A DNA stretch of 64,000 bases from Actinokineospora sp. (GTDB taxonomy: Bacteria; Actinomycetota; Actinomycetes; Mycobacteriales; Pseudonocardiaceae): NCBI GenBank assembly GCA_052390155.1, contig JBQTHF010000034.1; one strand, written 5' to 3'. The notes below the pieces were generated by a model. It saw nothing but the letters and a program-made list of their open reading frames with translations, searched no databases and was not told where the DNA came from. The position numbers were made by a program, and so were the translations under genes. The stretch's first letter is position 1, and each line of letters begins with the position of its first letter. This document shows, piece after piece, positions 1-64,000 of this stretch.

Positions 1-20
1 AGATCCACTGCCCGACTGTG

Positions 21-60
21 AAGCACGGGGCCGGGGACGACATCCTCCGGCCCCGTGCTT
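21..60 (+). terminator. GC-rich stem-loop (attenuator/terminator type) just upstream of lanB
   Basis: Perfect 14-bp inverted repeat AAGCACGGGGCCGG / CCGGCCCCGTGCTT with a 12-nt loop. It begins at a frame-1 TGA (19-21). The position matches the attenuator hairpins often found between lanA and lanB (inference). Confidence 0.5.
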
Positions 61-61
61 G

Positions 62-92
62 CCCACCCACCCACCCACCCACCCACCCACCC
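62..92. repeat. (CCCA)7CCC tetranucleotide microsatellite, (GGGT)7 on the minus strand
   Basis: Seven perfect CCCA units plus CCC, read directly. It lies between the hairpin and the AGGAGGA Shine-Dalgarno (104-110) of lanB. Confidence 0.95.
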
Positions 93-114
93 GCTCGACG
101 GCTAGGAGGACTGG

Positions 115-3100
115 ATGCGTGCCAGCGACAGAAAGCCGCTCTACCGACACGTTGACGTCGCACTGCTGCGGGCCGCAGCAGCGCCGCTGACCAACACCCT
201 GAACCGTTGGCCCGACCTGACTGACATCGGCGGGTGCAGACACTGGCTGGAAGAGATGTGGTCCCAGCCCGATCTCGCCGACGCCGTGCGCCAAGCCAGC
301 CCGTCGCTGGGCGAGGGCGTTGACGCCATCCGCGCCGGGAATACCCTGGGCGACAAGCAGATCCGTAGCGCCACCCTGTCCACAGCGCGGTATCTGTTGC
401 GCAGCATCGGCCGCCCCACCCCGTTCGGCCTGTTCGCCGGAGTGGCCCCGGTGACCTTGGCAGGAACGGCCCAGGCGGACTGGGGCGAGGACCATCGGGG
501 GGTGGCCCGCGTCAACACCGGGTGGTTGGCCGACATCATCACGCGCGCTGAACGGTGCCCGGACTGCTGGAACGGCTCCACGTGGTGGTCACCGACCTCG
601 CGGTCCGCCGTGGTCCTCGACTCGAAGTGCGGCAAGGGCCGAACCGGGTGACCATCCGCTACACCCGCGCGGTCGCGGCCGTCCGCGACATGGCCGCGAC
701 CCCGGTCCGGTTCGGGACCTTGATCGACACGCTGACCGGGGACTTCACCGCCGACCGGTCAACGGTGCGGGACATGCTCACCGAACTCGTCCGGCAGGGC
801 TACCTGCTGACCAACCTGCGCGCTCCGTTCACCGTCACCGACCCGTTCGCCCATCTGATGGACCGACTACACGACGCCGACGCCGAGAGCCTGCCGACGA
901 TCGCGACCCTGGTAGGCGACCTCGACGCGATCCTGGCCAAACTACGCCACCACAACCATGAAACGACCACCCGAACCGAGCAGAGCCATCTCCGCGCGAC
1001 GGTCACCCGCCGGATGCGGGAACTCTCGCCGGAGGGGCGCACCCCGCTGGCGGTGGACCTGCTGCTCGACTGCGCGATTCGGCTACCCCACCAGGTCGCC
1101 CGGGAGATGGAGCGAGCCGCCGGCGCGCTGCTGCGCCTGACGCGGCAGCCGACCGGCGAGGCAACCTGGCGCGACTACCACTCGGCCTTCGTCGACAAGT
1201 ACGGCACGTCCACGGCGGTGCCGCTGGCCGAAGTCCTCGACCCGGACGCCGGCCTGGGGTATCCGGCCGGGTATCGCGGGAGCGTGCTGCCCGCGCCGAC
1301 ACCAGGGATCTCCGAGCGCGACGAGCGGCTGCTGGCGCTGGCCTGGCAGGCGATGGCTGACGGCACCCGCGAGATCGTCCTGACCGACGACGTTGTCGGC
1401 GAGTTGACCGACGAGACGTTCGACGAGCGCTACATCCCGCCGCACGTGGAGTTGTCCGCCCGCGTTCACGCCGCCACCGCGCAGGCGCTTGCGCGTGGCG
1501 ATTTCCTGCTCACCATCGCGCCCGCCCGCTCCGCAGGCACCCTCACCTCGCGGTTCACGCCGACGGCCACCGGGTCCGGCCTGGCGCAGGCGTACCGGGC
1601 GCTGCCCGCCGCCACCGATGGGGCGCTGCGGGTGCAGATGTCCTTCGGGCCGCTGTACCCGCACGCGGAGAACGTCTGCCGCGTCCCGGCCTACCTAGAC
1701 CACGTTCTCCCACTGGGAGAACACCGTGAGTCCGGCGACGAGCACCTGCTCACGATGGATGACCTGGCCATCACCGCGACCCGCGATCGGCTCTATCTGG
1801 TCAGCATCTCGCGTTGCCAAGTCGTTGAGCCGCAGGTGTTCCACGCACTCGCACTGGACAAGCAGCCCCCGCCGATGGCCCGGTTCCTGGCGCATCTGCC
1901 GCGGGCTTTCTCCGCCACCTGGTACCAGTTCGACTGGGGACGGCACCTCCGGTTGCCGTTCCTGCCACGGGTTCGCTACCGGCGGACCGTCCTGTCCCCG
2001 GCGCAGTGGCGGCTTGCCCCCGGCGACATCCCGCCCGGCCAGGCCGGATCCGACGAAGTGCGCCAGGTGCTCGACCGGTGGCGGCAGCGCTGGGGCTGCC
2101 CCGACGTAGTCGAGTTGCGCGACGCGGACCGTACGCTGCGCCTCACCCTCGATGAACCGGCCCACGCCGCACTCCTGCACACCCACCTCAAGCGACACGG
2201 CCAAGCGATCCTCTGTCCGGCCACCCCGGCGGCCGAGTACGGCTGGATCGACGGCCACGCCCACGAGATCGCACTCCCCCTCGTCAGCACCCGGCCCGCG
2301 GCGCCTGACCCACTAAGGGGCCACCTACCCGCCGTGACGAACACCCGCGGGCACCTGCCCGGCACTCTGGACGCCACCTGGATTTCGGCGAAGCTGTTCA
2401 CTCACCCCGAGCGGATGGTCGAGATTGTCACCGAGGCACTTCCCGGCCTGCTGACCACGCTCGACGCGCCCGCGTGCTGGTGGCTGCGTTACCGCAGCCC
2501 GCAGGAGACAGACCACCTGCGGCTGCGGCTGCGCACCACCCCCGGCCGCTACGCTGAGTCCTTGAACGCGGTCGGGGAGTGGGCACAGCGGATGCGGCAG
2601 GCGGGACTTCTCGGGCGGCTGGTGATCGACACCTACTACCCGGAAGTCGGCCGCTACGGGAACGGCGAGGCGATGGACGCCGCGGAGATCGTCTTCACCG
2701 CCGACTCCGCCACCGTGGCCGCCCTGCTGCGGCACCTGCCTGCCACCGACCCGGATCTCGCGCTAGTCGTGGCAAACATGGTGGGCATCGTCCACGGGTT
2801 CTTCGGCGATCCTGCTGAGGCGATGGACTGGCTGGCTGCCCAGCCGGTTCCGACTGCTGCGGCCATCGACCGGGCGGTGACCGATCGAGCGATCCGGCTC
2901 GCCACCGACCCGGCAGGATTGCTGTCGCCGTCCGGCTGGGACGTCGAAATCGGGCGGGCGTGGGAGCACCGGGCCGACGTCCTGGCCGACTACCGCAAGG
3001 CGTTGCCGCCGGAGGCGAACACCGACGTGGTGTTGGAGTCGCTGCTGCACATGCACCACAACCGGGCCGTCGGCATCGACCGGGACAGCGAACGCACGTG

Positions 3101-3164
3101 CCGTCGCCTGGCCCGCCAAGCCGCGCTCACCTGGCGAGCCCGCACCGACGGTGGTGCCCGGTGA
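115..3164 (+). pseudogene. lanB: class I lanthipeptide dehydratase LanB, interrupted by a 1-nt frameshift near 553-557
   Basis: ORF 115-651 has the LanB N-terminus (RYLLRSIGRPTPFGLFAGVAP). ORF 555-3164 continues the same protein in another frame (PGLLERLHVVV...) and ends in a SpaB_C-type elimination domain (WWLRYRSPQETDHLRLRLR, IDTYYPEVGRYG). Joined length is about 1016 aa, normal for LanB. An SD lies 4 nt before ATG 115. Pseudogene status depends on the frameshift being real. Confidence 0.85.
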
Positions 3165-4377
3165 CCTACACCAACCCGCACACGCCGCCGCCTGAGCACG
3201 ATCCCACACCCGGCTGGGGTCAGTCCCTGTCCAACGGGGCCGCCGGAATGGCGCTGCTGCACATCGCCTATGCCCACGCCGGGATCGGCGACTGGGCCAC
3301 CGCCCACCAGTGGGTCAAGGCCATGACCCGCGTCCCCGTGGCCGCCGACCCGGACGCTTGCCTGTACCGGGGCGCTCCGGCAGTCGCGTTCGCGCTGAGC
3401 ACCGCCACCCAACCCGCCTACGCCGGGGTGCTGGCCACCCTGGATCGGCACATCGCCGAGATCACCCGGCACCGGCTGGAACTGGCGCACGAGCGGATCG
3501 ACCGCGCAGAGTTGCCGAAGCTGCGGGAGTTCGACCTGATCAACGGGTTGACCGGCATCGGCGTCTACCTGCTCCAGGCCGGGCACACCGACCTGCTGCA
3601 CGGGGTGCTGGCCTACCTGGCACGGTCACCGTAGACGGCAGCACGGTGCCCGGCTGGTGGACGACCAACGGCCCCGCCGGCCGGCCTGACTCGCGCTGGC
3701 CGGGCGGCCACGCCAATCTGGGTCTGGCCCACGGTGTCAGTGGGCCGTTGATTCTGCTTGCTACCACGATGATTCACGGCGTCACCGTGCCCGGACAGCC
3801 TGAGGCGATCGACCAGGTCGACGCGTTCATCGGGCGCTGGTGCTGCGGCACCCGGACCCGCCCGTGGTGGCCGGGCATGATCTCCGCCCGAGAATGGAGG
3901 ACCGGCACCGTCGATCAGCCCGGCCCGCAGCGGCCGTCTTGGTGCTACGGCACCCCCGGCCTGGCCCGCGCCCGCCAGCTCGCAGCCCTGGCACTGGATC
4001 TGCCGCAGCGCAAGGTGCGGGCGGAGGCGGCGCTAGCCGGATGCGTCACCGACGACACCCAACTCGCCCAACTCGGCGACGACTCGCTCTGCCACGGATG
4101 GGCAGGGCTCGTGCACACCACGGTGCGGGCGGCGGCCGACGCCGGAGGCGACAGCGAACTGGCCCGTGTCGTGCCCGGCCTGGAGCGCCGCTGGCGGCAG
4201 CACCGCACACAGGCCCGTCCGCAACTGTCAGACCGACATGGGATGTTGGAGGGCAGCACGGGCATCGCGCTGGCCCGCCACAGCATCGAGCGCGCCGGTC
4301 CACCCTTCGGGTGGGACGCCTGCCTGCTCACCACCTGGCACAACGAGAAGAATCCGCACATGGAAGGAACCGGATGA
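3161..4377 (+). pseudogene. lanC: lanthipeptide cyclase LanC, interrupted by a 1-nt frameshift near 3617-3622
   Basis: GTG 3161 overlaps the lanB stop (GTGA). The first frame gives GWGQSLSNGAAGMALL and INGLTGIGVYLL and stops at 3634. The second frame continues with VDGSTVPGWW, GLAHGVSGP, SWCYGTPG and LCHGWAG (LanC catalytic/zinc-ligand motifs). About 405 aa when joined. Confidence 0.85.
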
Positions 4378-5582
4378 CCAACGCGACCAGCACCCGCCCC
4401 GAGGACCTGCGCGAGAAGATGGTCCAGCACATCAAGGACGCTGGCCACCTGTACTCCGCGCGCATCGAGCAGGTACTGCGGACAGTTCCCCGGCACCGGT
4501 TCGTGCCCGCCGCGTCCGCCGAGGACGCCTACGCCAACAAGGCCATCACCATCAAGCCCGGCGCAGACCGGCCCGCCAGTTGCATCTCCGTGCCTACGGT
4601 CGTGGCGATGATGCTCGGCCAGCTAGACCCCCAGCCCGGAGACCACGTCCTGGAGATCGGCGCCGGGACCGGCTACAACGCGGCATTGCTGGCCGAACTC
4701 GTCGGTGTCGAGGGCAGCGTCACCACCATCGACATCCACTCCGACGTCACCGCCCACGCCCGCCGCGCCCTCGACGAGACCGGCTACCAGCGGGTTCACG
4801 TGGTCACCGGCGACGGTGCTCTCGGCGACCCCGCATACGCCCCCTACAACAAGATCATCGTCACGGTGGGGCCGTGGGACCTGCCCCCGGCATGGTTCGA
4901 GCAGCTCGCCCCCGGCGGGACCCTCGTGGTCCCGCTGCACTGGCGCGGCCAGGCCCGCAGCGTCGCCTTCACCCGCAAGGACACCCATCTGCGAGCGGAG
5001 AACAGCCAGCTCTGCGGGTTCATCCCCATGATCGGCATCGTCCCCACCGGCGAACAGACCGGTGCCCTCGCCGAGGACGTCGCCCTGCATTGGGACGCTG
5101 ACCAGAACATCGACCCGGCCGCACTGCACGAGGTGTTCACCGGACCCGAGACCACCGTGTGGTCCGGCGCGTCCGTCATCGTCAACGAGCCGTTCGACCA
5201 CATCTGGCTGTGGCTGACCGCCACTGAACCCGGCGCCTGCCGGATCGCCGCCGAAGACGAGGCCATCGAGGCCGGGACCTGCCGCCCCGCGTTCGCCTAC
5301 CGCACCCCGGCCATTGTCGAGGGTGACTCCCTGGCGTACCTCACCAAACCCCGCCCCCTCGACCAGGACGGCGAACGCCGCTACGAACTCGGCGCCACCG
5401 GCCACGGCCCCCACGGCACCGTGCTGGCCGAGCGCCTGGTCGAGCAGATCCGTCGCTGGGACCGCGACCGGGCCGCTCAGCCCGTTATCGCCGCGTACCC
5501 CGCCGACACGGCCGACGCCAGCCTCCTGGCCGGCGGGGTGGTCATCGACAAGCGGAATATCCGGATGGTCGTCTCACCCTGA
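4374..5582 (+). CDS. PIMT-family O-methyltransferase of lanthipeptide clusters (LanS_A / FxLD-system type)
   Basis: ATG 4374 overlaps the lanC stop (ATGA). Intact 402 aa. The N-domain has protein-L-isoaspartate O-methyltransferase motifs (VPRHRFVP, VLEIGAGTGYNAALLA, VVTGDGALG), followed by a C-domain of about 200 aa. Operon position is directly after lanBC. Confidence 0.8.
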   Translation: MTNATSTRPEDLREKMVQHIKDAGHLYSARIEQVLRTVPRHRFVPAASAEDAYANKAITIKPGADRPASCISVPTVVAMMLGQLDPQPGDHVLEIGAGTGYNAALLAELVGVEGSVTTIDIHSDVTAHARRALDETGYQRVHVVTGDGALGDPAYAPYNKIIVTVGPWDLPPAWFEQLAPGGTLVVPLHWRGQARSVAFTRKDTHLRAENSQLCGFIPMIGIVPTGEQTGALAEDVALHWDADQNIDPAALHEVFTGPETTVWSGASVIVNEPFDHIWLWLTATEPGACRIAAEDEAIEAGTCRPAFAYRTPAIVEGDSLAYLTKPRPLDQDGERRYELGATGHGPHGTVLAERLVEQIRRWDRDRAAQPVIAAYPADTADASLLAGGVVIDKRNIRMVVSP

Positions 5583-5599
5583 ACAAGCCATCCCGATGG

Positions 5600-6160
5600 T
5601 CAGCCGGACACCCTTGAGTCAACACCGCCCGGCCCCTCGTGGGCAGGGCGGTGTTGCTGCAGTGCGAGGTTGTTGGCCGCGGGGATAGCCGCGGCTGGTC
5701 TGGTGGATCAGCGTTGACGCGTCATCGGAGTACAGGGTGTCCGACCGCCCCGCGAGGCCGAGGTGGTGGCGCAGGTAGCTGCCGGTTTCCTCCGGTGTCA
5801 TGGGCGGCATCGTGTAGCGCAGTGCGATCCGTTGGTCGAGGGCGGCCAGGGCGCCCATCTTCATGCGCCGCCGCTGGGTGGGCTGGCCGACGAGCAGGCA
5901 GGCGAACGGGCTGGTGGAGTCCATGTCGTGGTTGGTCAGCATCCTGATCGACTCGGGTTGGGAGTGGTCGAGCAGATGAGCCTCGTTCAGCACCGGGACC
6001 GGAGTCCGGCCCCGTTCGACTTTGTTCGGTGGTCAGGGCGTCGGCGGTCTGGGGAACGAGGGTGGCGTGATGGACCAGGGGTTGCCCGCCCAGGGCGGCG
6101 ACGATCTAGTGGTGGATGCCGCGGACCCCGACGGTCGGGTTGGGCAGATAGATCACCGTG
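5600..6160 (-). pseudogene. remnant of a transposition-helper AAA+ ATPase (ExeA/TniB-like)
   Basis: The minus-strand translation reads FTVIYLPNPTVGVRGIHH(TAG)IVAALGGQP...ALTTEQ // ERGRTPVPVLNEAHLLDHSQPESIRMLTNH...LLVGQP...LDQRIALRY...PEETGSYLRHHLGLAG...SRGYPR. This is ExeA/TniB-type architecture. The Walker A part is missing and there is an in-frame TAG (plus-strand CTA at 6106-6108). Frame breaks lie near 6020 and 5690, and Walker B reads NEAH instead of DEAH. No transposase gene is adjacent. Confidence 0.7.
5620..5656. terminator. stem-loop after the methyltransferase gene
   Basis: 11-bp perfect inverted repeat CAACACCGCCC / GGGCGGTGTTG with a 15-nt loop, 38 nt after the stop at 5582. Confidence 0.5.
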
Positions 6161-6311
6161 AAGCGGGAGCTGTCCAATGTGGACAAAGTGGCGCGGATCC
6201 TCACCGTCGACGCCGCCCGACTACCCACACACGCTCACCCGAATGTCGTAGAACACATGTGCGAGGGTAATCAAGTCGATGCCCAGAGTCACTGCCAAGG
6301 AGATAATGAGG

Positions 6312-6572
6312 ATGCCCATCACCGACCCGGTCATGGCCGTGCTGGACAGGCTGCCGCTCGCCGGTTCACAGCGCGGCGCGGCTGAGCCGACCTCGCGCGA
6401 GCGAGGCGGGCCCGCACCGTTCGGCCTACGGTTCGCTGTCACCCCCATGATGCCCTGCGGCAAGCACAATAGGACCTATTACACGGTGACGGTGAAGGAG
6501 GCTGACCGAGGTCAGCCAGGCGGCAAGGTCGTGACCATCCAGGACGACGTGCAGAAGGAGAGGGAGGACTGA
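6312..6572 (+). CDS. candidate graspetide (ATP-grasp-modified RiPP) precursor peptide
   Basis: AAGGAG lies 9 nt before ATG 6312; in-frame alternatives are 6279, 6306 and 6333. The C-terminal part is APFGLRFAVTPMMPCGKHNRTYYTVTVKEADRGQPGGKVVTIQDDVQKERED. It has a leader-like PFGLRF motif, a Thr-rich strand, a Gly/Pro turn and an acidic strand. The stop is 2 nt before the ATP-grasp start. Confidence 0.65.
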   Translation: MPITDPVMAVLDRLPLAGSQRGAAEPTSRERGGPAPFGLRFAVTPMMPCGKHNRTYYTVTVKEADRGQPGGKVVTIQDDVQKERED

Positions 6573-6574
6573 CC

Positions 6575-7350
6575 GTGGCTGTCCTGGCCGTCACCGCGCA
6601 CGACGATGACACTGCCACCAGGGTCTGTCGGGCGCTTGCGGCGCGGGGACAGGACTGCGCGAGGATGGATCTGGGCGACTTCCCCGAGAGGCTTTCGTTC
6701 ACCGCGTCCGGCCCTAGCCCTGTCTGGGCCGGATGGCTGTCCGATGGGACGCGCGACCTAATCTCTGGCGGACATCACGGCCGTCTACTGGCGACGGCCC
6801 ACCAGCTTCCGGCTTCCCGCCCAACTGGATGAGCAGGAACGGCGGTTCGCCTTGGCAGAGGCCCGGCAGGGCCTCGGTGGGTTGGTCTCCTGCCTGCCCG
6901 TTCCGTTTCGTCAACCAGGTGAAGCTGGTCTACGCGACCCTGGTCGGAGCGGGCGAGATCGACGACGCCGCCATTGCGTTGAGCCCCTGCCAGTTTCAGG
7001 TGTTCATTCCCAAGAGTCGAGACATTCGCCTGGTCGCGGTGGGGAGGGAGTGTTTCGCCGTCGCGATCCACGCGGGCTCGGACAAGTCCTATGTTGACTG
7101 GAGAGCCGACTACCCCGCACTGTCCTACGCGGCGGTTCAGACGCCCAACCACATCGCCGCGGCCGTCGCCGCCTACCTCAAGTGGTTCGGGTTGTCGTTC
7201 GGGTGCTTCGACTTCACCGTGTCAGCCGACACCGGGGAGTGGGTATTCCTTGAGTGCGGCCCGAATGCCCAATGGGGATGGTTGGAGCACGAGACGGGCC
7301 TGCCCATGGCCGACGCCATTGCCCGCAGTCTCACCGGAGACACCGCATGA
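6575..7350 (+). pseudogene. ATP-grasp RiPP maturase (graspetide ligase), two frameshifts and possibly an internal deletion
   Basis: GTG 6575 sits behind GGAGAGGGAGGA. Three frames must be joined. The first is VLAVTAHDDDTATRVCRALAARGQDCARMDLGDFP...WLSDGTRDL. The second, from about 6765, is LADITAVYWRRPTSFRLPAQLDEQERRFALAEARQGLGGLVSCLP. The third, from about 6900, is FVNQ...FQVFIPKSRDIRLVAVG...DWRADY...FGCFDFTV...WVFLECGPNAQWGWLE. The total is about 258 aa, shorter than I expect for this family. Confidence 0.75.
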
Positions 7351-8565
7351 CGGACGCCGACTGGGAGCCCAGGCTCGCCGCCCTCGTCGCCGCCCTCATC
7401 GAGGGTGGCCATCTGCGAAGCAGGGAATGGATGAAGGCGTTCGCCGCCACGCCCCGGCACCTGTTCACTCCTGAGGTCATCACCGTCACCCCACTCGGCT
7501 ACCGGACGCTTTCGGCCGCCGACCCCGGCGTCCGCCAGGAGTGGCTGTCGGCGGTCTACTCTGACGAATCCCTTGTCACGCAAGACAAACCTCATGCAGC
7601 CGGGTACCTGCTGCCCGCCGGGCAGCCGCTACGAGTCCCCACCAGTTCGTCGACGATGCCCTCCTTGATGGCCCGGATGCTGGAGGTCCTCGACATCGGC
7701 GACGACATGCGGGTCCTGGAGGTCGGCACCGGCACTGGCTACAACGCGGCCTTGCTGTCGCACCGCCTCGGTGACCGCCAGGTCGTCTCCATCGACATCG
7801 ACCCCTACCTGGTCGACCTGGCAGCCCAACCCCTCGCCCACCTCGCCCACACCCCAACGCTGCTCGCGGGCGACGGCGTGTACGGCGCCGCCGAGCACGG
7901 CCCTTACGACCGGATCATCGTACGCCACCGCCGCCGTCCCCGAGATCCCGCTGGCCTGGGTGCAGCAGCTCAAGCCCGGCGGGAAGATCCTGGCCAACCT
8001 GCGTGGTGACCTCGCAGGCGGAACCCTCTGCCTGTTGACCAAAGAAGGGGCCGATGACGAGGTCATCGGCCCGATCCTGCCCATCGGCGGGTACTTCATG
8101 TGGTTGCGATCCGATCCGTCCGACCCGCACCGGCCCCACGAGCACACCCCGGCCGCACAGCGCGGCACGACCAGCCGCAGCACAACCAGCCTCAACCCGG
8201 CCCAAGTCCCTGTCGACGAGGGATTCCTGTTTCTGCTCCAACTACAACTCCACGCGGCACAATCCCTCTGGCGAGGACAGGTGCACGACCCGGCTACCCG
8301 CGACCAGCAGGACGCGGTCATCGCCACCGCCGCCGATGGCTCCCGTGCCGAAGCACTTACCCACCCTGAGCCAGACGGCTCCTATCGAGTCGTCCAGTCC
8401 GGGCCACGTCGCATCTGGGATACCGTCGAGGCCACTCACCGGCTGTGGCGGCACCTCGGCCGACCTACACCCGACAAGTTCGGCGTCGTCGCCAACAGCG
8501 ACACCCAATTCGCTTGGTTCCGCAACGACGACAACTGGCGCCGCTGGCCCCTGCCCCTCGTCTGA
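7347..8565 (+). pseudogene. PIMT-family O-methyltransferase of the ATP-grasp RiPP system, frameshift near 7917-7922
   Basis: ATG 7347 overlaps the ATP-grasp stop (ATGA). The N-part has TPRHLFTP, VLEVGTGTGYNAALLS and LLAGDGVYG...YDRII. The protein continues in another frame with ATAAVPEIPLAWVQQLKPGGKILANL, plus a C-domain of about 200 aa. About 405 aa when joined. Confidence 0.8.
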
Positions 8566-8657
8566 CCACCGCAGGGCGTTCGAGACGCCGCGAAGCGTGC
8601 CGTCGTGCACGACGCATAGCGCGTAAGACTGTCTCTTGTGGACGGTCGGCCGTGCGG

Positions 8658-9587
<930 letters not shown>

Positions 9588-10880
9588 CTAGGACGATCCT
9601 CCGAGAGTCGTGGCCTGGCGCAACCCGGCGCGCAGACCCAGCAGGACGATGAGCAGCGTCAGGGCGGGCCCGACGATCTGCGCGACGGCGGCCGCGAGTA
9701 CCGCGTCGAGGGGAATCAGCACGATCGCCAACGTCACGACCGACCCGATGGTCCACCCCAGGGTGACCACCTGGTCGCGGTGCAGCGCCACCAGCGCGGG
9801 CTGTACGGCGTAGGCCGCGACCAGCACCACCGTGCTGAACGCCAGCATCGCCATGGTCGACGTGTCCAGCTCGGCGGCGGTGTTCAGGAATGTCCGCAGC
9901 ACCCACGGCCCCAGCAGCACGAAGATCACCGCGCCGAGCATCCCCACCCCGGCTACCCCGGCCAGCGTCAGCCGGACCCGGCGCGCCACGACACCCATCT
10001 CCCCGCGCGTGACGGCCGCGGTGAGGCTGGGCAGCAGCATGGTCTGGATCGGGAAGAACAGCAGCAGCGGTATCCGGGCCACCACCGCCGCCTGCCCGAA
10101 CGCCAGCGCGACCGCGCTGTCCTCGGCCAGCCGCGAGGTGACCGCCAGCGGCGCGAGGTTGGGCAGCAACTGGGCGAACAGTGTCGCCGTCGCCAGTGCC
10201 GCGAGCCCCTTGCCGATGTGCGGCTGCTCGGCGGCCGCGGCCACCGGCTCGCTGGCAGGCGCTGTGGAACCCTTGCGCAGCAAGACAACCCCGACCAGCA
10301 TCGCGACGACCGAGCCCGCCAGGTACACCGCGCCGTAGGCCCACGCGGTCGACGCGCCCGCCACCGCCAGCGCCACGCAGAACACCAGCCGCGCGACCCC
10401 CTCGACCGCGAGCGTGACCGCGTAGCCGCCGAACCGTTGCAGGCCGCCGAGCATCCCGCGCACCAGGTGCACGCCCGCCCCGATCACGGGCGTGGCCAAG
10501 ACCTCGACGAACAGCACCCAGTCGCCGTGCAGCGTCGCGCCGACCAGGATCGGGCTGAGCAGCAGCAGGATGGCCATCACCGCCGCGACCAGCCACAGCC
10601 CGCCCCGGCGGGTCTGGGCGATCGCCGAGCCCAGCGGCCGCCCGGCGGCGACCGCGCCGCTGACCGACCGGCTCGTCACCTGCTCCAGCGCGTAGAAGAT
10701 GCCCGGGCCGACGACGTTGACCAGGAAGTAGAACGCGATGGCGAGGTTCGCCTCGGCGCTGGAGAGGGTGCGGCCGGTCAGCGCGACGAAGACGTAGCCC
10801 GCGATCCCGAACAGGATCAGCCCCGCCGCCATCTGGGCGGGCGGCCCGAAGACCCGCCGCAGCCGTGTCGAGGTCAGCAC
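9588..10880 (-). CDS. polytopic membrane protein, polysaccharide flippase-like (MOP/Wzx family)
   Basis: 430 aa and highly hydrophobic, with about 12-14 predicted helices. Composition and length resemble Wzx-type oligosaccharide flippases. It is in an operon with the epimerase. Confidence 0.5.
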   Translation of the reverse strand: MLTSTRLRRVFGPPAQMAAGLILFGIAGYVFVALTGRTLSSAEANLAIAFYFLVNVVGPGIFYALEQVTSRSVSGAVAAGRPLGSAIAQTRRGGLWLVAAVMAILLLLSPILVGATLHGDWVLFVEVLATPVIGAGVHLVRGMLGGLQRFGGYAVTLAVEGVARLVFCVALAVAGASTAWAYGAVYLAGSVVAMLVGVVLLRKGSTAPASEPVAAAAEQPHIGKGLAALATATLFAQLLPNLAPLAVTSRLAEDSAVALAFGQAAVVARIPLLLFFPIQTMLLPSLTAAVTRGEMGVVARRVRLTLAGVAGVGMLGAVIFVLLGPWVLRTFLNTAAELDTSTMAMLAFSTVVLVAAYAVQPALVALHRDQVVTLGWTIGSVVTLAIVLIPLDAVLAAAVAQIVGPALTLLIVLLGLRAGLRQATTLGGSS

Positions 10881-11148
10881 CCGGCCAACTGTAGCCGGCG
10901 CGGTCGTGCCGCCGGTGGCTGCGGTCGGCCGTGGCCAACCGGGTACCCTGGGTCGTCCCCGAGCCCGTGGAAGTTGGCGGGGACGGCCGTGCGCGACGAC
11001 GTCCGCATCCGGTCCTCGACCACGAGATGGCGCTCACGTTGCCTCTGGAGGACAACGAGGTATGGCAGGTAGCACTCGCACCACGAGTGGCACTCCGAAG
11101 ACCCGCAACCAGCCGAAGTCGGAGGGTCGGGTGGAGACTTCGCCCGCC

Positions 11149-12999
11149 ATGGACCCGACCGGCAGGATGGTGGCCCAGCGCGGCCTCTTCCGCGGGCCGG
11201 ACCCGGTGTGCCCGGACGAGCTGTACGCCACCATCGTGCGGGGCACCGCCGACCGCGAGCGGCAGCGGCTGGTCGTAGGCCCGCACTCGACGGTCAGCAC
11301 CGACACCTACTTCGGCCGGTTCCCCGCCGCCTACTGGCAGCGCTGGACCGTGGTGGACGAGGTCGCGGTCGAGCTGGTGCTGTCCGGCTCCGCGCGGCTC
11401 GCGCTGATCGCGTCCGACTTCAACGGCGAGACCCGGCCCGAAGCGGTCCGGGTTGTCGAGGACGCCCAGAGCCAGACCGTCCGGCTGACAGCCAAGCTCG
11501 ACAAGTTCTTCGACGGCGGCTCGCTCTGGCTCGACCTCACCACCGAGGGCACCGAGCTGGTCGTGGAGCAGTTGCGGTGGACGGTGCCTGCGCCCGAGCG
11601 CGTCCGCCAGACCTCGGTCGTCATCTGCACGTTCAACCGGGCCGACGACTGCGTCCGCACCCTCGGCGCGCTCGCCGCCGACCAGGACGCGCTCACCGTG
11701 CTGGAGACGGTGCACGTCGTGGACCAGGGCACCGACACGGTCGAGTCCCGCCCCGGCTTCCCGGACCTGGAGAAGGCGCTCGACGGCCGGTTGCGCTACC
11801 TGCGCCAGCCCAACCTCGGCGGCGCGGGCGGCTTCGGCCGCGGCATGTACGAGGTCGTCAAGGCCGGTGACGCCAACGTCCTGCTGATGGACGACGACGT
11901 GCTGTGCGAGCCCGAGATCGCCGTGCGGCTCAGCGCGTTCGCCAACCGCACCGGCAAGCCGACCCTGGTCGGCGGCCAGATGCTGCGGCTGCTGCACCCC
12001 ACCAAGCTCATCGCGGGCGCCGAGTACGCCGACTTCGCGCACCTGCAGCCGGGCGCGGTGGTCATGAACGCCCTGGACGACGTCGACCTGCTCGCCGAGG
12101 CTCTCGACGAGGACGGCGAGCCGACCGGCAAGCCCAACCGCGGCGACCGCAGGGTCGACGCCGACTACAACGCCTGGTGGTCGTGCCTGATCCCGAACGA
12201 GGTGGCCAGGGAGCTGGGCCTGCCGCTGCCGCTGTTCTTCCAGTGGGACGACGTCGAGTACGGCTACCGGGCGCGCGCCCGCGGCTACGCGACGGTCACG
12301 CTGCCCGGCGCCGGACTGTGGCACGCGGACTTCGACTGGAAGGACGCGGACAAGTGGAACGAGTACTTCGCGGTGCGCAACGCGATGATCGTCTCCGCCC
12401 TGCACTCCGCGTTCCCGCCCAAGCAGGTCGCCCGGGTGCTGGTGGCGCGGGTCGTGCGGGCGCTGCTGAGCATGCAGTACGGCCTGGCCGCGACGCTGAT
12501 CACGGGCGCTGAGGACTTCCTGGTCGGCCCGTCGGTCCTGGCCGACGGCGGCAAGCGGGCGGCGGCGGAGATCCGCCGGATCCGCGCCATGTACCCAGAC
12601 ACCGTGGCGCACCCGATCGCCGGGCTGGCCGACATCGGCCTCGACCACGTGCCGATGGTGCAGGCCGCGCCCGAGCCGAAGCTGCACCGGCTGGTGTTGC
12701 TCAAGCGGCTGCTGCACCTCTCGCTCGGCAAGGCGAACTACGACATCGGGGCCATCCCCGCCGACGACTCGTCCTGGTGGCACGTGTCGCAGTTCCAGCG
12801 GGCCGTCGTCACCGACGCCGCCCAGGACAGCGTCCGGGTCCGGGTGCGCGACCGGGCGATGATGGTCGAACTGGGCAAGCGGCTGGCGGTCGTTGCTCGC
12901 AGGCTGCTGGCCGAGGGGCCCCGCCTCCAGCAGGAGTACCGGGCGGCGGTCCCGGAGCTGATCAGCGAGGAAAACTGGAAGCGGCTCTACGGTCTGTAG
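11149..12999 (+). CDS. GlfT2-like galactofuranosyltransferase paralog (diverged copy)
   Basis: Collinear with the canonical GlfT2 downstream: FGRFPAAYWQRWT, VVICTFNR, LGGAGGFGRGMY, LLMDDDV, YNAWWSCLIP, PLPLFFQWDDVEYGYRA, TLPGAGLWHADF, YFAVRN. The start is ATG 11149 (MDPTGR...) or ATG 11062. Confidence 0.75.
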   Translation: MDPTGRMVAQRGLFRGPDPVCPDELYATIVRGTADRERQRLVVGPHSTVSTDTYFGRFPAAYWQRWTVVDEVAVELVLSGSARLALIASDFNGETRPEAVRVVEDAQSQTVRLTAKLDKFFDGGSLWLDLTTEGTELVVEQLRWTVPAPERVRQTSVVICTFNRADDCVRTLGALAADQDALTVLETVHVVDQGTDTVESRPGFPDLEKALDGRLRYLRQPNLGGAGGFGRGMYEVVKAGDANVLLMDDDVLCEPEIAVRLSAFANRTGKPTLVGGQMLRLLHPTKLIAGAEYADFAHLQPGAVVMNALDDVDLLAEALDEDGEPTGKPNRGDRRVDADYNAWWSCLIPNEVARELGLPLPLFFQWDDVEYGYRARARGYATVTLPGAGLWHADFDWKDADKWNEYFAVRNAMIVSALHSAFPPKQVARVLVARVVRALLSMQYGLAATLITGAEDFLVGPSVLADGGKRAAAEIRRIRAMYPDTVAHPIAGLADIGLDHVPMVQAAPEPKLHRLVLLKRLLHLSLGKANYDIGAIPADDSSWWHVSQFQRAVVTDAAQDSVRVRVRDRAMMVELGKRLAVVARRLLAEGPRLQQEYRAAVPELISEENWKRLYGL

Positions 13000-13047
13000 T
13001 GGCCGCCCGCGCGACCCGCGGGCGGGCTCGGGGGGCCGACGGAGTTA

Positions 13048-13070
13048 GCTCGGGAAGATCGTTCCCGAGT
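13048..13070 (+). terminator. small hairpin in the spacer between the two GlfT2 genes
   Basis: CTCGGGAA-GATCG-TTCCCGAG (8-bp stem). A second GC hairpin, GCCCGCG-CGACC-CGCGGGC, lies at about 13007-13025. There is no clear U-tract. Confidence 0.3.
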
Positions 13071-13107
13071 CGATCACGAGCCTGGACGGCTCGTTGGAGG
13101 GACAGAC

Positions 13108-15006
13108 GTGACCGAGCAGAGGGACCCGACCGGTCCTGCCGTCGATGTGCACCGGGTGTTGCAGCGCGTCATCCTGCCCAGGGATGCCGACCCGCTCGAC
13201 GTGCGACCGCTCTACCTCGACGAGCCGGAGAACGTGCACAGCCACGTCTCGTCCCGCCGGTCGGTGACCGTGCCGACCTCGGCCAAGGTGTCCTTCGCCG
13301 CCTACTTCAACGCCTTTCCGGCGAGCTACTGGAAGCGCTGGACCACGGTCGAGCGCGTCGTGCTGCGGATCAACGTGCGCGGCGGCGGCCGGATCGACGT
13401 CTACCGGTCCAAGCCGAACGGCGACCAGATCCACCTGCAGGGTGCCCCGGTCCGCACGGGCGACGACTGGGACACCGTCGAGTTCACGATCAGCCTCGCG
13501 CCGTTCGAGGACGGCGGCTGGATCTGGTTCGACGTGTTCACCGACGACTCCACCCTGGAGGTCGCCGACGCCGCGTGGCTGTCCGAGACGCCCCTGCCGC
13601 CGCAGCAGCTGGCCATCGGCACCACGACCTTCAACCGTGTCGACGACTGCGTGTCCTCGCTGCTCGCGCTGAGCGAGGACCCGGCCGTGCTCGCCGTGAT
13701 CAGCCGCGTCTACGTGGCCGACCAGGGCTCGCAGAAGATCAGCGGCCACCCGCGCTACGCCGAGGCGGCCGAGCGGCTCGGCGACCGGCTGCAGGTCATC
13801 GAGCAGGACAACCTCGGCGGCTCGGGCGGGTTCACCCGGGCGCTGTACGAGTCGATCGAGCACACCGACGTCGACCAGGTGCTGCTGCTCGACGACGACA
13901 TCGCGCTGGAGCCGGACAGCATCCTGCGGGCCAACGCGTTCGCGCGCGCGTCGGCCAAGCCGGTCGTCGTCGGCGGCCACATGCTCAACCTGCAGGCCAA
14001 GTCCCGGCTGCACAGCATGGGCGAGATAGTCGACCTCAGCGCGTGCGTGTGGCGCGCCGCGCCCGACGCCGTGGTCGACCACGACTTCGGCGCCAAGTCG
14101 CTGCGCGAGACCAAGCAGGCGCACCGGCGCATCAACGCCACCTACAACGGCTGGTGGATGTGCCTGTTCCCGCGCGCGGTCGTGGAGAAGTGCGGGCTGC
14201 CGCTGCCGCTGTTCATCAAGTGGGACGACGCCGAGTACTCGCTGCGCGCCCTGGCCAACGGCTTCCCGACCGTCACCCTGCCCGGTGCCGCGGTGTGGCA
14301 CATGCCGTGGACGGACAAGAACGACACCACCGACTGGACTGTCTACTTCCACCAGCGCAACCGGCTGATCATGGCGGCGCTGCACAGCCCGTACGACGTC
14401 CGCAAGACGCTGCTGCTGCAGGGCCTGCGGACCTCCGTGCGCAGGCTGCTGTCCATGGAGTACTCGACCGTCGCGATCGAGCAGAAGGCCATCGAGGACT
14501 TCCTGGCAGGCCCCGGCAGGCTGTTCGAGCTGCTGCGCACCGGCTTGCCGGAGGTGCAGCAGGTGCGCAAGAAGTACACCGACGCGCAGGTCCTGCCCTC
14601 GGCCCAGGAGTTCCCGCCGCCGACCTTCGACATGGTCAAGGCCGAGCAGATGCTGCGCCCGCCCGTGCACCCGGTGAAGATCGCCGCCCGGGCCTCGCAG
14701 GCGCTCGTGCACAACCTGCGCGCGCCCGCGCAGGCCGCGGGGGAGCGCCCGCAGGTCAACATCCCGGCGGGCAGCGCGCTGTGGTTCCTGCTGGGCAACC
14801 TGGACAGCGCGACGGTGTCCAACGCCGACGGCAGCGGTGTGGCCTTCCGCAGGCGCGACCCGAAGGTCTTCCGCGAGCTGTCGGCGCGGGCCATGCAGAA
14901 CTACCGCAAGCTGGTCCGCGAGTGGCCCCAGTTGCGCGAGGAGTACCGGGCCGCGCTACCGGAGCTGACCTCGGTCGAGTCGTGGCGCAAGGTCTTCGAG
15001 AACTGA
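13108..15006 (+). CDS. glfT2: bifunctional UDP-galactofuranosyltransferase GlfT2
   Basis: 632 aa with GGAGGGA before GTG 13108. There are long stretches that I recall as near-identical to M. tuberculosis Rv3808c: SFAAYFNAFPASYWKRWT, FEDGGWIWFD, NLGGSGGF, YNGWWMCLFPR, PLPLFIKWDDAEY, TLPGAAVWHM, YFHQRNRL, EYSTVAIEQKAIEDFLAGP. Confidence 0.92.
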   Translation: MTEQRDPTGPAVDVHRVLQRVILPRDADPLDVRPLYLDEPENVHSHVSSRRSVTVPTSAKVSFAAYFNAFPASYWKRWTTVERVVLRINVRGGGRIDVYRSKPNGDQIHLQGAPVRTGDDWDTVEFTISLAPFEDGGWIWFDVFTDDSTLEVADAAWLSETPLPPQQLAIGTTTFNRVDDCVSSLLALSEDPAVLAVISRVYVADQGSQKISGHPRYAEAAERLGDRLQVIEQDNLGGSGGFTRALYESIEHTDVDQVLLLDDDIALEPDSILRANAFARASAKPVVVGGHMLNLQAKSRLHSMGEIVDLSACVWRAAPDAVVDHDFGAKSLRETKQAHRRINATYNGWWMCLFPRAVVEKCGLPLPLFIKWDDAEYSLRALANGFPTVTLPGAAVWHMPWTDKNDTTDWTVYFHQRNRLIMAALHSPYDVRKTLLLQGLRTSVRRLLSMEYSTVAIEQKAIEDFLAGPGRLFELLRTGLPEVQQVRKKYTDAQVLPSAQEFPPPTFDMVKAEQMLRPPVHPVKIAARASQALVHNLRAPAQAAGERPQVNIPAGSALWFLLGNLDSATVSNADGSGVAFRRRDPKVFRELSARAMQNYRKLVREWPQLREEYRAALPELTSVESWRKVFEN

Positions 15007-15013
15007 CCCGGAC

Positions 15014-15060
15014 AACACACTGGGCCCGTCCCCTTCGCGGGGGGACGGGCCCAGTGTGTT
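15014..15060. terminator. bidirectional terminator hairpin between glfT2 and cspA
   Basis: AACACACTGGGCCCGTCCCC-TTCGCGG-GGGGACGGGCCCAGTGTGTT, a stem of about 20 bp between the convergent stops at 15006 and 15073. Confidence 0.8.
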
Positions 15061-15072
15061 ACTTATCGCAGA

Positions 15073-15276
15073 TCAGACGGCCTTGACGCCGGTGGCCTGC
15101 GGGCCTTTCTGGCCCTGGCCGATCTCGAACTCCACGCGCTGGTTCTCGTCCAGGCTCTTGAAGCCCGAGCCCTGGATCTCCGAGTAGTGCACGAAGACGT
15201 CGGCGCCGCCGTCGTCCGGCTGGATGAAGCCGAAGCCCTTCTCGGAGTTGAACCACTTCACTGTGCCCTGTGCCAC
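15073..15276 (-). CDS. cspA: cold-shock protein (CspA family)
   Basis: 67 aa, [34 protein letters not shown], with the RNP1/RNP2 motifs. Confidence 0.97.
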
Positions 15277-15473
15277 GTCTATCTCCTCAACAGGTACCGA
15301 TTAACGAACGTGCGCGGGTGCACACGCGTGGTCGGTTTCAGACGGCGACTTCTCCGGCTTGACCTGGAGGAAAACCGCGCGCCCGCAACGATCTCTTGCG
15401 AGCGTGATCTAACACGTACTCAAGAAAATTTACGACCGTTGACAGTCAACCACACACTGGTTCCCTCGCGCAC

Positions 15474-15911
15474 GTGCCAACTGTGGCGGGTCGGGAGGCC
15501 CGCCACACCGGGTCGGGGGTTGCGGTGGTCCACCGGCTGGGAGACGCTTTCGGAGTGAGCGAGCTCGCCAGTGACCAGCCCGAGTCCATCGCACTGCACC
15601 TCGACGAAGCCGGAGTCTCCGTCGACCTGCCCCGTCCGGCCAATGATCGCGACCAAGTCCAAGGTGTGCCCTACCGCCCGGTCGAGTTCCGCGACGACGA
15701 TCTGCCCGCCGCTCTGGAGCGGGCCGCGTCCTGGCTGCGCAGCACGCAGGAATGGCTCGGAGAACCCGTGGACGTCATCGCCATCCATCTCGACTACGAC
15801 GACGGCGACGGCGCGCCGTACTACGACGTCAAGCTGCTGTGCAACGAGGAAGACCTCGCGGGCGCCCCGATCGCGATGCGCGAGCACGCCTCGAAGGCTG
15901 TGAGCGGCTAG
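15474..15911 (+). CDS. hypothetical protein (start uncertain)
   Basis: ORF with GC3-rich codon usage in its 3' two thirds. Its stop overlaps the start of the acyltransferase gene. No recognisable domain. GTG 15556 is an alternative start. Confidence 0.4.
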   Translation: MPTVAGREARHTGSGVAVVHRLGDAFGVSELASDQPESIALHLDEAGVSVDLPRPANDRDQVQGVPYRPVEFRDDDLPAALERAASWLRSTQEWLGEPVDVIAIHLDYDDGDGAPYYDVKLLCNEEDLAGAPIAMREHASKAVSG

Positions 15912-16648
15912 TGGCCGAGCTCGTCTACCCGCCGGTCGTGCTGGCGGCGAAAACCCTCTTCCGGGTGATGGACTACCAGATCGACGTGCAGGGCGGCGAG
16001 CACATCCCGGCGACCGGCGGCGCGGTCATCGCCTGCAACCACGTCAGCTACCTGGACTTCATCTTCGCGGGCTTCGGCGCCCAGCCCGCCAAGCGGCTGG
16101 TGCGGTTCATGGCCAAGCGGGAGATCTTCGGCAACCGGATCGCGGGCCCGCTGATGCGCGGCATGCGGCACATCTCGGTCGACCGCGGCGCGGGCCAGGC
16201 GTCTTATCAGGAGGCTGTCGACAAGCTGCGCGCAGGCGAGGTCGTCGGGGTGTTCCCGGAGGCCACCATCAGCCGCTCGTTCACCGTCAAGGAGATCAAG
16301 ACGGGCGCGGTGCGGATGGCCGCGGAGGCGGGCGTGCCGGTGGTGCCGATGGCGCTGTGGGGCACGCAGCGGCTGTGGACCAAGGGCCGCGAGAAGGACC
16401 TCAAGCGGCGGCACATCCCGATCACCATCCTCGCGGGCGAACCGTTCACGGTCGGGCCGGACGACGACCTGGACGAGGTCACCCGCGACCTGCGCACCCG
16501 GATGATCGCGCTGGTGGACCGGGTGCAGAAGGACTACCCGGACGCGCCTGCGGGCGCGGACGACTCCTGGTGGATGCCCACCCACCTGGGCGGCACCGCG
16601 CCGACGCCGGAGGAAGCCGCGGCCATGGACCAGCGTCGACCGGAGTAG
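15911..16648 (+). CDS. 1-acyl-sn-glycerol-3-phosphate acyltransferase family (PlsC-like)
   Basis: NHVSYLDF (HX4D motif), FPEATISR and PVVPMALWG. About 245 aa starting from GTG 15911. Confidence 0.85.
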   Translation: MAELVYPPVVLAAKTLFRVMDYQIDVQGGEHIPATGGAVIACNHVSYLDFIFAGFGAQPAKRLVRFMAKREIFGNRIAGPLMRGMRHISVDRGAGQASYQEAVDKLRAGEVVGVFPEATISRSFTVKEIKTGAVRMAAEAGVPVVPMALWGTQRLWTKGREKDLKRRHIPITILAGEPFTVGPDDDLDEVTRDLRTRMIALVDRVQKDYPDAPAGADDSWWMPTHLGGTAPTPEEAAAMDQRRPE

Positions 16649-16667
16649 CCCGGCCGGGTCAGTACAG

Positions 16668-18776
16668 CTAGTCGTCGAGGCCCATCGCGGCGGCGATCAT
16701 CGGGCCCAGGCTGCGGCTGAACTCCAGGTTCAGGTGGTTGGCGTCGTAGTAGACGACGACGTTGCCGACCACGCTGTAGCACCGCCGCGCGTCGCAGAAG
16801 TAGTCGGTGAGGTCGACGTAGCGGACGTTCGGGTCCTCGACCGCGGCGGTGGCCTCGGCCAGCGGGTCCGGCGGCTGCGCCGTGGCCCGGTCGACCGCGC
16901 AGGCCCGCGGGTCCTGCGGCGTCAGGGCCACGCAGTCCACCGGGCGCACCTCGCCGTTGAGCGGCGGGTCGCCGAGCACGAAGACCCGGGCGCCCGCGTC
17001 GGTCAGCGTCCGCCAGTACGGCGTCATGCCGTCGCGGTACTGCTCGGCCTGCGAGCGGCCGGTGTTGTCGTCGGCCCGCTCCTGGCGGGCGTAGAACGAC
17101 ATGAACACCGACGCCGGGCGTTCGGCGGCGATCGCCTCGACCATGTCCGCGGTCCACGTCGTGCACCGCCGGGCATCGGCCGCCGAGTTCGCGCCGAGGA
17201 AGCCGCGGAACTCGATCTTCGCGAACGGGCAGCCGCCGAGGTAGCTGAGGTTGAGCACCCAGCGGTGCCTGCGCGCCAGGTCCAGCAGCGGCCCCTGCCA
17301 CTGCTGCGCGTGCGAGTCGCCGACCAGCCAGACGACGTCGGCGGCCGGGTCGCCGCCGCTGAAGTCGCACACCTTGGTCGTCTTCCGATCGCCCGCCAGG
17401 TAGCGGTCCAGCTCCGGCCCGCACTCGGGCGCGCCGTTGAAGTACTCGTTCGCGGGCCCCATGTGGACGACCTTGGCCGGGCCGTACGGGTCGCCGCAGT
17501 CGTTGGCGGGCGCCAGCGCGGCGGCGCCGTAGCAGGGGTTGACCGCCGCCACCCGGGTGTCGGCGGCGGCTTGGGCGACGTGCCGGTCGTAGGTCCACAG
17601 CAAGCCGCCCGCCGCCAGCGCGATCGCGACCATGCCCGCGACCATGGCGGCGAACGTGGCCCTCGTGCTGTTCGCCAGCGGCGGCCAGGACATCCCGCGG
17701 TCCTCGACCAGCACCTTCGACAGGTGCGCCAGCACGATCGCCACGACCAGGACGCCGAGCCGCTGGGCCAGGGTCAGCCTGCCCTCGTCCAGCGCGTCCG
17801 CCAGGGCGAAGGGCGCCAGCACGATCAGTGGCCAGTGCCACAGGTACAGCGAGTAGCTGATGTTGCCGAGGAACTGCACCGGGGACGCCGAGGTGAACCG
17901 GGTGTGCCACAGCCGGTCCGGCCGCACGCCCGCGGCGATGACCAGCCCGGTCCCGACAGCCGGGAGCAGCGCCGCGTAGCCGGGGAACGCGGTGTGGTGG
18001 TCGAACAGGAAGGCCGACCCGAGGATCATCGCCAGCCCGGCGAACGACGCGAGGTCGGCCGCGATCCGGGGCAGGGCGAGCCGCAGCCCGCCGAACGCGA
18101 TCAGCGCGCCGATCGCGAACTCCCACACCCGGACCGGCGTGATGAAGTACGCCTGGCTCCGCGCGACCTCGGTGAAGTACACGCTGAACGCCAGCGAGGC
18201 CAGCCCGACGACCGCGATCCCGATGATCTGCGCCTGCCGCCGCCGGATCAGGAACAGCAGCAGCAACAGCAGCGGCCAGCACAGGTAGAACTGCTCCTCG
18301 ACCGACAGCGACCAGTAGTGCTGCGCCACGCTCGCGGACGCGGTGAGCGCCGAGTAGTCCACCGAGTTGATCGCCAGCAGCCAGTTCTCCCAGTACAGCG
18401 CGCTCGCCAGCACCTCGTCGGCGGTGGCCGCCCAGCGTGGGAACGGCAGCAGGAAGTACGCGGCCACCAGGCTGGCCGCCAGCACCAGGAACGCCGCGGG
18501 CAGCAGCCGCCGGACGCGCCGGGCGTAGAACCGGCCCAGCCGGATGCGGCCGGTCCGGGTGACCTCGCGGTCGAGGTGCGAGCTGATGAGGAAACCGGAG
18601 ACGACGAAGAACACGTCGACGCCTATGTAGCCGCCGGTGAGGGCCTGGGGCCACAGGTGGTTGACCACGACCGCCATCACCGCGATGGCGCGCAGGGCCT
18701 GGATATCAGCCCGATACCCCTTGGGGGTGATCTTGCCGGGATCGTTCGGGGCGGGCTCGGGGTTGCCGCGACCCAC
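16668..18776 (-). CDS. acyltransferase-3 family membrane protein with C-terminal SGNH domain (OafA/YrhL-like)
   Basis: DIQALRAIAVMAVVVNHL...GYIGVDVFFVVSGFLIS, then about 10 TM helices and a soluble C-domain (VVWLVGDSHAQQW). The start is GTG 18776 or TTG 18794. Confidence 0.85.
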   Translation of the reverse strand: MGRGNPEPAPNDPGKITPKGYRADIQALRAIAVMAVVVNHLWPQALTGGYIGVDVFFVVSGFLISSHLDREVTRTGRIRLGRFYARRVRRLLPAAFLVLAASLVAAYFLLPFPRWAATADEVLASALYWENWLLAINSVDYSALTASASVAQHYWSLSVEEQFYLCWPLLLLLLFLIRRRQAQIIGIAVVGLASLAFSVYFTEVARSQAYFITPVRVWEFAIGALIAFGGLRLALPRIAADLASFAGLAMILGSAFLFDHHTAFPGYAALLPAVGTGLVIAAGVRPDRLWHTRFTSASPVQFLGNISYSLYLWHWPLIVLAPFALADALDEGRLTLAQRLGVLVVAIVLAHLSKVLVEDRGMSWPPLANSTRATFAAMVAGMVAIALAAGGLLWTYDRHVAQAAADTRVAAVNPCYGAAALAPANDCGDPYGPAKVVHMGPANEYFNGAPECGPELDRYLAGDRKTTKVCDFSGGDPAADVVWLVGDSHAQQWQGPLLDLARRHRWVLNLSYLGGCPFAKIEFRGFLGANSAADARRCTTWTADMVEAIAAERPASVFMSFYARQERADDNTGRSQAEQYRDGMTPYWRTLTDAGARVFVLGDPPLNGEVRPVDCVALTPQDPRACAVDRATAQPPDPLAEATAAVEDPNVRYVDLTDYFCDARRCYSVVGNVVVYYDANHLNLEFSRSLGPMIAAAMGLDD

Positions 18777-18891
18777 CTGTGTAGCCGTCTCCAAGTACCG
18801 TCCACCCCTACACAGCGTCCGTGGCCATCCCGTGCGGTCGAGAAGTGTACGAGACGCGCGCCGTCCGACCTGCACTAACGCGCGATCCGGG

Positions 18892-19701
18892 TCAGAACCA
18901 GCGCTCCAGCACCATCGCCACACCGTCCTGTGAGTTCGGCGCGGTCACCTCGTCGGCCGCCGCCAGCACCTCCGCGTGCGCGTTCGCCATCGCCACCCCG
19001 TGCCCGGCCCAGCGCAGCATCTCGATGTCGTTGGGCATGTCGCCGAACGCGACGATCGCGTCCCGCGCCACCCCGACCAGTTCGGCCACCTCCGCGAGGC
19101 CGCGCGCCTTGGTCACCCCCGGCGCGGAGATCTCGATCAGCCCGCGGTTGGTCGAGAAGGTGACGTCGACCGCGTCGCCGAGCAGTTCGGTCGCCGCCAG
19201 CGACATCTCCTCGCTGGTCATCTTCTCGTGCCGGACGAGCAGCTTGGTCGCGGTGTGGCCGAGCACCTCGGCGCGTGGCCGCACGTTGCTCTCCGCGTCG
19301 CCCCACGGGTTGCGGTAGCCGGGCTCGGTGGCGAACGGGGCGCCGGCGGAGTCGGGGCCGGGTTCGGCGCGCTCGGTCGCCACCTTGATGCCGGGCAGCA
19401 CCCTGGCCAGCGCGTGCACGACGTCGTGCAGCACGAGCGCGTCGAGGCCGTGCACGGACAGCACCCGGGCTGCCGCGATGTCGTAGACGATGGCGCCGTT
19501 GGCGCAGACCGCGTAGCCGTCGAGGCCAGCCATGTCCGCCACGGGCGGAATCCACCGCGGCGGACGGCCGCTGACCAGCACGAACGGTGTGTCCGCCGCG
19601 ATCACCCTGCGGATCATGGCCGCTGTGCGCACGGTGATCTGCTCGAACGGGTCGAGCAGGGTGCCGTCGATGTCGGACGCGATCAGCCGGGGTTTCTGCA
19701 C
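18892..19701 (-). CDS. HAD-superfamily hydrolase (Cof-type phosphatase)
   Basis: LIASDIDGTLL (motif I), VSGRP, GDMPNDIEML (motif IV). GTG 19701 sits behind GGGAGGA. Only the last 269 codons of the 1286-aa track ORF are credible. Confidence 0.85.
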   Translation of the reverse strand: MQKPRLIASDIDGTLLDPFEQITVRTAAMIRRVIAADTPFVLVSGRPPRWIPPVADMAGLDGYAVCANGAIVYDIAAARVLSVHGLDALVLHDVVHALARVLPGIKVATERAEPGPDSAGAPFATEPGYRNPWGDAESNVRPRAEVLGHTATKLLVRHEKMTSEEMSLAATELLGDAVDVTFSTNRGLIEISAPGVTKARGLAEVAELVGVARDAIVAFGDMPNDIEMLRWAGHGVAMANAHAEVLAAADEVTAPNSQDGVAMVLERWF

Positions 19702-19776
19702 CTCTGCATCCTCCCTGACGCGAGATGCGCGCGAAGGGTGTTCCCCGTTACCGTACGGCCGATTCGAGGGGGAGAA

Positions 19777-20328
19777 GTGAACTATCCGTACTCGCCGTAC
19801 TACGGTCAGCCGCCGTATCAGCCATACTGGGGTCCGAAACCGCCGTCGCGGGCGATGGCCGCGGTGGCCGCGCTCGTGTTCTTCGCCTGCTGCCTGCTCA
19901 TGTTCATGATCGTCGTGGTCGGATGGTCGCTGGAGGAGGTCGGCAGCGGGCACGTGCCGAACAACCCGCAGTTCCTCACCGCCGCCGTCGGCATCCAGCT
20001 CGTGGACCACGTCGGCCCGGTCTGGCAGGCGCCGCGCGTGCTCACGGCGGTGGTCGGGGTGTTCGCGCTGCTGCTGGCACCGACGCTGGCGGCCGGTTTC
20101 GACGCCGGGCGGGTGCTGCTCGGCATCCTCGGCGCGACGATGACCGCGTACTACGGGTACATGCTGGTCTACCTGTTGACACAGAACGGTTTCCGGGTCA
20201 GCGGGATCGTCATCCTGGCCCTGGGGCTCTGGCTGATCGCGTTCGTCTTCTGCTGTCTGCCGCCGGTCGGCCGCGGGATGCTCAGCTACCGCAGGCGGTT
20301 CGCCGCGTATGTCGGCGGCTACCGATAG
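19777..20328 (+). CDS. membrane protein with Pro/Tyr-rich N-terminus
   Basis: VNYPYSPYYGQPPYQPYWGP followed by four hydrophobic helices. GTG 19777 sits behind GAGGGGGAGA. Confidence 0.55.
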   Translation: MNYPYSPYYGQPPYQPYWGPKPPSRAMAAVAALVFFACCLLMFMIVVVGWSLEEVGSGHVPNNPQFLTAAVGIQLVDHVGPVWQAPRVLTAVVGVFALLLAPTLAAGFDAGRVLLGILGATMTAYYGYMLVYLLTQNGFRVSGIVILALGLWLIAFVFCCLPPVGRGMLSYRRRFAAYVGGYR

Positions 20329-20337
20329 GTTCGAGTC

Positions 20338-21312
20338 GTGCGTGTTGGCATCGTGATCCTCCCCGAGCACCGCTGGTGGGCAGCCGAGCCGCGGTGGCGC
20401 GGCGCGGAGACATACGGCTTCGACCACGTCTGGACCTACGACCACCTCGGCTGGCGCACGCTGGTCGACGGTCCGTGGTTCGACGCGGTCCCCACCCTGA
20501 CCGCCGCCGCGATGGTCACCTCGACCATCCGGCTCGGCACCTTCGTGGTCTCGCCCCACTTCCGCCACCCGGTCCCGTTCGCCCGGCAGCTCCTGGCCCT
20601 GGACGACATCTCCGACGGCCGGTTCATGCTCGGCCTCGGCTCCGGCGCGAGCGGCGCGGGCGGCTACGACCGGACGGTCATGGGCGGCCCCGAGGTGACG
20701 CCAAGACAGGTGTCCGACCGGTTCGCCGAGTTCGTCGAGCTGACCGACTCGCTGCTGGTCAGACCCAGGACGGACCACTCCGGCGAGTACTACCAGGCCG
20801 TCGCCGCCCGCAACGCGCCCGGCTGTGTGCAGCGGCCCCGGCTGCCGTTCCTGGTCGCGGCCAACGGGCCGAAGGCGATGCGGGTGGCCGCCCGGTTCGG
20901 CCAGGGTTGGGTCACCACCGGTCGCCCGGGCGCCGACAGCGTGGCCGCGTGGTGGCGCAACGTCGCCGAGTGCGCCGACCGGTTCGACGAGGTGCTCGCC
21001 GCGCACGGCCGCGACCGGTCCACCGTCGACCGGTATGTCAGCGTCGACGCGTCGCCGCTGTTCGCGCTGGAAAGCGTCGGGGCGTTCCGGGAACACCTCG
21101 GCCGGGCGGCGGAACTGGGCTTCACCGACGTGGTCACGCACTGGCCCCGCGCCGACGGCCCGTACGCGGGCCGCGAGACCGTGCTGGAGGAGGTCGCCGC
21201 CGACGTGCTGCCGCTGCTCGGCGGCCGGGCGAGCAGGAAAACGGGTGCCGAGGGCAACGCGGGCCCGGGCCCGCGCGTCCATGACAGTGAGGCAGGCAAG
21301 TCGGAGGGATGA
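20338..21312 (+). CDS. luciferase-like monooxygenase (LLM class, probably F420-dependent oxidoreductase)
   Basis: 324 aa with GFDHVWTYDHL, RLGTFVVSP and GRFMLGLGSG, typical of the LLM family. Confidence 0.75.
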   Translation: MRVGIVILPEHRWWAAEPRWRGAETYGFDHVWTYDHLGWRTLVDGPWFDAVPTLTAAAMVTSTIRLGTFVVSPHFRHPVPFARQLLALDDISDGRFMLGLGSGASGAGGYDRTVMGGPEVTPRQVSDRFAEFVELTDSLLVRPRTDHSGEYYQAVAARNAPGCVQRPRLPFLVAANGPKAMRVAARFGQGWVTTGRPGADSVAAWWRNVAECADRFDEVLAAHGRDRSTVDRYVSVDASPLFALESVGAFREHLGRAAELGFTDVVTHWPRADGPYAGRETVLEEVAADVLPLLGGRASRKTGAEGNAGPGPRVHDSEAGKSEG

Positions 21313-22614
<1,302 letters not shown>

Positions 22615-22631
22615 AAACGCCGGACCCCCCG

Positions 22632-23198
22632 ATGGAGATTGTGCATCGGGGGGACTATCGGCGACCTGGAGGTAGGCACGTGGACCGCAGCCCATCCGTC
22701 CTGGGGCGGGAGACCGCCGCGTTGAGCCGGGTGCAGGGCGCCATCGGCACACCCGCGGTGGTGACGGCGGCCCGCGGGCTGTCCCTGTTCGGTGAGCACA
22801 GCGCGGGCTGGCTCGCGCTCGGCCTGATCGGCGCCGCGCTCGACCGGCGCAGGCGCCGCGACTGGCTGGCCGCCTCGGCGGGTGTGGTCGCCGCGCACGC
22901 CGCGTCGATCGCGGTGAAGCGGGTCGTGCGCCGGCCGCGGCCGGACGATCCAGGGGTGCGGGTGCTCGTCGGCACGCCGAGCAAGCTCAGCTTCCCGTCG
23001 GCGCACGCCACGTCCACCACCGCCGCGGCGGTGCTGTTCTCCGCGCTCACCGGGCGCAGGCTCGTGCCCGTGCTGGTCCCGCCGATGCTGGTCTCGCGGC
23101 TGGTGCTCGGCGTGCACTACCCGAGCGACGTGCTCGCGGGCTCCGTCCTGGGCGCCGCGGTCGGCGCGCTGGTGCGGCGCGGACTGGGCCGCCGGTGA
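22632..23198 (+). CDS. PAP2-family phosphatase (decaprenylphosphoryl-5-phosphoribose phosphatase-like, Rv3807c type)
   Basis: KRVVRRPRP, SFPSAHA and VLGVHYPSDVLAG (PAP2 motifs). It lies between glf and ubiA, as in mycobacteria. The start is uncertain (22632 or 22680). Confidence 0.8.
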   Translation: MEIVHRGDYRRPGGRHVDRSPSVLGRETAALSRVQGAIGTPAVVTAARGLSLFGEHSAGWLALGLIGAALDRRRRRDWLAASAGVVAAHAASIAVKRVVRRPRPDDPGVRVLVGTPSKLSFPSAHATSTTAAAVLFSALTGRRLVPVLVPPMLVSRLVLGVHYPSDVLAGSVLGAAVGALVRRGLGRR

Positions 23199-24100
23199 GC
23201 GCCGAGGCGACGACGGTCGCGGGCAGGCCGAACCTGCTCGGCGGCCTGGTCCGCACAGCGCGGCCGCGGCAGTGGGTCAAGAACGTCCTGGTCGTCGCCG
23301 CCCCGTTCGCCGCGAACCGGATCTTCGAGCGCACCGTGCTGATCGACGCCGCGATCGCGTTCGTCGCGTTCTGCCTGGTCTCCTCGGCGGTGTACCTGGT
23401 CAACGACGCGGTGGACGTGGCGGCCGACCGCGAGCACCCGACCAAGCGCAACCGACCCATCGCGGCCGGGATCGTGCCGGTGCCGCTGGCCTACGCCGTC
23501 GCTGGCGCGCTGTTCGTGGCCGCACTCGCGATCGGCCTGCTGTCCGGGTGGCCGCTGGTCATCGTGCTCGCGGTGTACGCGGCGGTGCAGATGGGCTACT
23601 GCTTCGGCCTCAAGCACCAGCCGGTCATCGACCTGTGCATCGTCGCGTCCGGGTTCCTGCTGCGCTCCATCGCGGGCGGCGTCGCGGCGGGAATCCCGCT
23701 GTCGCAGTGGTTCCTGCTGGTCACGGCGTTCGGCTCGCTGTTCATGGTGTCCGGCAAGCGGTACGCCGAGATCATCCTGTACGAGCGGACCGGGGCCAAG
23801 ATCCGCGCGTCGCTGGCGAAGTACTCCTCGACCTACCTGCGGTTCGTGTGGGCAACCTCGGCCGCGATCATGATCACCACGTACTCGCTGTGGGCGTTCG
23901 AGATCCGCGAGGTCAGCCCGAACAACTCGGTGTGGGCGGTCATCTCGATCGTGCCGTTCGTCATCGCCGTCCTGCGCTACGCGGTCGACGTGGACGAGGG
24001 CGGGGCGGGTGAGCCGGAGGACATCGCCCTCAAGGACCGCGTCCTGCAGATCCTCGGCGCCGCCTGGCTCGCGTGCCTGGCGCTGTCGGTGTACCTCTAG
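23195..24100 (+). CDS. ubiA: decaprenyl-phosphate phosphoribosyltransferase (UbiA family)
   Basis: GTG overlaps the PAP2 stop (GTGA). RPRQWVKNVLV and YLVNDAVDVAADREHPTKRNRPIA (prenyltransferase Asp-rich motif), with about 8 TM helices. Confidence 0.9.
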   Translation: MSAEATTVAGRPNLLGGLVRTARPRQWVKNVLVVAAPFAANRIFERTVLIDAAIAFVAFCLVSSAVYLVNDAVDVAADREHPTKRNRPIAAGIVPVPLAYAVAGALFVAALAIGLLSGWPLVIVLAVYAAVQMGYCFGLKHQPVIDLCIVASGFLLRSIAGGVAAGIPLSQWFLLVTAFGSLFMVSGKRYAEIILYERTGAKIRASLAKYSSTYLRFVWATSAAIMITTYSLWAFEIREVSPNNSVWAVISIVPFVIAVLRYAVDVDEGGAGEPEDIALKDRVLQILGAAWLACLALSVYL

Positions 24101-24852
24101 ATCGGCAGCTTGCGGAACAGTGGGCGCGGCACGTGCCGTAGCACCGACATGACGGCTCGCCATGGCGCTGGCGCCCACACCAGGTCCTTGCGGCCGCGCA
24201 CGGCGTCGACCACGATCTCGGCGACCTTGTCCGGGGTGGTGGCCAGCGGCGCGGGCTTGAGCCCCGCGGTCATCTTGGTGTGCACGAAACCGGGCCGCAC
24301 CACGGTGACGTGGACGCCCTCGGGCCGCAGCGCCTCGCCGAGGCCGAGGTAGAACCCGTCGAAGCCCGCCTTGGTGGAGCCGTAGACGAAGTTCGACCGG
24401 CGCACCCGCTCACCGGCCACAGAGGACAGTGCGACCAGCGCCCCGTGGCCCTGCTTACGCAGCCGCTCGGCCAACGCAATGCCCAGTGACACGGGAGCGA
24501 GGTAGTTAACCTTGGCCAGTTCCACCCCGGCCGCGTGATCCTGCCAGAGCTGCTCGGCGTCACCCAGGAGTCCGAACGCGACGATCGTGACGTCCACGTC
24601 ACCCTCGGCGAACGCGTCCGCGACCACCTTCGGGTGGGACTCGATGTCCTTGGCCTCGAAGGGAATCGTGCGCACGGTCGCGCCCAGCGCGCGCAGGCCC
24701 TCCGCCGCCGCGTCGAGCCGGGTCGACGGGCGGGCGGCGAGGGTCACCGTGAGCGACCCCTGCCGCGCGTACCTCGCCGCGATGGCGAGGCCGATCTCGG
24801 AGGTTCCGCCGAGCAGGAGCAGGGACTGCGGGGTGCCGACTGCGTTGATCAA
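24097..24852 (-). CDS. dprE2: decaprenylphospho-D-erythro-pentofuranosid-2-ulose 2-reductase
   Basis: LLLGGTSEIGLAI, AFGLLGDAE, NFVYGSTKAGFDGFYLGLGEAL, VRPGFV and the C-terminus VLRHVPRPLFRKLPI, as in Rv3791. The probable start is TTG 24852 (251 aa). Confidence 0.9.
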   Translation of the reverse strand: MINAVGTPQSLLLLGGTSEIGLAIAARYARQGSLTVTLAARPSTRLDAAAEGLRALGATVRTIPFEAKDIESHPKVVADAFAEGDVDVTIVAFGLLGDAEQLWQDHAAGVELAKVNYLAPVSLGIALAERLRKQGHGALVALSSVAGERVRRSNFVYGSTKAGFDGFYLGLGEALRPEGVHVTVVRPGFVHTKMTAGLKPAPLATTPDKVAEIVVDAVRGRKDLVWAPAPWRAVMSVLRHVPRPLFRKLPI

Positions 24853-24967
24853 AGTCCGAGCCTTCGCGATTGGTCCGAGGTGAACGCCGGACCCAGGGTA
24901 GCGTCGGCCCGCCGCGCTCCTAGACTTGTCCCGGCCGTCGGGGTCAACAGGGGACGGGACATCGCAC

Positions 24968-25384
24968 GTGGCCGAGGTCGGGAACGACACCCAGCGCACC
25001 GGGCTGGTCCACCAGCTTCTGCGGTTCGTGATGGTCGGCGGATTCTGCGCGCTGGTCGACTCGGGCACCTATTGGCTGCTGCTGCAAGCAGACCTGTGGG
25101 TGCACCTGGCCAAGGCGCTGAGCTTCATCGCGGGCACGACAACGGCGTACTTCCTCAACAAGCGCTTCACCTTCGTCGGCGCCCGGGATCGCGGCGCCGC
25201 GCAGGCAGGCGGCTTCGCGCTGCTCTACACGGTGACGTTCTTCGTCAACGTCGGCACCAACGCGCTGATGCTGCACCTGCTGCCGGAGATCCGCTGGGAG
25301 TACGCCGTGGCGTGGGTGGTCGCGCAGGGGCTCGGCACGGTCATCAACTTCGTGATGCTGCGCACCGTGGTGTTCCGGCACTGA
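24968..25384 (+). CDS. GtrA-family membrane protein (Rv3789-like)
   Basis: LLRFVMVGGFCALVDSGTYWLL and FLNKRFTF (GtrA signature), with four TM helices. The start is GTG 24968 or ATG 24926. Confidence 0.8.
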   Translation: MAEVGNDTQRTGLVHQLLRFVMVGGFCALVDSGTYWLLLQADLWVHLAKALSFIAGTTTAYFLNKRFTFVGARDRGAAQAGGFALLYTVTFFVNVGTNALMLHLLPEIRWEYAVAWVVAQGLGTVINFVMLRTVVFRH

Positions 25385-25394
25385 TCCCCGGGTG

Positions 25395-25661
25395 TTACGT
25401 GCCGAAGCCGGTGCGCTTGTTGGGGCTGCCGTAGACGCGGACATGTGCGGGCAGGTCGTCCAGGTGCGCGGTGACGACGTGGCCGAAGTTCACCGCGACG
25501 GTGGTGCCGTCCTCCAGTTCCGGGGTGTCGACCCCGCCGGAGGTCAGCAGCACGGGCAGCCGCGGCGCCAGGCTCTTGGCGCTCTTGGCGGACAGCGCGA
25601 ACACCAGCGGCTCACCCCCGCTCGCCAGGTGCAGGATCAGGGCGTGCCTCGAATCGCTCAT
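25395..25661 (-). CDS. hypothetical small protein
   Basis: 88 aa from ATG 25661 (MSDSRHALILHLASGGEPLVFAL...). GC3-rich, no recognised domain. Confidence 0.45.
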   Translation of the reverse strand: MSDSRHALILHLASGGEPLVFALSAKSAKSLAPRLPVLLTSGGVDTPELEDGTTVAVNFGHVVTAHLDDLPAHVRVYGSPNKRTGFGT

Positions 25662-25746
25662 GTCCTGACTGGACCATTGCGAACCCTTGTCCCGCAAGCG
25701 AAGTTCGCCGACAGCAGATCCGCTGAGGGTGGACACGGGAGCTCGA

Positions 25747-26133
25747 TCAGACCCCGAGCGTGGTCAGCCGGACGAACTGCGGCTCGTCTGGCGCCGGTCG
25801 CTCGCCCGCGCAGGACACCGGCAGCGGACGGGGTCGACGGGGCACCCGCGCGCCGGAACCACCGCCACGACCCGGGTACACCAGCAGGCCGCTCAGGGAG
25901 TCGGGCACCGCATCGAGGACCGCGGTCACCGCGGGCAGCCCGCAGAAGCGGTCACGTGCTTCGTCGTCGGTGAATTCCAGCTCGATGACGACTCCCCAGC
26001 GGTGCTCGTGCCACTGCCACCGCAGCGCCCCGTTGGTTATCGCCGCTTCGGTGAGGTGGTCGCCGTGCGCGCGCCGCCAAGCGCTCGCCGGGAACTCGCC
26101 GTCGAGGACTTCGATGGACAGCCAGTGGTCCAT
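25747..26133 (-). CDS. hypothetical protein
   Basis: 128 aa from ATG 26133 (MDHWLSIEVLDGEFPASAW...). No recognised domain. Confidence 0.45.
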   Translation of the reverse strand: MDHWLSIEVLDGEFPASAWRRAHGDHLTEAAITNGALRWQWHEHRWGVVIELEFTDDEARDRFCGLPAVTAVLDAVPDSLSGLLVYPGRGGGSGARVPRRPRPLPVSCAGERPAPDEPQFVRLTTLGV

Positions 26134-26175
26134 ATGTCGAGCGTACGCCGGAGGCCGCCCGACGACCATGAGCGA

Positions 26176-27078
26176 TCAGTGTCGGAAGAAGCGTTCCTGC
26201 CTGCCCTTGCGAACCAGCTTGAGCCACTCCAGGAACGCCTTCGGGTCGCGCTTGGTGCCCAGGAAGTACAGCCCGAACCGGACCAGCTCCAGCAGGCCGA
26301 TCTTGCGCATGCCGGGCTGCGACATCAGGTATCCGCGGTTGCGGTAGGTGTAGTAGCGCTTGACCTCGTTCTCCGGGTCCTGCGCGTGCAGCCTGCCGCC
26401 GAGCATCGGCTTGAACTCGTCCGAGCCGTCCGGGTGCAGGTAGGCCGCGCGCAGGCAGGTGCCGAACGGCAGGCCCGAGCGCACCAGGCGGCGGTGGATC
26501 TCCACCTCGTCGCCGCGGAAGAACAGCCGGTAGTCCGGCACGCCGACGACGTCGAGGGTGGCCGCGCGGAACAGGGCGCCGTTGAACAGCGACGCGATGC
26601 CGGGCAGGAAATCCGTGCCCAGTTCGTCGGCGCTGCGCTTCCAGGTGAGGCCGCGGCGCAGCGGGAACGCGAGCTTCTCCGGGGCGTCGATGTTCGTCAC
26701 GACCGGCGACACCTCGGCCAGGCCGCGCTTGTCGGCGACGTCGAGCAGGGTGGCGAGCACGGTCTCGTCGGCCGGACGCCCGTCGTCGTCGGCCAGCCAG
26801 ACCCAGTCGGCGCCGAGGGCCAGGGCGTGCAGCATGCCGAGCGCGAAGCCGCCCGCGCCGCCGAGGTTGCGGTGCGAGACCAGGTAGGTCGAGGGCAGCG
26901 GGCAGGACTCGACAATGTCGCGGGCCGGGTCGTCGGGACCGTTGTCGACCACGATCAGATGCTCGGGCGCCCGGGTCTGCGCCCCGATCATCTTCAGCGA
27001 GTCGGCGAGCAGCGCCCGGCGGTGCCTGGTGACCACCACGGCCACGACCGAACCCGGCGGTAGCGCCACAGTGTTCAT
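26176..27078 (-). CDS. glfT1: galactofuranosyltransferase GlfT1 (GT2)
   Basis: 300 aa: VVAVVVTRHRR, LIVVDNGPDD, NLGGAGGF, WLADDDGRP, YTYRNRGYL. Its ATG overlaps the wzt stop. It has the same neighbourhood as Rv3782. Confidence 0.88.
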   Translation of the reverse strand: MNTVALPPGSVVAVVVTRHRRALLADSLKMIGAQTRAPEHLIVVDNGPDDPARDIVESCPLPSTYLVSHRNLGGAGGFALGMLHALALGADWVWLADDDGRPADETVLATLLDVADKRGLAEVSPVVTNIDAPEKLAFPLRRGLTWKRSADELGTDFLPGIASLFNGALFRAATLDVVGVPDYRLFFRGDEVEIHRRLVRSGLPFGTCLRAAYLHPDGSDEFKPMLGGRLHAQDPENEVKRYYTYRNRGYLMSQPGMRKIGLLELVRFGLYFLGTKRDPKAFLEWLKLVRKGRQERFFRH

Positions 27079-27881
27079 CGGACCTCGCCGAGCCTTTCGA
27101 GGGTGGCCTGGGTCATGTGCTCGAACGGGTCGTGGCCCTTGTAGGCCGTCAGGACCTCGCGCAGCGTGCCGTGCATCTTGACGCGGCCCTCGTCCATCCA
27201 GATCGCGGTGTTGCACAGCTCGAACAGCAGCTCGTCGGAGTGCGAGGCGAACACCAGCATGCCGGAGCGGCGCACCAGGTCGACCAGCCGGTCGCGGGCC
27301 TTGGCCATGAACGCCGCGTCGACCGCGCCGATGCCCTCGTCCAGCAGCAGGATCTCCGGGTCGATCGAGGTGACCACGCCCAGCGCCAGCCGCACCCGCA
27401 TGCCGGTCGAGTAGGTGCGCAGCGGCAGGTGCAGGTAGTCGCCCAGTTCGGTGAAGGTGGAGATGTCCTCGACCCGCTGCTCCATCTGCTTGCGCGACAT
27501 GCCCAGGAACAGGCCGCGGATCATGATGTTCTCCAGGCCGGAGATCTCCGGGTCCATGCCGACCGCGAGGTCGAAGACCGGCGCGATCTTGCCGTTGATC
27601 TCCGAGGTGCCCCGGGTGGGCTCGTAGATGCCCGACAGCAGGCGCAGCAGGGTGGACTTGCCCGCGCCGTTGTGCCCGACCAGGGCGACCCGGTCGCCCT
27701 CGTTGAGCGAGAGCGTGATGTCGTGCAGCGCCTCGATGATCGGCACCCGGGCGTCGGTGCCGATCTTGCCGCCGACCTTGCCCAGCACGGCCTTCTTCAG
27801 CGAGCGGGTCTTGGCGTCGAAGATGGGGAAGTCGACGGAGGCGTTGCGCACCTCGATGTTGACCATGTTCGGATGCCTCAC
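27075..27881 (-). CDS. wzt: polysaccharide ABC exporter ATP-binding protein (Wzt/RfbE type)
   Basis: Walker A GHNGAGKST, signature YSTGM and Walker B LLLDEG. 268 aa. Confidence 0.92.
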   Translation of the reverse strand: MRHPNMVNIEVRNASVDFPIFDAKTRSLKKAVLGKVGGKIGTDARVPIIEALHDITLSLNEGDRVALVGHNGAGKSTLLRLLSGIYEPTRGTSEINGKIAPVFDLAVGMDPEISGLENIMIRGLFLGMSRKQMEQRVEDISTFTELGDYLHLPLRTYSTGMRVRLALGVVTSIDPEILLLDEGIGAVDAAFMAKARDRLVDLVRRSGMLVFASHSDELLFELCNTAIWMDEGRVKMHGTLREVLTAYKGHDPFEHMTQATLERLGEVR

Positions 27882-28799
27882 TCAGACCCAGTAGGAAACA
27901 CGCGCACGGTAGTTGCGCATGGCGAGCAGCGTCAGGCCCCAGCCCGCGACGGTGAACCCGCCGACGACGGCCCAGTGGTGCCAGCTCTGTTCGCTGCCGA
28001 TCAGCGGCGCCCGCAGGATCTGGATGAAGTGGTAGACGGGGTTGAGTTCGGCCACCAGCACCTGCCAGTTGCCCAGGTCCTCGCCGAATTTCTTGGTCAG
28101 CACGTCCACCGGCCACACGATCGGCGTCATGAAGAACAGCAATTGCGTGAGCGCGCCGATGACCTGGGGGATGTCGCGGTAGCGGGTGCTGATGATGCCG
28201 AACAGCAGCGCCACCCACATGCCGTTGAACGCGATCAGCGCGAACGCCGGGATGGCCAGCACGATGGTCCAGCCCAGTCCGGGTTGCGGGACGCCGCCCT
28301 CGCTGAGGGTGTAGCCGACCGTGTTCAGGTCGCTGAAGAAGATGACCAGCACGACCGCGTAGACCAGCAGGTTGTGCGCGAACATCAGGGTCAGCCGCCA
28401 CACCGTGCGCAGCGCGTACACCGTCAGCGGCGCGGGCAGGTGCTTGATCAGGCCCTCGTTGGAGATGAACGTGTCGGCGCCCTCGGTGAGGCAGCCGACC
28501 ATGAAGTTCCAGACGATGAACCCGACCGTGAGGTACGGCAGGAACGTGCCGATGGGCGTGTCGAAGAGTTGCGAGTACAGCAGGCCGAGACCGGCCGCCG
28601 TGACTGCCATGCTCAGCGTGATCCACAGGGGGCCGATCACCGAGCGGCGGTAGCGCTGCTTGATGTCCTGCCAGCCGAGATGCCCCCACAGCTCACGTTG
28701 CGCGAAGCCGGTGCGGAGGTCGGCGACCGCACGACTCAGACTGCGCCCCGCGTGGACCACGGGCACGGGCATCTCCTCGATCGCGCTGGTTGCTTGCAC
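27882..28799 (-). CDS. wzm: ABC-2 type polysaccharide exporter permease (Wzm/RfbD type)
   Basis: Six hydrophobic helices. The N-terminal segment ELWGHLGWQDIKQRYRRSVIGPLW is typical of ABC-2 permeases. The start is 28799 (GTG) or 28772 (ATG). Confidence 0.88.
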   Translation of the reverse strand: MQATSAIEEMPVPVVHAGRSLSRAVADLRTGFAQRELWGHLGWQDIKQRYRRSVIGPLWITLSMAVTAAGLGLLYSQLFDTPIGTFLPYLTVGFIVWNFMVGCLTEGADTFISNEGLIKHLPAPLTVYALRTVWRLTLMFAHNLLVYAVVLVIFFSDLNTVGYTLSEGGVPQPGLGWTIVLAIPAFALIAFNGMWVALLFGIISTRYRDIPQVIGALTQLLFFMTPIVWPVDVLTKKFGEDLGNWQVLVAELNPVYHFIQILRAPLIGSEQSWHHWAVVGGFTVAGWGLTLLAMRNYRARVSYWV

Positions 28800-28844
28800 G
28801 GGGTACCAGAGTACCGGCGGCGACTATGCCCGTCGGGCACGGGC

Positions 28845-29675
28845 TCACACGTCGGTGATGCGCACAACCACCTGTTCGTTGAGGTGCGTGTACGCCTCGT
28901 ACTGGGCCTTGGTGCTGCCCTGGGCGAGGTATTCCTGCCACGCCTTGAACTCGTGCTCGCGCCAGCCGGGGTAGTTGAAGAACTCGTCGAACACCACGAT
29001 GCTGCCGACCCGCAGCCGCGGCCCGACCAGCTCCAGCACGGTCCTGGCCGAGCTGTAGAGGTCGCCGTCGATGTGCAGCAGGTCGACCGGCTCGGGGTGG
29101 GCGGCCAGGAAGTCGGGCAGGGTGTCGGCGAACCAGCCGACCACCAGCTCGGCGCCGGGCACGTCGGGGAGTCCGTCGACCTGGAAGGTGCCCGCCGGGA
29201 AGCCGAGCCGCCAGTCGTCCGGCAGGCCCTCGAACGAGTCGAACCCGTAGACGCCCTCGCCGCCGCGCGCCGCCGAGATGATCTTCAGCGTGGTGCCGGT
29301 GAAGACGCCGAACTCCAGCGCCAGCCCGCCCTCCGGGGCGATCGACAGGCCGTATTCCAGGGTCTGGTGCGGGTGCGGGAAGTGCCTGGCCGTGGACATG
29401 TACCGCGCGGCGAAGTCACCCGCGTCCGCCGCCGCCTCCCGCTCCGCGCCGAACACGATGTCCCGGTGCGCGCGCTCCTCGGCCTCCCGCAGGTAGTCCG
29501 ACTGGTCGTGCAACTGCCTGCGGATCTCGGCCAGCTCGTGGCGCATCGCGTCGAGTTCGCGGGACTGTTCGCCACGGTGTCGGGCGACCACCTCGTCGAC
29601 CGCGCGCATGAGCTTGTCGCGCACCGATCGCTTGAGTCGGTCGGTCCGCAGCGCTCCGCGCACCTTGTCGAGCAT
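28845..29675 (-). CDS. class I SAM-dependent methyltransferase (TylF/MycF-like fold)
   Basis: EFGVFTGTTL, GFDSFEGLP, LLHIDGDLYSS and VFDEFFNYPGW motifs behind a coiled-coil N-terminus. Confidence 0.7.
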   Translation of the reverse strand: MLDKVRGALRTDRLKRSVRDKLMRAVDEVVARHRGEQSRELDAMRHELAEIRRQLHDQSDYLREAEERAHRDIVFGAEREAAADAGDFAARYMSTARHFPHPHQTLEYGLSIAPEGGLALEFGVFTGTTLKIISAARGGEGVYGFDSFEGLPDDWRLGFPAGTFQVDGLPDVPGAELVVGWFADTLPDFLAAHPEPVDLLHIDGDLYSSARTVLELVGPRLRVGSIVVFDEFFNYPGWREHEFKAWQEYLAQGSTKAQYEAYTHLNEQVVVRITDV

Positions 29676-29742
29676 GCCCAGCTCCTCTCGCGATCAGGTC
29701 AGCGCAGGATACGGGCACGACCGTGCGCGGGCGTAACGAGCG

Positions 29743-30306
29743 TCACAGGTACTGGCCGGTCCCGCGGATGTGCGGGCCCTCGGGGCCCTCGGGCTGACCG
29801 ACGCCCGGCGGCAGCCCGCGGCGCATCTGCTCAAGCTGGACCCTGGCGGCCATCTGCTGGGCGAACAGCGCGGTCTGGATGCCGTGGAACAGGCCTTCCA
29901 GCCAGCCGACGAGTTGGGCCTGCGCGATGCGCAGCTCCGCGTCGGACGGCGTGGTCTCCTCGGTGAACGGCAGCGACAGTCGCTCCAGCTCCTCGCGCAA
30001 CTCCGGGGCCAGCCCGTCCTCCAGTTCGGCGATGGAGCGCTTGTGGATCTCGCGGAGCCGGTTGCGGCTGGCCTCGTCCAGCGGTGCCGCGCGCACCTCC
30101 TCCAGCAACTGCTTGATCATGGTGCCGATCCGCATGACCTTCGCGGGCTGCTCGACCATGTCGCTGACCGACTCGGCTGGGCCGTCGCCCGCGCCGGGGA
30201 TGCGCGCCGCACCGAGCGGAGAGCCGTCCGGCCCCACGATCATCACGTGGTTGGCCTGCTCGGCGGCCTCGTCGGTGCGGTCGGGACCGTGCATGGGTTG
30301 GCTCAT
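29743..30306 (-). CDS. bpa: bacterial proteasome activator Bpa/PafE
   Basis: The C-terminal GQYL motif docks on the 20S proteasome. There is a helical core (MIKQLLEEVR...), and the gene is adjacent to wzt/glfT1, as Rv3780 is. ATG 30306 gives 187 aa. Confidence 0.85.
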   Translation of the reverse strand: MSQPMHGPDRTDEAAEQANHVMIVGPDGSPLGAARIPGAGDGPAESVSDMVEQPAKVMRIGTMIKQLLEEVRAAPLDEASRNRLREIHKRSIAELEDGLAPELREELERLSLPFTEETTPSDAELRIAQAQLVGWLEGLFHGIQTALFAQQMAARVQLEQMRRGLPPGVGQPEGPEGPHIRGTGQYL

Positions 30307-30443
30307 CTGTTCCGTCCTGGGCCAGGTCTGGATCCGATCGAAGGGTGTCCCCCAAGGGGACTCCGCCGAAGTCACCTGTGCGAGGGTAGTCGCCTCGCCG
30401 CCCCACGGACCGACGGCCGCCGGACGTGCGTACGGTGTGCCGC

Positions 30444-31646
30444 ATGGCCTTCGACGTCGCTCGAATCCGCGGGCTCTTTCCCGCGCTGGGGGACGGCTGG
30501 GTACACCTCGATTCGCCCGCGGGGATGCAGGTGCCCGAGCAGGTCGCGACGGCAGTGTCGACCGCGCTGCGCGCGCCCGTGTCGGGGCCCGGCGGTATCT
30601 TTCCGGCCTCGCAGCGCGCCGAGGCGATCGTCGACGCGGCCCGCCGCGCGGTGGCCGATCTGGTCGGCGGCGACCCGGCGGGCGTGGTGCTCGGCCCGAA
30701 CACCGCCGTGCTGCTCGCCCGGCTCGCCGAGGCCCTCGGCGACGGCTGGCTGATCGGCGACGAGGTCGCCTTATCCCGGCTCGACCACTCCGCCAACACC
30801 GCGCCGTGGCTGCGGGTGGCGCAGCGCGCGGGGGCGACGGTGCGCTGGGCCGAGATCGACATCGAGACCTGCGAGCTGCCCGCCTGGCAGTACGAGAACC
30901 TGATCTCGCACCGGACGAAGGTCGTCGCGGTCACCGCGGCCTCCGGCGCGGTCGGCACCCGGCCCGACCTGAACAAGATCGCCGACCTGGCCAAGGCCGC
31001 GGGCGCGTGCACGGTGGTCGACGCGTCGTCCTCGGCGCCGTTCGTGCCGCTCGACATCCACGCCATCGGCGCGGACGTGGTGGCCGTGTCCGCGAGCGCG
31101 TGGGGCGGGCCCGCGGTGGCGGCGCTGGCCTTCGCCGACCCGGCCGTGCTCGACCGGCTGCCCGCCACCTCGCTCAACCCCCGCGCGCACGGCCCCGAGC
31201 GGCTCGAACTCGGCCAGCACGCCTACCCGCTGCTCGCGGGCCTGGTCGCCTCCGTCGACTACCTCGCCGAGTTGGACGACGCGGCCACCGGCACCCGGCG
31301 CGAGCGGCTGCAGACCTCGCTCAGCTCGGCCAAGTCCTACCAGGCCGGGCTGCTGTCCCGGCTGATCGGCGACCTGCGCGGCCAGTTGCACGTCATGGTC
31401 ATCGGCGACGCCATGCGCCGCATTCCCGCGCTCGCCTTCACCGTCGCCGACGTCAAGGCACACGACGCGGTCGTGCACCTCGCCGAGCGCGGTATCTGCG
31501 CCTTCGCCGACGACACCCCGAGCGGCGTCTTCGCCACCCTGGGGGTCAACGAGGTGGGCGGCGCGGTCCGCGTCGGCCTCGCGCACTACACCCACGCCGT
31601 CGAGATCGACCAGCTCGTCGAGGCCATCACCTCGCTCAGGAACTGA
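30444..31646 (+). CDS. class V aminotransferase / cysteine desulfurase-like protein (Rv3778c-like)
   Basis: About 400 aa, starting MAFDVARIRGLFPAL...VHLDSPAG, the typical start of this family. The synteny is conserved. Confidence 0.75.
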   Translation: MAFDVARIRGLFPALGDGWVHLDSPAGMQVPEQVATAVSTALRAPVSGPGGIFPASQRAEAIVDAARRAVADLVGGDPAGVVLGPNTAVLLARLAEALGDGWLIGDEVALSRLDHSANTAPWLRVAQRAGATVRWAEIDIETCELPAWQYENLISHRTKVVAVTAASGAVGTRPDLNKIADLAKAAGACTVVDASSSAPFVPLDIHAIGADVVAVSASAWGGPAVAALAFADPAVLDRLPATSLNPRAHGPERLELGQHAYPLLAGLVASVDYLAELDDAATGTRRERLQTSLSSAKSYQAGLLSRLIGDLRGQLHVMVIGDAMRRIPALAFTVADVKAHDAVVHLAERGICAFADDTPSGVFATLGVNEVGGAVRVGLAHYTHAVEIDQLVEAITSLRN

Positions 31647-32598
31647 CCGCCAGCACCAGCTTGCCGAACACGCCGCCCGCTTCGAGCATCCGGTGGGCGT
31701 CGGCGGCGCGCTGGATCGGCAGCACCTCGTGCACCACCGGCCGCACCGTGCCCGCGGCGATCATCGGCCACACGTGCTCGACCACCGCCGCCGTGATCGC
31801 GCCCTTCTCGGCCACCGGGCGGTAACGCAGACCGGTCGCGGTGACGCTCGCGTTCTTGGCCAGCAGTGCCCCGAGGTTCAGCTCACCGGTCGCCCCGCCC
31901 TGCATTCCGATCACCACCAGCCTGCCGCCGCGGTTGAGTGCGGCCACGTTCCGCGGCAGGTATTTCCCGCCCATGTTGTCGAGGATCACATCGGCGGAGA
32001 TCTCGTTCTCGAATTCCCGCTCGCGGTAATTCAGCGTGACGTCGGCGCCCAATTCGCGGCAGCGGGTGAGCCGTTCGGCGGAACCCGCGGTGACGGCCAC
32101 GGTCGCGCCGAGCGCTTTTCCGACCTGAATGGCGTGCGTGCCGATTCCGCCCGCGCCGCCGTGGACCAGCAGGGTCTCGCCCGCGCCGAGTCGGGCGGTG
32201 TGGACCACGTTCGACCACACGGTGCAGGCCACCTCGGGCAGCCCGGCCGCGGTCACCAAGTCCACACCGGACGGAATCGGCATGAGCTGAACCGCCGGGA
32301 CGGCCACCAATTCCGCGTAGCCGCCGCCCGCGAGCAGTGCGCACGCCGGGTCACCGACGTGCCAGTCCGAGACACCCTCGCCGAGGGCCGCGACGGTGCC
32401 GGAGCATTCCAGTCCGACGATCGGGCTGCTGCCCGCCGGTGGTGGGTAGAAACCCTTGCGCTGCAACAGGTCTGCCCGGTTCACCGCGGTGGCCGCGACC
32501 CGCAGCAGGACCTCGCCGGGACCCGGCTCGGGGTCGGGTGCGGCCGACCACCGCAGGACCTCCGGGCCGCCGGGCTCGCTGATTGTGATCGCGTGCAT
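31636..32598 (-). CDS. NADPH:quinone oxidoreductase (zinc-type alcohol dehydrogenase superfamily)
   Basis: MHAITISEPGGPEVLRW, VNRADLLQRKGFYPPP and LVHGGAGGIGTHAIQ. Its 3' end overlaps the convergent aminotransferase gene by 11 nt. Confidence 0.88.
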   Translation of the reverse strand: MHAITISEPGGPEVLRWSAAPDPEPGPGEVLLRVAATAVNRADLLQRKGFYPPPAGSSPIVGLECSGTVAALGEGVSDWHVGDPACALLAGGGYAELVAVPAVQLMPIPSGVDLVTAAGLPEVACTVWSNVVHTARLGAGETLLVHGGAGGIGTHAIQVGKALGATVAVTAGSAERLTRCRELGADVTLNYREREFENEISADVILDNMGGKYLPRNVAALNRGGRLVVIGMQGGATGELNLGALLAKNASVTATGLRYRPVAEKGAITAAVVEHVWPMIAAGTVRPVVHEVLPIQRAADAHRMLEAGGVFGKLVLAVSS

Positions 32599-32732
32599 GC
32601 CGCGACCGTATCCGGCTTTCCGTCCGATCACAGTCCCAGGTGAACACTTGACCGGCGAGGTTTTGGGAGTAAGAGTCACGTTCGCCGGAATCCGAGTCGT
32701 CGGGGTCGCCGTGATCCGGCACGATCACCGCC

Positions 32733-34295
32733 ATGAAGGGAAGTTCACCGATGCCGTCCCCAAGGACACCGGTTCGGGCCGGGGCACTGCTGCTCGCCGC
32801 CTGTACCGGTCTCGTGCTCACCGCGGTCCCCGCGTCCGCGCAGGTCCAGCTCCCCGACGGACCCGCGCTGGCCCGCAATCTCACCAAGAAGGTCACGGTC
32901 AGTGGGATCAACCGGCACCTGATCGCCCTGCAGCGCCTGGCCGACCGCAACGGTGGCACGCGCGCGGCGGGCACCCCGGGATACGACGCCAGCGTCGAGT
33001 ATGTCGCGGGCAAGCTGCGGGCCGCGGGCTACGACGTGACCACGCCCGAGTTCACCTACCCGGTGCAGATCACCGACGCGGCGTTCGCCGACGCGGGCGG
33101 CACCCGGGTCGACGCATTCCCGATGGCCGAGTCGCCGCAGACCCCGGCGGGCGGTGTCACCGGCCCGCTGGTGGCCGTTCCGCAGGACGCCACCCCGGGT
33201 TGCGAGGCCGCCGACTTCGCGGGCCTGCCGATGACCGGCGGAATCGCGCTGATCCGCCGCGGTGCCTGCACCTTCGCCCAGAAGCAGCAGAACGCCGCCG
33301 CCGCGGGCGCGATCGCCGTGCTGGTCGCCAACAACGTCGACGGCCCGCTCACCAACGTCACCGTCGGCGAGGGCGCCACGCTGCCCACGGGCGGCGTCAG
33401 CAAGGCCGACGGCGACACGCTGTTCACCAAGGACGGTGTGTCGACCACCGTCGACATGCGCTTCCACGTCGAGGAGCGCCCGTCGCGCAACGTCATCGCG
33501 CAGACCAAGACCGGCCGCAAGAGCAACGTGGTCATGGCGGGCGCGCACCTCGACAGCGTCGAAGAGGGCGCCGGCATCAACGACAACGGCTCGGGCAGCT
33601 CCGCGCTGCTGGAGACCGCGCTGCAGCTCGGCGGCTCGCCCAAGGTCAACAACGCCGTCCGGTTCGCCTGGTGGGGCGCCGAGGAGCTCGGCCTGGTCGG
33701 CTCCACGAAGTACGTGCAGTCGCTGACCTTCGAGCAGCAGCTCGACATCGCCCTGTACCTGAACTTCGACATGGTGGCCTCGCCCAACGCGGCGTACTTC
33801 GTCTACGACGGCGACGACTCCGACGCCGAGGGCGCTGGCGAGGGCCCGTACGGCTCGGCCCAGATCGAGGCCGCGTTCGCCGGGTTCCTGGGCGCCACCG
33901 GCACCCCGACCGAGGGCACCGACTTCTCGGGCCGGTCGGACTACGGCGAGTTCATCGCCCAGGGCATCCCCGCGGGTGGTCTGTTCACCGGCGCCGAGGG
34001 CATCAAGACCCAGGAGCAGGCCGACAAGTGGGGCGGCCAGGCAGGCGTCGCATACGACAAGTGCTACCACGCCAAGTGCGACAACCTGGGCAACGTCGAC
34101 CGGGTCGCGCTCGACCGCAACGCCGACGCGATCGCCTGGGTGACCGCGTCCTACGCGATCAGCACCGAGGACATCAACGGCGTCCCGCCGAAGGCCAACG
34201 CCGCGGCCGCGACCGCGGCCAAGGTGGCGGCGCGGATGGTCGTCATCAAGACCTCGGACGGCGGTCACGCGCACTCGCACGCCGCGGTCGCCTAA
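32733..34295 (+). CDS. secreted M28-family aminopeptidase with PA domain (copy 1)
   Basis: Signal peptide (AGALLLAACTGLVLTAVPASA), a PA domain (ALIRRGACTFAQK), and M28 metal ligands (AGAHLDSV, INDNGSGS, WWGAEELGLVGS). Confidence 0.88.
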   Translation: MKGSSPMPSPRTPVRAGALLLAACTGLVLTAVPASAQVQLPDGPALARNLTKKVTVSGINRHLIALQRLADRNGGTRAAGTPGYDASVEYVAGKLRAAGYDVTTPEFTYPVQITDAAFADAGGTRVDAFPMAESPQTPAGGVTGPLVAVPQDATPGCEAADFAGLPMTGGIALIRRGACTFAQKQQNAAAAGAIAVLVANNVDGPLTNVTVGEGATLPTGGVSKADGDTLFTKDGVSTTVDMRFHVEERPSRNVIAQTKTGRKSNVVMAGAHLDSVEEGAGINDNGSGSSALLETALQLGGSPKVNNAVRFAWWGAEELGLVGSTKYVQSLTFEQQLDIALYLNFDMVASPNAAYFVYDGDDSDAEGAGEGPYGSAQIEAAFAGFLGATGTPTEGTDFSGRSDYGEFIAQGIPAGGLFTGAEGIKTQEQADKWGGQAGVAYDKCYHAKCDNLGNVDRVALDRNADAIAWVTASYAISTEDINGVPPKANAAAATAAKVAARMVVIKTSDGGHAHSHAAVA

Positions 34296-34311
34296 ATTGT
34301 TATCTCCGCTC

Positions 34312-34346
34312 GGTTAGCCCGAAAAGCCCCGTGTCGCCTGGCGGCA
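34312..34346 (+). terminator. intrinsic terminator after aminopeptidase 1
   Basis: AAAAGCCCCGTG...CACGGGGCTTTT, a 12-bp stem ending in a T-run. Confidence 0.8.
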
Positions 34347-34515
34347 CGGGGCTTTTCCGGCACTGTTTCCCGATGGCCAAGTAAAACTATGCGCAGTTGG
34401 GAATGAACAGCTATTGACCAGCAGCTCCGATCAGGTGAGGGTGGCACTCGCCGGAGCACGGATCGCGTCGGGGCGATCACCGGTGGCACCTAAACCCATG
34501 AGCAAGGGGACCTGC

Positions 34516-36093
34516 ATGCCCACAAGTCAGACGCTGCGCGTCGGAGCCGCCATCCTCGTGGCCGCCGGCGCACTGGCGTTCACCACGATCCCGTCATCGG
34601 CGGCGCCGAACGCGTCCGCCGAGCTGCCGGACGGCCCTGCCCTCGCCCGCAACCTCGTCAAGAAGGTGACCGGGGCGAACGTCAACCGGCACCTCATCGC
34701 CCTGCAGCGGTTCGCGGACCGCAACGCGGGCATTCGCGCGGCGGGCACCCCGGGCCACGCCCAGTCGGCCGAGTACATCGAGTCGAAGCTCGTCGGCGCC
34801 GGGTTCGACGTGTCCCGACACGAGTTCCCGTTCACCTTCGTGCAGACGCTGGCCGAGAAGCTGACCTCCGGCGGTACTGCGGTGCCGATCACGATCATGA
34901 CCTACAGCTTGTCCACCCCGACCGGAGGCATCACCGCCCCGCTGGCTGTCGTCCCCCTGGCAGGCGACGCGACCCCCGGCTGTGAGGTCACCGACTACGT
35001 CAGCGCCACCGGCAAGATCGCCCTGATCTCGCGTGGCGGCTGCACCTTCGCCGCGAAGCAGCAGGCCGCGTTCGACGCGGGCGCTGTCGGCGCGATCATC
35101 TACAACAACACCGCGGGTCCGCTGAACGGCACCCTGGGCGACCCGGCCGCGGCGAAGCTGCCCACCGGCGGCATCACCCAGGCTGACGGCACCGCGCTGG
35201 CCGCGTCCGGCGGAACGGTCACCCTGGAGCTGCGCGCGCTGCGTGAGGAGCGCACCAGCTACAACGTGATCGCGCAGACCAAGACCGGCCGCAAGAACAA
35301 CGTCGTCATGGCGGGCGCGCACCTCGACAGCGTGGTGCAGGGCCCGGGCATCAACGACAACGGCTCGGGCAGCGCGGGTCTGCTGGAGACCGCACTGCAG
35401 CTCGGCGGCTCGCCGCGGGTCAACAACGCGGTGCGCTTCGCCTGGTGGAGCGCCGAGGAGCTGGGTCTGGTCGGGTCCACGCGGTACGTCGAGTCGCTGA
35501 CCTTCGAGCAGCAGCTCGACATCGCCCTGTACCTGAACTTCGACATGATCGCGTCGCCGAACGCGGCGTACTTCGTCTACGACGGCGACGACTCCGACGC
35601 TGTCGGCGCGGGCGAAGGCCCGTACGGCTCGGCGCAGATCGAGGCCGCGTTCGTGGGCTTCTTCGGCGCCACTGGCACCCCGACCCAGGGCACCGACTTC
35701 TCGGGCCGTTCGGACTACGGCGAGTTCATCGCGCAGGGCATCCCGGCCGGTGGTCTGTTCACCGGCGCCGAGGGCATCAAGACCCAGGCCCAGGCGGACC
35801 TGTGGGGCGGTCAGGCGAACGTCGCCTACGACAAGTGCTACCACCAGAAGTGCGACAATCTGGGCAACCTGGACCGCACGGCACTCGACCGCAACTCCGA
35901 CGCCATGGCCTGGGTGACCGCGTCCTACGCGATCAGCACCGAGGACATCAACGGCATCCCGCCGACGGCGAACGCCAAGTCGGAGGCCACGGCCACGACG
36001 GTCAAGGCCAGCAAGGCCGCGGCCCGTATGGTCATCATCAATTCCGGCAACCACGACGGTGGCCACCAGCACACCCACGACGTGGCCGAGTAA
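34516..36093 (+). CDS. secreted M28-family aminopeptidase with PA domain (copy 2)
   Basis: AAGGGGA lies before ATG 34516 (alternative 34498), followed by a signal peptide. There are long runs identical to copy 1, such as FEQQLDIALYLNFDM and GRSDYGEFIAQGIPAGGLFTGAEGIKTQ. Confidence 0.88.
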   Translation: MPTSQTLRVGAAILVAAGALAFTTIPSSAAPNASAELPDGPALARNLVKKVTGANVNRHLIALQRFADRNAGIRAAGTPGHAQSAEYIESKLVGAGFDVSRHEFPFTFVQTLAEKLTSGGTAVPITIMTYSLSTPTGGITAPLAVVPLAGDATPGCEVTDYVSATGKIALISRGGCTFAAKQQAAFDAGAVGAIIYNNTAGPLNGTLGDPAAAKLPTGGITQADGTALAASGGTVTLELRALREERTSYNVIAQTKTGRKNNVVMAGAHLDSVVQGPGINDNGSGSAGLLETALQLGGSPRVNNAVRFAWWSAEELGLVGSTRYVESLTFEQQLDIALYLNFDMIASPNAAYFVYDGDDSDAVGAGEGPYGSAQIEAAFVGFFGATGTPTQGTDFSGRSDYGEFIAQGIPAGGLFTGAEGIKTQAQADLWGGQANVAYDKCYHQKCDNLGNLDRTALDRNSDAMAWVTASYAISTEDINGIPPTANAKSEATATTVKASKAAARMVIINSGNHDGGHQHTHDVAE

Positions 36094-36106
36094 GCCCACC
36101 GAGTGA

Positions 36107-36145
36107 GCAGAACCCCCGTGGCGCCAGGCGCCACGGGGGTTCTGC
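36107..36145. terminator. strong hairpin between aminopeptidase 2 and the convergent peptidase gene
   Basis: GCAGAACCCCCGTGGCGCC-A-GGCGCCACGGGGGTTCTGC, a near-perfect 39-nt palindrome. Confidence 0.8.
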
Positions 36146-36170
36146 GTTGTCTGGTCCTGCGTCGTTCCGG

Positions 36171-37133
36171 TCAGCCCAGGTTGCGGGTGTTGAAGGTGTC
36201 GCACTGGGTCGGGTCGCCGCCGTTGATGCCGGTGGTGAACCAGCGCTCCCGCTGCGCGGACGAGCCGTGCGAGAACTGGCTCTCGTCGACCTTGCCGCCG
36301 CCGAGGTTCTTCTGGATGAAGTCGTCACCGATGCGCGCCGCGACGTCCAGCGCGCGGTTGACGTCGTCCTGCGAGATCGACCGGATCAGCGGCTTGCCAC
36401 TGGACGTCGGCACGTTCGTCGCGTGGTTGGCCCACACCCCCGCGAAACAGTCGGCCTGCAGCTCCAGCCGGACACCGTCGGACTGCGGCCCGGTGCCCGG
36501 GCGCACCCGGTCGGAGGTACCGAACAGGTTCTGCACGTGGTGGCCATACTCGTGGGCCAGTACGTAGGCTTCGGCGAAGGTGCCGCCCTGCGCGCCGAAG
36601 CGGCTCTGCAGCTCCTTGAAGAAGGTCAGGTCGATGTAGATCTGCTTGTCGGCGGGGCAGTAGAACGGGCCGACGTCGGCGGTCGCGCTGCCGCACGCGG
36701 TGTTCACCCCGCCGCTGAAGAACCGGGTCGGTGCGGGCTGGTAGGTCAGTCCCGATCGGGCGAACTCGTCGGTCCAGTAGCCCTGGATCGAGTTGATGAC
36801 CGCGACCAGCGCGCAGTCGGACTTGGTGTTCGCGTCCTTGCCGGTGCGGCACTCCTGCGCCAGGTCGGTGTTGCTCACCGTCTGCCCGCCGCTCACGTCC
36901 CCGGTGCTCAGCGGCGCGCCCGCGGGCACCCCGCCGAGCTGCGAGAGCACGAAATAGATGATGACTCCGACGATGCCGAGACCACCACCACCGAGGGCGA
37001 CGCGGCCGCCGACTCCGCCGCCCGCACCCCGCATGTCCTGCACCTGGGAGGTGTCCAGGGCTACGTCGTCGTTGAACTCCACGGGCCACTCCGCGTCTGA
37101 GGCGTCGGGGCGGGGCCCCGGTTGTCGGCTCAA
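36171..37133 (-). CDS. YpfJ-family neutral zinc metallopeptidase (membrane-anchored)
   Basis: N-terminal Gly-rich segment plus a TM helix. FYCPADKQIYIDLTFF, HExxH as AHEYGHHVQ and ELQADCFAGVW are family hallmarks. Confidence 0.88.
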   Translation of the reverse strand: MSRQPGPRPDASDAEWPVEFNDDVALDTSQVQDMRGAGGGVGGRVALGGGGLGIVGVIIYFVLSQLGGVPAGAPLSTGDVSGGQTVSNTDLAQECRTGKDANTKSDCALVAVINSIQGYWTDEFARSGLTYQPAPTRFFSGGVNTACGSATADVGPFYCPADKQIYIDLTFFKELQSRFGAQGGTFAEAYVLAHEYGHHVQNLFGTSDRVRPGTGPQSDGVRLELQADCFAGVWANHATNVPTSSGKPLIRSISQDDVNRALDVAARIGDDFIQKNLGGGKVDESQFSHGSSAQRERWFTTGINGGDPTQCDTFNTRNLG

Positions 37134-37172
37134 ACGATAGGCCGGCGCCGATCACCCGGAGGGGTCGACATA

Positions 37173-37211
37173 CACCTGGGTGCGGCGCCTGTCGGCAGCC
37201 GCACCCAGGTG
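37173..37211. other. 14-bp-stem hairpin in a 560-nt gene-free region
   Basis: CACCTGGGTGCGGC-(11 nt)-GCCGCACCCAGGTG, located 40 nt upstream of the ypfJ-like start codon. Confidence 0.6.
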
Positions 37212-37697
37212 ACCGATCTTCTCGTGTAGTGGCCGCGACCCGAACCGGTTGGCGTGGAGCCCTGCCAGGCGTGTCTGAGACACGTCCGACGCAAGGATCA
37301 ACATCGTCGAGGTGCGATCCGTGTACGTTCCGCGCACGCGGGCACTCGAATTACCGGGGTCTCACGCTGCTCCGCAGTCGCGACTGGGTCGATCTCGTTC
37401 GGCTCAGGCGCGGGGTCGCAGCAGATCGCGGGCCACTACTGGAGATAGCTGCTCCGCCACGGCACCACCTACCCTCTCTCGGCAGGCTCGGCGACCGGGC
37501 ACATTCACCTGCTGTGCTTCGGGTCCTCGCGGGCCGGCCATGACTCCATGGTGCTCCCCTCTCCGCCCGGAGACAACCCTTTACCCCGCCCTGAACAGGT
37601 GAGATTCCCGGTCACTGTCCGAAGCGAACGGTCACGGGTCGGCGCGGACTCTCGTCAAAACGCCTGCTTGGCGAGTCGAACGCCGTAACCTGGTCGC

Positions 37698-38168
37698 GTG
37701 ACATCAGTGAAAGCCGAACCCCGGTGGCTCGGTCCCGGCGAGGCGCGCGCGTGGCGCGCGTACGTCATCGCCAGCGAACTGCTGCGCAGGCAGCTCAACC
37801 GCGAGCTCCAGGACAACCACGGCCTCGCGCTGCCCGACTACGAGGTGCTGGTCCGGCTTTCGGAGCGGGAGGGCTGGCAGATGCGGATGAGCCAGCTCGC
37901 TGGCCAGGTCGCGTCGTCCAAGAGCAGGCTCTCCCACCAGATCTCGCGGTTGGAGAAGTCCGGGCTGGTCCGCCGTTCCGGCTGCCCGGAGGATGCCCGC
38001 GGCGTCGTGGCCGAACTGACCCAGAAGGGCATGGAGGTACTCCGCACCGCCGCCCCCACCCACGTCGACGGGGTCCGCAGCCACCTGGTCGACCTCATGT
38101 CGCCAGAAGAGCAGGCCGTCGTGGCCGCGGTGTTCGAGCGGGTCATCGCCCATCTCGACCTCTCGTGA
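37698..38168 (+). CDS. MarR-family transcriptional regulator
   Basis: 156 aa with LPDYEVLVRLSE...MRMSQLAGQVASSKSRLSHQISRLEKSGLVRR, a winged HTH. Confidence 0.9.
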   Translation: MTSVKAEPRWLGPGEARAWRAYVIASELLRRQLNRELQDNHGLALPDYEVLVRLSEREGWQMRMSQLAGQVASSKSRLSHQISRLEKSGLVRRSGCPEDARGVVAELTQKGMEVLRTAAPTHVDGVRSHLVDLMSPEEQAVVAAVFERVIAHLDLS

Positions 38169-38205
38169 CCAACCCGGTCGGCGCCTTGGCTACGCTGATC
38201 GGACC

Positions 38206-38290
38206 GGGAGGCGTGGCAGAGCGGCCGAATGCATCCGCCTTGAAAGCGGAAGACGGGCAACCGTCCGGGGGTTCAAATCCCTCCGCCTCC
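38206..38290 (+). tRNA. tRNA-Ser (anticodon UGA)
   Basis: Acceptor GGAGGCG/CGCCTCC, anticodon stem-loop CCGCC-TTGAAAG-CGG with TGA, a long variable arm and T-loop GGTTCAAATCC. CCA is not encoded. Confidence 0.9.
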
Positions 38291-38382
38291 GCTGAACGAG
38301 GACCATTGCCTCGACGTTCGAACCCGAACATCGGCGTCATCCGTGCGCGGACCGCGGTCGGGTGCTGTTGCTTGTCTTCGTG

Positions 38383-39072
38383 CTACTCCTGCACCGGTTC
38401 TGTTCTGTCTCGTTCCGCCAGAACGGCCCATGAGACCCGCTGACCGCTGCTGGCACGATCGTCAACGAACGTGATTCCCTGCTGTTCAAGCAACTGCCTG
38501 CAGTGTTCTGGCCCTTGCCCGTTGCGGTCATGCCATCTTGGGTTGACGCTCCCATCGTCCACGAGAATCCGTTCTGGATGTGGAAAGCTCGGGTCGGTGG
38601 CGGCGGCACGACCGACACCTCGGGCCGCTGCCGTGTCGCCTCGTACCGCGATGGATATGTCGCCATAGCTTGCCCACTCGCCTACCCGGATCCGAGAAGC
38701 GACTCGCTTGAAGACGGTCGTGGTGGCCCGATACCGGGATGCGAGACGCCAGCGCTGAGGTGTCTCTCTGGGAACCAGTTCGACGAGGCCAGCTCTATCC
38801 AGTGCCTGCAGTGTTGAGTGAGTGTTGGGTACCTCGTAGTCGATCAGAGCTGCGATGTCTGCCGTCTTCAGGCCAGTCTCGTCGGCCAGTTGAGGGAGTT
38901 CGAGAATTTGTTGTTGGCGCTGCCCACGCCCTTGTGGTAGGTCGACGTTGTCGACGGGGACCGCGGCATCCGTCCCCTTCTCCAGCTCTGTGGCCAACGT
39001 GAGGCATGCGTCGCTCACGTTGCGGAGAAAGTCTGAGATGGCATCAGCGGCAATCATGTCAAGTCCTGTCAT
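38383..39072 (-). CDS. winged-helix protein with C-terminal MGMT/Ada-type DNA-binding domain lacking the acceptor Cys (ATL-like)
   Basis: The C-half, VGEWASYGDISIAVRGDTAAARGVGRAAATDPSFPHPERILVDDGSV, fits the MGMT DNA-binding domain, but PCHR is replaced by PHPER. The start is uncertain (39072, 39057, or TTG 39117). Local GC is lower than in the flanks. Confidence 0.5.
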   Translation of the reverse strand: MTGLDMIAADAISDFLRNVSDACLTLATELEKGTDAAVPVDNVDLPQGRGQRQQQILELPQLADETGLKTADIAALIDYEVPNTHSTLQALDRAGLVELVPRETPQRWRLASRYRATTTVFKRVASRIRVGEWASYGDISIAVRGDTAAARGVGRAAATDPSFPHPERILVDDGSVNPRWHDRNGQGPEHCRQLLEQQGITFVDDRASSGQRVSWAVLAERDRTEPVQE

Positions 39073-39280
39073 AGGATGGTCATCCAACTTGATAAGACCG
39101 TAGTCGACAGGTGTCAAAGGTCAACTAAATGTGACCTCAACGCACAGTGGTCGCTGTGGTTGATGTCTGTTGTTGTCGCTGATCGACGTGCTGTGGCGCC
39201 GGTAGTTGTGCAAGTCTGTGTCGGTGAACATCGGGAGCGCGGGCCCCGCGACCAGCGGCCTGGCCGTGCTGGAGCAGGAG

Positions 39281-39937
39281 ATGTACTCCGAGGCTGAGGC
39301 GGCCCGGTTACTCAGTGTGTCGCAGAGCACGCTGCATTACTGGCTGGAGGGCGGCACGCGCCTGGGCAAGACTTACCCGCCGATCATCCGCGAGAAGTCG
39401 CGGGGCGGTCATCCGGCCGTGACGTGGGCGGAGTTCGTCGAGTGCGGCTGGCTCAAGCAATATCGGCGGGAGAAGCGGATCCCGATGCGGGAACTGCGTG
39501 ACTTCATCACCAAGCTACGGGAAGACTACGGGGTCCCGTATCCACTCGCGCATGAGCGGCCGTTCGCCAACCAAGGGCAACTCGTGACGGTCTCCCGTGC
39601 GCAGGAAGAGGTTGGTCTCGATCCAGAGTTCTGCCTGGTTGCGGAGGTCAGCGGACAGTACGTGCTGACCGGCCCGTCGTCGTCGTTCCTAGCTCGTGTC
39701 ACCTGGGAGGGCGGCGTCGTCGCCGAGTGGCGTCCCCACGAGGACAACCGTTCCAGGGTGCGGATACGACCCGACGTGCGGTTCGGCCGTCCTTCGGTAG
39801 GCGGGATCAGCACCGAGGTCCTATGGGAGCAGGTCGACGCCGGCGCGACCGTGGCGGAGGTCGCGGAGGACTTCGGGATCACCATCGCTGATGTGCGGTG
39901 GGCGGTCAGCTACGAGAACGGCGCTCGTGCAGCGTGA
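39281..39937 (+). CDS. DUF433-domain protein with N-terminal HTH (VapB45-like putative antitoxin)
   Basis: MYSEAEAARLLSVSQSTLHYWL (HTH) and a C-terminal RFGRPSVGGISTEVLWEQVDAGATVAEVAEDFGITIADVRWAVSYE (DUF433). GGAGCAGGAG lies before ATG 39281. Confidence 0.7.
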   Translation: MYSEAEAARLLSVSQSTLHYWLEGGTRLGKTYPPIIREKSRGGHPAVTWAEFVECGWLKQYRREKRIPMRELRDFITKLREDYGVPYPLAHERPFANQGQLVTVSRAQEEVGLDPEFCLVAEVSGQYVLTGPSSSFLARVTWEGGVVAEWRPHEDNRSRVRIRPDVRFGRPSVGGISTEVLWEQVDAGATVAEVAEDFGITIADVRWAVSYENGARAA

Positions 39938-40391
39938 GTCAGCGCCGGCCGCCGCCGCTGCCGTGCGGTTCTATATCGACGCGGACTTGCTGGGCCTGGC
40001 CAAGCTGCTGGTCCAGGTCCGCAACGATGTCACCTACCCGGGAGACCCGGGCGGCGAGCTGTACCGCAAGAAGCGCCCGCCGTGCCCGGTCGCGAGCCCA
40101 GCGGTAAAGGACGTCGAGTGGCTCCCGGTGGTATGCCGAAACAAGTGGCTGATCATCACCCGTGACTGGCACATCAACGACCACCGTCAGGAGATCGCCG
40201 CGGTCCGCGATCATGGCGCCCGCATGGTCACCCTCGCCAGCAAGGAAGCCAACTCGAAGTTCGCGCAGCTTGAGCTGTTCATGTGCCGGTGGCGCACCAT
40301 CGAGGCGCTGCTTGAGCAGCCTGGTCCGTTCGTCTACGAGGCGACCCGGACCACGCTTAAGCCGGTGCCCCTCGGCAGTGGCAGGCGCTGA
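39927..40391 (+). CDS. PIN-like / DUF5615-type putative toxin (VapC45-like)
   Basis: The protein begins RFYIDADLLGLAKLL, the acidic N-terminal strand typical of this PIN-like family. It overlaps or abuts the DUF433 gene. The start is GTG 39927 or GTG 39963. Confidence 0.55.
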   Translation: MQRESAPAAAAAVRFYIDADLLGLAKLLVQVRNDVTYPGDPGGELYRKKRPPCPVASPAVKDVEWLPVVCRNKWLIITRDWHINDHRQEIAAVRDHGARMVTLASKEANSKFAQLELFMCRWRTIEALLEQPGPFVYEATRTTLKPVPLGSGRR

Positions 40392-40411
40392 CCTACGACG
40401 CCAAGGGACAG

Positions 40412-40585
40412 CTATATCGCGGCGCCGATGCCGCCGAGTAGCACGAACAGGGACGCCGCCGAGATCGCGCCGAGGACGAAACCCGCGACTGCCAACGGAC
40501 CGAACAGCCGGGCCTTGCCGAGCAGGCTCATGATGCCCAGGCAGGCGATCAGGACGGCGAAGGCGATGGATGTGTTGCTGTGCAT
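40412..40585 (-). CDS. small two-helix membrane protein (57 aa)
   Basis: MHSNTSIAFAVLIACLGIMSLLGKARLFGPLAVAGFVLGAISAASLFVLLGGIGAAI. A strong SD, GGGAGGA, lies before the ATG, which is 2 nt downstream of the hydro-lyase stop. Confidence 0.6.
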   Translation of the reverse strand: MHSNTSIAFAVLIACLGIMSLLGKARLFGPLAVAGFVLGAISAASLFVLLGGIGAAI

Positions 40586-40587
40586 GA

Positions 40588-41358
40588 CTATCCTCCCGAT
40601 CGATATGCGGTCTCCCGGATGTCGGTGATGAACATGTGGCCCGGTGCGTGCGTGATGGCGAACGGAACGTCGGACCCGGCGAGCGCGGCCTGCGGGGTGA
40701 CGCCGCACGCCCAGAACACCGGGATCTCGCCCGACCGCAGCGCCACCGGTTCGCCGTAGTCCGGTGCGGCGAGGTCGGCGATACCGAGCGCTTCCGGCGC
40801 ACCCACATGGATGGGCGCGCCGTGCACCGCGGGCACTTGCGCGGTCACCTGGACGGCCGTGGCCACCAGTTCGGCGGGCACCGGGCGCATCGAGACGACC
40901 AGTGGGCCGCGGAGTCCGCCCGCCGGGCGGCACAGCCGGTTCGTGCGGTACATCGGCACGACCGTGCCCTGCTCGACGTGCCGCAGCGGGACGCCCGCGG
41001 CGGTGAGCGCGGCCTCGAAGGTGAAGCTGCACCCGATCAGGAAGCTCACCAGGTCTGTCCGCCAGACGTCGGCGACGTCGGTGGGTTCGGCGACCAGCGC
41101 GCCGTTGCGCCAGACGCGGTAGCGGGGGAGGTCGGTGCGCAGGTCGGCGTCGGCGAGCGGCGTTCGCCAGGCGCCCTCGTCGGTGACGTCGAGCAGTGGG
41201 CACGGTTTCGGGTTGCGCTGGGCGAAAAGCAGCATGTCGTAGGCGTGCTCGCGGGGCAGCGCGACCAAGTTTGCCTGGGCGAACCCGTTGGCCCAACCCG
41301 ACGTCGAGGTGATCGTGCCGGACCGGAACGCCGCCCGGGCCGCATGTGGATCGTCCAT
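40588..41358 (-). CDS. putative hydro-lyase, DUF1445/UPF0317 family
   Basis: [68 protein letters not shown] and [12 protein letters not shown] are all family hallmarks. GGAGG lies before ATG 41358. Confidence 0.88.
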
Positions 41359-41371
41359 TTGGTACCTCCAT

Positions 41372-42622
41372 TCAGGACAGTTCACGGCCGCGGGTCTCCG
41401 GCAGGCCGAACAGGGACACGAAGGCCAGCGCGTAGGCAAGGGCGCCGAACGACATCGCGCCGCCGATGCCGTACCGCGCGGCCAGAAAGCCGATGGCGGC
41501 GGGGAAGAACGCGCCGACCGCGCGACCGATGTTGTAGGTGAAACCCGGGCCCGCCCCGCGCGCCCGGCTCGGGTACAGCTCGGCGAGGAACGCGCCGAAC
41601 CCGCTGAAGATCGCCGACGAGCAGAACCCGAGCGGGAAGCCCAGGTACATCACATAGCCGCCCGCGGACGCGGGAAGCTGCGTGTAGAGCAGCACGAGCG
41701 CGGCGCTGAGCACGGCGAAGAGCCGGAAAGTGTTCTTGCGCCCCAACCGGTCGGCGAAGTAGCCGCCGGTGAGGTAGCCCAGGAACGCGCCGGTGATCAG
41801 GAAGGCCAGGTACCCGCCCGTGCCGATCACGGTGAGACCCCGCTCCTTGCTCAGGAACGCGGGCAGCCACGTCGCCAGTGTGTAGTAGCCGCCCTGGCAG
41901 CCGGTGGCGAGCAGGGACGCGAACACCGTGGTGCGCAACAGATCCCGGCGGAAGATCGCCCGCAGTGAGCCGCGCGCCTCCTGCCTGTGCTCGGTGAACA
42001 CGGGTGCGTCCTCGATGCCGCGCCGCAGGTAGACGACGAGCAGGGCGGGCAACGCGCCGGTGACGAACAGGACGCGCCAGGCCAGGTCGGGCTCCATCAG
42101 GCTGAACACCAGCGTGTAGGTGAGCACGGCCAGACCCCAGCCCACGGCCCAGGAACTCTGGATGACCGCGATCACTCGACCCCGGTGTCGCGCGGAGGTG
42201 TGCTCGGCGACCAGGATCGCGCCGGTCGCCCATTCGCCGCCGAAGCCGAGGCCCTGCAGCGCGCGGAAGGCAAGCAGCGTCTCGTAGTTCTGCGCCAGCC
42301 CGCACAGCGCCGTGAACAGCGCGTACGTGACGACGGTGATCATCAGGGTGCGCACCCGGCCGATCCGGTCGGCCAGCACGCCCGCGATCACACCGCCCAC
42401 CGCCGAGAACACCAGCGTGGTGGTGGACAACAGGCCGGTCTGGCCGGTGCTCAGCCCGAACGTCGCGGCGATGGCGGCGAGGCTGAGCGGAAGCACCCAG
42501 AAGTCGTAGGAGTCCAGGCCGAAGCCGAGGAAGGCGCCGACGAATGCCTTGCGGCCCTTCGCGGGCAGCTCCCGAAACCAGGTGAGCCTGCCGTCGGTCC
42601 GCGGGACTGTGCTGCTGCTCAT
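41372..42622 (-). CDS. MFS transporter
   Basis: 416 aa with 12 hydrophobic segments and the GVLADRIGR loop motif. Confidence 0.88.
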
Positions 42623-42682
42623 GACATACCCCGTTCGGTCGATGACCCATCGTAGTGTTCAGTGTGAGGATTGTTGAACAAT

Positions 42683-43456
42683 ATGACAATGGTCCGATCG
42701 GACGATTACTGTTCAGGTACCTACGACGTGGTGGAGGCCCCCGTGGCTGCGGCGGAGATCGTCGGTCGGCTCACCGAACTCGTCCGGGAGCGGCGGCGGG
42801 AGCGCAGCAGCGCCGCCGAAGTGGCCGCCGCCGCCCTGCGCGACCTGATCATGGAGGGCGCGCTTGCCCCGGGCAGCCGGGTGTCCGAGGAGGCGTTCAT
42901 GGCGCCCCTTGAGGTCTCCCGCAACACCCTGCGCGAGGCGTTCCGGCTGCTCACGCACGAGAAGCTGCTCGTACACAAGCTCAACCGCGGCGTCTTCGTC
43001 CGCAGCCTCGACGCCGCGGACGTGGTCGACCTGTTCCTGGTCCGCCGCATGATCGAATGCGCCGCCCTCACCCTCGCCGACGACGTGGGCATCGCCCGCA
43101 TGGCGGACGCCGTCGAACGCGGCGAACGGGCGGCCGCTGACGGTCAGTGGGTCGATGTGGGCACCGCCAACATCCGGTTCCACCAGGCCATCGCCGCCCT
43201 CGCGGGCAGCCCCCGCGTCGACGAACTGATGCGTCAGGTCGCCGCCGAACTTCGCCTGGGCTTCCACGACATGGGCGATCCGCGGTCATTCCACGAGGGT
43301 TACCTGGTCCGCAACCGGGAGATCGTCCGCACCCTGCTGGCGGGCGAGGTCACCGCCGCCGAAGACCTCTTGCGCGCCTACCTCGCCGACGCCGAAACCG
43401 AAATGCTCGCCGCCTTCCGCACCCGCCCGATCACTCCTACCCTGGCTATGCCCTGA
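42683..43456 (+). CDS. GntR-family regulator (FadR/FCD subfamily)
   Basis: LRDLIMEGALAPGSRVSEEAFMAPLEVSRNTLREAFRLLTHEKLLVHKLNRGVFV plus an FCD domain. It is divergent from the MFS/hydro-lyase operon. The start lies in 42671-42689. Confidence 0.88.
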   Translation: MTMVRSDDYCSGTYDVVEAPVAAAEIVGRLTELVRERRRERSSAAEVAAAALRDLIMEGALAPGSRVSEEAFMAPLEVSRNTLREAFRLLTHEKLLVHKLNRGVFVRSLDAADVVDLFLVRRMIECAALTLADDVGIARMADAVERGERAAADGQWVDVGTANIRFHQAIAALAGSPRVDELMRQVAAELRLGFHDMGDPRSFHEGYLVRNREIVRTLLAGEVTAAEDLLRAYLADAETEMLAAFRTRPITPTLAMP

Positions 43457-43793
43457 CGCCCGGCCTCGGCTGCCCTGACGGGCTCTTCCTGGCCCCATCG
43501 CGGCTAGGCAACGGTCGACACGGCACGCGAGCCATCCCCGCCTGTCCACATCCACGCCAACCATCCACAGAATTTGCCACCCCCTCCCCACCAGCCATTC
43601 CACCGATAGACTGGCGCAGGGCCGAGCCCCCAGTGGACGGGTGGGGGTTGTAGTTAGGGGTGGCGGCGAAAATGGGTCCGGGCGCGGGGGGTGTGTAGCG
43701 GGCGGGGTGGGCAATGGCACGCCGGGTTGGCTGTTGGCGCGTGGGCGGGGGGCATCTGATCGCAGTAGGGTCGATGACTGTGCGGATGATGGG

Positions 43794-44558
43794 ATGTCCC
43801 CGGTGACGGTCTGGGAAGCGATCGGTGTCGTGCTGGCCGGGGTGTTCGCGGGCGGCATCAACACGGTCGTCGGCTCCGGCACCCTGGTCACCTTCCCTGT
43901 CCTGCTCGCCGTCGGCTATCCGCCGGTTGTCGCGAACGTGTCCAACACGCTGGGATTGGTTCCCGGGTCGGTGACGGGCGCGATCGGCTACCGGCGCGAG
44001 CTGGTCGGGCAGCGTGCGCGGCTGCTGCGGCTGGGTGCGGCATCCGTGACCGGCGGTGCGGTCGGCGCCGTGCTGCTCCTGGTGTTGCCGCCGGGGGCGT
44101 TCGAGACGATCGTGCCTGTCCTGATCGTGTTGGCGCTGGTCCTTGTCGTGGCGCAGCCGTGGTTGTCGCGCAAGCTCGACGAGCGGCAGGCCGAGCGACA
44201 CCTGCACGGCGGTCTCGCGCTGTTCTCCGGTGTGTTCGTCACCGGCGTCTACGGCGGCTACTTCGGCGCCGCGCAGGGCGTGTTGCTGCTCGCGCTGATG
44301 GGGATTCTCATGGACGAGACCCTGCAACGGATCAACGCGGTCAAGAACGTTCTCGCCGCTGTCGTCAACCTCGCCTCCGGCATCATCTTCGTCTTCGTGG
44401 CCGAGGTGGCCTGGCTCGCCGTCGCGCTGATCGCGGGTGGGGCGATCGTCGGCGGCCTGCTCGGCGCGAAGGTCGGGCGCAAGCTGTCCCCGGCCGTGCT
44501 GCGGGGCGTGATCGTGGTTGTCGGCGTCGCGGCGATTGTGCAGTTGTTGGCGCGGTGA
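43794..44558 (+). CDS. TauE/SafE-family sulfite/anion exporter
   Basis: 254 aa with GINTVVGSGTLVTFPVLL and GYFGAAQGVLLLALM repeats and about 8 TM helices. The ORF upstream of ATG 43794 is G-rich non-coding sequence. Confidence 0.85.
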   Translation: MSPVTVWEAIGVVLAGVFAGGINTVVGSGTLVTFPVLLAVGYPPVVANVSNTLGLVPGSVTGAIGYRRELVGQRARLLRLGAASVTGGAVGAVLLLVLPPGAFETIVPVLIVLALVLVVAQPWLSRKLDERQAERHLHGGLALFSGVFVTGVYGGYFGAAQGVLLLALMGILMDETLQRINAVKNVLAAVVNLASGIIFVFVAEVAWLAVALIAGGAIVGGLLGAKVGRKLSPAVLRGVIVVVGVAAIVQLLAR

Positions 44559-44564
44559 ACCGGC

Positions 44565-45632
44565 TTACCTGGGGAACGACAAGGCGGCGGCCAGGAACGT
44601 GTCGTTCTCCTCGGGCGTGCCGACGGTGACCCGGGCGCCGTCGCCGACGAACGCGCGCACCACGACCTTGTGCGACAGACAGTGCTCGTTGAACTCGGCG
44701 GTCCGCGCACCCAGCGGCAGCCACACGAAGTTCGCCTGCGTCACCGGCACGTCGTAGCCCGCATCGACCAGTGCCGCGCGCACCCGGCCGCGCTCGGCCA
44801 CGATGTCGCGGCAGCGCGCGAACAGCTCGTCCTCCGCGTCCAGCGACGCCAGCGCCGCGACCTGCGCGAGCGCGTTGACCCCGAACGGTACGAACACCCG
44901 GCGCGTCACGTCGGCGACCGCCTCGGACGCGACCAGGTAGCCCACGCGCAGCCCCGCGAGGCCGTACGCCTTGGAGAACGTTCGCAGCACGGCCACGTTG
45001 TCCCGCCCGCGCGCCCACAGTTCCTTGGCCACCTCGACGCCGTCCGGCACGTCCGCGTCGTCCACGAACTCCCGATACGCCTCATCGATCACCACGAGCA
45101 CGTCCGCGGGCACCGCGTCGACGAAGCGCTCGATCTCCGCCTTGGTGAGCGCCGTGCCGGTCGGGTTGTTGGGCGTGCACACGAACACCAGCCGGGTCTT
45201 CGAGGTGACCGCCGCGATCATGGCGTCCAGGTCGAGCGCGTGCGCCTCGGTCAGCGGCACGCGCACCTGACCGGCGCCGACGACCTGCGTGATGATCGGG
45301 TACGCCTCGAACGAGCGCCAGCCGAACATGACCTCGTCCTCGGCGGTGCACGTGGCCTGCACGAGCTGCTGGCACAGGGTCACCGACCCGCAGCCGACGG
45401 ACACCTGGTCCTCGGTGACGCCAAGCTTGCGCGCCAACCGCGCCACCAGTTCGCCCGCGCCGCTGTCCGGGTAGCGGTTGATCCGGGCGGCGGCCTCGGC
45501 GATCGCGCCGACCACACTGGGCAGCGGGCCGAGGGAGACCTCGTTGCTGGCCAGCTTGATCGCCCCGGGGACGCTCTTGCCCGGCACGTAACCGGGCAGC
45601 GAGTCCAGATCGGCGCGGATACGCACGCTCAT
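44565..45632 (-). CDS. hisC: histidinol-phosphate/aromatic aminotransferase (HisC2-like)
   Basis: LASNE, NNPTG, IDEAY and the PLP lysine motif TFSKAYGLAGLRVGY. 355 aa. Confidence 0.9.
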   Translation of the reverse strand: MSVRIRADLDSLPGYVPGKSVPGAIKLASNEVSLGPLPSVVGAIAEAAARINRYPDSGAGELVARLARKLGVTEDQVSVGCGSVTLCQQLVQATCTAEDEVMFGWRSFEAYPIITQVVGAGQVRVPLTEAHALDLDAMIAAVTSKTRLVFVCTPNNPTGTALTKAEIERFVDAVPADVLVVIDEAYREFVDDADVPDGVEVAKELWARGRDNVAVLRTFSKAYGLAGLRVGYLVASEAVADVTRRVFVPFGVNALAQVAALASLDAEDELFARCRDIVAERGRVRAALVDAGYDVPVTQANFVWLPLGARTAEFNEHCLSHKVVVRAFVGDGARVTVGTPEENDTFLAAALSFPR

Positions 45633-45754
45633 CGAAAACTCCTCGTCGTCACAGGGGGCCGCTTGCGTCGAACCTATCTTCCGCCGAGGCGGTGCCGACG
45701 CCTGAGCGGTCGATCACGTTGACTGCGGTTCACCCTCGCATGGTTGGGTGTGGC

Positions 45755-46426
45755 ATGGCTCAGACACGCACAGAGGACTTCCGGCTCGACGACGGCCGTG
45801 CGCTGCGCCTCACTTTCGCCGAACCGGACGGGGTCACCCGGGGCGGGCTCGTCGTGCTGCACGAAGCGCGGGGGATCACGGACGCGGTGCGCGGCATGGT
45901 GACGGGTCTGGCGGCCGAGGGCTGGCTTGTCGTCGTTCCACATCTGTACGCGGGTGAGGCGGGCTCCACCGAAGTCGACCACCACGAGGCCCGCGACAAG
46001 GTCAGCGAGCTGTCAGGCGACTCCGTGCTCGCCGCCACCGACATCGCCTTCGCCTGGCTGGCGGGCTACGAGGTCGCCGCCGACCGCATCGGCGTCATCG
46101 GGTTCGAACTCGGCGGCGCGGTTGCGCTCGTCGTGGCCGCGCGCCGCGACATCGGGGCCGCGGTCACCGTGGCGGGTGGCGGCATCCTGGAACCGCTGTC
46201 CGACGGCCTCCCCGCGCTGGTCGAGGTCGCGGGCGAGCTGCGCTGCCCGTGGCTAGGCCTCTACCGCGAGGAGGGCGACGACATCTCCGCCGAGCAGGTC
46301 GAGAAGCTGCGCGAGGCGGCCAGCGCGGCCAACATCGCCTCCGACGTCGTCCGGTTCCCGTTCGAGTCGGGCGCGTCCGAGGCGTGGCAGCGCGCGCTGA
46401 ACTGGTTCGACGCCCACCTGCGCTGA
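45755..46426 (+). CDS. dienelactone hydrolase-family protein
   Basis: GLVVLHEARGIT, IGVIGFELGG (nucleophile elbow variant) and a C-terminal alpha/beta hydrolase pattern. Confidence 0.6.
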   Translation: MAQTRTEDFRLDDGRALRLTFAEPDGVTRGGLVVLHEARGITDAVRGMVTGLAAEGWLVVVPHLYAGEAGSTEVDHHEARDKVSELSGDSVLAATDIAFAWLAGYEVAADRIGVIGFELGGAVALVVAARRDIGAAVTVAGGGILEPLSDGLPALVEVAGELRCPWLGLYREEGDDISAEQVEKLREAASAANIASDVVRFPFESGASEAWQRALNWFDAHLR

Positions 46427-47181
46427 TGATCACCACGCTGACCGAGCCGGAGTTCGACCTCGTCTGGGAGCGGCTGGGCCTGGGCGAGCGGCCGTACCCG
46501 CTCGACGTGCCGAGCTTCGGGGAGACCCTGGACGAGCGCGCCGAACTGCTTGCCCAGGTGCTGGACAGCCTGGCCGCCAAGGGTTGTTACGACGGCCGCG
46601 ACCTCGACCGGCGCTTCGAGGACCAGCTCCTGCTGCTCGCGCGGCACGAGGTCAGCGTCGACGGGCTGCTCGCGGTCGGCGAGAACCTGCGCGTGCTGGG
46701 CGCGGCGCGCGGCGGGCGCGGCGTGCTGGCCGTGCAGTCCGGCGGGGAGATCCGGGTCGGCCCGGTGCCGAGCGAGCGGGTCGTGGCCGAGATCATAGCG
46801 CTGGTGCCGGACGCGGAACCCGGGCCTGGCGGACCGCTCTCACTGCCCAAGGCGGTGTTCCACGAAGCGGTGGATGCCTTCGCGCGCAACGGTTTCGCCG
46901 GGTTGGAGCTGGCGCTCAACCAGGGCGGCGTCCGCGGCCGCGACATGCGGACCGTGGCCACGCTGGTGTCCAGCTCACGCCACGGCGGCGGCCAGCTCGC
47001 CGCGAACAGCCTCGACCGGGTCGGCAGACGCAGCCGCACCGACGTGCTCAACTGGTTCGACACCGAGGCTGGCCGCTACCTGTCCTACCCGGAGCGCCAG
47101 GACCGGCTCACCTTCACCCCGGCCGACTCCGCCCGGCTGGCCCAGCGGCTGCGCGAGCTGGTCACCTCGGTCACCGCCTGA
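46426..47181 (+). CDS. EspG-family (ESX secretion-associated chaperone-like) protein
   Basis: ATG overlaps the upstream stop (TGATG). MITTLTEPEFDLVWERLGLGERPYPLDVPSFGETLDERAEL is the typical EspG N-terminus. Confidence 0.6.
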   Translation: MITTLTEPEFDLVWERLGLGERPYPLDVPSFGETLDERAELLAQVLDSLAAKGCYDGRDLDRRFEDQLLLLARHEVSVDGLLAVGENLRVLGAARGGRGVLAVQSGGEIRVGPVPSERVVAEIIALVPDAEPGPGGPLSLPKAVFHEAVDAFARNGFAGLELALNQGGVRGRDMRTVATLVSSSRHGGGQLAANSLDRVGRRSRTDVLNWFDTEAGRYLSYPERQDRLTFTPADSARLAQRLRELVTSVTA

Positions 47182-47214
47182 CGGGGCTCCCAGCGGAACC
47201 CCGTCCGGCGACAG

Positions 47215-47877
47215 TCAGACCGCCACGGCCATCTCGACCACGTCGGCGCCCACGACCAAGTCGGGCTCGGTCTTCGCGCGGACCTCGTCGACGGTCACGC
47301 CCGGCGCCAGCTCCCGCAGGATCAGGCCGTCGGCGGTGATGTCGATGACCGCGAGGTCGGTGATGATCCGCTGCGCCACCCGCAGCCCGGTGTAGGGCAG
47401 TGAGCACTCGTTGACGATCTTGTGGCTGCCGTCCCTGGCCACGTGTTCCATGAGCACCACGACGTGCTTGGCGCCGTGCACCAAGTCCATCGCGCCGCCC
47501 ATGCCCTTGACCATCTTGCCGGGGATCATCCAGTTCGCGATGTCGCCGACCTTGGACACCTGCATGGCGCCCAGGATCGCGGCGTCCACCTTGCCGCCCC
47601 GGATCATCCCGAACGACAACGCCGAGTCGAAGATCGACGCGCCCCGGCGCAGGGTCACCGTCTCCTTGCCCGCGTTGATCAGGTCGGCGTCCTCCTCGCC
47701 CTCCCACGGGTAGGCGCCCACGCCGAGCAGCCCGTTCTCGGACTGCAGCACGATCTCCACGTCGTCGGGCACGTAGTTCGGCACCAGGGTCGGCAGGCCG
47801 ATGCCGAGGTTGACGTACGAGCCGTCGGTCAGCTCCGCCGCGGCGCGCGCGGCCATCTGCTCACGGGTCAGTGCCAT
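47215..47877 (-). CDS. scoB: 3-oxoacid CoA-transferase subunit B
   Basis: [14 protein letters not shown] (active-site Glu context) and GAMDLV. Confidence 0.92.
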
Positions 47878-47881
47878 GGGT

Positions 47882-48649
47882 TCAGCCCTCCTGCTTCGCG
47901 CGGACGGTGCGGCGCTCGATTCGCTTGTCCGCGGCCTGCTCCGCGGTCAGCGGCACCACGCGCTGCACGAAGATGCCGGGCAGGTGGACCTCGTTGGGCG
48001 CCAGCTCGCCGGTCTCGACCAGGGTTTCGACCTCGGCGATGGTGATCCGGCCCGACATGGCGCACAGCGGGTTGAAGTTCTGCGCGGAGTCGCGGAACAC
48101 GAGGTTGCCGTGCCGGTCGCCCTTCCACGCGCGGATCAGGCCGAAGTCGCAGACGATGGCGCGCTCCAGCACGTAGTCGAGCCCGTCGAACTCGCGGACC
48201 TCCTTGGGCGGGGAGGCCACCACGACGTTGCCCGCGTCGTCGTAGCGCCACGGCACACCGCCGTCGGCGACCTGCGTGCCCACGCCCGTGCGGGTGTAGA
48301 AGGCGGGGATGCCCGCGCCGCCCGCGCGCAGCCGCTCGGCCAGCGTGCCCTGCGGGGTCAGCTCCACTTCCAGCTCGCCGGAGAGGTACTGCCGGGCGAA
48401 TTCCTTGTTCTCGCCGACATAGGAGCTCGTCATCCGCGCGATGCGCTTCTCGCGCAGCAGCAGCCCGAGCCCCCAGTCGTCGACGCCGCAGTTGTTGGAC
48501 GCCACGTCCAGCCCGGTGACCCCGCTGGCGAGCAGGGCCTGGATCAGCACGCTCGGAATCCCGCACAGCCCGAAGCCGCCGACGGCCAGGCTGGCGTTGT
48601 CCGGGATGTCGGCGACCGCGTCGGCGGCGCTGTGGACGACTTTGTCCAT
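47882..48649 (-). CDS. scoA: 3-oxoacid CoA-transferase subunit A
   Basis: [32 protein letters not shown] and [29 protein letters not shown] lies before ATG 48649. Confidence 0.92.
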
Positions 48650-48954
48650 GTGTGGCCCTCCTTCTGGGTGTGGCAAAGGCGAGCCTAGCGGGGCGGAGCC
48701 GGGTGCAGATGTGTTCGTGATCGCCACAACTGACGGCGTCGGGATGTCCGGTGACACCGGGGCGGACGTTGCCCAAACCGCCGCGAACTTCGCGCACGAC
48801 CGGGCCGTGGCGGCAGCGGCGTCGGTGAGGTCATGTGATCCTGATCTGCCCGGTCGCCCGCGATCTCCCGCGTGTCGCCGCTGCGGCTCCGGGCGACTAC
48901 GGCGGACGCCCACCAGCGGTTTTGCCCGCACCGCACTGCTTGGCGGGGGGCGTT

Positions 48955-48984
48955 TTGCCTGGCGGACCGCGGCCTGTGTAGTCT
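48955..48984 (+). promoter_or_regulatory. candidate housekeeping-sigma promoter for the tRNA-Ser/tRNA-Arg pair
   Basis: TTGCCT, an 18-nt spacer, then TAGTCT. The -10 element ends 25 nt before the tRNA-Ser 5' end. Confidence 0.4.
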
Positions 48985-49009
48985 GATCGCCGAGCGGCCT
49001 GGGGCCCCG

Positions 49010-49099
49010 GGAGGCTTCGCCTAGTCTGGTCTATGGCGCCGCACTGCTAATGCGGTTGGGGTTAACCGCCCCTCCCGGGTTCAAATCCCGGAGCCTCCG
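49010..49099 (+). tRNA. tRNA-Ser (anticodon GCU)
   Basis: Acceptor GGAGGCT/AGCCTCC, anticodon loop CTGCTAA, a long variable arm and T-loop GGTTCAAATCC. Confidence 0.9.
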
Positions 49100-49134
49100 C
49101 ACTACACCCGGTCCGCCGGGTGACAACTGAACAT

Positions 49135-49207
49135 GCGCCCGTAGCTCAATGGATAGAGCACTTGACTACGGATCAAGAGGTTAGGGGTTCGAATCCCTTC
49201 GGGCGCG
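49135..49207 (+). tRNA. tRNA-Arg (anticodon ACG)
   Basis: GCGCCCGTAGCTCAATGGATAGAGCACTTGACTACGGATCAAGAGGTTAGGGGTTCGAATCCCTTCGGGCGCG, a canonical cloverleaf. Confidence 0.93.
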
Positions 49208-49218
49208 CGGTATTCGCA

Positions 49219-49258
49219 GGTCACGGCCCTGTCCTCGATTGAGGACAGGGCCGTGACC
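49219..49258 (+). terminator. strong hairpin after tRNA-Arg
   Basis: GGTCACGGCCCTGTCCTC-GATT-GAGGACAGGGCCGTGACC, an 18-bp perfect stem. Confidence 0.8.
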
Positions 49259-49471
49259 GCGTTTGCGGCGGCGCCCGGTTCGTATCGTGATCCGCGAAAG
49301 TGATTCTTCCTCTCGCCGGTATTCGCGGCTTGTGCACAAATGGCCACGTGGTCGAGTTGTCCACACCTGGACGTGGTTGTCGGCCGGAGATTTTATTGTG
49401 GCTGTGGAGGCTCGGGTCTGCGCGGTCTGGGGTTCTCGGTTCGTCCCCAGGGTGATCCACAGGTCTGTGGA

Positions 49472-50257
49472 TCACCCGAGTGAGACGAGGGTCGTGCCGT
49501 CGTCGGCGGGGAGGTTCGGTTCCGCGACGGCGAAGACGTGGGCGGTGATCAGCTCGGCGGCGTTCGGCGTGGTGAGGAACGCCGTGTCCGCCGCGTCACG
49601 GCCGGTGGCGATCCGCACGAACGACGGCCGAGGGGCGAGGCGGGTCGCGTCGAAGACGTACCAGTGGTCGCCGATGGCCGCTTCGAAGACGGCGTGGAAG
49701 TCCATCGGGAACAGGCCCGGCGCGTAGACGGACACGAAGCGCGCCGGGATGTCGAGGGCGCGGCACAGGGCGATGCAGACGTGCGCGTAGTCCCGGCAGA
49801 CGCCTTCGGCGGTCAGCAAGGTGTCCACGGCGTCGTCGGTCGGCCCGCTCGAACCGCCCACATAGGACAGATACCCGGTCGCGTACGCCACGATGGCACG
49901 CACCTGGTCGGCAGGCGCGCGGGTGTCGCCGAAGGTGCGCACCGCGAAGCCGCCGAGCCGGTCCGACGGGCAGAAGCGACTCGGCCGCAGGTAGGTGATC
50001 CGATCGGCGGCGGTGACCGGGTTGCGGCCGTGGCTGTAGCGGTGGGTGGCCGCGTAGCCGACAGTGACCTCGCCCGCGTCGGCACCGATGACGTGCACCC
50101 GCGTGCCGTGCGGGAAGTCGACGGTGCGCACGGAACCGGCGTGGCGCAGCGTCTCGGCCTGCACCCCGTGCGCCACGGCGATCGAGAACACCAGGTCGCC
50201 GGGGGTGCTCAGCCGCACACCCAACTCCACCTCGATCCGACAAGTCTCGACCATCAC
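49472..50257 (-). CDS. transglutaminase-like cysteine peptidase family protein
   Basis: EGVCRDYAHVCIALCRALDIPARFVSVY (catalytic Cys context), then a downstream His (FHAVFEA) and Asp (YVFDAT). An inverted repeat, GGTGATCCACAG/CTGTGGATCACC, spans its stop codon. Confidence 0.8.
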   Translation of the reverse strand: MMVETCRIEVELGVRLSTPGDLVFSIAVAHGVQAETLRHAGSVRTVDFPHGTRVHVIGADAGEVTVGYAATHRYSHGRNPVTAADRITYLRPSRFCPSDRLGGFAVRTFGDTRAPADQVRAIVAYATGYLSYVGGSSGPTDDAVDTLLTAEGVCRDYAHVCIALCRALDIPARFVSVYAPGLFPMDFHAVFEAAIGDHWYVFDATRLAPRPSFVRIATGRDAADTAFLTTPNAAELITAHVFAVAEPNLPADDGTTLVSLG

Positions 50258-50313
50258 CCCATGATCTGTGACAGCTTCGGCTTACGCCGGGCCAACTCGA
50301 CACCGTGCCGTTC

Positions 50314-50550
50314 CGGTGATCGGTGATCGGTGATCGGTGGTGGCTGGTGGCTGGTCCTTTCGTTCTGGTGGTCCGGCGGAGGGGTGCTGGGATGCGGCGG
50401 CGTTGTGCGGGTGGTGGCGGGTGGATGGGGGTTGATGGGTATGGCCACGGGGTCTTTGGGCGGTGCCGAAGTTGGATGGGCTGCCCGAGGGTGGATGGGT
50501 GGGCAGAGGTTGGATGGGTGGAAAGAGGATGTGGGGCAGAGGTTGGAGGA
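50314..50550. repeat. G-rich iterated-motif tract (heptamer repeats plus TGGATGGG iterons)
   Basis: (CGGTGAT)3 at 50314-50334 continues into a short run of related GGT-rich heptamers. TGGATGGG is exact at 50422, 50473, 50492 and 50511, with the variant TTGATGGG at 50432. GGGCAGAGGTTGGA is exact at 50501 and 50534. Confidence 0.9.
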
Positions 50551-51387
50551 GTGCTGTCAGCGAAGCCGCGGGTGCTGTATGTGACTGACCTGGCCTATCC
50601 CGCCGCGGGTAGGCGGTATGGGGATGAGGACATCGCGCTGGCCGGGCGGTTGCGCGACGAATTCACCGTGGTGCTTTGCCATCCGCTGGACGCCTTGGCG
50701 GTGATGGACGGGTTCGATGTGACCGTGGTCCGCAACAGCGGGCCGGTTGTGCACTACCGCGAGGGCTACGAGCTGTTCCGGGCGCATGCTCTCGCGGGCG
50801 GGCACAAGGTCTTCAACGAACTCACCGGCAGCGCGGACATGGTCGGCAAGCGGTACCTGGTCGACCTGTGCCGTGCCGGCTACCCCGTCATCCCCACCGT
50901 CGACGACCCCGCCGACCTCGGGCGGCTGCCCGTGGTCGCCGAGTACGTCGTGAAGCCCAAGTTCGGGTCCGACTCGATCGGGCTCACGATGGTGGCGCGC
51001 AACCACCTGGCCGCCACGTCTCTCGTTGACATGTTGGTGCAGCCGCGGGTGGACTTCGAATACGAAGTCTCGTTCTATTTCGTGGACGACTCCTTTCAGT
51101 ACGCGTTGTACGCCCCCGATCCCGGACATCGGTGGCGGTTGGTGCCTTACCGGCCATCGGCGGCCGATCTCGGGTTCGCTCGACGCTTCGTCGAGTGGAA
51201 TGGGATCCGCCATGGGATACAGCGGATCGATGCTTGCCGCACCCGGCAGGGAGAACTGCTGCTGGTCGAGGTCGAGGACCTCAATCCCTTTCTGTCGCTG
51301 GAGGTGCTCGACGGCGACACCCGCGCTCGGTTCGAGCGGGCGGTTGCCGACGCGCTGCACCGGTTGCTCCGAGAGGGTGCGGGCTGA
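50551..51387 (+). CDS. stand-alone ATP-grasp domain protein (RimK-like ligase fold)
   Basis: The YVVKPKFGSDSIGL, EYEVSFYFVD, RIDACR and LLLVEVEDLNPFLSLE pattern is the ATP-grasp fold. The start is uncertain (GTG 50551 or 50572). The upstream part of the track ORF is the G-rich repeat. Confidence 0.65.
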   Translation: MLSAKPRVLYVTDLAYPAAGRRYGDEDIALAGRLRDEFTVVLCHPLDALAVMDGFDVTVVRNSGPVVHYREGYELFRAHALAGGHKVFNELTGSADMVGKRYLVDLCRAGYPVIPTVDDPADLGRLPVVAEYVVKPKFGSDSIGLTMVARNHLAATSLVDMLVQPRVDFEYEVSFYFVDDSFQYALYAPDPGHRWRLVPYRPSAADLGFARRFVEWNGIRHGIQRIDACRTRQGELLLVEVEDLNPFLSLEVLDGDTRARFERAVADALHRLLREGAG

Positions 51388-51414
51388 GCGGGCCTTGTGT
51401 CCTTTGTGGACTGT

Positions 51415-51948
51415 CTAGTCGGGAATCACGGCAGCGTCCCGGCCGACCAGTTCGGCTGTCTCCTGGGTGAGGAGCCTGCCCGCGACGTCCGGGTCGCAGC
51501 CGACTCGGGCGAGGCGGGCACGGATGGCCGCGGGTGAGCGCTCCCGGGCGGCGGCCAGTTCGCGGATAGCCGAAGTGGCCGGGGTATGGGTCGCGAGGGT
51601 GAGCCACTCCACCCGCAACGCCGTGTCCTGTTCGGACGTCCACGGCGCGTGCGAGTTGCCCACTCGGCGGCGGACTCGTCTGCCCTCGAAGGTCGAGATG
51701 GCCGTCAGCGCCTGTTGCATCAGCTTCGCTGTCTCCGTCGCGCCGCCCGCGGGCAGACGCAGCGTGCCCTCGGCGACGATGCTGCCCGCGTCGTCGGCCC
51801 CGACGAGGTCGAGGCCGAGGTCGCCGCCATCCTGGGCGGCGATTGTCAGCGCGTAGGTGATGTCGCGGAGCTTGCTGGTGTATTCCATGGTGAATGTCAT
51901 GGAGGGGACGGTACGGGGGAGACGGGGGTACGCGGGGAAACTATCCAC
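51415..51948 (-). CDS. hypothetical protein
   Basis: 177-aa ORF, probably starting at MTFTMEY (51900). The C-half, PWTSEQDTALRVEWL...IRELAAARERSPAAIRARLARVG, looks like a Myb/SANT-type or HTH segment. Confidence 0.45.
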   Translation of the reverse strand: MDSFPAYPRLPRTVPSMTFTMEYTSKLRDITYALTIAAQDGGDLGLDLVGADDAGSIVAEGTLRLPAGGATETAKLMQQALTAISTFEGRRVRRRVGNSHAPWTSEQDTALRVEWLTLATHTPATSAIRELAAARERSPAAIRARLARVGCDPDVAGRLLTQETAELVGRDAAVIPD

Positions 51949-51953
51949 AGGGG

Positions 51954-52211
51954 TCAGATGGACCGGTGGCGGCGGCCGATCCGGTCGTGCTTGGACTCGG
52001 GAAACGGCTCTTCGGCAGGCTCCAGGTCGGTGCGCTCACGTTCTTCGCGCAGGATGGTCGACACCGTGTGATCCGCCCGTCGCAGCCGCCAGCCGACGAA
52101 GGTCATGACGATCGCCGTGGTGGCGATCCACAGTGCAGTTACCATCCCGGGATCACTCGCTTCACCTGTTACCCCTGCGCCAGGCAGGTACCACCAAGGT
52201 TCCCATTCCAT
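51954..52211 (-). CDS. hypothetical small membrane protein
   Basis: One clear TM helix (MVTALWIATTAIVMTFVGW) followed by a charged tail. The start is uncertain. Confidence 0.35.
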   Translation of the reverse strand: MEWEPWWYLPGAGVTGEASDPGMVTALWIATTAIVMTFVGWRLRRADHTVSTILREERERTDLEPAEEPFPESKHDRIGRRHRSI

Positions 52212-52302
52212 GCGCCCACGTGCAGGTGATTCGTGGATGGGGGGCGTAATTGCGCCCTAACAGAGCAACGGGTTACGCCTCTGGGTGACCGGATTCAGGC
52301 GG

Positions 52303-53580
52303 CTACTTGGCGGGTTCGCACGGCAGCTCGACGCCGATGGCTTCCTCGGGCGTCGGGTGGGGTTGACCGCCGTGGTGGTCGCGCGGGAGCGTCTCGCGGG
52401 CGGGCAGCCAGACCATCGCCGCGACCAGTGCCAGCGCCCCGGTCACCACGAACGAGGCGCCGAAGGAGATCTGGTCGGCGAGCAGACCGGCGATGATCGG
52501 ACCCAGGATCGCGCCCACGTCGGCAGCCATCTGGAAGGTGGCGAGCACCTGCCCGCCGCGCGCCTTGGCGCCGATGACATCGGCCACCGCGGCCTGCTGC
52601 GGCGGTGTGAGCAGGCCGGAACCGAGTCCGGTGACGGCGGTCGCGATCAGGAACTCCGGCACCGATTGGGTGAATCCGACCCAGCTCATGCCGCCCGCCG
52701 ACACCAGCAGGCCCAACAGGATCGGCGGCTTGCGCCCCCAGCGATCGGAGATCCGCCCGGACATCAGCAGCGTGGCCACGTTGCCCGCGGCGAACACCGC
52801 CAGCGCGGTGCCCGCGAACGCGTCCTCGCGCTGCAGCACCTCGGTGATGAACAGCGGCACCAGCGAGACCCGGACGCCGAAGACCGCCCATCCGTTGGCG
52901 AAGCTCGACACCAGAGCGGCGCGGTAGCCGCTGTTGCGCAGGGCTGACCGCAGCGGGAAAACTGGTCCGCCGTCCTCACCCGCGGGCGCGATCAGGGTGG
53001 ACCGCCGCAGGAACAGCCAGACGAGGGCGATGGCGACCAACAGCGATCCGGCGTAGACCAGGAACGGCGCGCGCAGCGAGATCGCGATCAGGCCCCCGCC
53101 TGCCAGTGGACCAGCCACGTTGCCGAGCAGGAAGCTGGTGCCCCACAGCCCCGACGCGCGGCCACGCAGCGTGGCTGGGGCGAGGTGGACGAGCAAGGCG
53201 ATACCCGAAACGGTGAACATCGTGGAGCCGGTGCCCGCGAGCGCGCGCAACGCGACGAGCTGCCAGTACTCGTCGACGAAGGCGCACGCGCCGGTGGTGA
53301 CCGCGACGATGAGCAACCCGGTCAGGTAGACCCAGCGTTCCCCGAGTCGGGTGACGAGGCGGCCGCTGACCGGGGCGAACAGGAGCCGGGCCATCGCGAA
53401 CGCGCTGACCACGAACGACGCGGCGGTGACGCTGACGTCGAAACTTCGGGCGAACGTGGGCAGTGCGGGCGCCACGAGGCCGAACCCGATCGCGATCACG
53501 AAGTTCGCGGCCACCAGGACCCATACTTCGCGTGGAAGGGTGTCGGGCGTCCGCGGTGTCGTGACCGGTGCCGCACTCAC
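52303..53580 (-). CDS. MFS transporter
   Basis: 425 aa from GTG 53580 (GGAGGGG SD). Twelve hydrophobic segments and the loop motifs PVSGRLVTRLGER and GRISDRWGRK. Confidence 0.88.
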   Translation of the reverse strand: MSAAPVTTPRTPDTLPREVWVLVAANFVIAIGFGLVAPALPTFARSFDVSVTAASFVVSAFAMARLLFAPVSGRLVTRLGERWVYLTGLLIVAVTTGACAFVDEYWQLVALRALAGTGSTMFTVSGIALLVHLAPATLRGRASGLWGTSFLLGNVAGPLAGGGLIAISLRAPFLVYAGSLLVAIALVWLFLRRSTLIAPAGEDGGPVFPLRSALRNSGYRAALVSSFANGWAVFGVRVSLVPLFITEVLQREDAFAGTALAVFAAGNVATLLMSGRISDRWGRKPPILLGLLVSAGGMSWVGFTQSVPEFLIATAVTGLGSGLLTPPQQAAVADVIGAKARGGQVLATFQMAADVGAILGPIIAGLLADQISFGASFVVTGALALVAAMVWLPARETLPRDHHGGQPHPTPEEAIGVELPCEPAK

Positions 53581-53713
53581 CCGTGACCCCTCCAGAAAGT
53601 TGTTAGCCAAGCGAACTATAAGGGTCGTCAACCCGATCGGGTCAACCAGCGACACAACCCGTGAATTCCGGGTACCTGAGGGTCGCCACGTTGAGTTGAA
53701 CAAAGGAACGCCG

Positions 53714-53905
53714 ATGTCTGAGCCGCTCGACACCGTCGAGGTCACCGCTGTGCTCGCCAAGCTGGCCGAGGCCGAGCGCGACGCGCGCGACCTGACCACC
53801 GACGAGACCTACCGGCTGGGCCAGGCCGCAGGCTTGGAACTCGCGCAGCGGATTGTGCGTGAGCTGGCCGGCCTGCCGGTGGAGGCAGACTCCGACCGCA
53901 CCTGA
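53714..53905 (+). CDS. hypothetical small acidic protein (63 aa)
   Basis: AAAGGAA lies 5 nt before ATG 53714. The protein is predicted helical (LAKLAEAERDARDL...) and has GC3-rich codons. Confidence 0.4.
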   Translation: MSEPLDTVEVTAVLAKLAEAERDARDLTTDETYRLGQAAGLELAQRIVRELAGLPVEADSDRT

Positions 53906-54127
53906 GCCGTCTGCCGACGTCGCGTCGGCGGAACGCGGCTATCCTGGCGCCGAACAGCACGACCGCGATTCCGCGCACGCACGCGGTCGGCCTGTCTGGG
54001 CGACTCGCCGAGCAGGTCGCGGGCCGGACGGGTCGGCCGGTGGCGTGGCAGGTGTCGGGCTGGATCGGGGCGAACGCGCGGGTCACCAGGGTCGAACTCG
54101 CGCAGGCGCTGGATCCCGCCGACGTCG

Positions 54128-54310
54128 GCCGGTGCCCGGGACGCGCTCGACGAACCTGCACCGCCAGGTCAGGTCCGTGCCGCCCGCTTCGCGGGGTACC
54201 AGGGTGATCTCGCCGCGGTAGTCCTTGATCGGCGCCGGGGAGCGCAGCGCGTGGACGTGCCTGCGGTCCTGCTCGTACTCCAGGGTCTCCTCGCGCAGCA
54301 GGAACGGCTT
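54128..54310 (-). pseudogene. C-terminal fragment of an SRPBCC (START/polyketide-cyclase-like) gene
   Basis: The minus-strand translation KPFLLREETLEYEQDRRHVHALRSPAPIKDYRGEITLVPREAGGTDLTWRCRFVERVPGTG fits the SRPBCC C-half. There is no start codon, no N-half and no normal C-terminus. Confidence 0.45.
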
Positions 54311-54390
54311 GCGCGCTCGACCGTGGGCTACCTCCCGGGGGCTGTGGACAGATTCATCGTGACATCCCGATCTCCGCGTAATCTCACGGT

Positions 54391-56046
54391 ATGACCACTG
54401 GGGACGACATCTTGACCCTCGCCGACGAGCTGCTCGCGCTGAGATTCGCCGACGAACCGCTCGGCGCCACGCTCTACGGCGTGCCCGGATACGACGACCG
54501 CCTGGGCGATCCGTCCGAGCAGGCCGAGCAGGTCGTGCGCGCCGAGGCCCTCGACATCGCCGCGCGCGCCGACGCGCTGAGCGGACTGTCCGGGCAGGAC
54601 GTCATCACCGCCAAGGTGGTCGCGCAGCAGGCCCGCGCGGCCGTCGACCGGATCGACTCCCGGATGATCGAGTACACGGTCACCGACCTCTTCGTCGGGC
54701 CTGCCGCCGGGCTGCTGGCGTATCTGCCGATGGTCGTGCTGCCCGACGCCGAGCGTGGCCGGTCGTACCTGAGCAGGCTGCGCGCCGTACCGGCCTATCT
54801 GGACGCTGTCGCCGCCCGGCACCGCGCGGGGGTGGCGGTGGGGCGGGTGCCCGTCCGCAGGCTGCTGGACGCGGCCGTCGCACAGCTCGACCGCTACCTC
54901 GACGCGGATACTCCCGACCCGCTGCTCGCCCAGCGGCTCGCGGGCGAGGACGACGGGTTCGCCGCCGAGCGGGCGAGCGTCGTCGCCGACCTGGTCCGTC
55001 CGGCATTCGCGCGGTACCGCGCCGCCCTGGTCGACATCGCGCCGCACGCCCGGCCGGACGAGCGGCCCGGCCTCTGCGCGCTGCCCGGGGGTGACGCGGC
55101 CTACGCCGCGTTGTCGCGGGTGCACACCACCACCGACCGCACCCCGGAAGCCCTGCACCAGACCGGTCTGGACATCATCGCCGCGCTGCGCGAGGAGTAC
55201 GCGGAGCTCGGTGCTCGGGTGTTCGGCACCAGCGACCAGGCGGAGGTCTTCGCTCGGCTCATCGCCGACCCGGCGCTGCGCTGGAACGACGGCGACGAGC
55301 TGATCGCGCACGCCCGGGCCACGATCGACCGGGCCGAGGCCGAGGCGCCGAACTGGTTCGGCACCCTGCCCGGCCAGCGCTGCCTGGTGGAGCCGGTGCC
55401 CGAGGTGGACGCGGCGGGCGCGCCTGCCGCGTACTACATGCAGCCCTCGCTCGACGGCCTGCGCCCCGGTGTCTACTACGCCAACACCGACCGCGCCCAC
55501 GAGCGCGACCGGTTTCTGTCCGAGGTCACCGCGTTCCACGAGGCCGTGCCCGGCCACCACTTCCAGCTCACCATCGCCCTGGAGCTGACCGACCTGCCTC
55601 TGGTGCGCAGGCTCGCCGACGTCAACGCGTACTCCGAGGGCTGGGGCCTCTACACCGAACGCCTGGCCGAGGAGATGGGCCTCTACTCCGACGACGTGGC
55701 CCGCTTCGGCATGCTCGCCATGGACTCGATGCGTGCCGGGCGGCTGGTGGTCGACACCGGCCTGCACGCCAAGGGCTGGACCCGCGAACAGGCCGTGACC
55801 TACTTACGCGAGAACACGCCGCTGTCCGCGCTGGAGATCGGCCGCGAGGTCGACCGCTACATCGCCTTCCCCGGCCAGGCGCTGTCCTACATGGTCGGCA
55901 GGCTGGAGCTCCAACGCATCCGGTCCGCCGCCGAGGCCCGGCTCGGCGACCGGTTCGACATTCGCGCCTTCCACGACCAGGTGCTGTGCAACGGCGCGCT
56001 GCCGCTCACGGTGCTGGAGGAGGTGATCGCCGATTGGGCAGGCTGA
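54391..56046 (+). CDS. DUF885-family protein (putative metallopeptidase-like)
   Basis: 551 aa. TAFHEAVPGHHFQ and SEGWGLYTERLAEEMG are hallmarks of DUF885. Confidence 0.85.
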   Translation: MTTGDDILTLADELLALRFADEPLGATLYGVPGYDDRLGDPSEQAEQVVRAEALDIAARADALSGLSGQDVITAKVVAQQARAAVDRIDSRMIEYTVTDLFVGPAAGLLAYLPMVVLPDAERGRSYLSRLRAVPAYLDAVAARHRAGVAVGRVPVRRLLDAAVAQLDRYLDADTPDPLLAQRLAGEDDGFAAERASVVADLVRPAFARYRAALVDIAPHARPDERPGLCALPGGDAAYAALSRVHTTTDRTPEALHQTGLDIIAALREEYAELGARVFGTSDQAEVFARLIADPALRWNDGDELIAHARATIDRAEAEAPNWFGTLPGQRCLVEPVPEVDAAGAPAAYYMQPSLDGLRPGVYYANTDRAHERDRFLSEVTAFHEAVPGHHFQLTIALELTDLPLVRRLADVNAYSEGWGLYTERLAEEMGLYSDDVARFGMLAMDSMRAGRLVVDTGLHAKGWTREQAVTYLRENTPLSALEIGREVDRYIAFPGQALSYMVGRLELQRIRSAAEARLGDRFDIRAFHDQVLCNGALPLTVLEEVIADWAG

Positions 56047-56202
56047 CACACGGCGCGGACGTGGCGGCGGAGGGCGGGCTTCGACGCGACGGGCGGTGAG
56101 CGGCGCGATCTCGGCCACCCGCCGACCTCGCGTCAAGGTCGACCCAGCGGTGCCCAGAGTCGGCCCACATCCAGCGGGGTCGAGAGCGGTGGTGATTGAG
56201 GC

Positions 56203-57087
56203 TCAGCGGACGCGGGCGCTCGACAGCACGGACTGGACGGTCGACTCGGGGAGAACCTTCGGGCTGGGCGGGCCGCCGCCCAGGTCGTTGGTGACCACGA
56301 GCAGGGCTATCCCGCTCGGGTTGTCCGCGGTCGCGTTGTCCAGGTCGACCGCCAGTACGGCGACCTCGCCCGCGCTGGCCTCGCAGTCAGGCTTGGTGGG
56401 GTTGGGCGTGACCTTCGCGCTCACCAGCACGGCTTTCTTGCCGCCGATCTCGCTGGCGCGCGCGGTTGGCGCGCCGAGTTGCGACGACGGGTAGAAGTTC
56501 GCGGCGAACGCCTTGGCGAACGTGGTGGCCGTCTGCTCCGGGTCGAGCACCTTGTCCTTGGTGTTCTGCACGGCCGCGCTCACCGCGAAGGTGCGGGTGT
56601 AGCCCTTGCCGCCGCACTGGTAGGCGCCGTAGACGGCGGCGCCGGTGAAGTCGACGTCGAGCACCTTGACCTTGGCGGCGGGTTCGGGCTGCCAGTCGGC
56701 GGGTACCCGGTAGTCCAGCCGGGCGGCCGCGTTCTCGATGGTGCGGCCGTCGGCCGGGCCGGTCGAGGGCAGGCTGGACCGGGTGGTGCTCGGCCGCGTG
56801 CTCGGTGGGCCGCTGGGCTTGCGGCTGGGCGCGGCTGAACTCGTCGGGGCGGCTGTCGGGTCCGGGGTACCGCCGTTCCGGTTGACCAGCACGATTGTGA
56901 TCACGGTTCCGACAATGACCACGATGGCGATGATGCTGAGGATCGCGGGCAGTTTCGACGGGCCACCGGGCGCCCGGGGCGCGTCGAATCCGCCCGGGTG
57001 TACGGGTGCCGTCGAATGGCTTGGCGCATAGCGATCCCGCTGCTGGTCCCAACTCCCGGAACCGTCGTCACCCTGCCATCCCGTCAC
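56203..57087 (-). CDS. membrane-anchored extracellular protein with Pro/Ser/Thr linker
   Basis: From GTG 57087: a cytoplasmic tail, a TM helix (LPAILSIIAIVVIVGTVITIVLV), a PST-rich linker and a globular domain of about 170 aa. No named domain recognised. Confidence 0.55.
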   Translation of the reverse strand: MTGWQGDDGSGSWDQQRDRYAPSHSTAPVHPGGFDAPRAPGGPSKLPAILSIIAIVVIVGTVITIVLVNRNGGTPDPTAAPTSSAAPSRKPSGPPSTRPSTTRSSLPSTGPADGRTIENAAARLDYRVPADWQPEPAAKVKVLDVDFTGAAVYGAYQCGGKGYTRTFAVSAAVQNTKDKVLDPEQTATTFAKAFAANFYPSSQLGAPTARASEIGGKKAVLVSAKVTPNPTKPDCEASAGEVAVLAVDLDNATADNPSGIALLVVTNDLGGGPPSPKVLPESTVQSVLSSARVR

Positions 57088-57367
57088 GCGGGCGACGATA
57101 GCTCGGCCCGCGCCTTGTCGTGGGCCTTTCGAGTGATAACAGGGGGGACCTCCGCGTCGATTGAGTAGACAACCTACGGATCCGTCACCCCGAGGAGTGA
57201 CTCGATTTGGCCATTGAGTAGAGTCCGGCCTCGCTGGGTGGCGGGTGATCATTTCCCCAATCGGGGCGAGTTGATCTATTGGCCGCCTGGTGGCGGCGGG
57301 CTCTGGAGAATCCACGCCGCATCCAGGTCTCAGGGGATCGACGTTCGGACCATTCGAAGGAGTGTCA

Positions 57368-58525
57368 ATGGGCAGTCGCTGGAACCTCGGCCGCGCGGGC
57401 GCCGCGCTCGCCGCCGCAACGGTCATGGTCTCGATGGCGGCACTGCCCGCCTCGGCCGAGGCCGCGCGCGGCAGGCTGACCGACGCCAAAACCGAGGGCG
57501 TCTCGGTCAACATCGTCGGCAAGTCCGACTCGCTACAGGCTTCGCTGCTGCACCTGAAGCTGAGTGACGGCACGGTGCTGAAGATGTACTGCGTCGAGAT
57601 CAACGTCGGCGCCAGCCGCGACCAGGACATGGTCGAGGTGGCGTGGGACTCCTACCCCAACGACGACTCGCCGTTCAACGACAACCGGGGCAAGATCAAC
57701 TGGGTGCTGCACCACGGCTTCCCGTCGACCTCGCTGAAGACCCTCAACGACCTCGACCTGGCGTGGGGCGAGGACGGGCTCGAAGAGCACGAGGCCATCT
57801 CCGCGACGCAGGCCGCCGTGTGGCACTTCAGTGACGACGTCGACCTCAACCTCGACAACCCGTCCACCCGCGCGGACGCCAACGACGACATCCGCGCGCT
57901 CTACAAGTACCTGGTCGACAACGCCAAGGACGACAAGGAGCAGCCGACCCCCGCGCTGGAGATCAACCCGGCCGAGGTCGACGGCGAGGCGGGCAAGCTC
58001 GTCGGTCCGTTCAAGGTGACCACCAACGGCACCATCACCAAGCTGACCGCGGACCTGCCCGACGGCGTCGAGGTCACCGACGGCCAGGGCAACGTGCTGA
58101 CCGCCGACAAGATCAAGAACGGCACCGAGGTCTTCCTCAAGGTCCCGGCGGACGCCGAGGCGGGCGAGGGCGGCTTCAAGCTGTCGGTCGAGTCCAAGCT
58201 GGACACCGGTCGGCTGTTCGTCGGCGAGGACTACGTCAAGAACCCGGCGCAGTCGCTGATCGTGGCCGAGTCGGAGAACGCCAAGCTCGACGCCGAGGCG
58301 AAGGGCTCGTGGACGGTCACGCCGACCACGCCGCCGACCACCACCACCCCGCCTGCCACGACGGTCCCCCCGACGACCACCACCACCGTGGCGCCCGCGC
58401 CGCAGCCCAAGAACGACCTGCCGGACACCGGCGCGTCGATCCTGCTGCCGGTGCTGATCGGTCTCGGTCTGGTGGGCGCCGGTGCCGGTGCCCTGATCTA
58501 CCAGCGCCGCCGCAAGTCGGCGTAA
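57368..58525 (+). CDS. thioester-domain (TQXA) surface protein with LPXTG cell-wall anchor
   Basis: GAAGGAG lies before ATG 57368, followed by a signal peptide. Cys in LKMYCVEINV and Gln in ISATQAAVWHF form the Cys-Gln thioester pair. A PT-rich stalk follows, then LPDTG, a TM helix and an RRRK tail. Confidence 0.85.
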   Translation: MGSRWNLGRAGAALAAATVMVSMAALPASAEAARGRLTDAKTEGVSVNIVGKSDSLQASLLHLKLSDGTVLKMYCVEINVGASRDQDMVEVAWDSYPNDDSPFNDNRGKINWVLHHGFPSTSLKTLNDLDLAWGEDGLEEHEAISATQAAVWHFSDDVDLNLDNPSTRADANDDIRALYKYLVDNAKDDKEQPTPALEINPAEVDGEAGKLVGPFKVTTNGTITKLTADLPDGVEVTDGQGNVLTADKIKNGTEVFLKVPADAEAGEGGFKLSVESKLDTGRLFVGEDYVKNPAQSLIVAESENAKLDAEAKGSWTVTPTTPPTTTTPPATTVPPTTTTTVAPAPQPKNDLPDTGASILLPVLIGLGLVGAGAGALIYQRRRKSA

Positions 58526-58535
58526 CGCAACGCAC

Positions 58536-58575
58536 GGCGAACACCCTCCCGGCAGCGGCCGGGAGGGTGTTCGCC
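58536..58575 (+). terminator. intrinsic terminator after the adhesin gene
   Basis: GGCGAACACCCTCCCGGC-AGCG-GCCGGGAGGGTGTTCGCC followed by GTTTC. Confidence 0.8.
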
Positions 58576-58598
58576 GTTTCGGTACTAACGTCGTACCG

Positions 58599-60572
58599 GT
58601 GAGCGAATCGCCGGACCTCGCCGCGCCGCACTGGCTGCGGCAACTGCTGACGCAGAAACCGGTGCCGATCCCGTGGAAGCGCGCGGCTCGGGCGGCGCTC
58701 GCCATCGCCGGGCCCATCGCGGTGGGCATGGTCGCGGGCCGGATCGACCTCGGCGTGCTGGTCTCCATTGGAGCCCTCTGCGTCACCTTCGCCGATACCG
58801 CAGGCCCCTACCGCTACCGGGCCCAGCGCACCGGCTGGGCGGCCGTCGCGGGCTCGCTCGGCTACCTCTGCGGCAACCTTGTCGGTGGCCAGGGGGCGCT
58901 CACCGGGATCGTCCTAGTTCTTGTCGCGGGGGTGTCCGCGCTGGTCAGCGCCAGCGGAAGCACCGCGTCCCTGGCCGGGCTGCAACTCCTCGTGTTCGCG
59001 GTGCTCGGCTCGGGCCAGGCCGCCGACCCGGGGCTCGCGGCGGGCTGTTTCGTCGCGGGCGCGGCGTTCGCCTGGGTGCTCGCGCTCGCGGCGTGGCCGG
59101 TGCGCGGTGCCGCCGTGGAGCGGGCCGCGGTGGCCGCGGTCTACGACGAACTCGCCGCGATGCTCGTCGCGGGCGGCACCGTCCGCGCCCGGCACGCCCG
59201 CCGCAGGCTGACCGACGCCCTCAACAGCGCCTATGACGCCCTGCTCGACGCCCGGTCGCGGCTCGCGGGCCGCGACCGGGCCTACCGCAGGCTCTTCGTG
59301 CTGCTCACCGAGACCACGCCCGTGGTCGAGGCGGCGGTAGCGCTGGTCAACGCGCGCCGAACGCCGCCGCCGGAGTTCGTGGCGTACCTGGCCGACGCGG
59401 CTGACCGCATCCGGGCCCGCGAGCCGTTGCCGGTGCCGCCCGACCCGCCCGCCGACGACCGCGCGGTCGCCCTGCTGCACGCCGGGCTGGCCGCGGTCGC
59501 CGAGTTCCGCCGCGGCGACGCCGACACCGATGCCCGGCCCGACGAGGACCGGGTGAGCCCGCGCGAACGGGTGCGCGGCTGGCGGGACACGGTCATCGCG
59601 GGCCGGGTGACCTGGCTGCTGGTGCTGCGGCTGATGCTGTGCGTCGGGCTCGCCGTGCTGCTGGGCGCGTTGCTGCCGCTGGAGCACTCGTTCTGGGTCG
59701 CGCTGACCGTGGCGATCGTGCTCAAGCCCGACTTCGGCTCGGTGTTCGGCCGCGCCGTGCTGCGCGGGCTCGGCACCGCGGCCGGGGTGCTGCTCGGCGC
59801 GGGTGTGCTCGCCATCGACCCGCCCGGCTGGGGCCTCGTGCTCCTGGTCACCGTCACGGCGGCGGCGCTGCCCATCGGGCAGGTGCGCAACTACGGCATG
59901 TTCAGCACCTTCGTCACGCCGCTGGTCATCGTGCAGCTCGACCTGGCCAACGCGGGCGACTGGAACCTCGTCACCGCCCGGCTGCTCGACACCGCCCTGG
60001 GCTGCGCGATCGTGCTGGTGTTCGGCTATCTGCTCTGGCCTGGCAGCAGACGGCCCAGGGTCGGCGCCGGTCTCGCCGCCGCGCTCGACCAGGTGGCCGA
60101 CTACCTCGAACTGGCTCTCGCGGAGTCGCCGCGCGGCCGGTCGGCGCTGCGCCGCGACGCCTACCGGGCCCTGTCCGACCTGCGTACGGCGTTCCAGCAG
60201 TCGCTGGTCGAGCCGTCCGCGGCCGGTCGACAGGCCGCCGCGTGGTGGCCTGTCATCGTCGGCCTGGAGAGGCTCACCGACGCGGTGACCGGTGTCGCGG
60301 TGGCCATCGAGCGCGGGGCGGCGCCGGTCGACCCGGACGACGTGGGCGCGCTCGCCGCGGCGGTGCGCGAGGCGGCTGACGCCGTGCGGGGCGAGCGGGC
60401 CCCGCGGCGCACCCCGCTGCCCGACACCGAACGGCTGGAACGGCTCGTCGCGGAGCTGACAGCGGTGCACGCGACGCTGCGCGGGCCGGACCTCGGTGGC
60501 CGCCCCGGTCGCAGGCTGCTCACCCGGGGGCTGCGGCGCGCCGCCGCCAGGTCGCGCGGTTCGGCTAACTGA
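58599..60572 (+). CDS. FUSC-family (fusaric-acid-resistance-like, YccS/YhfK type) membrane protein
   Basis: 657 aa with two blocks of about 5 TM helices separated and followed by Ala/Arg-rich helical regions, the architecture typical of FUSC. Confidence 0.65.
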   Translation: MSESPDLAAPHWLRQLLTQKPVPIPWKRAARAALAIAGPIAVGMVAGRIDLGVLVSIGALCVTFADTAGPYRYRAQRTGWAAVAGSLGYLCGNLVGGQGALTGIVLVLVAGVSALVSASGSTASLAGLQLLVFAVLGSGQAADPGLAAGCFVAGAAFAWVLALAAWPVRGAAVERAAVAAVYDELAAMLVAGGTVRARHARRRLTDALNSAYDALLDARSRLAGRDRAYRRLFVLLTETTPVVEAAVALVNARRTPPPEFVAYLADAADRIRAREPLPVPPDPPADDRAVALLHAGLAAVAEFRRGDADTDARPDEDRVSPRERVRGWRDTVIAGRVTWLLVLRLMLCVGLAVLLGALLPLEHSFWVALTVAIVLKPDFGSVFGRAVLRGLGTAAGVLLGAGVLAIDPPGWGLVLLVTVTAAALPIGQVRNYGMFSTFVTPLVIVQLDLANAGDWNLVTARLLDTALGCAIVLVFGYLLWPGSRRPRVGAGLAAALDQVADYLELALAESPRGRSALRRDAYRALSDLRTAFQQSLVEPSAAGRQAAAWWPVIVGLERLTDAVTGVAVAIERGAAPVDPDDVGALAAAVREAADAVRGERAPRRTPLPDTERLERLVAELTAVHATLRGPDLGGRPGRRLLTRGLRRAAARSRGSAN

Positions 60573-60657
60573 GTAAGTTCGGCGGGTGGGAACACGAGGT
60601 CGTGTTGGGTACCCTGCGTCAGGGCCCCGCCGGCCTCTCGGAGTGCGAAGGAGCACC

Positions 60658-60876
60658 ATGGGAATCGACTTCAACGAGCTGAAGAACAAGGCCGAGGGCC
60701 TCGTCGAGCAGCACGGGGACAAGATCGAGGAAGGCGTCGAGAAGGCGGGCGAGTTCGCCAAGAGCAAGTTCGGCCACGCCGACACCGTCGACAAGGTCGT
60801 GGACAAGATCCAGGACCTGATTCCCGGCGAGCACGGCGACAAGGCCGCCGAGAACACCCAGGGCAACCAAGCGTGA
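60658..60876 (+). CDS. Rv0909/MT0933-like small helical protein (putative antitoxin family)
   Basis: 72 aa: MGIDFNELKNKAEGLVEQHGDKIEEGVEKAGEFAKSKFGHADTVDKVVDKIQDLIPG. GAAGGAG lies before the ATG. Confidence 0.7.
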   Translation: MGIDFNELKNKAEGLVEQHGDKIEEGVEKAGEFAKSKFGHADTVDKVVDKIQDLIPGEHGDKAAENTQGNQA

Positions 60877-61520
60877 GTTCTGGTCACCAGGGCGCGGAGC
60901 GGGTCCTTCCTGACGGGGGGACCCGCTCCGCTGCCGCCCGCAAACCGAGCGTCTGCACCTGGCAGGGCACCGCGCCGCCGACCCTGGAGTCGGTTCGCAT
61001 ACTGGTGTCCGACGCCCGGCTGCGCGCGTCGGGCAGGCTGATCGCCGCCGCCGACGCCGAGGCGGGCGTCGAGGCGTTCAGCGCGTCGTTCGAGGCGTCG
61101 GTGGACAAGGGCGAGGAGGCCGGGCGGCTGCTGCTGCGCACCACCACGGCGGCCGAGGAGCGGCAGATCTCGCTCAGCCGGTCCGCCGACGGCACCTGGC
61201 TGGTCGACCACGGCCACAGTTCCCGCCGCGACGAGTACGGCGGCTCGGTCACCGTCGACGTGGCAGGCGCGGTCACCTTCAACACCCTGCCGATCCGGCG
61301 CCTCGGTCTGCACCGCAAGCCGGGCGAAGTCGTGCTGCCCGTCGTGTACATCACGATGCCCGACCTGACGGTCACCCTGGTCAGCCAGACCTACCGCACG
61401 GTCTCGATCGACGAGCGGGGCGCGGTCATCGCGTTCGGCCAGGACGAGTTCACCGCCGACATCGTCGTCGACACCGACGGCATCGTCGTCGACTACCCCG
61501 GCATCGCCCGCCGCGTCTGA
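60873..61520 (+). CDS. putative glycolipid-binding domain protein
   Basis: GTG overlaps the upstream stop (GTGA). DVDVAGAVTFNTLPIRRLGL, QTYRTVS and IVVDTDGIVVDYPGIARR match my memory of the glycolipid-binding family pattern. Confidence 0.6.
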   Translation: MSSGHQGAERVLPDGGTRSAAARKPSVCTWQGTAPPTLESVRILVSDARLRASGRLIAAADAEAGVEAFSASFEASVDKGEEAGRLLLRTTTAAEERQISLSRSADGTWLVDHGHSSRRDEYGGSVTVDVAGAVTFNTLPIRRLGLHRKPGEVVLPVVYITMPDLTVTLVSQTYRTVSIDERGAVIAFGQDEFTADIVVDTDGIVVDYPGIARRV

Positions 61521-61523
61521 GTG

Positions 61524-63530
61524 CTAGCCAATGGTGAACGGTGCGTAGGCCACCGCGAACGCCGCCCGGGGGTCCACCCCGATCGCCTTGATCTCGATCG
61601 TGTGCTGCCCTGGTCGCAGGCCGGTCGTGTTCACCGCGAGCCGCCAGGTGCCCGCGACGCCCGGCCCGTCGACCACCGTCGGGATGCCCGCGATCCGCTC
61701 GCCGTCGAGGCGCACCTCCATCCCGGCCAGCCCGGCGAGTTCGCCGCCGAGCCGCTGGCCTGCGGGCCCGTCGGCTCGCACCTCCAACACCAGTCGCCCG
61801 CGCGGCACCTCGGCGTCGTTCGGGATCGGCTTGCCCGACGCGTCCAGGAACCGCGCGCCCGGACGGGCCAGCGCGGGTCGGATCTGAAAGAGCGGGATGT
61901 CGGTGCCGCTGCCCGCCGCGGGCGATACCCCGCCCGGCGGCGCGGTCAGTTCGATCGACGCGCTGATCAACCGCGTCGTCGCCTGACCCCGCTGGAACGG
62001 CCCGCGCACCCGCAACGGCAGGGTCTTGCCGTCGGGTCCGAGCACCAGCGCCTCGGCGGGCAGGTCCGCGACGATCGGGTAGCGCACGCCGCGGGTCAGC
62101 GGCTGACCGACGACCGCGGGGCGCGTGGCGTACTTGCTCCCCCCGACCTCCACGGTGAACAGGTCGTCCAGCGCGGGCGGGTTGTCCGGCCCGTTTTGCG
62201 GTACCAGGGTGATCCGCAGTTGACCGCCCACAGTTCCCTGCACTCGCGCGCCATCGGCGGAGGTGACGATGCCCGAACCTGCCACGTGCACCACCCGCCC
62301 GGTATCCAGTGCGGGCGGCGGCACGAACACTGGCGGCGCGGTCGGCGCGCCGGTGAACGCGACCAGGTCGACCGCCGCGTACAAGCCGCCGCTGCTCGCG
62401 GCGAACCCGAGCAGCGCGGTTGCCTCCCGCCAAGCGGGCACCACGTCGCCGCCGCCCACGACCTGTCCGTCGCGCAGCACCCGCACCCCGTCGGTGCGCA
62501 GCACGACCTCCCAGCGGACGGAGACACCGATGTTCGCGGTCGGCGCGGGGTCCACGCTGATGGCCGTGCCGAGCCTGGGGGTGCCCGGCGCGACGAGCAC
62601 CTGGACCGTCGTGGTGGTTTCCTGACCCGCGACCCGCACGCGCACGGTGCCTGGTGGCAGTGCCGGGTCGTCCTGCGCCAGCCCCGGCCGGTCTGGCCGG
62701 GGTGGGCCGTTCGGCGAGCCGTCGATCAGGTCGGCAGGCCCGGGTACCAGGTCGATCAGCAGCTCGCCGGTCTGTCCAGGTTGGTCGGTCTCCACCACGA
62801 CTCGGCCCAGCTCACCGTCCACAGCGGACTCCAGCAACCGCAGCGGGGCCCGTGACCGCAGCGCCACCGGCTCGGTTCCGCACTGCGCGCTGATGACCAT
62901 CCGCCTGCCGTTCTCGCCGTCGCCGCGGGTCGCGCGGGCGCAGTCCGACGCACTCGACAGCCGCCACCGTTCGGGGTCGGGCACCACGCGGCCGATGAAC
63001 CGGTCGGCGAACGACCACGCGGGCTCGTTCGCCGAGAGTTTGGGCGTGCCGCGGGTCTTCACCGGCAGCGAGCGCTGCCCGAAAGCGTTGACCGTGCGGA
63101 TCTCGATCTCGTACTCGGCTTCGTTCTCCAGCGCGTCGAGCTGCGCGGCGGGTTGCGCCACCAACCGGACCCGGTCGAGCTGCCCGGCCCGGCCCCACCG
63201 GATCTCGTAGCCTGCCGCCCCCACCGGTTCGGGCGGGCCCCAGCCGACCTGCAACCGCTGCGGCCCCGGCCGGACCTCGACCTTCGCGGGCTGTGCGGGC
63301 GGGTTGACCGGAGTCGGGATCACCACGCCATCGCCCGCGAACTCCCGCACGGTCGTCTGCGGCGGCGGCGCGGGGCGCGGGGCGGTCTCACCGGGCTTCT
63401 CCGGCGTGCGCAGCACCACGATCGCGCCGCCGATCACCACCAGGCCGACGGCGACCACGGCGATCCGCCGCGCGAGGCCGCCGCGTCGCCGCGGAACGGT
63501 GGGCGGTTCGTCCGGCTCAGGGTGATCCAC
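61524..63530 (-). CDS. membrane-anchored 668-aa protein with fibronectin type III-like domain
   Basis: N-terminal TM helix (IAVVAVGLVVIGGAIVVL), a Pro-rich linker and an FN3-like segment (LQVGWGPPEPVGAAGYEIRWG...YEIEIRTVNAFGQRS). The remainder is uncharacterised and beta-rich. Confidence 0.6.
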   Translation of the reverse strand: MDHPEPDEPPTVPRRRGGLARRIAVVAVGLVVIGGAIVVLRTPEKPGETAPRPAPPPQTTVREFAGDGVVIPTPVNPPAQPAKVEVRPGPQRLQVGWGPPEPVGAAGYEIRWGRAGQLDRVRLVAQPAAQLDALENEAEYEIEIRTVNAFGQRSLPVKTRGTPKLSANEPAWSFADRFIGRVVPDPERWRLSSASDCARATRGDGENGRRMVISAQCGTEPVALRSRAPLRLLESAVDGELGRVVVETDQPGQTGELLIDLVPGPADLIDGSPNGPPRPDRPGLAQDDPALPPGTVRVRVAGQETTTTVQVLVAPGTPRLGTAISVDPAPTANIGVSVRWEVVLRTDGVRVLRDGQVVGGGDVVPAWREATALLGFAASSGGLYAAVDLVAFTGAPTAPPVFVPPPALDTGRVVHVAGSGIVTSADGARVQGTVGGQLRITLVPQNGPDNPPALDDLFTVEVGGSKYATRPAVVGQPLTRGVRYPIVADLPAEALVLGPDGKTLPLRVRGPFQRGQATTRLISASIELTAPPGGVSPAAGSGTDIPLFQIRPALARPGARFLDASGKPIPNDAEVPRGRLVLEVRADGPAGQRLGGELAGLAGMEVRLDGERIAGIPTVVDGPGVAGTWRLAVNTTGLRPGQHTIEIKAIGVDPRAAFAVAYAPFTIG

Positions 63531-63560
63531 CGGCCCAACGTAGGGCCGTTGCGACAGCGG

Positions 63561-64000
63561 TCACAGATTCGTTGCCGACCCGATACCTGCCTCGGACACC
63601 GGCACCTCGGCGAGCGCGTAGTCGCCCGCGAAGCCGACGACGTGTCCGCCCTGGGTGCCGATCAGCCGCAGTTCTTCGAGCGCGTCCCGGCCGCCGAGGT
63701 CGACCGTCGCCTGGGTCCGCTCGGCCACCCGGTGCTCGTCGAACAGGGTGCGGCCGCGATGACCCGCGACCACGGTCGCGCGCAGCGCCCCGGTCGAGGC
63801 CAGCGCGCCGCGGGCCGCGCCGAGCCTGCCGAGCGCGTCGTCCACCGCGGGCAGCAGCGCGTCGCGGTTGCCCTCGCACATGGCCAGCACCAGCTCCGGC
63901 CGGGTCCCGGCGACCCGCGTGCCGTCGCCGAACGAACCCGCCGCCAGCGCCAACGCCAGCGGACCGCCGTCCGCCCCGCACGCGGCGAGCACCGCCGCCA
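63561..64000 (-). CDS. tyrA: prephenate dehydrogenase, C-terminal part (gene continues beyond the window)
   Basis: LAAGSFGDGTRVAGTRPELVLAMCEGNRDALLPAVDDALGRL matches the TyrA dimerisation domain. The N-terminus lies outside the window. Confidence 0.6.
   Translation of the reverse strand, partial: AAVLAACGADGGPLALALAAGSFGDGTRVAGTRPELVLAMCEGNRDALLPAVDDALGRLGAARGALASTGALRATVVAGHRGRTLFDEHRVAERTQATVDLGGRDALEELRLIGTQGGHVVGFAGDYALAEVPVSEAGIGSATNL

What the first reader, a model, noticed from the sequence alone, without database searches (positions are those of the whole stretch)
1..8565. Two different RiPP chemistries, each with its own PIMT-type O-methyltransferase, fused into one 8.5-kb island
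Seen: 115-5582 encodes LanB, LanC and a 402-aa methyltransferase with protein-L-isoaspartate O-methyltransferase motifs (VLEIGAGTGYNAALLA). 6312-8565 encodes a small peptide, an ATP-grasp ligase and a second methyltransferase of about 405 aa with the same architecture (VLEVGTGTGYNAALLS). Established, from memory: the first layout is that of FxLD-type class I lanthipeptide clusters (olv-type). There the methyltransferase esterifies an Asp, giving a succinimide and then isoAsp. The second layout is that of aspartimidylated graspetides (fuscimiditide/amycolimiditide type). Inference: I know of no described locus in which both PIMT-dependent RiPP pathways are juxtaposed. Here only a degraded transposition ATPase separates them. 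This could be a mobile composite island, a record of methyltransferase exchange between RiPP classes, or a place where the two methyltransferases cross-talk on each other's substrates.
Basis: partly seen in the sequence, partly recalled or inferred. Interest (0 to 1): 0.8.

Follow-up and report, generated by a model that had tools for sequence, protein, structure and literature searches.

The report
Two adjacent dead RiPP gene clusters
The region holds remnants of two known peptide-antibiotic-type gene clusters side by side, but indels have broken almost every gene, so it is a decaying relic and not a working two-pathway island.

Summary
Window 115-5582 is an FxLD/olv-type class I lanthipeptide ("lanthimiditide") module. 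Window 6312-8565 is a graspimiditide module. Each has its own PIMT-like methyltransferase, and a relic of a transposon ExeA-type ATPase lies between them.

- lanB has a 1-nt deletion.
- lanC has a 13-nt deletion.
- The graspetide precursor has a +1/-1 indel pair that erases the conserved Asp-Gly aspartimide site.
- The ATP-grasp gene has two +1 frameshifts and a 183-nt deletion.
- The second methyltransferase has a 4-nt insertion.

Only the lanthipeptide-type methyltransferase (4374-5582) is intact. Twenty-seven genes elsewhere in the window show no split domains, so poor sequence quality is unlikely.

The two methyltransferases fall cleanly into their own families. They are no more alike than cross-locus pairs, so there is no sign of exchange between them. 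Cross-talk cannot occur here.

The juxtaposition is not unique. Two intact examples (L038, L115) exist with different gene orders and incongruent relationships. That is about 2% of the loci surveyed.

Verdict: a degraded member of known families, of low interest in itself. The recurrent co-location elsewhere is a modest lead.

The parts
1..20 (+). 3' flank of lanA. Bases 1-2 ('AG') appear to be the end of the lanA stop codon. The precursor gene itself lies just upstream of the window.
   Evidence: orthologous loci end their FxLD precursor gene (...CASACV[ST][GD]GV*) immediately before sequence homologous to window 1-20. L010 reads GTG TAG ATCCGCC against window AGATCCACTGCC.
21..60 (+). Perfect 14-bp stem with a 12-nt loop between lanA and lanB, presumed to be an attenuator or terminator. 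It is conserved in orthologues.
   Evidence: I18; one search shows equivalent hairpins in L002, L003, L005 and L006.
62..92 (+). (CCCA)x7.8 microsatellite in the lanA-lanB spacer.
   Evidence: Orthologues carry one or two copies only.
115..3164 (+). lanB (class I lanthipeptide dehydratase) pseudogene. A 1-nt deletion between 563 and 564 shifts reading from frame 1 to frame 3.
   Evidence: PF04738 profile 2-105 in ORF 115-651, profile 101-649 plus PF14028 in ORF 555-3164; orthologues are in one frame; alignment shows the missing base.
3161..4377 (+). lanC (cyclase) pseudogene. A 13-nt deletion between 3625 and 3626 leads to a premature TAG at 3632-3634.
   Evidence: PF05147 profile 4-117 in frame 2 and 149-347 in frame 1..
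4374..5582 (+). lanSA-type PIMT-like O-methyltransferase (MT1). It is 402 aa and is the only intact enzyme ORF in the island.
   Evidence: TIGR04364 437 bits (cut-off 320), profile 3-393 of 394; 81-84% identical to full-length orthologues; dN/dS 0.23-0.34 and 4 unique changes at invariant sites, both within the range of its orthologues.
5620..5656 (.). 16-bp-arm hairpin about 40 nt after the MT1 stop codon, at the end of the FxLD-module homology.
   Evidence: I15; homology to all FxLD loci ends at 5582-5589.
5660..6170 (-). Relic of an ExeA-family (AAA_22) transposon ATPase. It corresponds to about residues 73-242 of a 270-aa protein. It is 5'-truncated, has at least 2 frameshifts, and its DDE transposase partner is absent.
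   Evidence: TIGR03015 positions 129-233; frames; PF13401; 73.5-78% identical to intact 'ExeA family protein' genes, that of H4 lying next to a DDE transposase.
6312..6572 (+). Graspimiditide precursor gene (86 aa). The leader motif PFGLRFAV and the Thr-rich and Asp/Glu-rich stems are kept. The loop is garbled by a +1 (G6504) and a -1 (6520/6521), and the conserved Asp-Gly is lost.
   Evidence: Orthologues have ...KEATQVSRDG[RK]..., while the window has ...KEADRGQPGGK....

The role of the loop DG comes from 10.1101/2023.06.21.545981.
6575..7350 (+). ATP-grasp peptide maturase pseudogene, with +1 near 6760-6762, +1 near 6905-6907, and a 183-nt (61-codon) deletion at 6917/6918.
   Evidence: TIGR04187 profile 175-311 only; tblastn with the intact L052 enzyme hits three frames, and residues 112-173 are missing; the 183-nt offset is seen against L051, L052, L055 and L056.
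7347..8565 (+). Graspimiditide-type PIMT-like methyltransferase (MT2) pseudogene, with a 4-nt insertion at 7920-7923. The C-terminal WRHLGRP (WXXXGXP) motif is present.
   Evidence: TIGR04188 profile 1-180 in frame 3 and 180-360 in frame 1.; the repaired protein scores 342 bits over profile 1-360 of 363. Motif definition from PMC13001092.

Best explanation
Window 1-8572 is a decaying genomic island. It is made of two independently acquired, compact RiPP modules placed head-to-tail on the plus strand. It sits next to the core arabinogalactan cell-wall genes of a Pseudonocardiaceae-like actinomycete.

Module 1 is (lanA)-lanB-lanC-lanSA, an FxLD/olv-type 'lanthimiditide' cluster. Module 2 is precursor-ATP-grasp-methyltransferase, a group-13 graspetide or 'graspimiditide' cluster. 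A truncated ExeA-type transposon ATPase lies between them.

In their intact state, the core enzymes first cyclise the precursor. LanB and LanC make thioether rings; the ATP-grasp enzyme makes Thr-Asp esters. The module's own PIMT-like methyltransferase then methylates one loop Asp, which collapses to an aspartimide and then isoAsp.

Here that chemistry cannot run. lanB, lanC, the ATP-grasp gene, MT2 and the graspetide core are all inactivated by indels. Neither peptide is predicted to be made.

Module 2 has 6 lesions in 2.3 kb and the ATPase relic has at least 2. Module 1 has 2 lesions in 5.5 kb. I infer that module 2 and the ATPase died earlier and module 1 more recently.

MT1 is still an open, orthologue-like ORF. 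With 2 lesions in 4.3 kb of lanBC, finding zero in 1.2 kb is expected by chance (P about 0.57). Its intactness therefore does not show that it is retained by selection.

Shown directly: the homologies, the lesions, and the absence of shared flanks with other loci. Inferred: the order of events, the loss of function, and horizontal origin.
For: - Family assignments.
- Lesions defined against intact orthologues.
- Lesion sizes of -13, -183 and +4 nt are not typical sequencing errors, and none of the 1-nt indels lies in a long homopolymer.
- 27 genes in the remaining 55 kb give undivided Pfam matches, nearly all over the whole profile length.
- GC3 is about 0.80-0.90 in the island against 0.93-0.99 in the flanking genes.
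- Module boundaries are sharp. FxLD homology ends at 5582-5589, and graspimiditide homology spans 6257-8572.
- The same modules occur alone in other genomes with unrelated neighbours, and none shares the window's flanking genes.
- Synonymous divergence of the FxLD methyltransferase between different genera is only 0.12-0.6, consistent with horizontal spread.
- Decay is common in relatives. There are orphan methyltransferases (L001, L004, L007, L009), loci lacking lanC (L016, L021, L022), fragmentary loci (L014, L015, L027, L044) and damaged graspimiditide loci (L048, L051, L138, L139).
- Methyltransferases require cyclised substrates (PMC13001092).
Against: - No reads are available, so the 1-nt indels cannot be verified independently.
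- Repaired lanB, MT1 and MT2 show no raised dN/dS, and MT1 and MT2 show no excess of unique substitutions. Inactivation must therefore be recent relative to the nearest available relatives, or some lesions could be artefacts.
- The lanA gene and everything upstream lie outside the window, so the state of the precursor is unknown.
- Horizontal origin is inferred from composition, patchy distribution and low dS. No insertion site was identified, and no terminal repeats or target duplications were found.
Confidence: 0.85

Rival explanations
1. The frameshifts are sequencing or assembly artefacts. The island then encodes two functional PIMT-dependent RiPP pathways, possibly with cross-talk between the two methyltransferases.
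For: All lesions are indels, and there are no nonsense substitutions. The repaired genes look well conserved. The source contig and its reads could not be examined.
Against: Eight or more indels fall within 7.5 kb, against none detected in 27 genes elsewhere in the window. Three lesions are -13, -183 and +4 nt. The 1-nt indels are not in long homopolymers. Independent, different lesions occur in related loci from other samples. Even if the genes were intact, published methyltransferases are highly substrate-specific (PMC13001092).
Confidence: 0.06
2. MT1 is retained by selection as a stand-alone peptide or protein aspartyl methyltransferase (pamtide-like, or acting on another substrate) after its lanthipeptide partners were lost.
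For: MT1 is the only intact enzyme. Its dN/dS (0.23-0.34) and its count of unique substitutions match its orthologues. Intact orthologues at 81-84% identity stand alone, without lanB or lanC, in L001, L004, L007 and L009. About 70% of this methyltransferase clade has no recognisable RiPP partner (PMC10787088).
Against: Zero lesions in 1.2 kb is expected by chance given the lanBC lesion density. The locus survey was seeded with MT1, so loci that kept lanBC but lost the methyltransferase could not be seen. No candidate small precursor was identified next to MT1. Polar effects of the upstream frameshifts may reduce its expression.
Confidence: 0.2
3. The two modules were inherited together as one ancient composite island, shared with L038 and L115, and were not assembled independently.
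For: Three loci carry both module types within 10 kb (window, L038, L115). This is more than uniform random placement predicts.
Against: Gene order and orientation differ in all three (tandem, convergent, divergent). Relationships are incongruent. For LanB, the window groups with L115 (41% against 27-28%). For the ATP-grasp and graspetide methyltransferase, L038 groups with L115 (45-46% against 35-39%). The closest relatives of each window module occur alone.
Confidence: 0.05

Closest known systems
OlvA/OlvB/OlvC/OlvSA cluster of Streptomyces olivaceus NRRL B-3009 (FxLD-type class I lanthipeptide, 'lanthimiditide'; summarised in PMC13001092)
   Same: The gene order is the same: lanA-lanB-lanC-methyltransferase. 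MT1 passes the FxLD-system methyltransferase model (TIGR04364). The closest orthologous loci encode precursors with the FxLD leader motif and the TxDGC core (e.g. ...FALD...NTDDGCDPTCASACV).
   Different: lanB and lanC are frameshifted here. lanA lies outside the window. No product is expected, because OlvSA-type enzymes act only on LanB/LanC-cyclised peptide.
Graspimiditides / group-13 graspetides: amycolimiditide (Amycolatopsis), fuscimiditide, albusimiditide, SsfA (PMC13001092; 10.1101/2023.06.21.545981)
   Same: It has the three-gene layout of precursor, ATP-grasp and PIMT-like methyltransferase, with 4-nt overlapping stop/start codons at the ATP-grasp-methyltransferase junction. The leader has a PFGLRF motif and there is a conserved His before a Thr-rich stem. 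The C-terminal stem is rich in Asp and Glu. The methyltransferase carries WXXXGXP. Intact orthologous trios exist in L052, L055 and L056.
   Different: All three genes are damaged. The loop Asp-Gly, which is the predicted aspartimide site, is erased. The ATP-grasp gene lacks 61 central codons and is out of frame twice. The methyltransferase carries a 4-nt insertion.
Imiditides / type I pamtides (precursor plus PAMT only; PMC10787088, 10.1101/2023.04.07.536058)
   Same: What survives in module 1 is a PAMT-clade methyltransferase with no working core enzyme. This resembles the orphan or two-gene situation.
   Different: MT1 belongs to the lanthipeptide-associated family. No Gly/Pro/Asp-rich or zinc-ribbon precursor was seen beside it, and the lanB and lanC remnants show that the orphan state is secondary.
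Transposon modules of actinomycete plasmids: HTH protein, DDE transposase and ExeA-family AAA ATPase (e.g. NZ_CP108209.1)
   Same: The spacer fragment is 73.5-78% identical to such ExeA-family ATPases.
   Different: Only about 170 of 270 residues remain, with frameshifts. The transposase and the element ends are absent.

Membership tests
FxLD/olv-type class I lanthipeptide (lanthimiditide) cluster | LanB dehydratase homology (PF04738 N-terminal plus PF14028 C-terminal domains) | tested here: met
   PF04738 at 99.9 and 542 bits in two ORFs; PF14028 at 147 bits.
FxLD/olv-type class I lanthipeptide (lanthimiditide) cluster | Intact, translatable lanB and lanC genes | tested here: not met
   A 1-nt deletion at 563/564. 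A 13-nt deletion at 3625/3626 with a premature stop. Orthologues are in a single frame.
FxLD/olv-type class I lanthipeptide (lanthimiditide) cluster | LanSA-type PIMT-like methyltransferase with C-terminal domain (TIGR04364 above cut-off) | tested here: met
   437 bits against a cut-off of 320, profile 3-393 of 394. Housekeeping PIMT models score below their cut-offs.
FxLD/olv-type class I lanthipeptide (lanthimiditide) cluster | Precursor with FxLD leader motif and TxDGC core | not testable with these tools
   lanA lies immediately upstream of window position 1. The source contig could not be retrieved. Eight orthologous loci have such a precursor; that of L002, the one scored, passes TIGR04363 (34.5 bits, cut-off 30).
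Graspimiditide (group-13 graspetide with aspartimide) | Precursor with conserved leader and Thr-rich and Asp/Glu-rich stems | tested here: met
   the alignment with L052, L055 and L056 precursors shows PFGLRFAV, KH..TYYTVTV and IQDDVQKERED. TIGR04186 gives no hit for this subfamily, even for an intact orthologue.
Graspimiditide (group-13 graspetide with aspartimide) | Conserved Asp-Xaa (here Asp-Gly) in the loop, the aspartimidylation site | tested here: not met
   orthologues have [RKQ]DG[RKT], while the window has PGGK because of a +1/-1 indel pair.
Graspimiditide (group-13 graspetide with aspartimide) | Full-length ATP-grasp peptide maturase (TIGR04187) | tested here: not met
   only profile 175-311 of 312 matches (156 bits, cut-off 350). 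There are two frameshifts and a 183-nt deletion. The intact L052 enzyme scores 354 bits.
Graspimiditide (group-13 graspetide with aspartimide) | Graspetide-system PIMT-like methyltransferase (TIGR04188) with WXXXGXP | tested here: inconclusive
   TIGR04188 is the best family, and after removal of the 4-nt insertion the match covers profile 1-360 of 363. The score of 342 bits is below the cut-off of 380, but the intact L115 enzyme also scores 342. The ORF as it stands is frameshifted. The WRHLGRP motif is present.
Housekeeping protein-L-isoaspartate O-methyltransferase (Pcm/PIMT) | Scores above the curated cut-off of a pimt equivalog model and is about 210 aa without a C-terminal domain | tested here: not met
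   MT1 scores 136 bits on TIGR00080 (cut-off 159) and 168 on NF001453 (cut-off 188). Both methyltransferases are about 400 aa with an extra C-terminal domain.
Composite or hybrid RiPP pathway with shared or exchanged methyltransferase | The two methyltransferases of one locus are closer to each other than to methyltransferases of the other class elsewhere | tested here: not met
   within-locus identity is 30-37% and cross-locus identity is 31-38%.

The most novel reading that the evidence does not exclude
Lanthimiditide and graspimiditide clusters may co-localise non-randomly in actinomycete genomes. I found three independent juxtapositions (this window, L038 and L115), with different gene orders and incongruent phylogenies. 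Such neighbourhoods could be where PIMT-like methyltransferase genes were historically passed between RiPP classes, or where the two products are co-regulated or act together. The window would be a decayed example. L038 and L115 are intact loci in which methyltransferase cross-reactivity could be tested.
Probability: 0.15. Interest if true: 0.5.

Novelty: new member of a known kind. Interest (0 to 1): 0.22.

Why it matters
As it stands, the locus is a pseudogenised example of two well-described RiPP families. It should not be counted as a producer in genome mining. Automated tools that score domain hits would probably call two clusters here.

It is a clear case of how quickly compact RiPP modules decay after acquisition. 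It also shows that the PIMT-like methyltransferase can be left as an orphan, which bears on the many unassigned methyltransferases of this clade.

The more useful by-product is the pair of intact loci, L038 and L115.

Tried and rejected
1. I tried to retrieve the source contig upstream of position 1 through the window's own ATP-grasp fragment (P0001). It is not on record, so lanA could not be read.

2. The first protein search, with the ATP-grasp fragment, returned only short, damaged homologues. This briefly suggested a conserved mini-protein, or a clade in which the ligase is always lost. I rejected that reading. The methyltransferase search found intact three-gene clusters at 71-79% identity. 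The short hits carry different lesions. The word-indexed search seems to have favoured fragments.

3. I looked for relaxed selection with pairwise dN/dS and with counts of unique substitutions at invariant sites. There is no signal for lanB, MT1 or MT2. This is uninformative about function and says only that the decay is recent.

4. A repeat search for IS ends or target-site duplications around either module found nothing convincing.

5. I searched for shared flanking genes between the window and all 136 loci then held. There are none.

6. A PDB sequence search with an intact orthologous precursor gave no match to the fuscimiditide or amycolimiditide entries. No RiPP-type PIMT structure was found by sequence.

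7. Gene conversion between the two methyltransferases: the only shared DNA is a 61-nt stretch at 82% identity over the SAM-binding motif (D2), and protein identity is 30%. Rejected.
Full report
**Observation.** The window is high-GC DNA (about 0.70). The closest relatives of its genes are in the Pseudonocardiaceae. They also show coding frames that switch in mid-gene.

Pfam and NCBIfam scans quantify this:
- The LanB N-terminal domain profile is split between ORF 115-651 (profile 2-105) and ORF 555-3164 (profile 101-649, plus the C-terminal domain).
- The LanC profile is split between frame 2 (profile 4-117) and frame 1 (profile 149-347).
- The second methyltransferase is split at profile position 180 of TIGR04188.
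- The ATP-grasp ORF matches only positions 175-311 of the 312-position TIGR04187 model.
- Only the first methyltransferase (4374-5582, 402 aa) is whole. It scores 437 bits on the FxLD-system methyltransferase model, against a cut-off of 320.

**Lesions in module 1.** A scan of one genome per species with MT1 returned 47 loci. In eight of them I checked that lanB and lanC are each in one continuous frame. Alignments place a 1-nt deletion in the window's lanB between 563 and 564. They place a 13-nt deletion in lanC between 3625 and 3626, followed by a stop at 3632-3634.

Upstream of lanB these loci encode an FxLD precursor with a TxDGC core, for example MSAPTIV...DPFALDV...GNTDDGCDPTCASACVTGGV. 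That of L002, the one I scored, passes TIGR04363. The window begins immediately after the corresponding stop codon. lanA is therefore just outside the window and its state is unknown. A conserved hairpin (21-60) and a window-specific (CCCA)x7.8 repeat (62-92) lie in the lanA-lanB spacer.

**Lesions in module 2.** Protein searches and context look-ups found intact three-gene clusters at 71-79% methyltransferase identity: L052-L054, L055 (Amycolatopsis minnesotensis) and L056. Each has a precursor of 71-89 aa, an ATP-grasp enzyme of 315-321 aa and a methyltransferase of 404-405 aa. Measured against them, the window shows the following:
- The precursor starts at 6312 (86 aa) and keeps the PFGLRFAV leader motif and both stems.
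- An inserted G at 6504 and a deleted A between 6520 and 6521 rewrite the loop from ...TQVSRDG... to ...DRGQPGG.... This removes the conserved Asp-Gly. In characterised graspimiditides that dipeptide is the aspartimide site (10.1101/2023.06.21.545981; PMC13001092).
- The ATP-grasp gene reads in three frames, with +1 near 6760 and +1 near 6905. It lacks 183 nt, which is residues 112-173 of the L052 enzyme, at 6917/6918.
- MT2 has a 4-nt insertion at 7920-7923. With those four bases removed it is a 404-aa protein. It matches TIGR04188 over positions 1-360 of 363 at 342 bits, the same score as an intact relative, and it carries the WXXXGXP motif.

**The spacer.** Between the modules, on the minus strand, lie about 170 residues of an ExeA-family AAA ATPase (PF13401). 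It has frameshifts and lacks its N-terminus. Intact homologues at 73.5-78% identity are annotated on actinomycete plasmids as ExeA family proteins; in the one whose neighbourhood I examined (H4, Kitasatospora) the gene sits directly after a DDE transposase gene. The description 'degraded transposition ATPase' is fair.

**Artefact or biology?** I cannot see the reads. Several points argue against poor sequence quality:
- At least eight indels fall in about 7.5 kb, while 27 genes tested across the other 55 kb give undivided Pfam matches, nearly all over the whole profile length.
- Three lesions are -13, -183 and +4 nt.
- The single-base indels are not in long homopolymers.
- Related loci from unrelated samples carry their own, different lesions (L048, L051, L138, L139).

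Repaired lanB, MT1 and MT2 show ordinary dN/dS (0.23-0.34), and MT1 and MT2 show ordinary numbers of unique substitutions. The inactivation is therefore recent relative to the nearest relatives available.

**Origin.** Homology to FxLD loci ends sharply at the MT1 stop codon (5582-5589). Homology to graspimiditide loci spans 6257-8572. From 8658 onward the genes are core cell-wall genes: an epimerase, two GlfT2 paralogues, Glf and UbiA. Their GC3 is 0.93-0.99, against about 0.80-0.90 in the island.

None of the loci held at that point shares the window's flanking genes. The FxLD methyltransferase differs by only 0.12-0.6 synonymous substitutions per site between different genera, including Frankia.

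I read this as two compact modules acquired horizontally and separately, with a transposon remnant between them, followed by decay. Module 2 and the ATPase carry more lesions per kb than module 1, so they probably died first.

- Mobile composite island: partly supported, as above, though no element ends were found.
- Methyltransferase exchange: not supported. Each methyltransferase sits in its own family by margins of more than 200 bits. The two methyltransferases of one locus are no more similar (30-37%) than methyltransferases of different classes from different loci (31-38%).
Characterised enzymes of both classes modify only the cyclised peptide (PMC13001092), and neither cyclisation system is functional.

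**Uniqueness.** Among the 47 FxLD-centred loci (about 673 kb of flanks), L038, a Pseudonocardiaceae MAG, also has a full graspimiditide trio. It lies about 5 kb away on the opposite strand. IS1182 transposase fragments and extra methyltransferase fragments lie nearby.

Among 45 graspimiditide-type metagenomic loci (about 300 kb of flanks), L115 has methyltransferase-lanA-lanB-lanC in divergent orientation, about 3 kb from an intact graspimiditide trio. All of its parts were confirmed by NCBIfam.

Orientation differs in all three cases. The relationships are also incongruent. For LanB, the window groups with L115. For the ATP-grasp enzyme and graspetide methyltransferase, L038 groups with L115. 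The juxtaposition has therefore arisen more than once.

As a rough guide, assume uniform random placement in an 8-Mb genome that always carries the other cluster. That predicts at most 0.08 and 0.04 such hits in the two surveys. One was seen in each. Biosynthetic clusters are known to bunch in variable regions, however, so this excess is only suggestive.

I found no mention of co-located lanthimiditide and graspimiditide clusters in the main texts of the relevant papers.

**Verdict.** The locus is a degraded member of two known RiPP families.

Noticed in passing
window 62-92: A perfect (CCCA)x7.8 tetranucleotide repeat sits in the lanA-lanB spacer. Orthologous loci have only one or two CCCA/CCCG units there.
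   Followed up: partly
L038 1-21206 and L115 1-12000: These are two apparently intact loci that carry both an FxLD lanthipeptide cluster and a graspimiditide cluster, each with its own PIMT-like methyltransferase, 3-6 kb apart. The orientation is convergent in L038 and divergent in L115. They are candidates for testing methyltransferase cross-reactivity.
   Followed up: yes
L001, L004, L007, L009, L023 (methyltransferase at about 10001-11200 or at a contig edge): Intact FxLD-type methyltransferases stand alone without lanB or lanC: four at 81-83% protein identity to MT1 (L001, L004, L007, L009) and one at 63% (L023). L001 keeps a 50-aa LanC tail just upstream. Streptoalloteichus tenebrarius has two such copies at contig ends, plus a third, truncated copy beside lanBC (L039).
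   Followed up: partly
L014, L015, L016, L021, L022, L027, L028, L044: Many relatives of the FxLD module are partly deleted. lanC is missing with lanB abutting the methyltransferase in L016, L021 and L022. Only fragments of lanB or lanC remain in L014, L015, L027 and L044. In L028 (Frankia torreyi) the methyltransferase is split by an insertion of about 8.6 kb.
   Followed up: no
L001-L011 methyltransferase genes: Synonymous divergence of the FxLD methyltransferase between different genera is very low: 0.116 for Actinophytocola against Actinoalloteichus, and about 0.5-0.6 against Frankia. This points to recent horizontal spread of the module.
   Followed up: partly
L139 236-2089; L048 9300-11400; L051 6900-8867; L138: Close relatives of the window's graspimiditide module are damaged in different ways.
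- L139 keeps an intact precursor and methyltransferase, but its ATP-grasp gene is reduced to 126 aa by an in-frame deletion.
- L048 and L051 have lesions in all three genes.
- L138 has a 5'-truncated ligase.
   Followed up: partly
L038 862-1377 and 12362-13300: L038 carries extra FxLD-type methyltransferase fragments. One copy is 5'-truncated (312 aa, profile 86-394) and sits directly beside an IS1182 transposase. Another copy is frameshifted and also sits near a transposase fragment.
   Followed up: no
window 4647-4707 and 7713-7773: A 61-nt stretch is 82% identical between the two methyltransferase genes. It covers the SAM-binding motif (VLE[IV]G[AT]GTGYNAALL). It is the only notable DNA similarity between them and does not indicate gene conversion.
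   Followed up: yes
window 8658-25068: Immediately right of the island lies a core arabinogalactan-type cell-wall gene set. It includes an NAD-dependent epimerase, two tandem GlfT2 paralogues (10906-12999 and 13108-15006), UDP-galactopyranose mutase, a UbiA-family prenyltransferase and a short-chain dehydrogenase. Two tandem M28/PA-domain peptidase paralogues lie at 32715-36093.
   Followed up: no

What the first reader, a model, noticed from the sequence alone, without database searches (positions are those of the whole stretch)
6312..6572. Apparently intact graspetide precursor with a beta-hairpin-like core (TYYTVTV / turn / IQDDVQKERED)
Seen: the ORF ends ...GGPAPFGLRFAVTPMMPCGKHNRTYYTVTVKEADRGQPGGKVVTIQDDVQKERED. 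Its stop is 2 nt before the ATP-grasp GTG, which has a very strong SD. Established: PF(x)L(x)F/Y-type leader motifs are recognised by ATP-grasp RiPP ligases. Graspetide cores pair Thr/Ser donors with Asp/Glu acceptors. Inference: three Thr on one strand and six acidic residues on the other flank a Gly/Pro turn. That predicts a stacked, multi-ester hairpin. No Asp-Gly or Asp-Ser dipeptide, the most succinimide-prone contexts, is present. The methyltransferase target would therefore be D-R, D-D, D-V or the C-terminal Asp, an unusual site. The peptide gene is unbroken although both tailoring genes are frameshifted.
Basis: partly seen in the sequence, partly recalled or inferred. Interest (0 to 1): 0.7.

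Follow-up and report, generated by a model that had tools for sequence, protein, structure and literature searches.

The report
Decayed graspimiditide precursor with scrambled loop
The small gene does belong to a known class of ring-forming modified peptides (graspimiditides), but this copy is a relic: two compensating one-base shifts have scrambled its key loop, and both modifying enzyme genes next to it are broken.

Summary
The ORF at 6312-6572 exists as quoted. It belongs to a conserved, mostly 86-aa peptide family of Pseudonocardiaceae-type actinomycetes. In about 25 of 29 related loci this peptide gene sits directly upstream of an ATP-grasp maturase (TIGR04187) and a PIMT-like methyltransferase (TIGR04188). 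That is the signature of graspimiditides (group 13 graspetides), a known RiPP class.

The gene is not intact. A +1 insertion at 6503/6504 and a -1 deletion between 6520 and 6521 put codons 65-70 out of register.
- The literal reading is D-R-G-Q-P-G.
- The repaired reading is T-E-V-S-Q-D, against a family consensus of T-Q-V-S-R-D.

The scramble removes Thr65 and the Asp70-Gly71 dipeptide, each present in 69 of 70 relatives. AlphaFold2 places Asp70-Gly71 at the tip of the predicted hairpin. So the "Gly/Pro turn" and the "missing Asp-Gly" are mutational artefacts, not an unusual methylation site.

The ATP-grasp gene has two frameshifts and a 61-codon deletion. The methyltransferase gene has a 4-nt insertion. 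An independent assembly is 100% identical, and control genes elsewhere in the window are full-length, so general sequencing error is unlikely.

Verdict: a pseudogenised member of a known kind, of low interest.

The parts
6297..6302 (+). Shine-Dalgarno-like AAGGAG of the precursor gene, 9 nt before ATG 6312
   Evidence: Read directly from the sequence. The start at 6312 is supported by the 86-aa length and the MP..DPVMAV N-termini of homologues.
6312..6572 (+). Graspimiditide-type precursor gene (86 codons plus TGA). The ORF is open, but codons 65-70 are out of register.
   Evidence: ORF list; 52 homologues; alignments; conserved position before the ATP-grasp and methyltransferase genes.
6417..6434 (+). 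Leader motif P36-F-G-L-R-F41. It is comparable to the RPFG motif of ThfA homologues, to VRPFGL in AmdA, and to PFFARFL in microviridins.
   Evidence: P36 69/70, F37 70/70, G38 70/70, R40 68/70. Literature: 10.1101/2021.05.19.444834, PMC13003496 supplement, PMC8939145.
6465..6569 (+). Core region, H52 to D86. It holds the invariant His52, the Thr-rich strand (T55, T58, T60 and ancestral T65), the loop, and the acidic strand (D78, E83, E85, D86).
   Evidence: Conservation table. AlphaFold2 hairpin with strands 56-69 and 72-85 in an intact homologue, core pLDDT 76-83.
6503..6521 (+). Scrambled segment. There is an extra base at 6503 or 6504 (GC[T]G|ACC) and a missing A between 6520 and 6521 (GAC read as G^C). 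Literal codons 65-70 read D-R-G-Q-P-G; repaired they read T-E-V-S-Q-D. Thr65 and Asp70 of the Asp-Gly site are lost.
   Evidence: Gapped alignments. Register test: 30% versus 74% identity over 11 orthologues. T65, D70 and G71 are each 69/70 in relatives. All cores that extend through the loop carry D-G.
6563..6567 (+). GGAGG Shine-Dalgarno of the ATP-grasp gene, embedded in the precursor's C-terminal E-R-E-D codons
   Evidence: Read directly from the sequence. The same 2-nt spacing between peptide stop and ATP-grasp start is seen in L001 and L004.
6575..7350 (+). ATP-grasp peptide maturase pseudogene (TIGR04187 type). There is a +1 frameshift at 6761-6764, a +1 T insertion in the T-run at 6906-6908, and a deletion of 61 codons at about 6915/6916. 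The deletion covers residues 113-173 of the intact orthologue, including the AELK.AQL and VVYKP motifs.
   Evidence: NCBIfam fragments match profile positions 1-61 and 175-311 of 312. tblastn finds the gene in three frames. Alignment with L004, L009, L006 and AmdB.
7347..8565 (+). PIMT-like O-methyltransferase pseudogene (TIGR04188 type). Its ATG overlaps the ATP-grasp TGA (ATGA). A 4-nt insertion, CGCC at 7923-7926, breaks the frame. With those 4 nt removed it reads YDRIIVTAAVPEIP, as in relatives, and is 404 aa long.
   Evidence: NCBIfam halves match profile positions 1-180 and 180-360; tblastn; repaired alignment.

Best explanation
Window 6260-8565 is the relic of a three-gene graspimiditide cluster: precursor A, ATP-grasp B and PIMT-like methyltransferase M.

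How intact relatives most likely work (steps 1-3 rest on analogy with characterised systems):
1. The leader motif PFG(L)RF recruits the ATP-grasp enzyme.
2. The enzyme esterifies Thr side chains of the N-terminal strand to Asp/Glu side chains of the C-terminal strand. This makes a stem-loop hairpin. The predicted pairs are T65-D78, T60-E83 and T58-E85, all in one register (i+j = 143).
3. The methyltransferase then methylates the loop Asp70, which cyclises onto Gly71 to give an aspartimide.

What is shown for this copy: all three genes are inactivated.
- The precursor carries a compensating +1/-1 indel pair. The ORF stays open, but codons 65-70 are rewritten. This removes the candidate innermost ester donor Thr65 and the Asp-Gly site.
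- The ATP-grasp gene has two frameshifts and lacks 61 codons of its central domain.
- The methyltransferase gene has a 4-nt insertion.

The open reading frame of the peptide gene is therefore a chance survival, not evidence of function. No modified peptide is expected from this locus.
For: - Family and synteny: 52 protein homologues. The A-B-M order is found in about 25 of 29 related loci.
- Enzyme identity: fragments hit TIGR04187 and TIGR04188. Intact orthologous ATP-grasp proteins pass the TIGR04187 cut-off (369 and 376 bits against 350). The L004 orthologue is 44% identical to AmdB, the amycolimiditide ATP-grasp.
- Compensated frameshift in the precursor.
- The loop D-G is present in every related core that extends through the loop and in 69/70 unique relatives.
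- AlphaFold2 of an intact homologue puts D70-G71 at the 2-residue turn between strands 56-69 and 72-85, with core pLDDT 76-83. The literal window sequence gives a lower pLDDT (58) and a widened turn.
- Enzyme lesions.
- The lesions are real rather than assembly noise. The Logan contig from SRR34758881 is 100% identical, without gaps, over 14,167 nt. Ten control ORFs elsewhere in the window cover their Pfam profiles in one frame. The lesions include a 183-nt deletion and a 4-nt insertion, which are not homopolymer-type errors.
- Mechanism by analogy: esters come first, then Asp methylation and aspartimide formation at a loop Asp-Gly. The innermost cross-link is required first, and the methyltransferase needs at least two cross-links (PMC13001092; PMC13003496; 10.1101/2023.06.21.545981).
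Against: - The two indels in the peptide gene compensate each other within 18 nt. This could also reflect selection to keep the ORF open.
- The Logan assembly may derive from the same reads as the window, so read-level errors are not formally excluded.
- The ester pairs and the role of Thr65 are inferred from conservation and register, not measured.
- AlphaFold2 confidence is only moderate.
- I could not search the rest of the genome for a second, intact enzyme pair.
Confidence: 0.85

Rival explanations
1. Sequencing or assembly artefact. The cluster is intact in the organism, and the small indels, including the compensated pair in the peptide gene, are errors in the consensus sequence.
For: Four of the six small lesions are single-base indels, and one lies in a short T-run at 6906-6908. 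Five or more lesions cluster in 2.3 kb.
Against: - An independently built Logan contig is 100% identical with no gaps over 14,167 nt.
- The ATP-grasp gene lacks 61 codons, and the methyltransferase gene carries a 4-nt CGCC insertion. Neither is a typical error.
- Ten long control ORFs across 13-60 kb cover their Pfam profiles in a single frame (ORF map).
- Similar decay is seen in other assemblies of relatives: L002, L003, L005, L027, L014 and L029.
Confidence: 0.08
2. The literal peptide, with an ADRGQPGG turn and no Asp-Gly, is a functional variant precursor. Its esters are installed, and a non-canonical Asp (D-R, D-D, D-V or the C-terminal Asp) is methylated, possibly by a second enzyme pair encoded elsewhere.
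For: - The ORF is open with good translation signals.
- Asp-Arg is among the n+1 contexts predicted bioinformatically for some graspimiditide clusters (10.1101/2023.06.21.545981).
- Some relatives' genomes carry two paralogous clusters: L018 and L025 come from one MAG, as do L026 and L028.
Against: - The variant loop is out-of-frame ancestral sequence.
- It is unique among 70 relatives and occurs in a single cluster of one sequence in the 5.8-billion-protein database.
- It removes Thr65 (69/70).
- The cognate B and M genes are dead, and there is no second copy in the 64-kb window.
- In amycolimiditide, shifting the aspartimide site by 1-2 residues is generally not tolerated, and the innermost ester is obligatory (PMC13001092; PMC13003496).
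Confidence: 0.04
3. The ORF is not a RiPP precursor at all. It would be a chance open frame in GC-rich DNA, or a small protein unrelated to the ATP-grasp gene.
For: No Pfam or NCBIfam model matches it, even at E <= 10. High-GC DNA carries many spurious ORFs.
Against: - 52 homologues with conserved length and motifs.
- Constant position 2-8 nt upstream of the ATP-grasp gene in about 25 loci.
- Leader and core architecture typical of graspimiditides.
Confidence: 0.01

Closest known systems
Amycolimiditide (AmdA/AmdB/AmdM, Amycolatopsis cihanbeyliensis), a graspimiditide in Cluster 5 of Choi et al.
   Same: - Same A-B-M gene order, and the producer is an Amycolatopsis, like some relatives in this family.
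- The orthologous ATP-grasp is 44% identical to AmdB.
- The leader has PFGL.
- A conserved His precedes the Thr-rich strand.
- The loop has Asp-Gly, the C-terminal strand is acidic, and the peptide ends in ...RED.
- Stem-loop hairpin logic.
   Different: - The precursors are not significantly similar overall (BLASTP E = 0.17).
- The core here is longer (H52-D86, 35 aa against 29 aa).
- The register-matched acceptors include Glu (E83, E85), whereas the four characterised graspimiditides use Thr-Asp esters.
- The window copy has lost the Asp-Gly and Thr65, and its enzyme genes are pseudogenes.
Fuscimiditide (ThfA/ThfB/ThfM, Thermobifida fusca) and albusimiditide (GsaA/B/M, Streptomyces albus)
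   Same: - ATP-grasp plus PIMT-like methyltransferase.
- Esters form first, then an aspartimide at a loop Asp-Gly.
- A conserved RPFG-type leader motif is found in ThfA homologues.
- The equal-spacing ('sequence-wise parallel') cross-link rule fits T65-D78, T60-E83 and T58-E85 here.
   Different: - The core sequences are different.
- Fuscimiditide has the B-A-M order.
- Nothing about this family has been tested chemically.
- This copy is non-functional.
Microviridins (MdnA with MdnB/MdnC, MvdC/MvdD)
   Same: - ATP-grasp macrocyclisation of a leader-guided precursor.
- The leader motif PFGLRFA resembles PFFARFL (P-F-x-x-R-F).
   Different: - The ATP-grasp scores far below the MvdC and MvdD equivalog cut-offs: 145 and 165 bits against 425 and 475.
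- There is no lactam-forming second ligase.
- The topology is a hairpin, not a cage.
- A PIMT-like methyltransferase is present.
OlvA(BCSA)-type FxLD lanthipeptide clusters ('lanthimiditides')
   Same: The neighbouring cluster at window 1-5582 has LanB, LanC and an FxLD-system PIMT-like methyltransferase (TIGR04364, 437 bits). Both clusters use PIMT homologues acting on Asp.
   Different: It is a different RiPP class, based on lanthionine rings. It is a neighbour of the finding, not part of it. Its LanB and LanC genes are also split.

Membership tests
Graspimiditide / group 13 graspetide biosynthetic cluster | Precursor gene next to an ATP-grasp maturase and a PIMT-like O-methyltransferase (A-B-M order) | tested here: met
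   Order and spacing: peptide stop at 6572, GTG at 6575, and an ATGA overlap at 7347-7350. The same order is found in about 25 of 29 related loci.
Graspimiditide / group 13 graspetide biosynthetic cluster | Functional ATP-grasp peptide maturase of the SAV_5884 type (TIGR04187) | tested here: not met
   Homology is clear: E = 3e-9 and 1.2e-45 for the fragments, and orthologues pass the cut-off. But the gene has two frameshifts and lacks 61 codons, including the VVYKP and AELK.AQL motifs shared with AmdB.
Graspimiditide / group 13 graspetide biosynthetic cluster | Functional PIMT-homologous O-methyltransferase (TIGR04188) | tested here: not met
   The two halves hit TIGR04188 at 7.8e-62 and 7.4e-33. 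A 4-nt insertion at 7923-7926 splits the frame.
Graspimiditide / group 13 graspetide biosynthetic cluster | Core with a Thr/Ser-rich N-terminal stem and an Asp/Glu-rich C-terminal stem | tested here: met
   T55, T58 and T60, then D78, D79, E83, E85 and D86. These are conserved in relatives. A hairpin is predicted.
Graspimiditide / group 13 graspetide biosynthetic cluster | Conserved Asp-Xaa (mostly Asp-Gly) in the loop between the stems, the aspartimidylation site | tested here: not met
   The literal ORF reads P69-G70-G71. Relatives have D70 and G71 in 69/70 each. Asp-Gly is restored only by repairing the two indels.
Graspimiditide / group 13 graspetide biosynthetic cluster | Leader with a conserved (R)PFG-type motif, and a conserved His upstream of the donor stem | tested here: met
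   P36-F37-G38 and H52 are invariant or nearly so. Compared with ThfA RPFG, AmdA VRPFGL and the conserved His in Clusters 1, 2, 3a and 5.
Graspimiditide / group 13 graspetide biosynthetic cluster | Omega-ester cross-links and an aspartimide in the mature peptide | not testable with these tools
   Needs co-expression and LC-MS/MS or NMR.
Amycolimiditide precursor cluster (Cluster 5 of Choi et al. 2023) | Sequence similarity of the precursor (last ~50 residues) to AmdA | tested here: not met
   BLASTP of the repaired peptide against AmdA gives E = 0.17, with only the PFG region aligning. No match to PDB chains.
Curated precursor models (NCBIfam, Pfam) | Match to any curated ATP-grasp-target peptide model | tested here: not met
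   No families at E <= 10 for the window peptide, and none at E <= 0.001 for the intact L004 orthologue.
Microviridin family | MvdC/MvdD-type ligases at equivalog level and a PFFARFL leader | tested here: not met
   The orthologue scores 145 and 165 bits against cut-offs of 425 and 475. The leader is PFGLRFA, which is similar but not the same motif.

The most novel reading that the evidence does not exclude
The peptide gene has been kept open by selection rather than by luck. After the first frameshift, a second one restored the frame. The precursor would still matter, either because a paralogous ATP-grasp/methyltransferase pair elsewhere in the genome serves it in trans, or because it has a role independent of the enzymes. 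In that case compensated frameshifts would be a natural way of rewriting a RiPP loop.

Hints in favour:
- Relatives also keep an intact precursor after clean deletion of B and most of M (L002, L003) or after truncation of B (L005).
- Two MAGs carry two paralogous clusters.
Probability: 0.06. Interest if true: 0.5.

Novelty: new member of a known kind. Interest (0 to 1): 0.18.

Why it matters
It matters little for discovery. The class (graspimiditides) and its logic are published, and this copy is dead.

Three modest points remain.
1. The "unusual methylation site" puzzle disappears. In GC-rich DNA an open small ORF is not evidence of intactness, and RiPP precursors should be checked against their family at the DNA level.
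2. The intact relatives form a precursor family that I could not link to any characterised peptide. It has a compact TYYTVTVKEATQVSRDG...RERED core, and its register-matched acceptors include Glu. They would be better expression targets than this locus.
3. The cluster decays repeatedly in relatives, which may bear on how dispensable these still function-less peptides are.

Tried and rejected
- Pfam and NCBIfam scans of the peptide found nothing, even at E <= 10.
- PDB sequence searches with the whole precursor and with the repaired core gave no relevant match. Amycolimiditide (8DYM) and fuscimiditide (7LIF) were not retrieved.
- A full-text search for TYYTVTV, KTYYTV or PFGLRFAV found no paper.
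- The amycolimiditide paper (PMC10038102) and the published graspimiditide paper (PMC10993234) are not held, and the preprint has no supplements. I therefore could not check whether this precursor family is one of the eight published clusters.
- A sliding GC3 frame-plot was too noisy to map frameshifts. I replaced it with a stop-to-stop ORF map and Pfam coverage controls.
- MAFFT on the equal-length peptide genes hid the indels by aligning without gaps. A pairwise gapped alignment was needed.
- Alternative starts at ATG 6279 or 6306 were considered and rejected. Homologues start at the equivalent of 6312, and 6306 lies only 3 nt after the AAGGAG.
- No second copy of the enzyme genes exists in the window. 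The only other tblastn hit is the FxLD methyltransferase at 4419-4937.

Full report
**1. The observation**

- An AAGGAG lies 9 nt before ATG 6312.
- The stop TGA (6570-6572) is followed two bases later by the GTG of the next gene (6575).
- A GGAGG (6563-6567) is embedded in the precursor's last codons, E-R-E-D.
- The literal peptide contains no Asp-Gly or Asp-Ser.

The ORF is not a chance frame. A search of the 5.8-billion-protein collection returned 52 homologues with E-values down to 1.7e-28. Almost all are 86 aa long and come from Pseudonocardiaceae-type MAGs, metagenomes and Amycolatopsis minnesotensis. They begin MP..DPVMAV, which fixes the start at 6312 rather than 6279 or 6306.

**2. 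The surroundings**

- Downstream, 6575-7350 matches the ATP-grasp ribosomal peptide maturase model TIGR04187, but only at profile positions 1-61 and 175-311, and in different frames.
- 7347-8565 matches TIGR04188, the 'ATP-grasp peptide maturase system methyltransferase', as two halves in two frames.
- Upstream lie a class I lanthipeptide dehydratase, a LanC and an FxLD-system PIMT-like methyltransferase.
- Between the two clusters sits a fragment of an ExeA-like ATPase on the minus strand.

**3. Relatives**

Five loci came from exact-protein look-ups (L001-L004 for relatives, plus L031, the window's own Logan contig) and 26 from the genome collection. About 25 of the 29 related loci show the same order: 86-aa peptide, then ATP-grasp, then PIMT-like methyltransferase, usually with full-length single-frame enzymes.
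- Intact orthologous ATP-grasp proteins pass the TIGR04187 cut-off (369 and 376 bits against 350).
- The L004 ATP-grasp is 44% identical to AmdB, the experimentally characterised amycolimiditide ligase. The AmdB sequence comes from the PMC13003496 supplement.

This gene triad defines graspimiditides, the group 13 graspetides of Ramesh et al. Genome-mining studies report 962 to 1432 BGCs. Four members have been characterised, and all are stem-loop hairpins with Thr-Asp esters and an aspartimide at a loop Asp-Gly (10.1101/2023.06.21.545981; PMC13001092).

**4. The peptide gene is not intact**

In 70 unique relatives the loop reads ...K-E-A-T-Q-V-S-R-D-G-K.... Thr65, Asp70 and Gly71 are each present in 69 of 70. 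The window reads K-E-A-D-R-G-Q-P-G-G-K.

MAFFT aligned the equal-length genes without gaps and so hid the cause. A pairwise alignment with a heavy gap penalty nevertheless opened two gaps against each of three orthologues. One is an extra base at 6503/6504. The other is a missing A between 6520 and 6521.

Over 11 orthologous genes of identical length, the segment behaves as follows:

| Register | Identity to orthologues |
|---|---|
| Literal, 18 nt | 30% |
| Shifted by one base | 74% |
| Flanking sequence | 84% |

Repair gives A-T-E-V-S-Q-D-G-K. All six restored residues occur in the family, and four are the commonest residue. None of the six literal residues is. Every related core that extends through the loop carries Asp-Gly; the window is the only exception.

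So the 'Gly/Pro turn' and the 'absence of Asp-Gly' are products of a compensated frameshift. The inference of a non-canonical methylation site therefore falls.

**5. The enzyme genes are dead**

Against the intact 317-aa orthologue, the window's ATP-grasp gene is read in three frames:

| Orthologue residues | Window coordinates | Frame |
|---|---|---|
| 1-61 | 6575-6760 | 2 |
| 63-110 | 6765-6908 | 3 |
| from 174 onwards | 6910-7347 | 1 |

- There are two +1 insertions, one at 6761-6764 and one in the T-run at 6906-6908.
- Exactly 61 residues (113-173) are missing. They include the AELK(P)AQL and VVYKP motifs shared with AmdB.
- The methyltransferase gene carries a 4-nt CGCC insertion at 7923-7926. 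Removing it restores YDRIIVTAAVPEIP and a 404-aa protein, like L001's.

**6. Real lesions or errors?**

- A Logan assembly of run SRR34758881 is 100% identical to window 1-14167 without a single gap.
- Ten long ORFs between 13 and 60 kb cover their Pfam profiles in one frame, for example Aminotran_5 at 1-371 of 371 and DUF885 at 1-531 of 532. The ORF map shows long high-GC3 genes throughout 8.6-64 kb.
- A 183-nt deletion and a 4-nt insertion are not typical consensus errors.

I therefore take the lesions as real. One caveat: the Logan contig may rest on the same reads as the window.

**7. How the family most likely works**

These steps are inferred, by analogy with characterised graspimiditides.
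1. The invariant leader motif P36-F-G-L-R-F41 would dock the ATP-grasp enzyme. It resembles RPFG in ThfA homologues, VRPFGL in AmdA and PFFARFL in microviridins.
2. Three conserved Thr-acid pairs lie in one hairpin register: T65+D78 = T60+E83 = T58+E85 = 143. This fits the 'equal spacing' rule of characterised graspimiditides. Asp70-Gly71 lies just N-terminal of the centre, as described for the class.
3. AlphaFold2 on an intact relative, with the family alignment, gives strands 56-69 and 72-85 with Asp70-Gly71 as the two-residue turn. Core pLDDT is 76-83. With the literal window sequence the model is poorer, with mean pLDDT 58 and the turn widened to 68-73.
4. In amycolimiditide the innermost ester must form first, and the methyltransferase needs at least two esters.

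The literal peptide lacks Thr65 and Asp70. It would therefore probably be a poor substrate even for intact enzymes.

**8. Comparison and novelty**

The precursor matches no curated model and is not significantly similar to AmdA (E = 0.17). No paper contains its motifs. I could not access the published cluster lists.

The family is thus probably an uncharacterised sequence cluster within a known class. Glu residues sit in two of the three register-matched acceptor positions. The window copy is a pseudogenised member. Interest is low.

**9. Residual novel reading**

The frame-restoring second indel, together with the survival of intact precursors after loss of B and M in relatives, leaves a small chance that the precursor is kept by selection. 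In L002 and L003 the peptide stop is followed directly by the last ~160 nt of the methyltransferase gene. I rate this chance at about 6%.

Noticed in passing
window 1-5582 (and L031 194-376, just left of the window): An FxLD-type class I lanthipeptide cluster sits immediately upstream.
- LanB is split into 178-aa and 838-aa gene calls, joining at about window 555-650.
- LanC is split at about 3634-3646.
- The FxLD-system PIMT-like methyltransferase (4380-5582, TIGR04364, 437 bits) is intact.
- The FxLD precursor (...EDPFALDVQIITDV...NTDDGCDPTCASACVTGGV) lies just off the window edge.

So two aspartimide-type RiPP clusters lie side by side, and both are partly decayed.
   Followed up: partly
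window 5619-5993 (-) and 6106-6228 (-): Fragments of an ExeA-like AAA ATPase (partial TIGR03015 match, profile 129-233 of 269) lie between the two RiPP clusters. This is probably a remnant of a mobile element. Homology of the window to orthologous graspimiditide loci begins only about 50 nt upstream of ATG 6312.
   Followed up: partly
L002 8001-8428; L003 1411-1779: These are 'orphan' precursors. An intact 86-aa peptide gene is followed directly by the last ~160 nt of the methyltransferase gene. This is a clean deletion of the ATP-grasp gene and most of the methyltransferase gene. In L002, SAM-cycle genes (AdoHcy hydrolase, PfkB kinase, SAM synthetase) lie convergent right after it.
   Followed up: partly
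L001 938-1762; L005 6265-6576; L007 about 7125; L010 about 6415-6503; L014 6001-6222; L027 6176-7911; L029 6001-6231: The cluster decays repeatedly in relatives.
- L001: a 44-aa in-frame deletion in the ATP-grasp.
- L005: the ATP-grasp is truncated at about 103 aa and there is no methyltransferase.
- L007 and L010: frameshifts in the ATP-grasp.
- L014: a premature stop in the peptide just after the D-G-K.
- L027: an ATP-grasp deletion and a methyltransferase frameshift.
- L029: a frameshifted peptide core.

Some of these may be assembly errors in MAGs.
   Followed up: partly
L028 5085-6958 (-); L018 5-3516: An FxLD-type methyltransferase (66% identical) and a LanC (63%) lie next to the graspimiditide cluster in L028. 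An FxLD-like methyltransferase and a LanB lie upstream of it in L018. The pairing of the two PIMT-dependent RiPP clusters therefore recurs in other Pseudonocardiaceae MAGs.
   Followed up: no
L012 8501-10007; also L010 11311-12258, L019 6588-7157, L024 9899-10480: There are second ATP-grasp-like and/or PIMT-like hits just downstream of the graspimiditide cluster in several relatives. These may be tandem second RiPP clusters. L018 and L025 come from one MAG, as do L026 and L028, so some genomes hold two paralogous clusters.
   Followed up: no
window 6558-6577: The precursor's conserved C-terminal codons E-R-E-D (GAGAGGGAGGAC) double as the Shine-Dalgarno sequence of the ATP-grasp gene. The ATP-grasp stop and the methyltransferase start overlap as ATGA (7347-7350). 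Together these suggest translational coupling of A, B and M (same spacing in L001 and L004).
   Followed up: partly
window 10906-22614: This is an arabinogalactan-type cell-wall gene region: two GlfT2-like galactofuranosyltransferases, an AT3-SGNH acyltransferase and UDP-galactopyranose mutase. All are full-length, consistent with a host in the Pseudonocardiales or Mycobacteriales. GC3 of these genes (0.92-0.97) is higher than in the RiPP region (0.81-0.87), which hints that the RiPP island was acquired.
   Followed up: no
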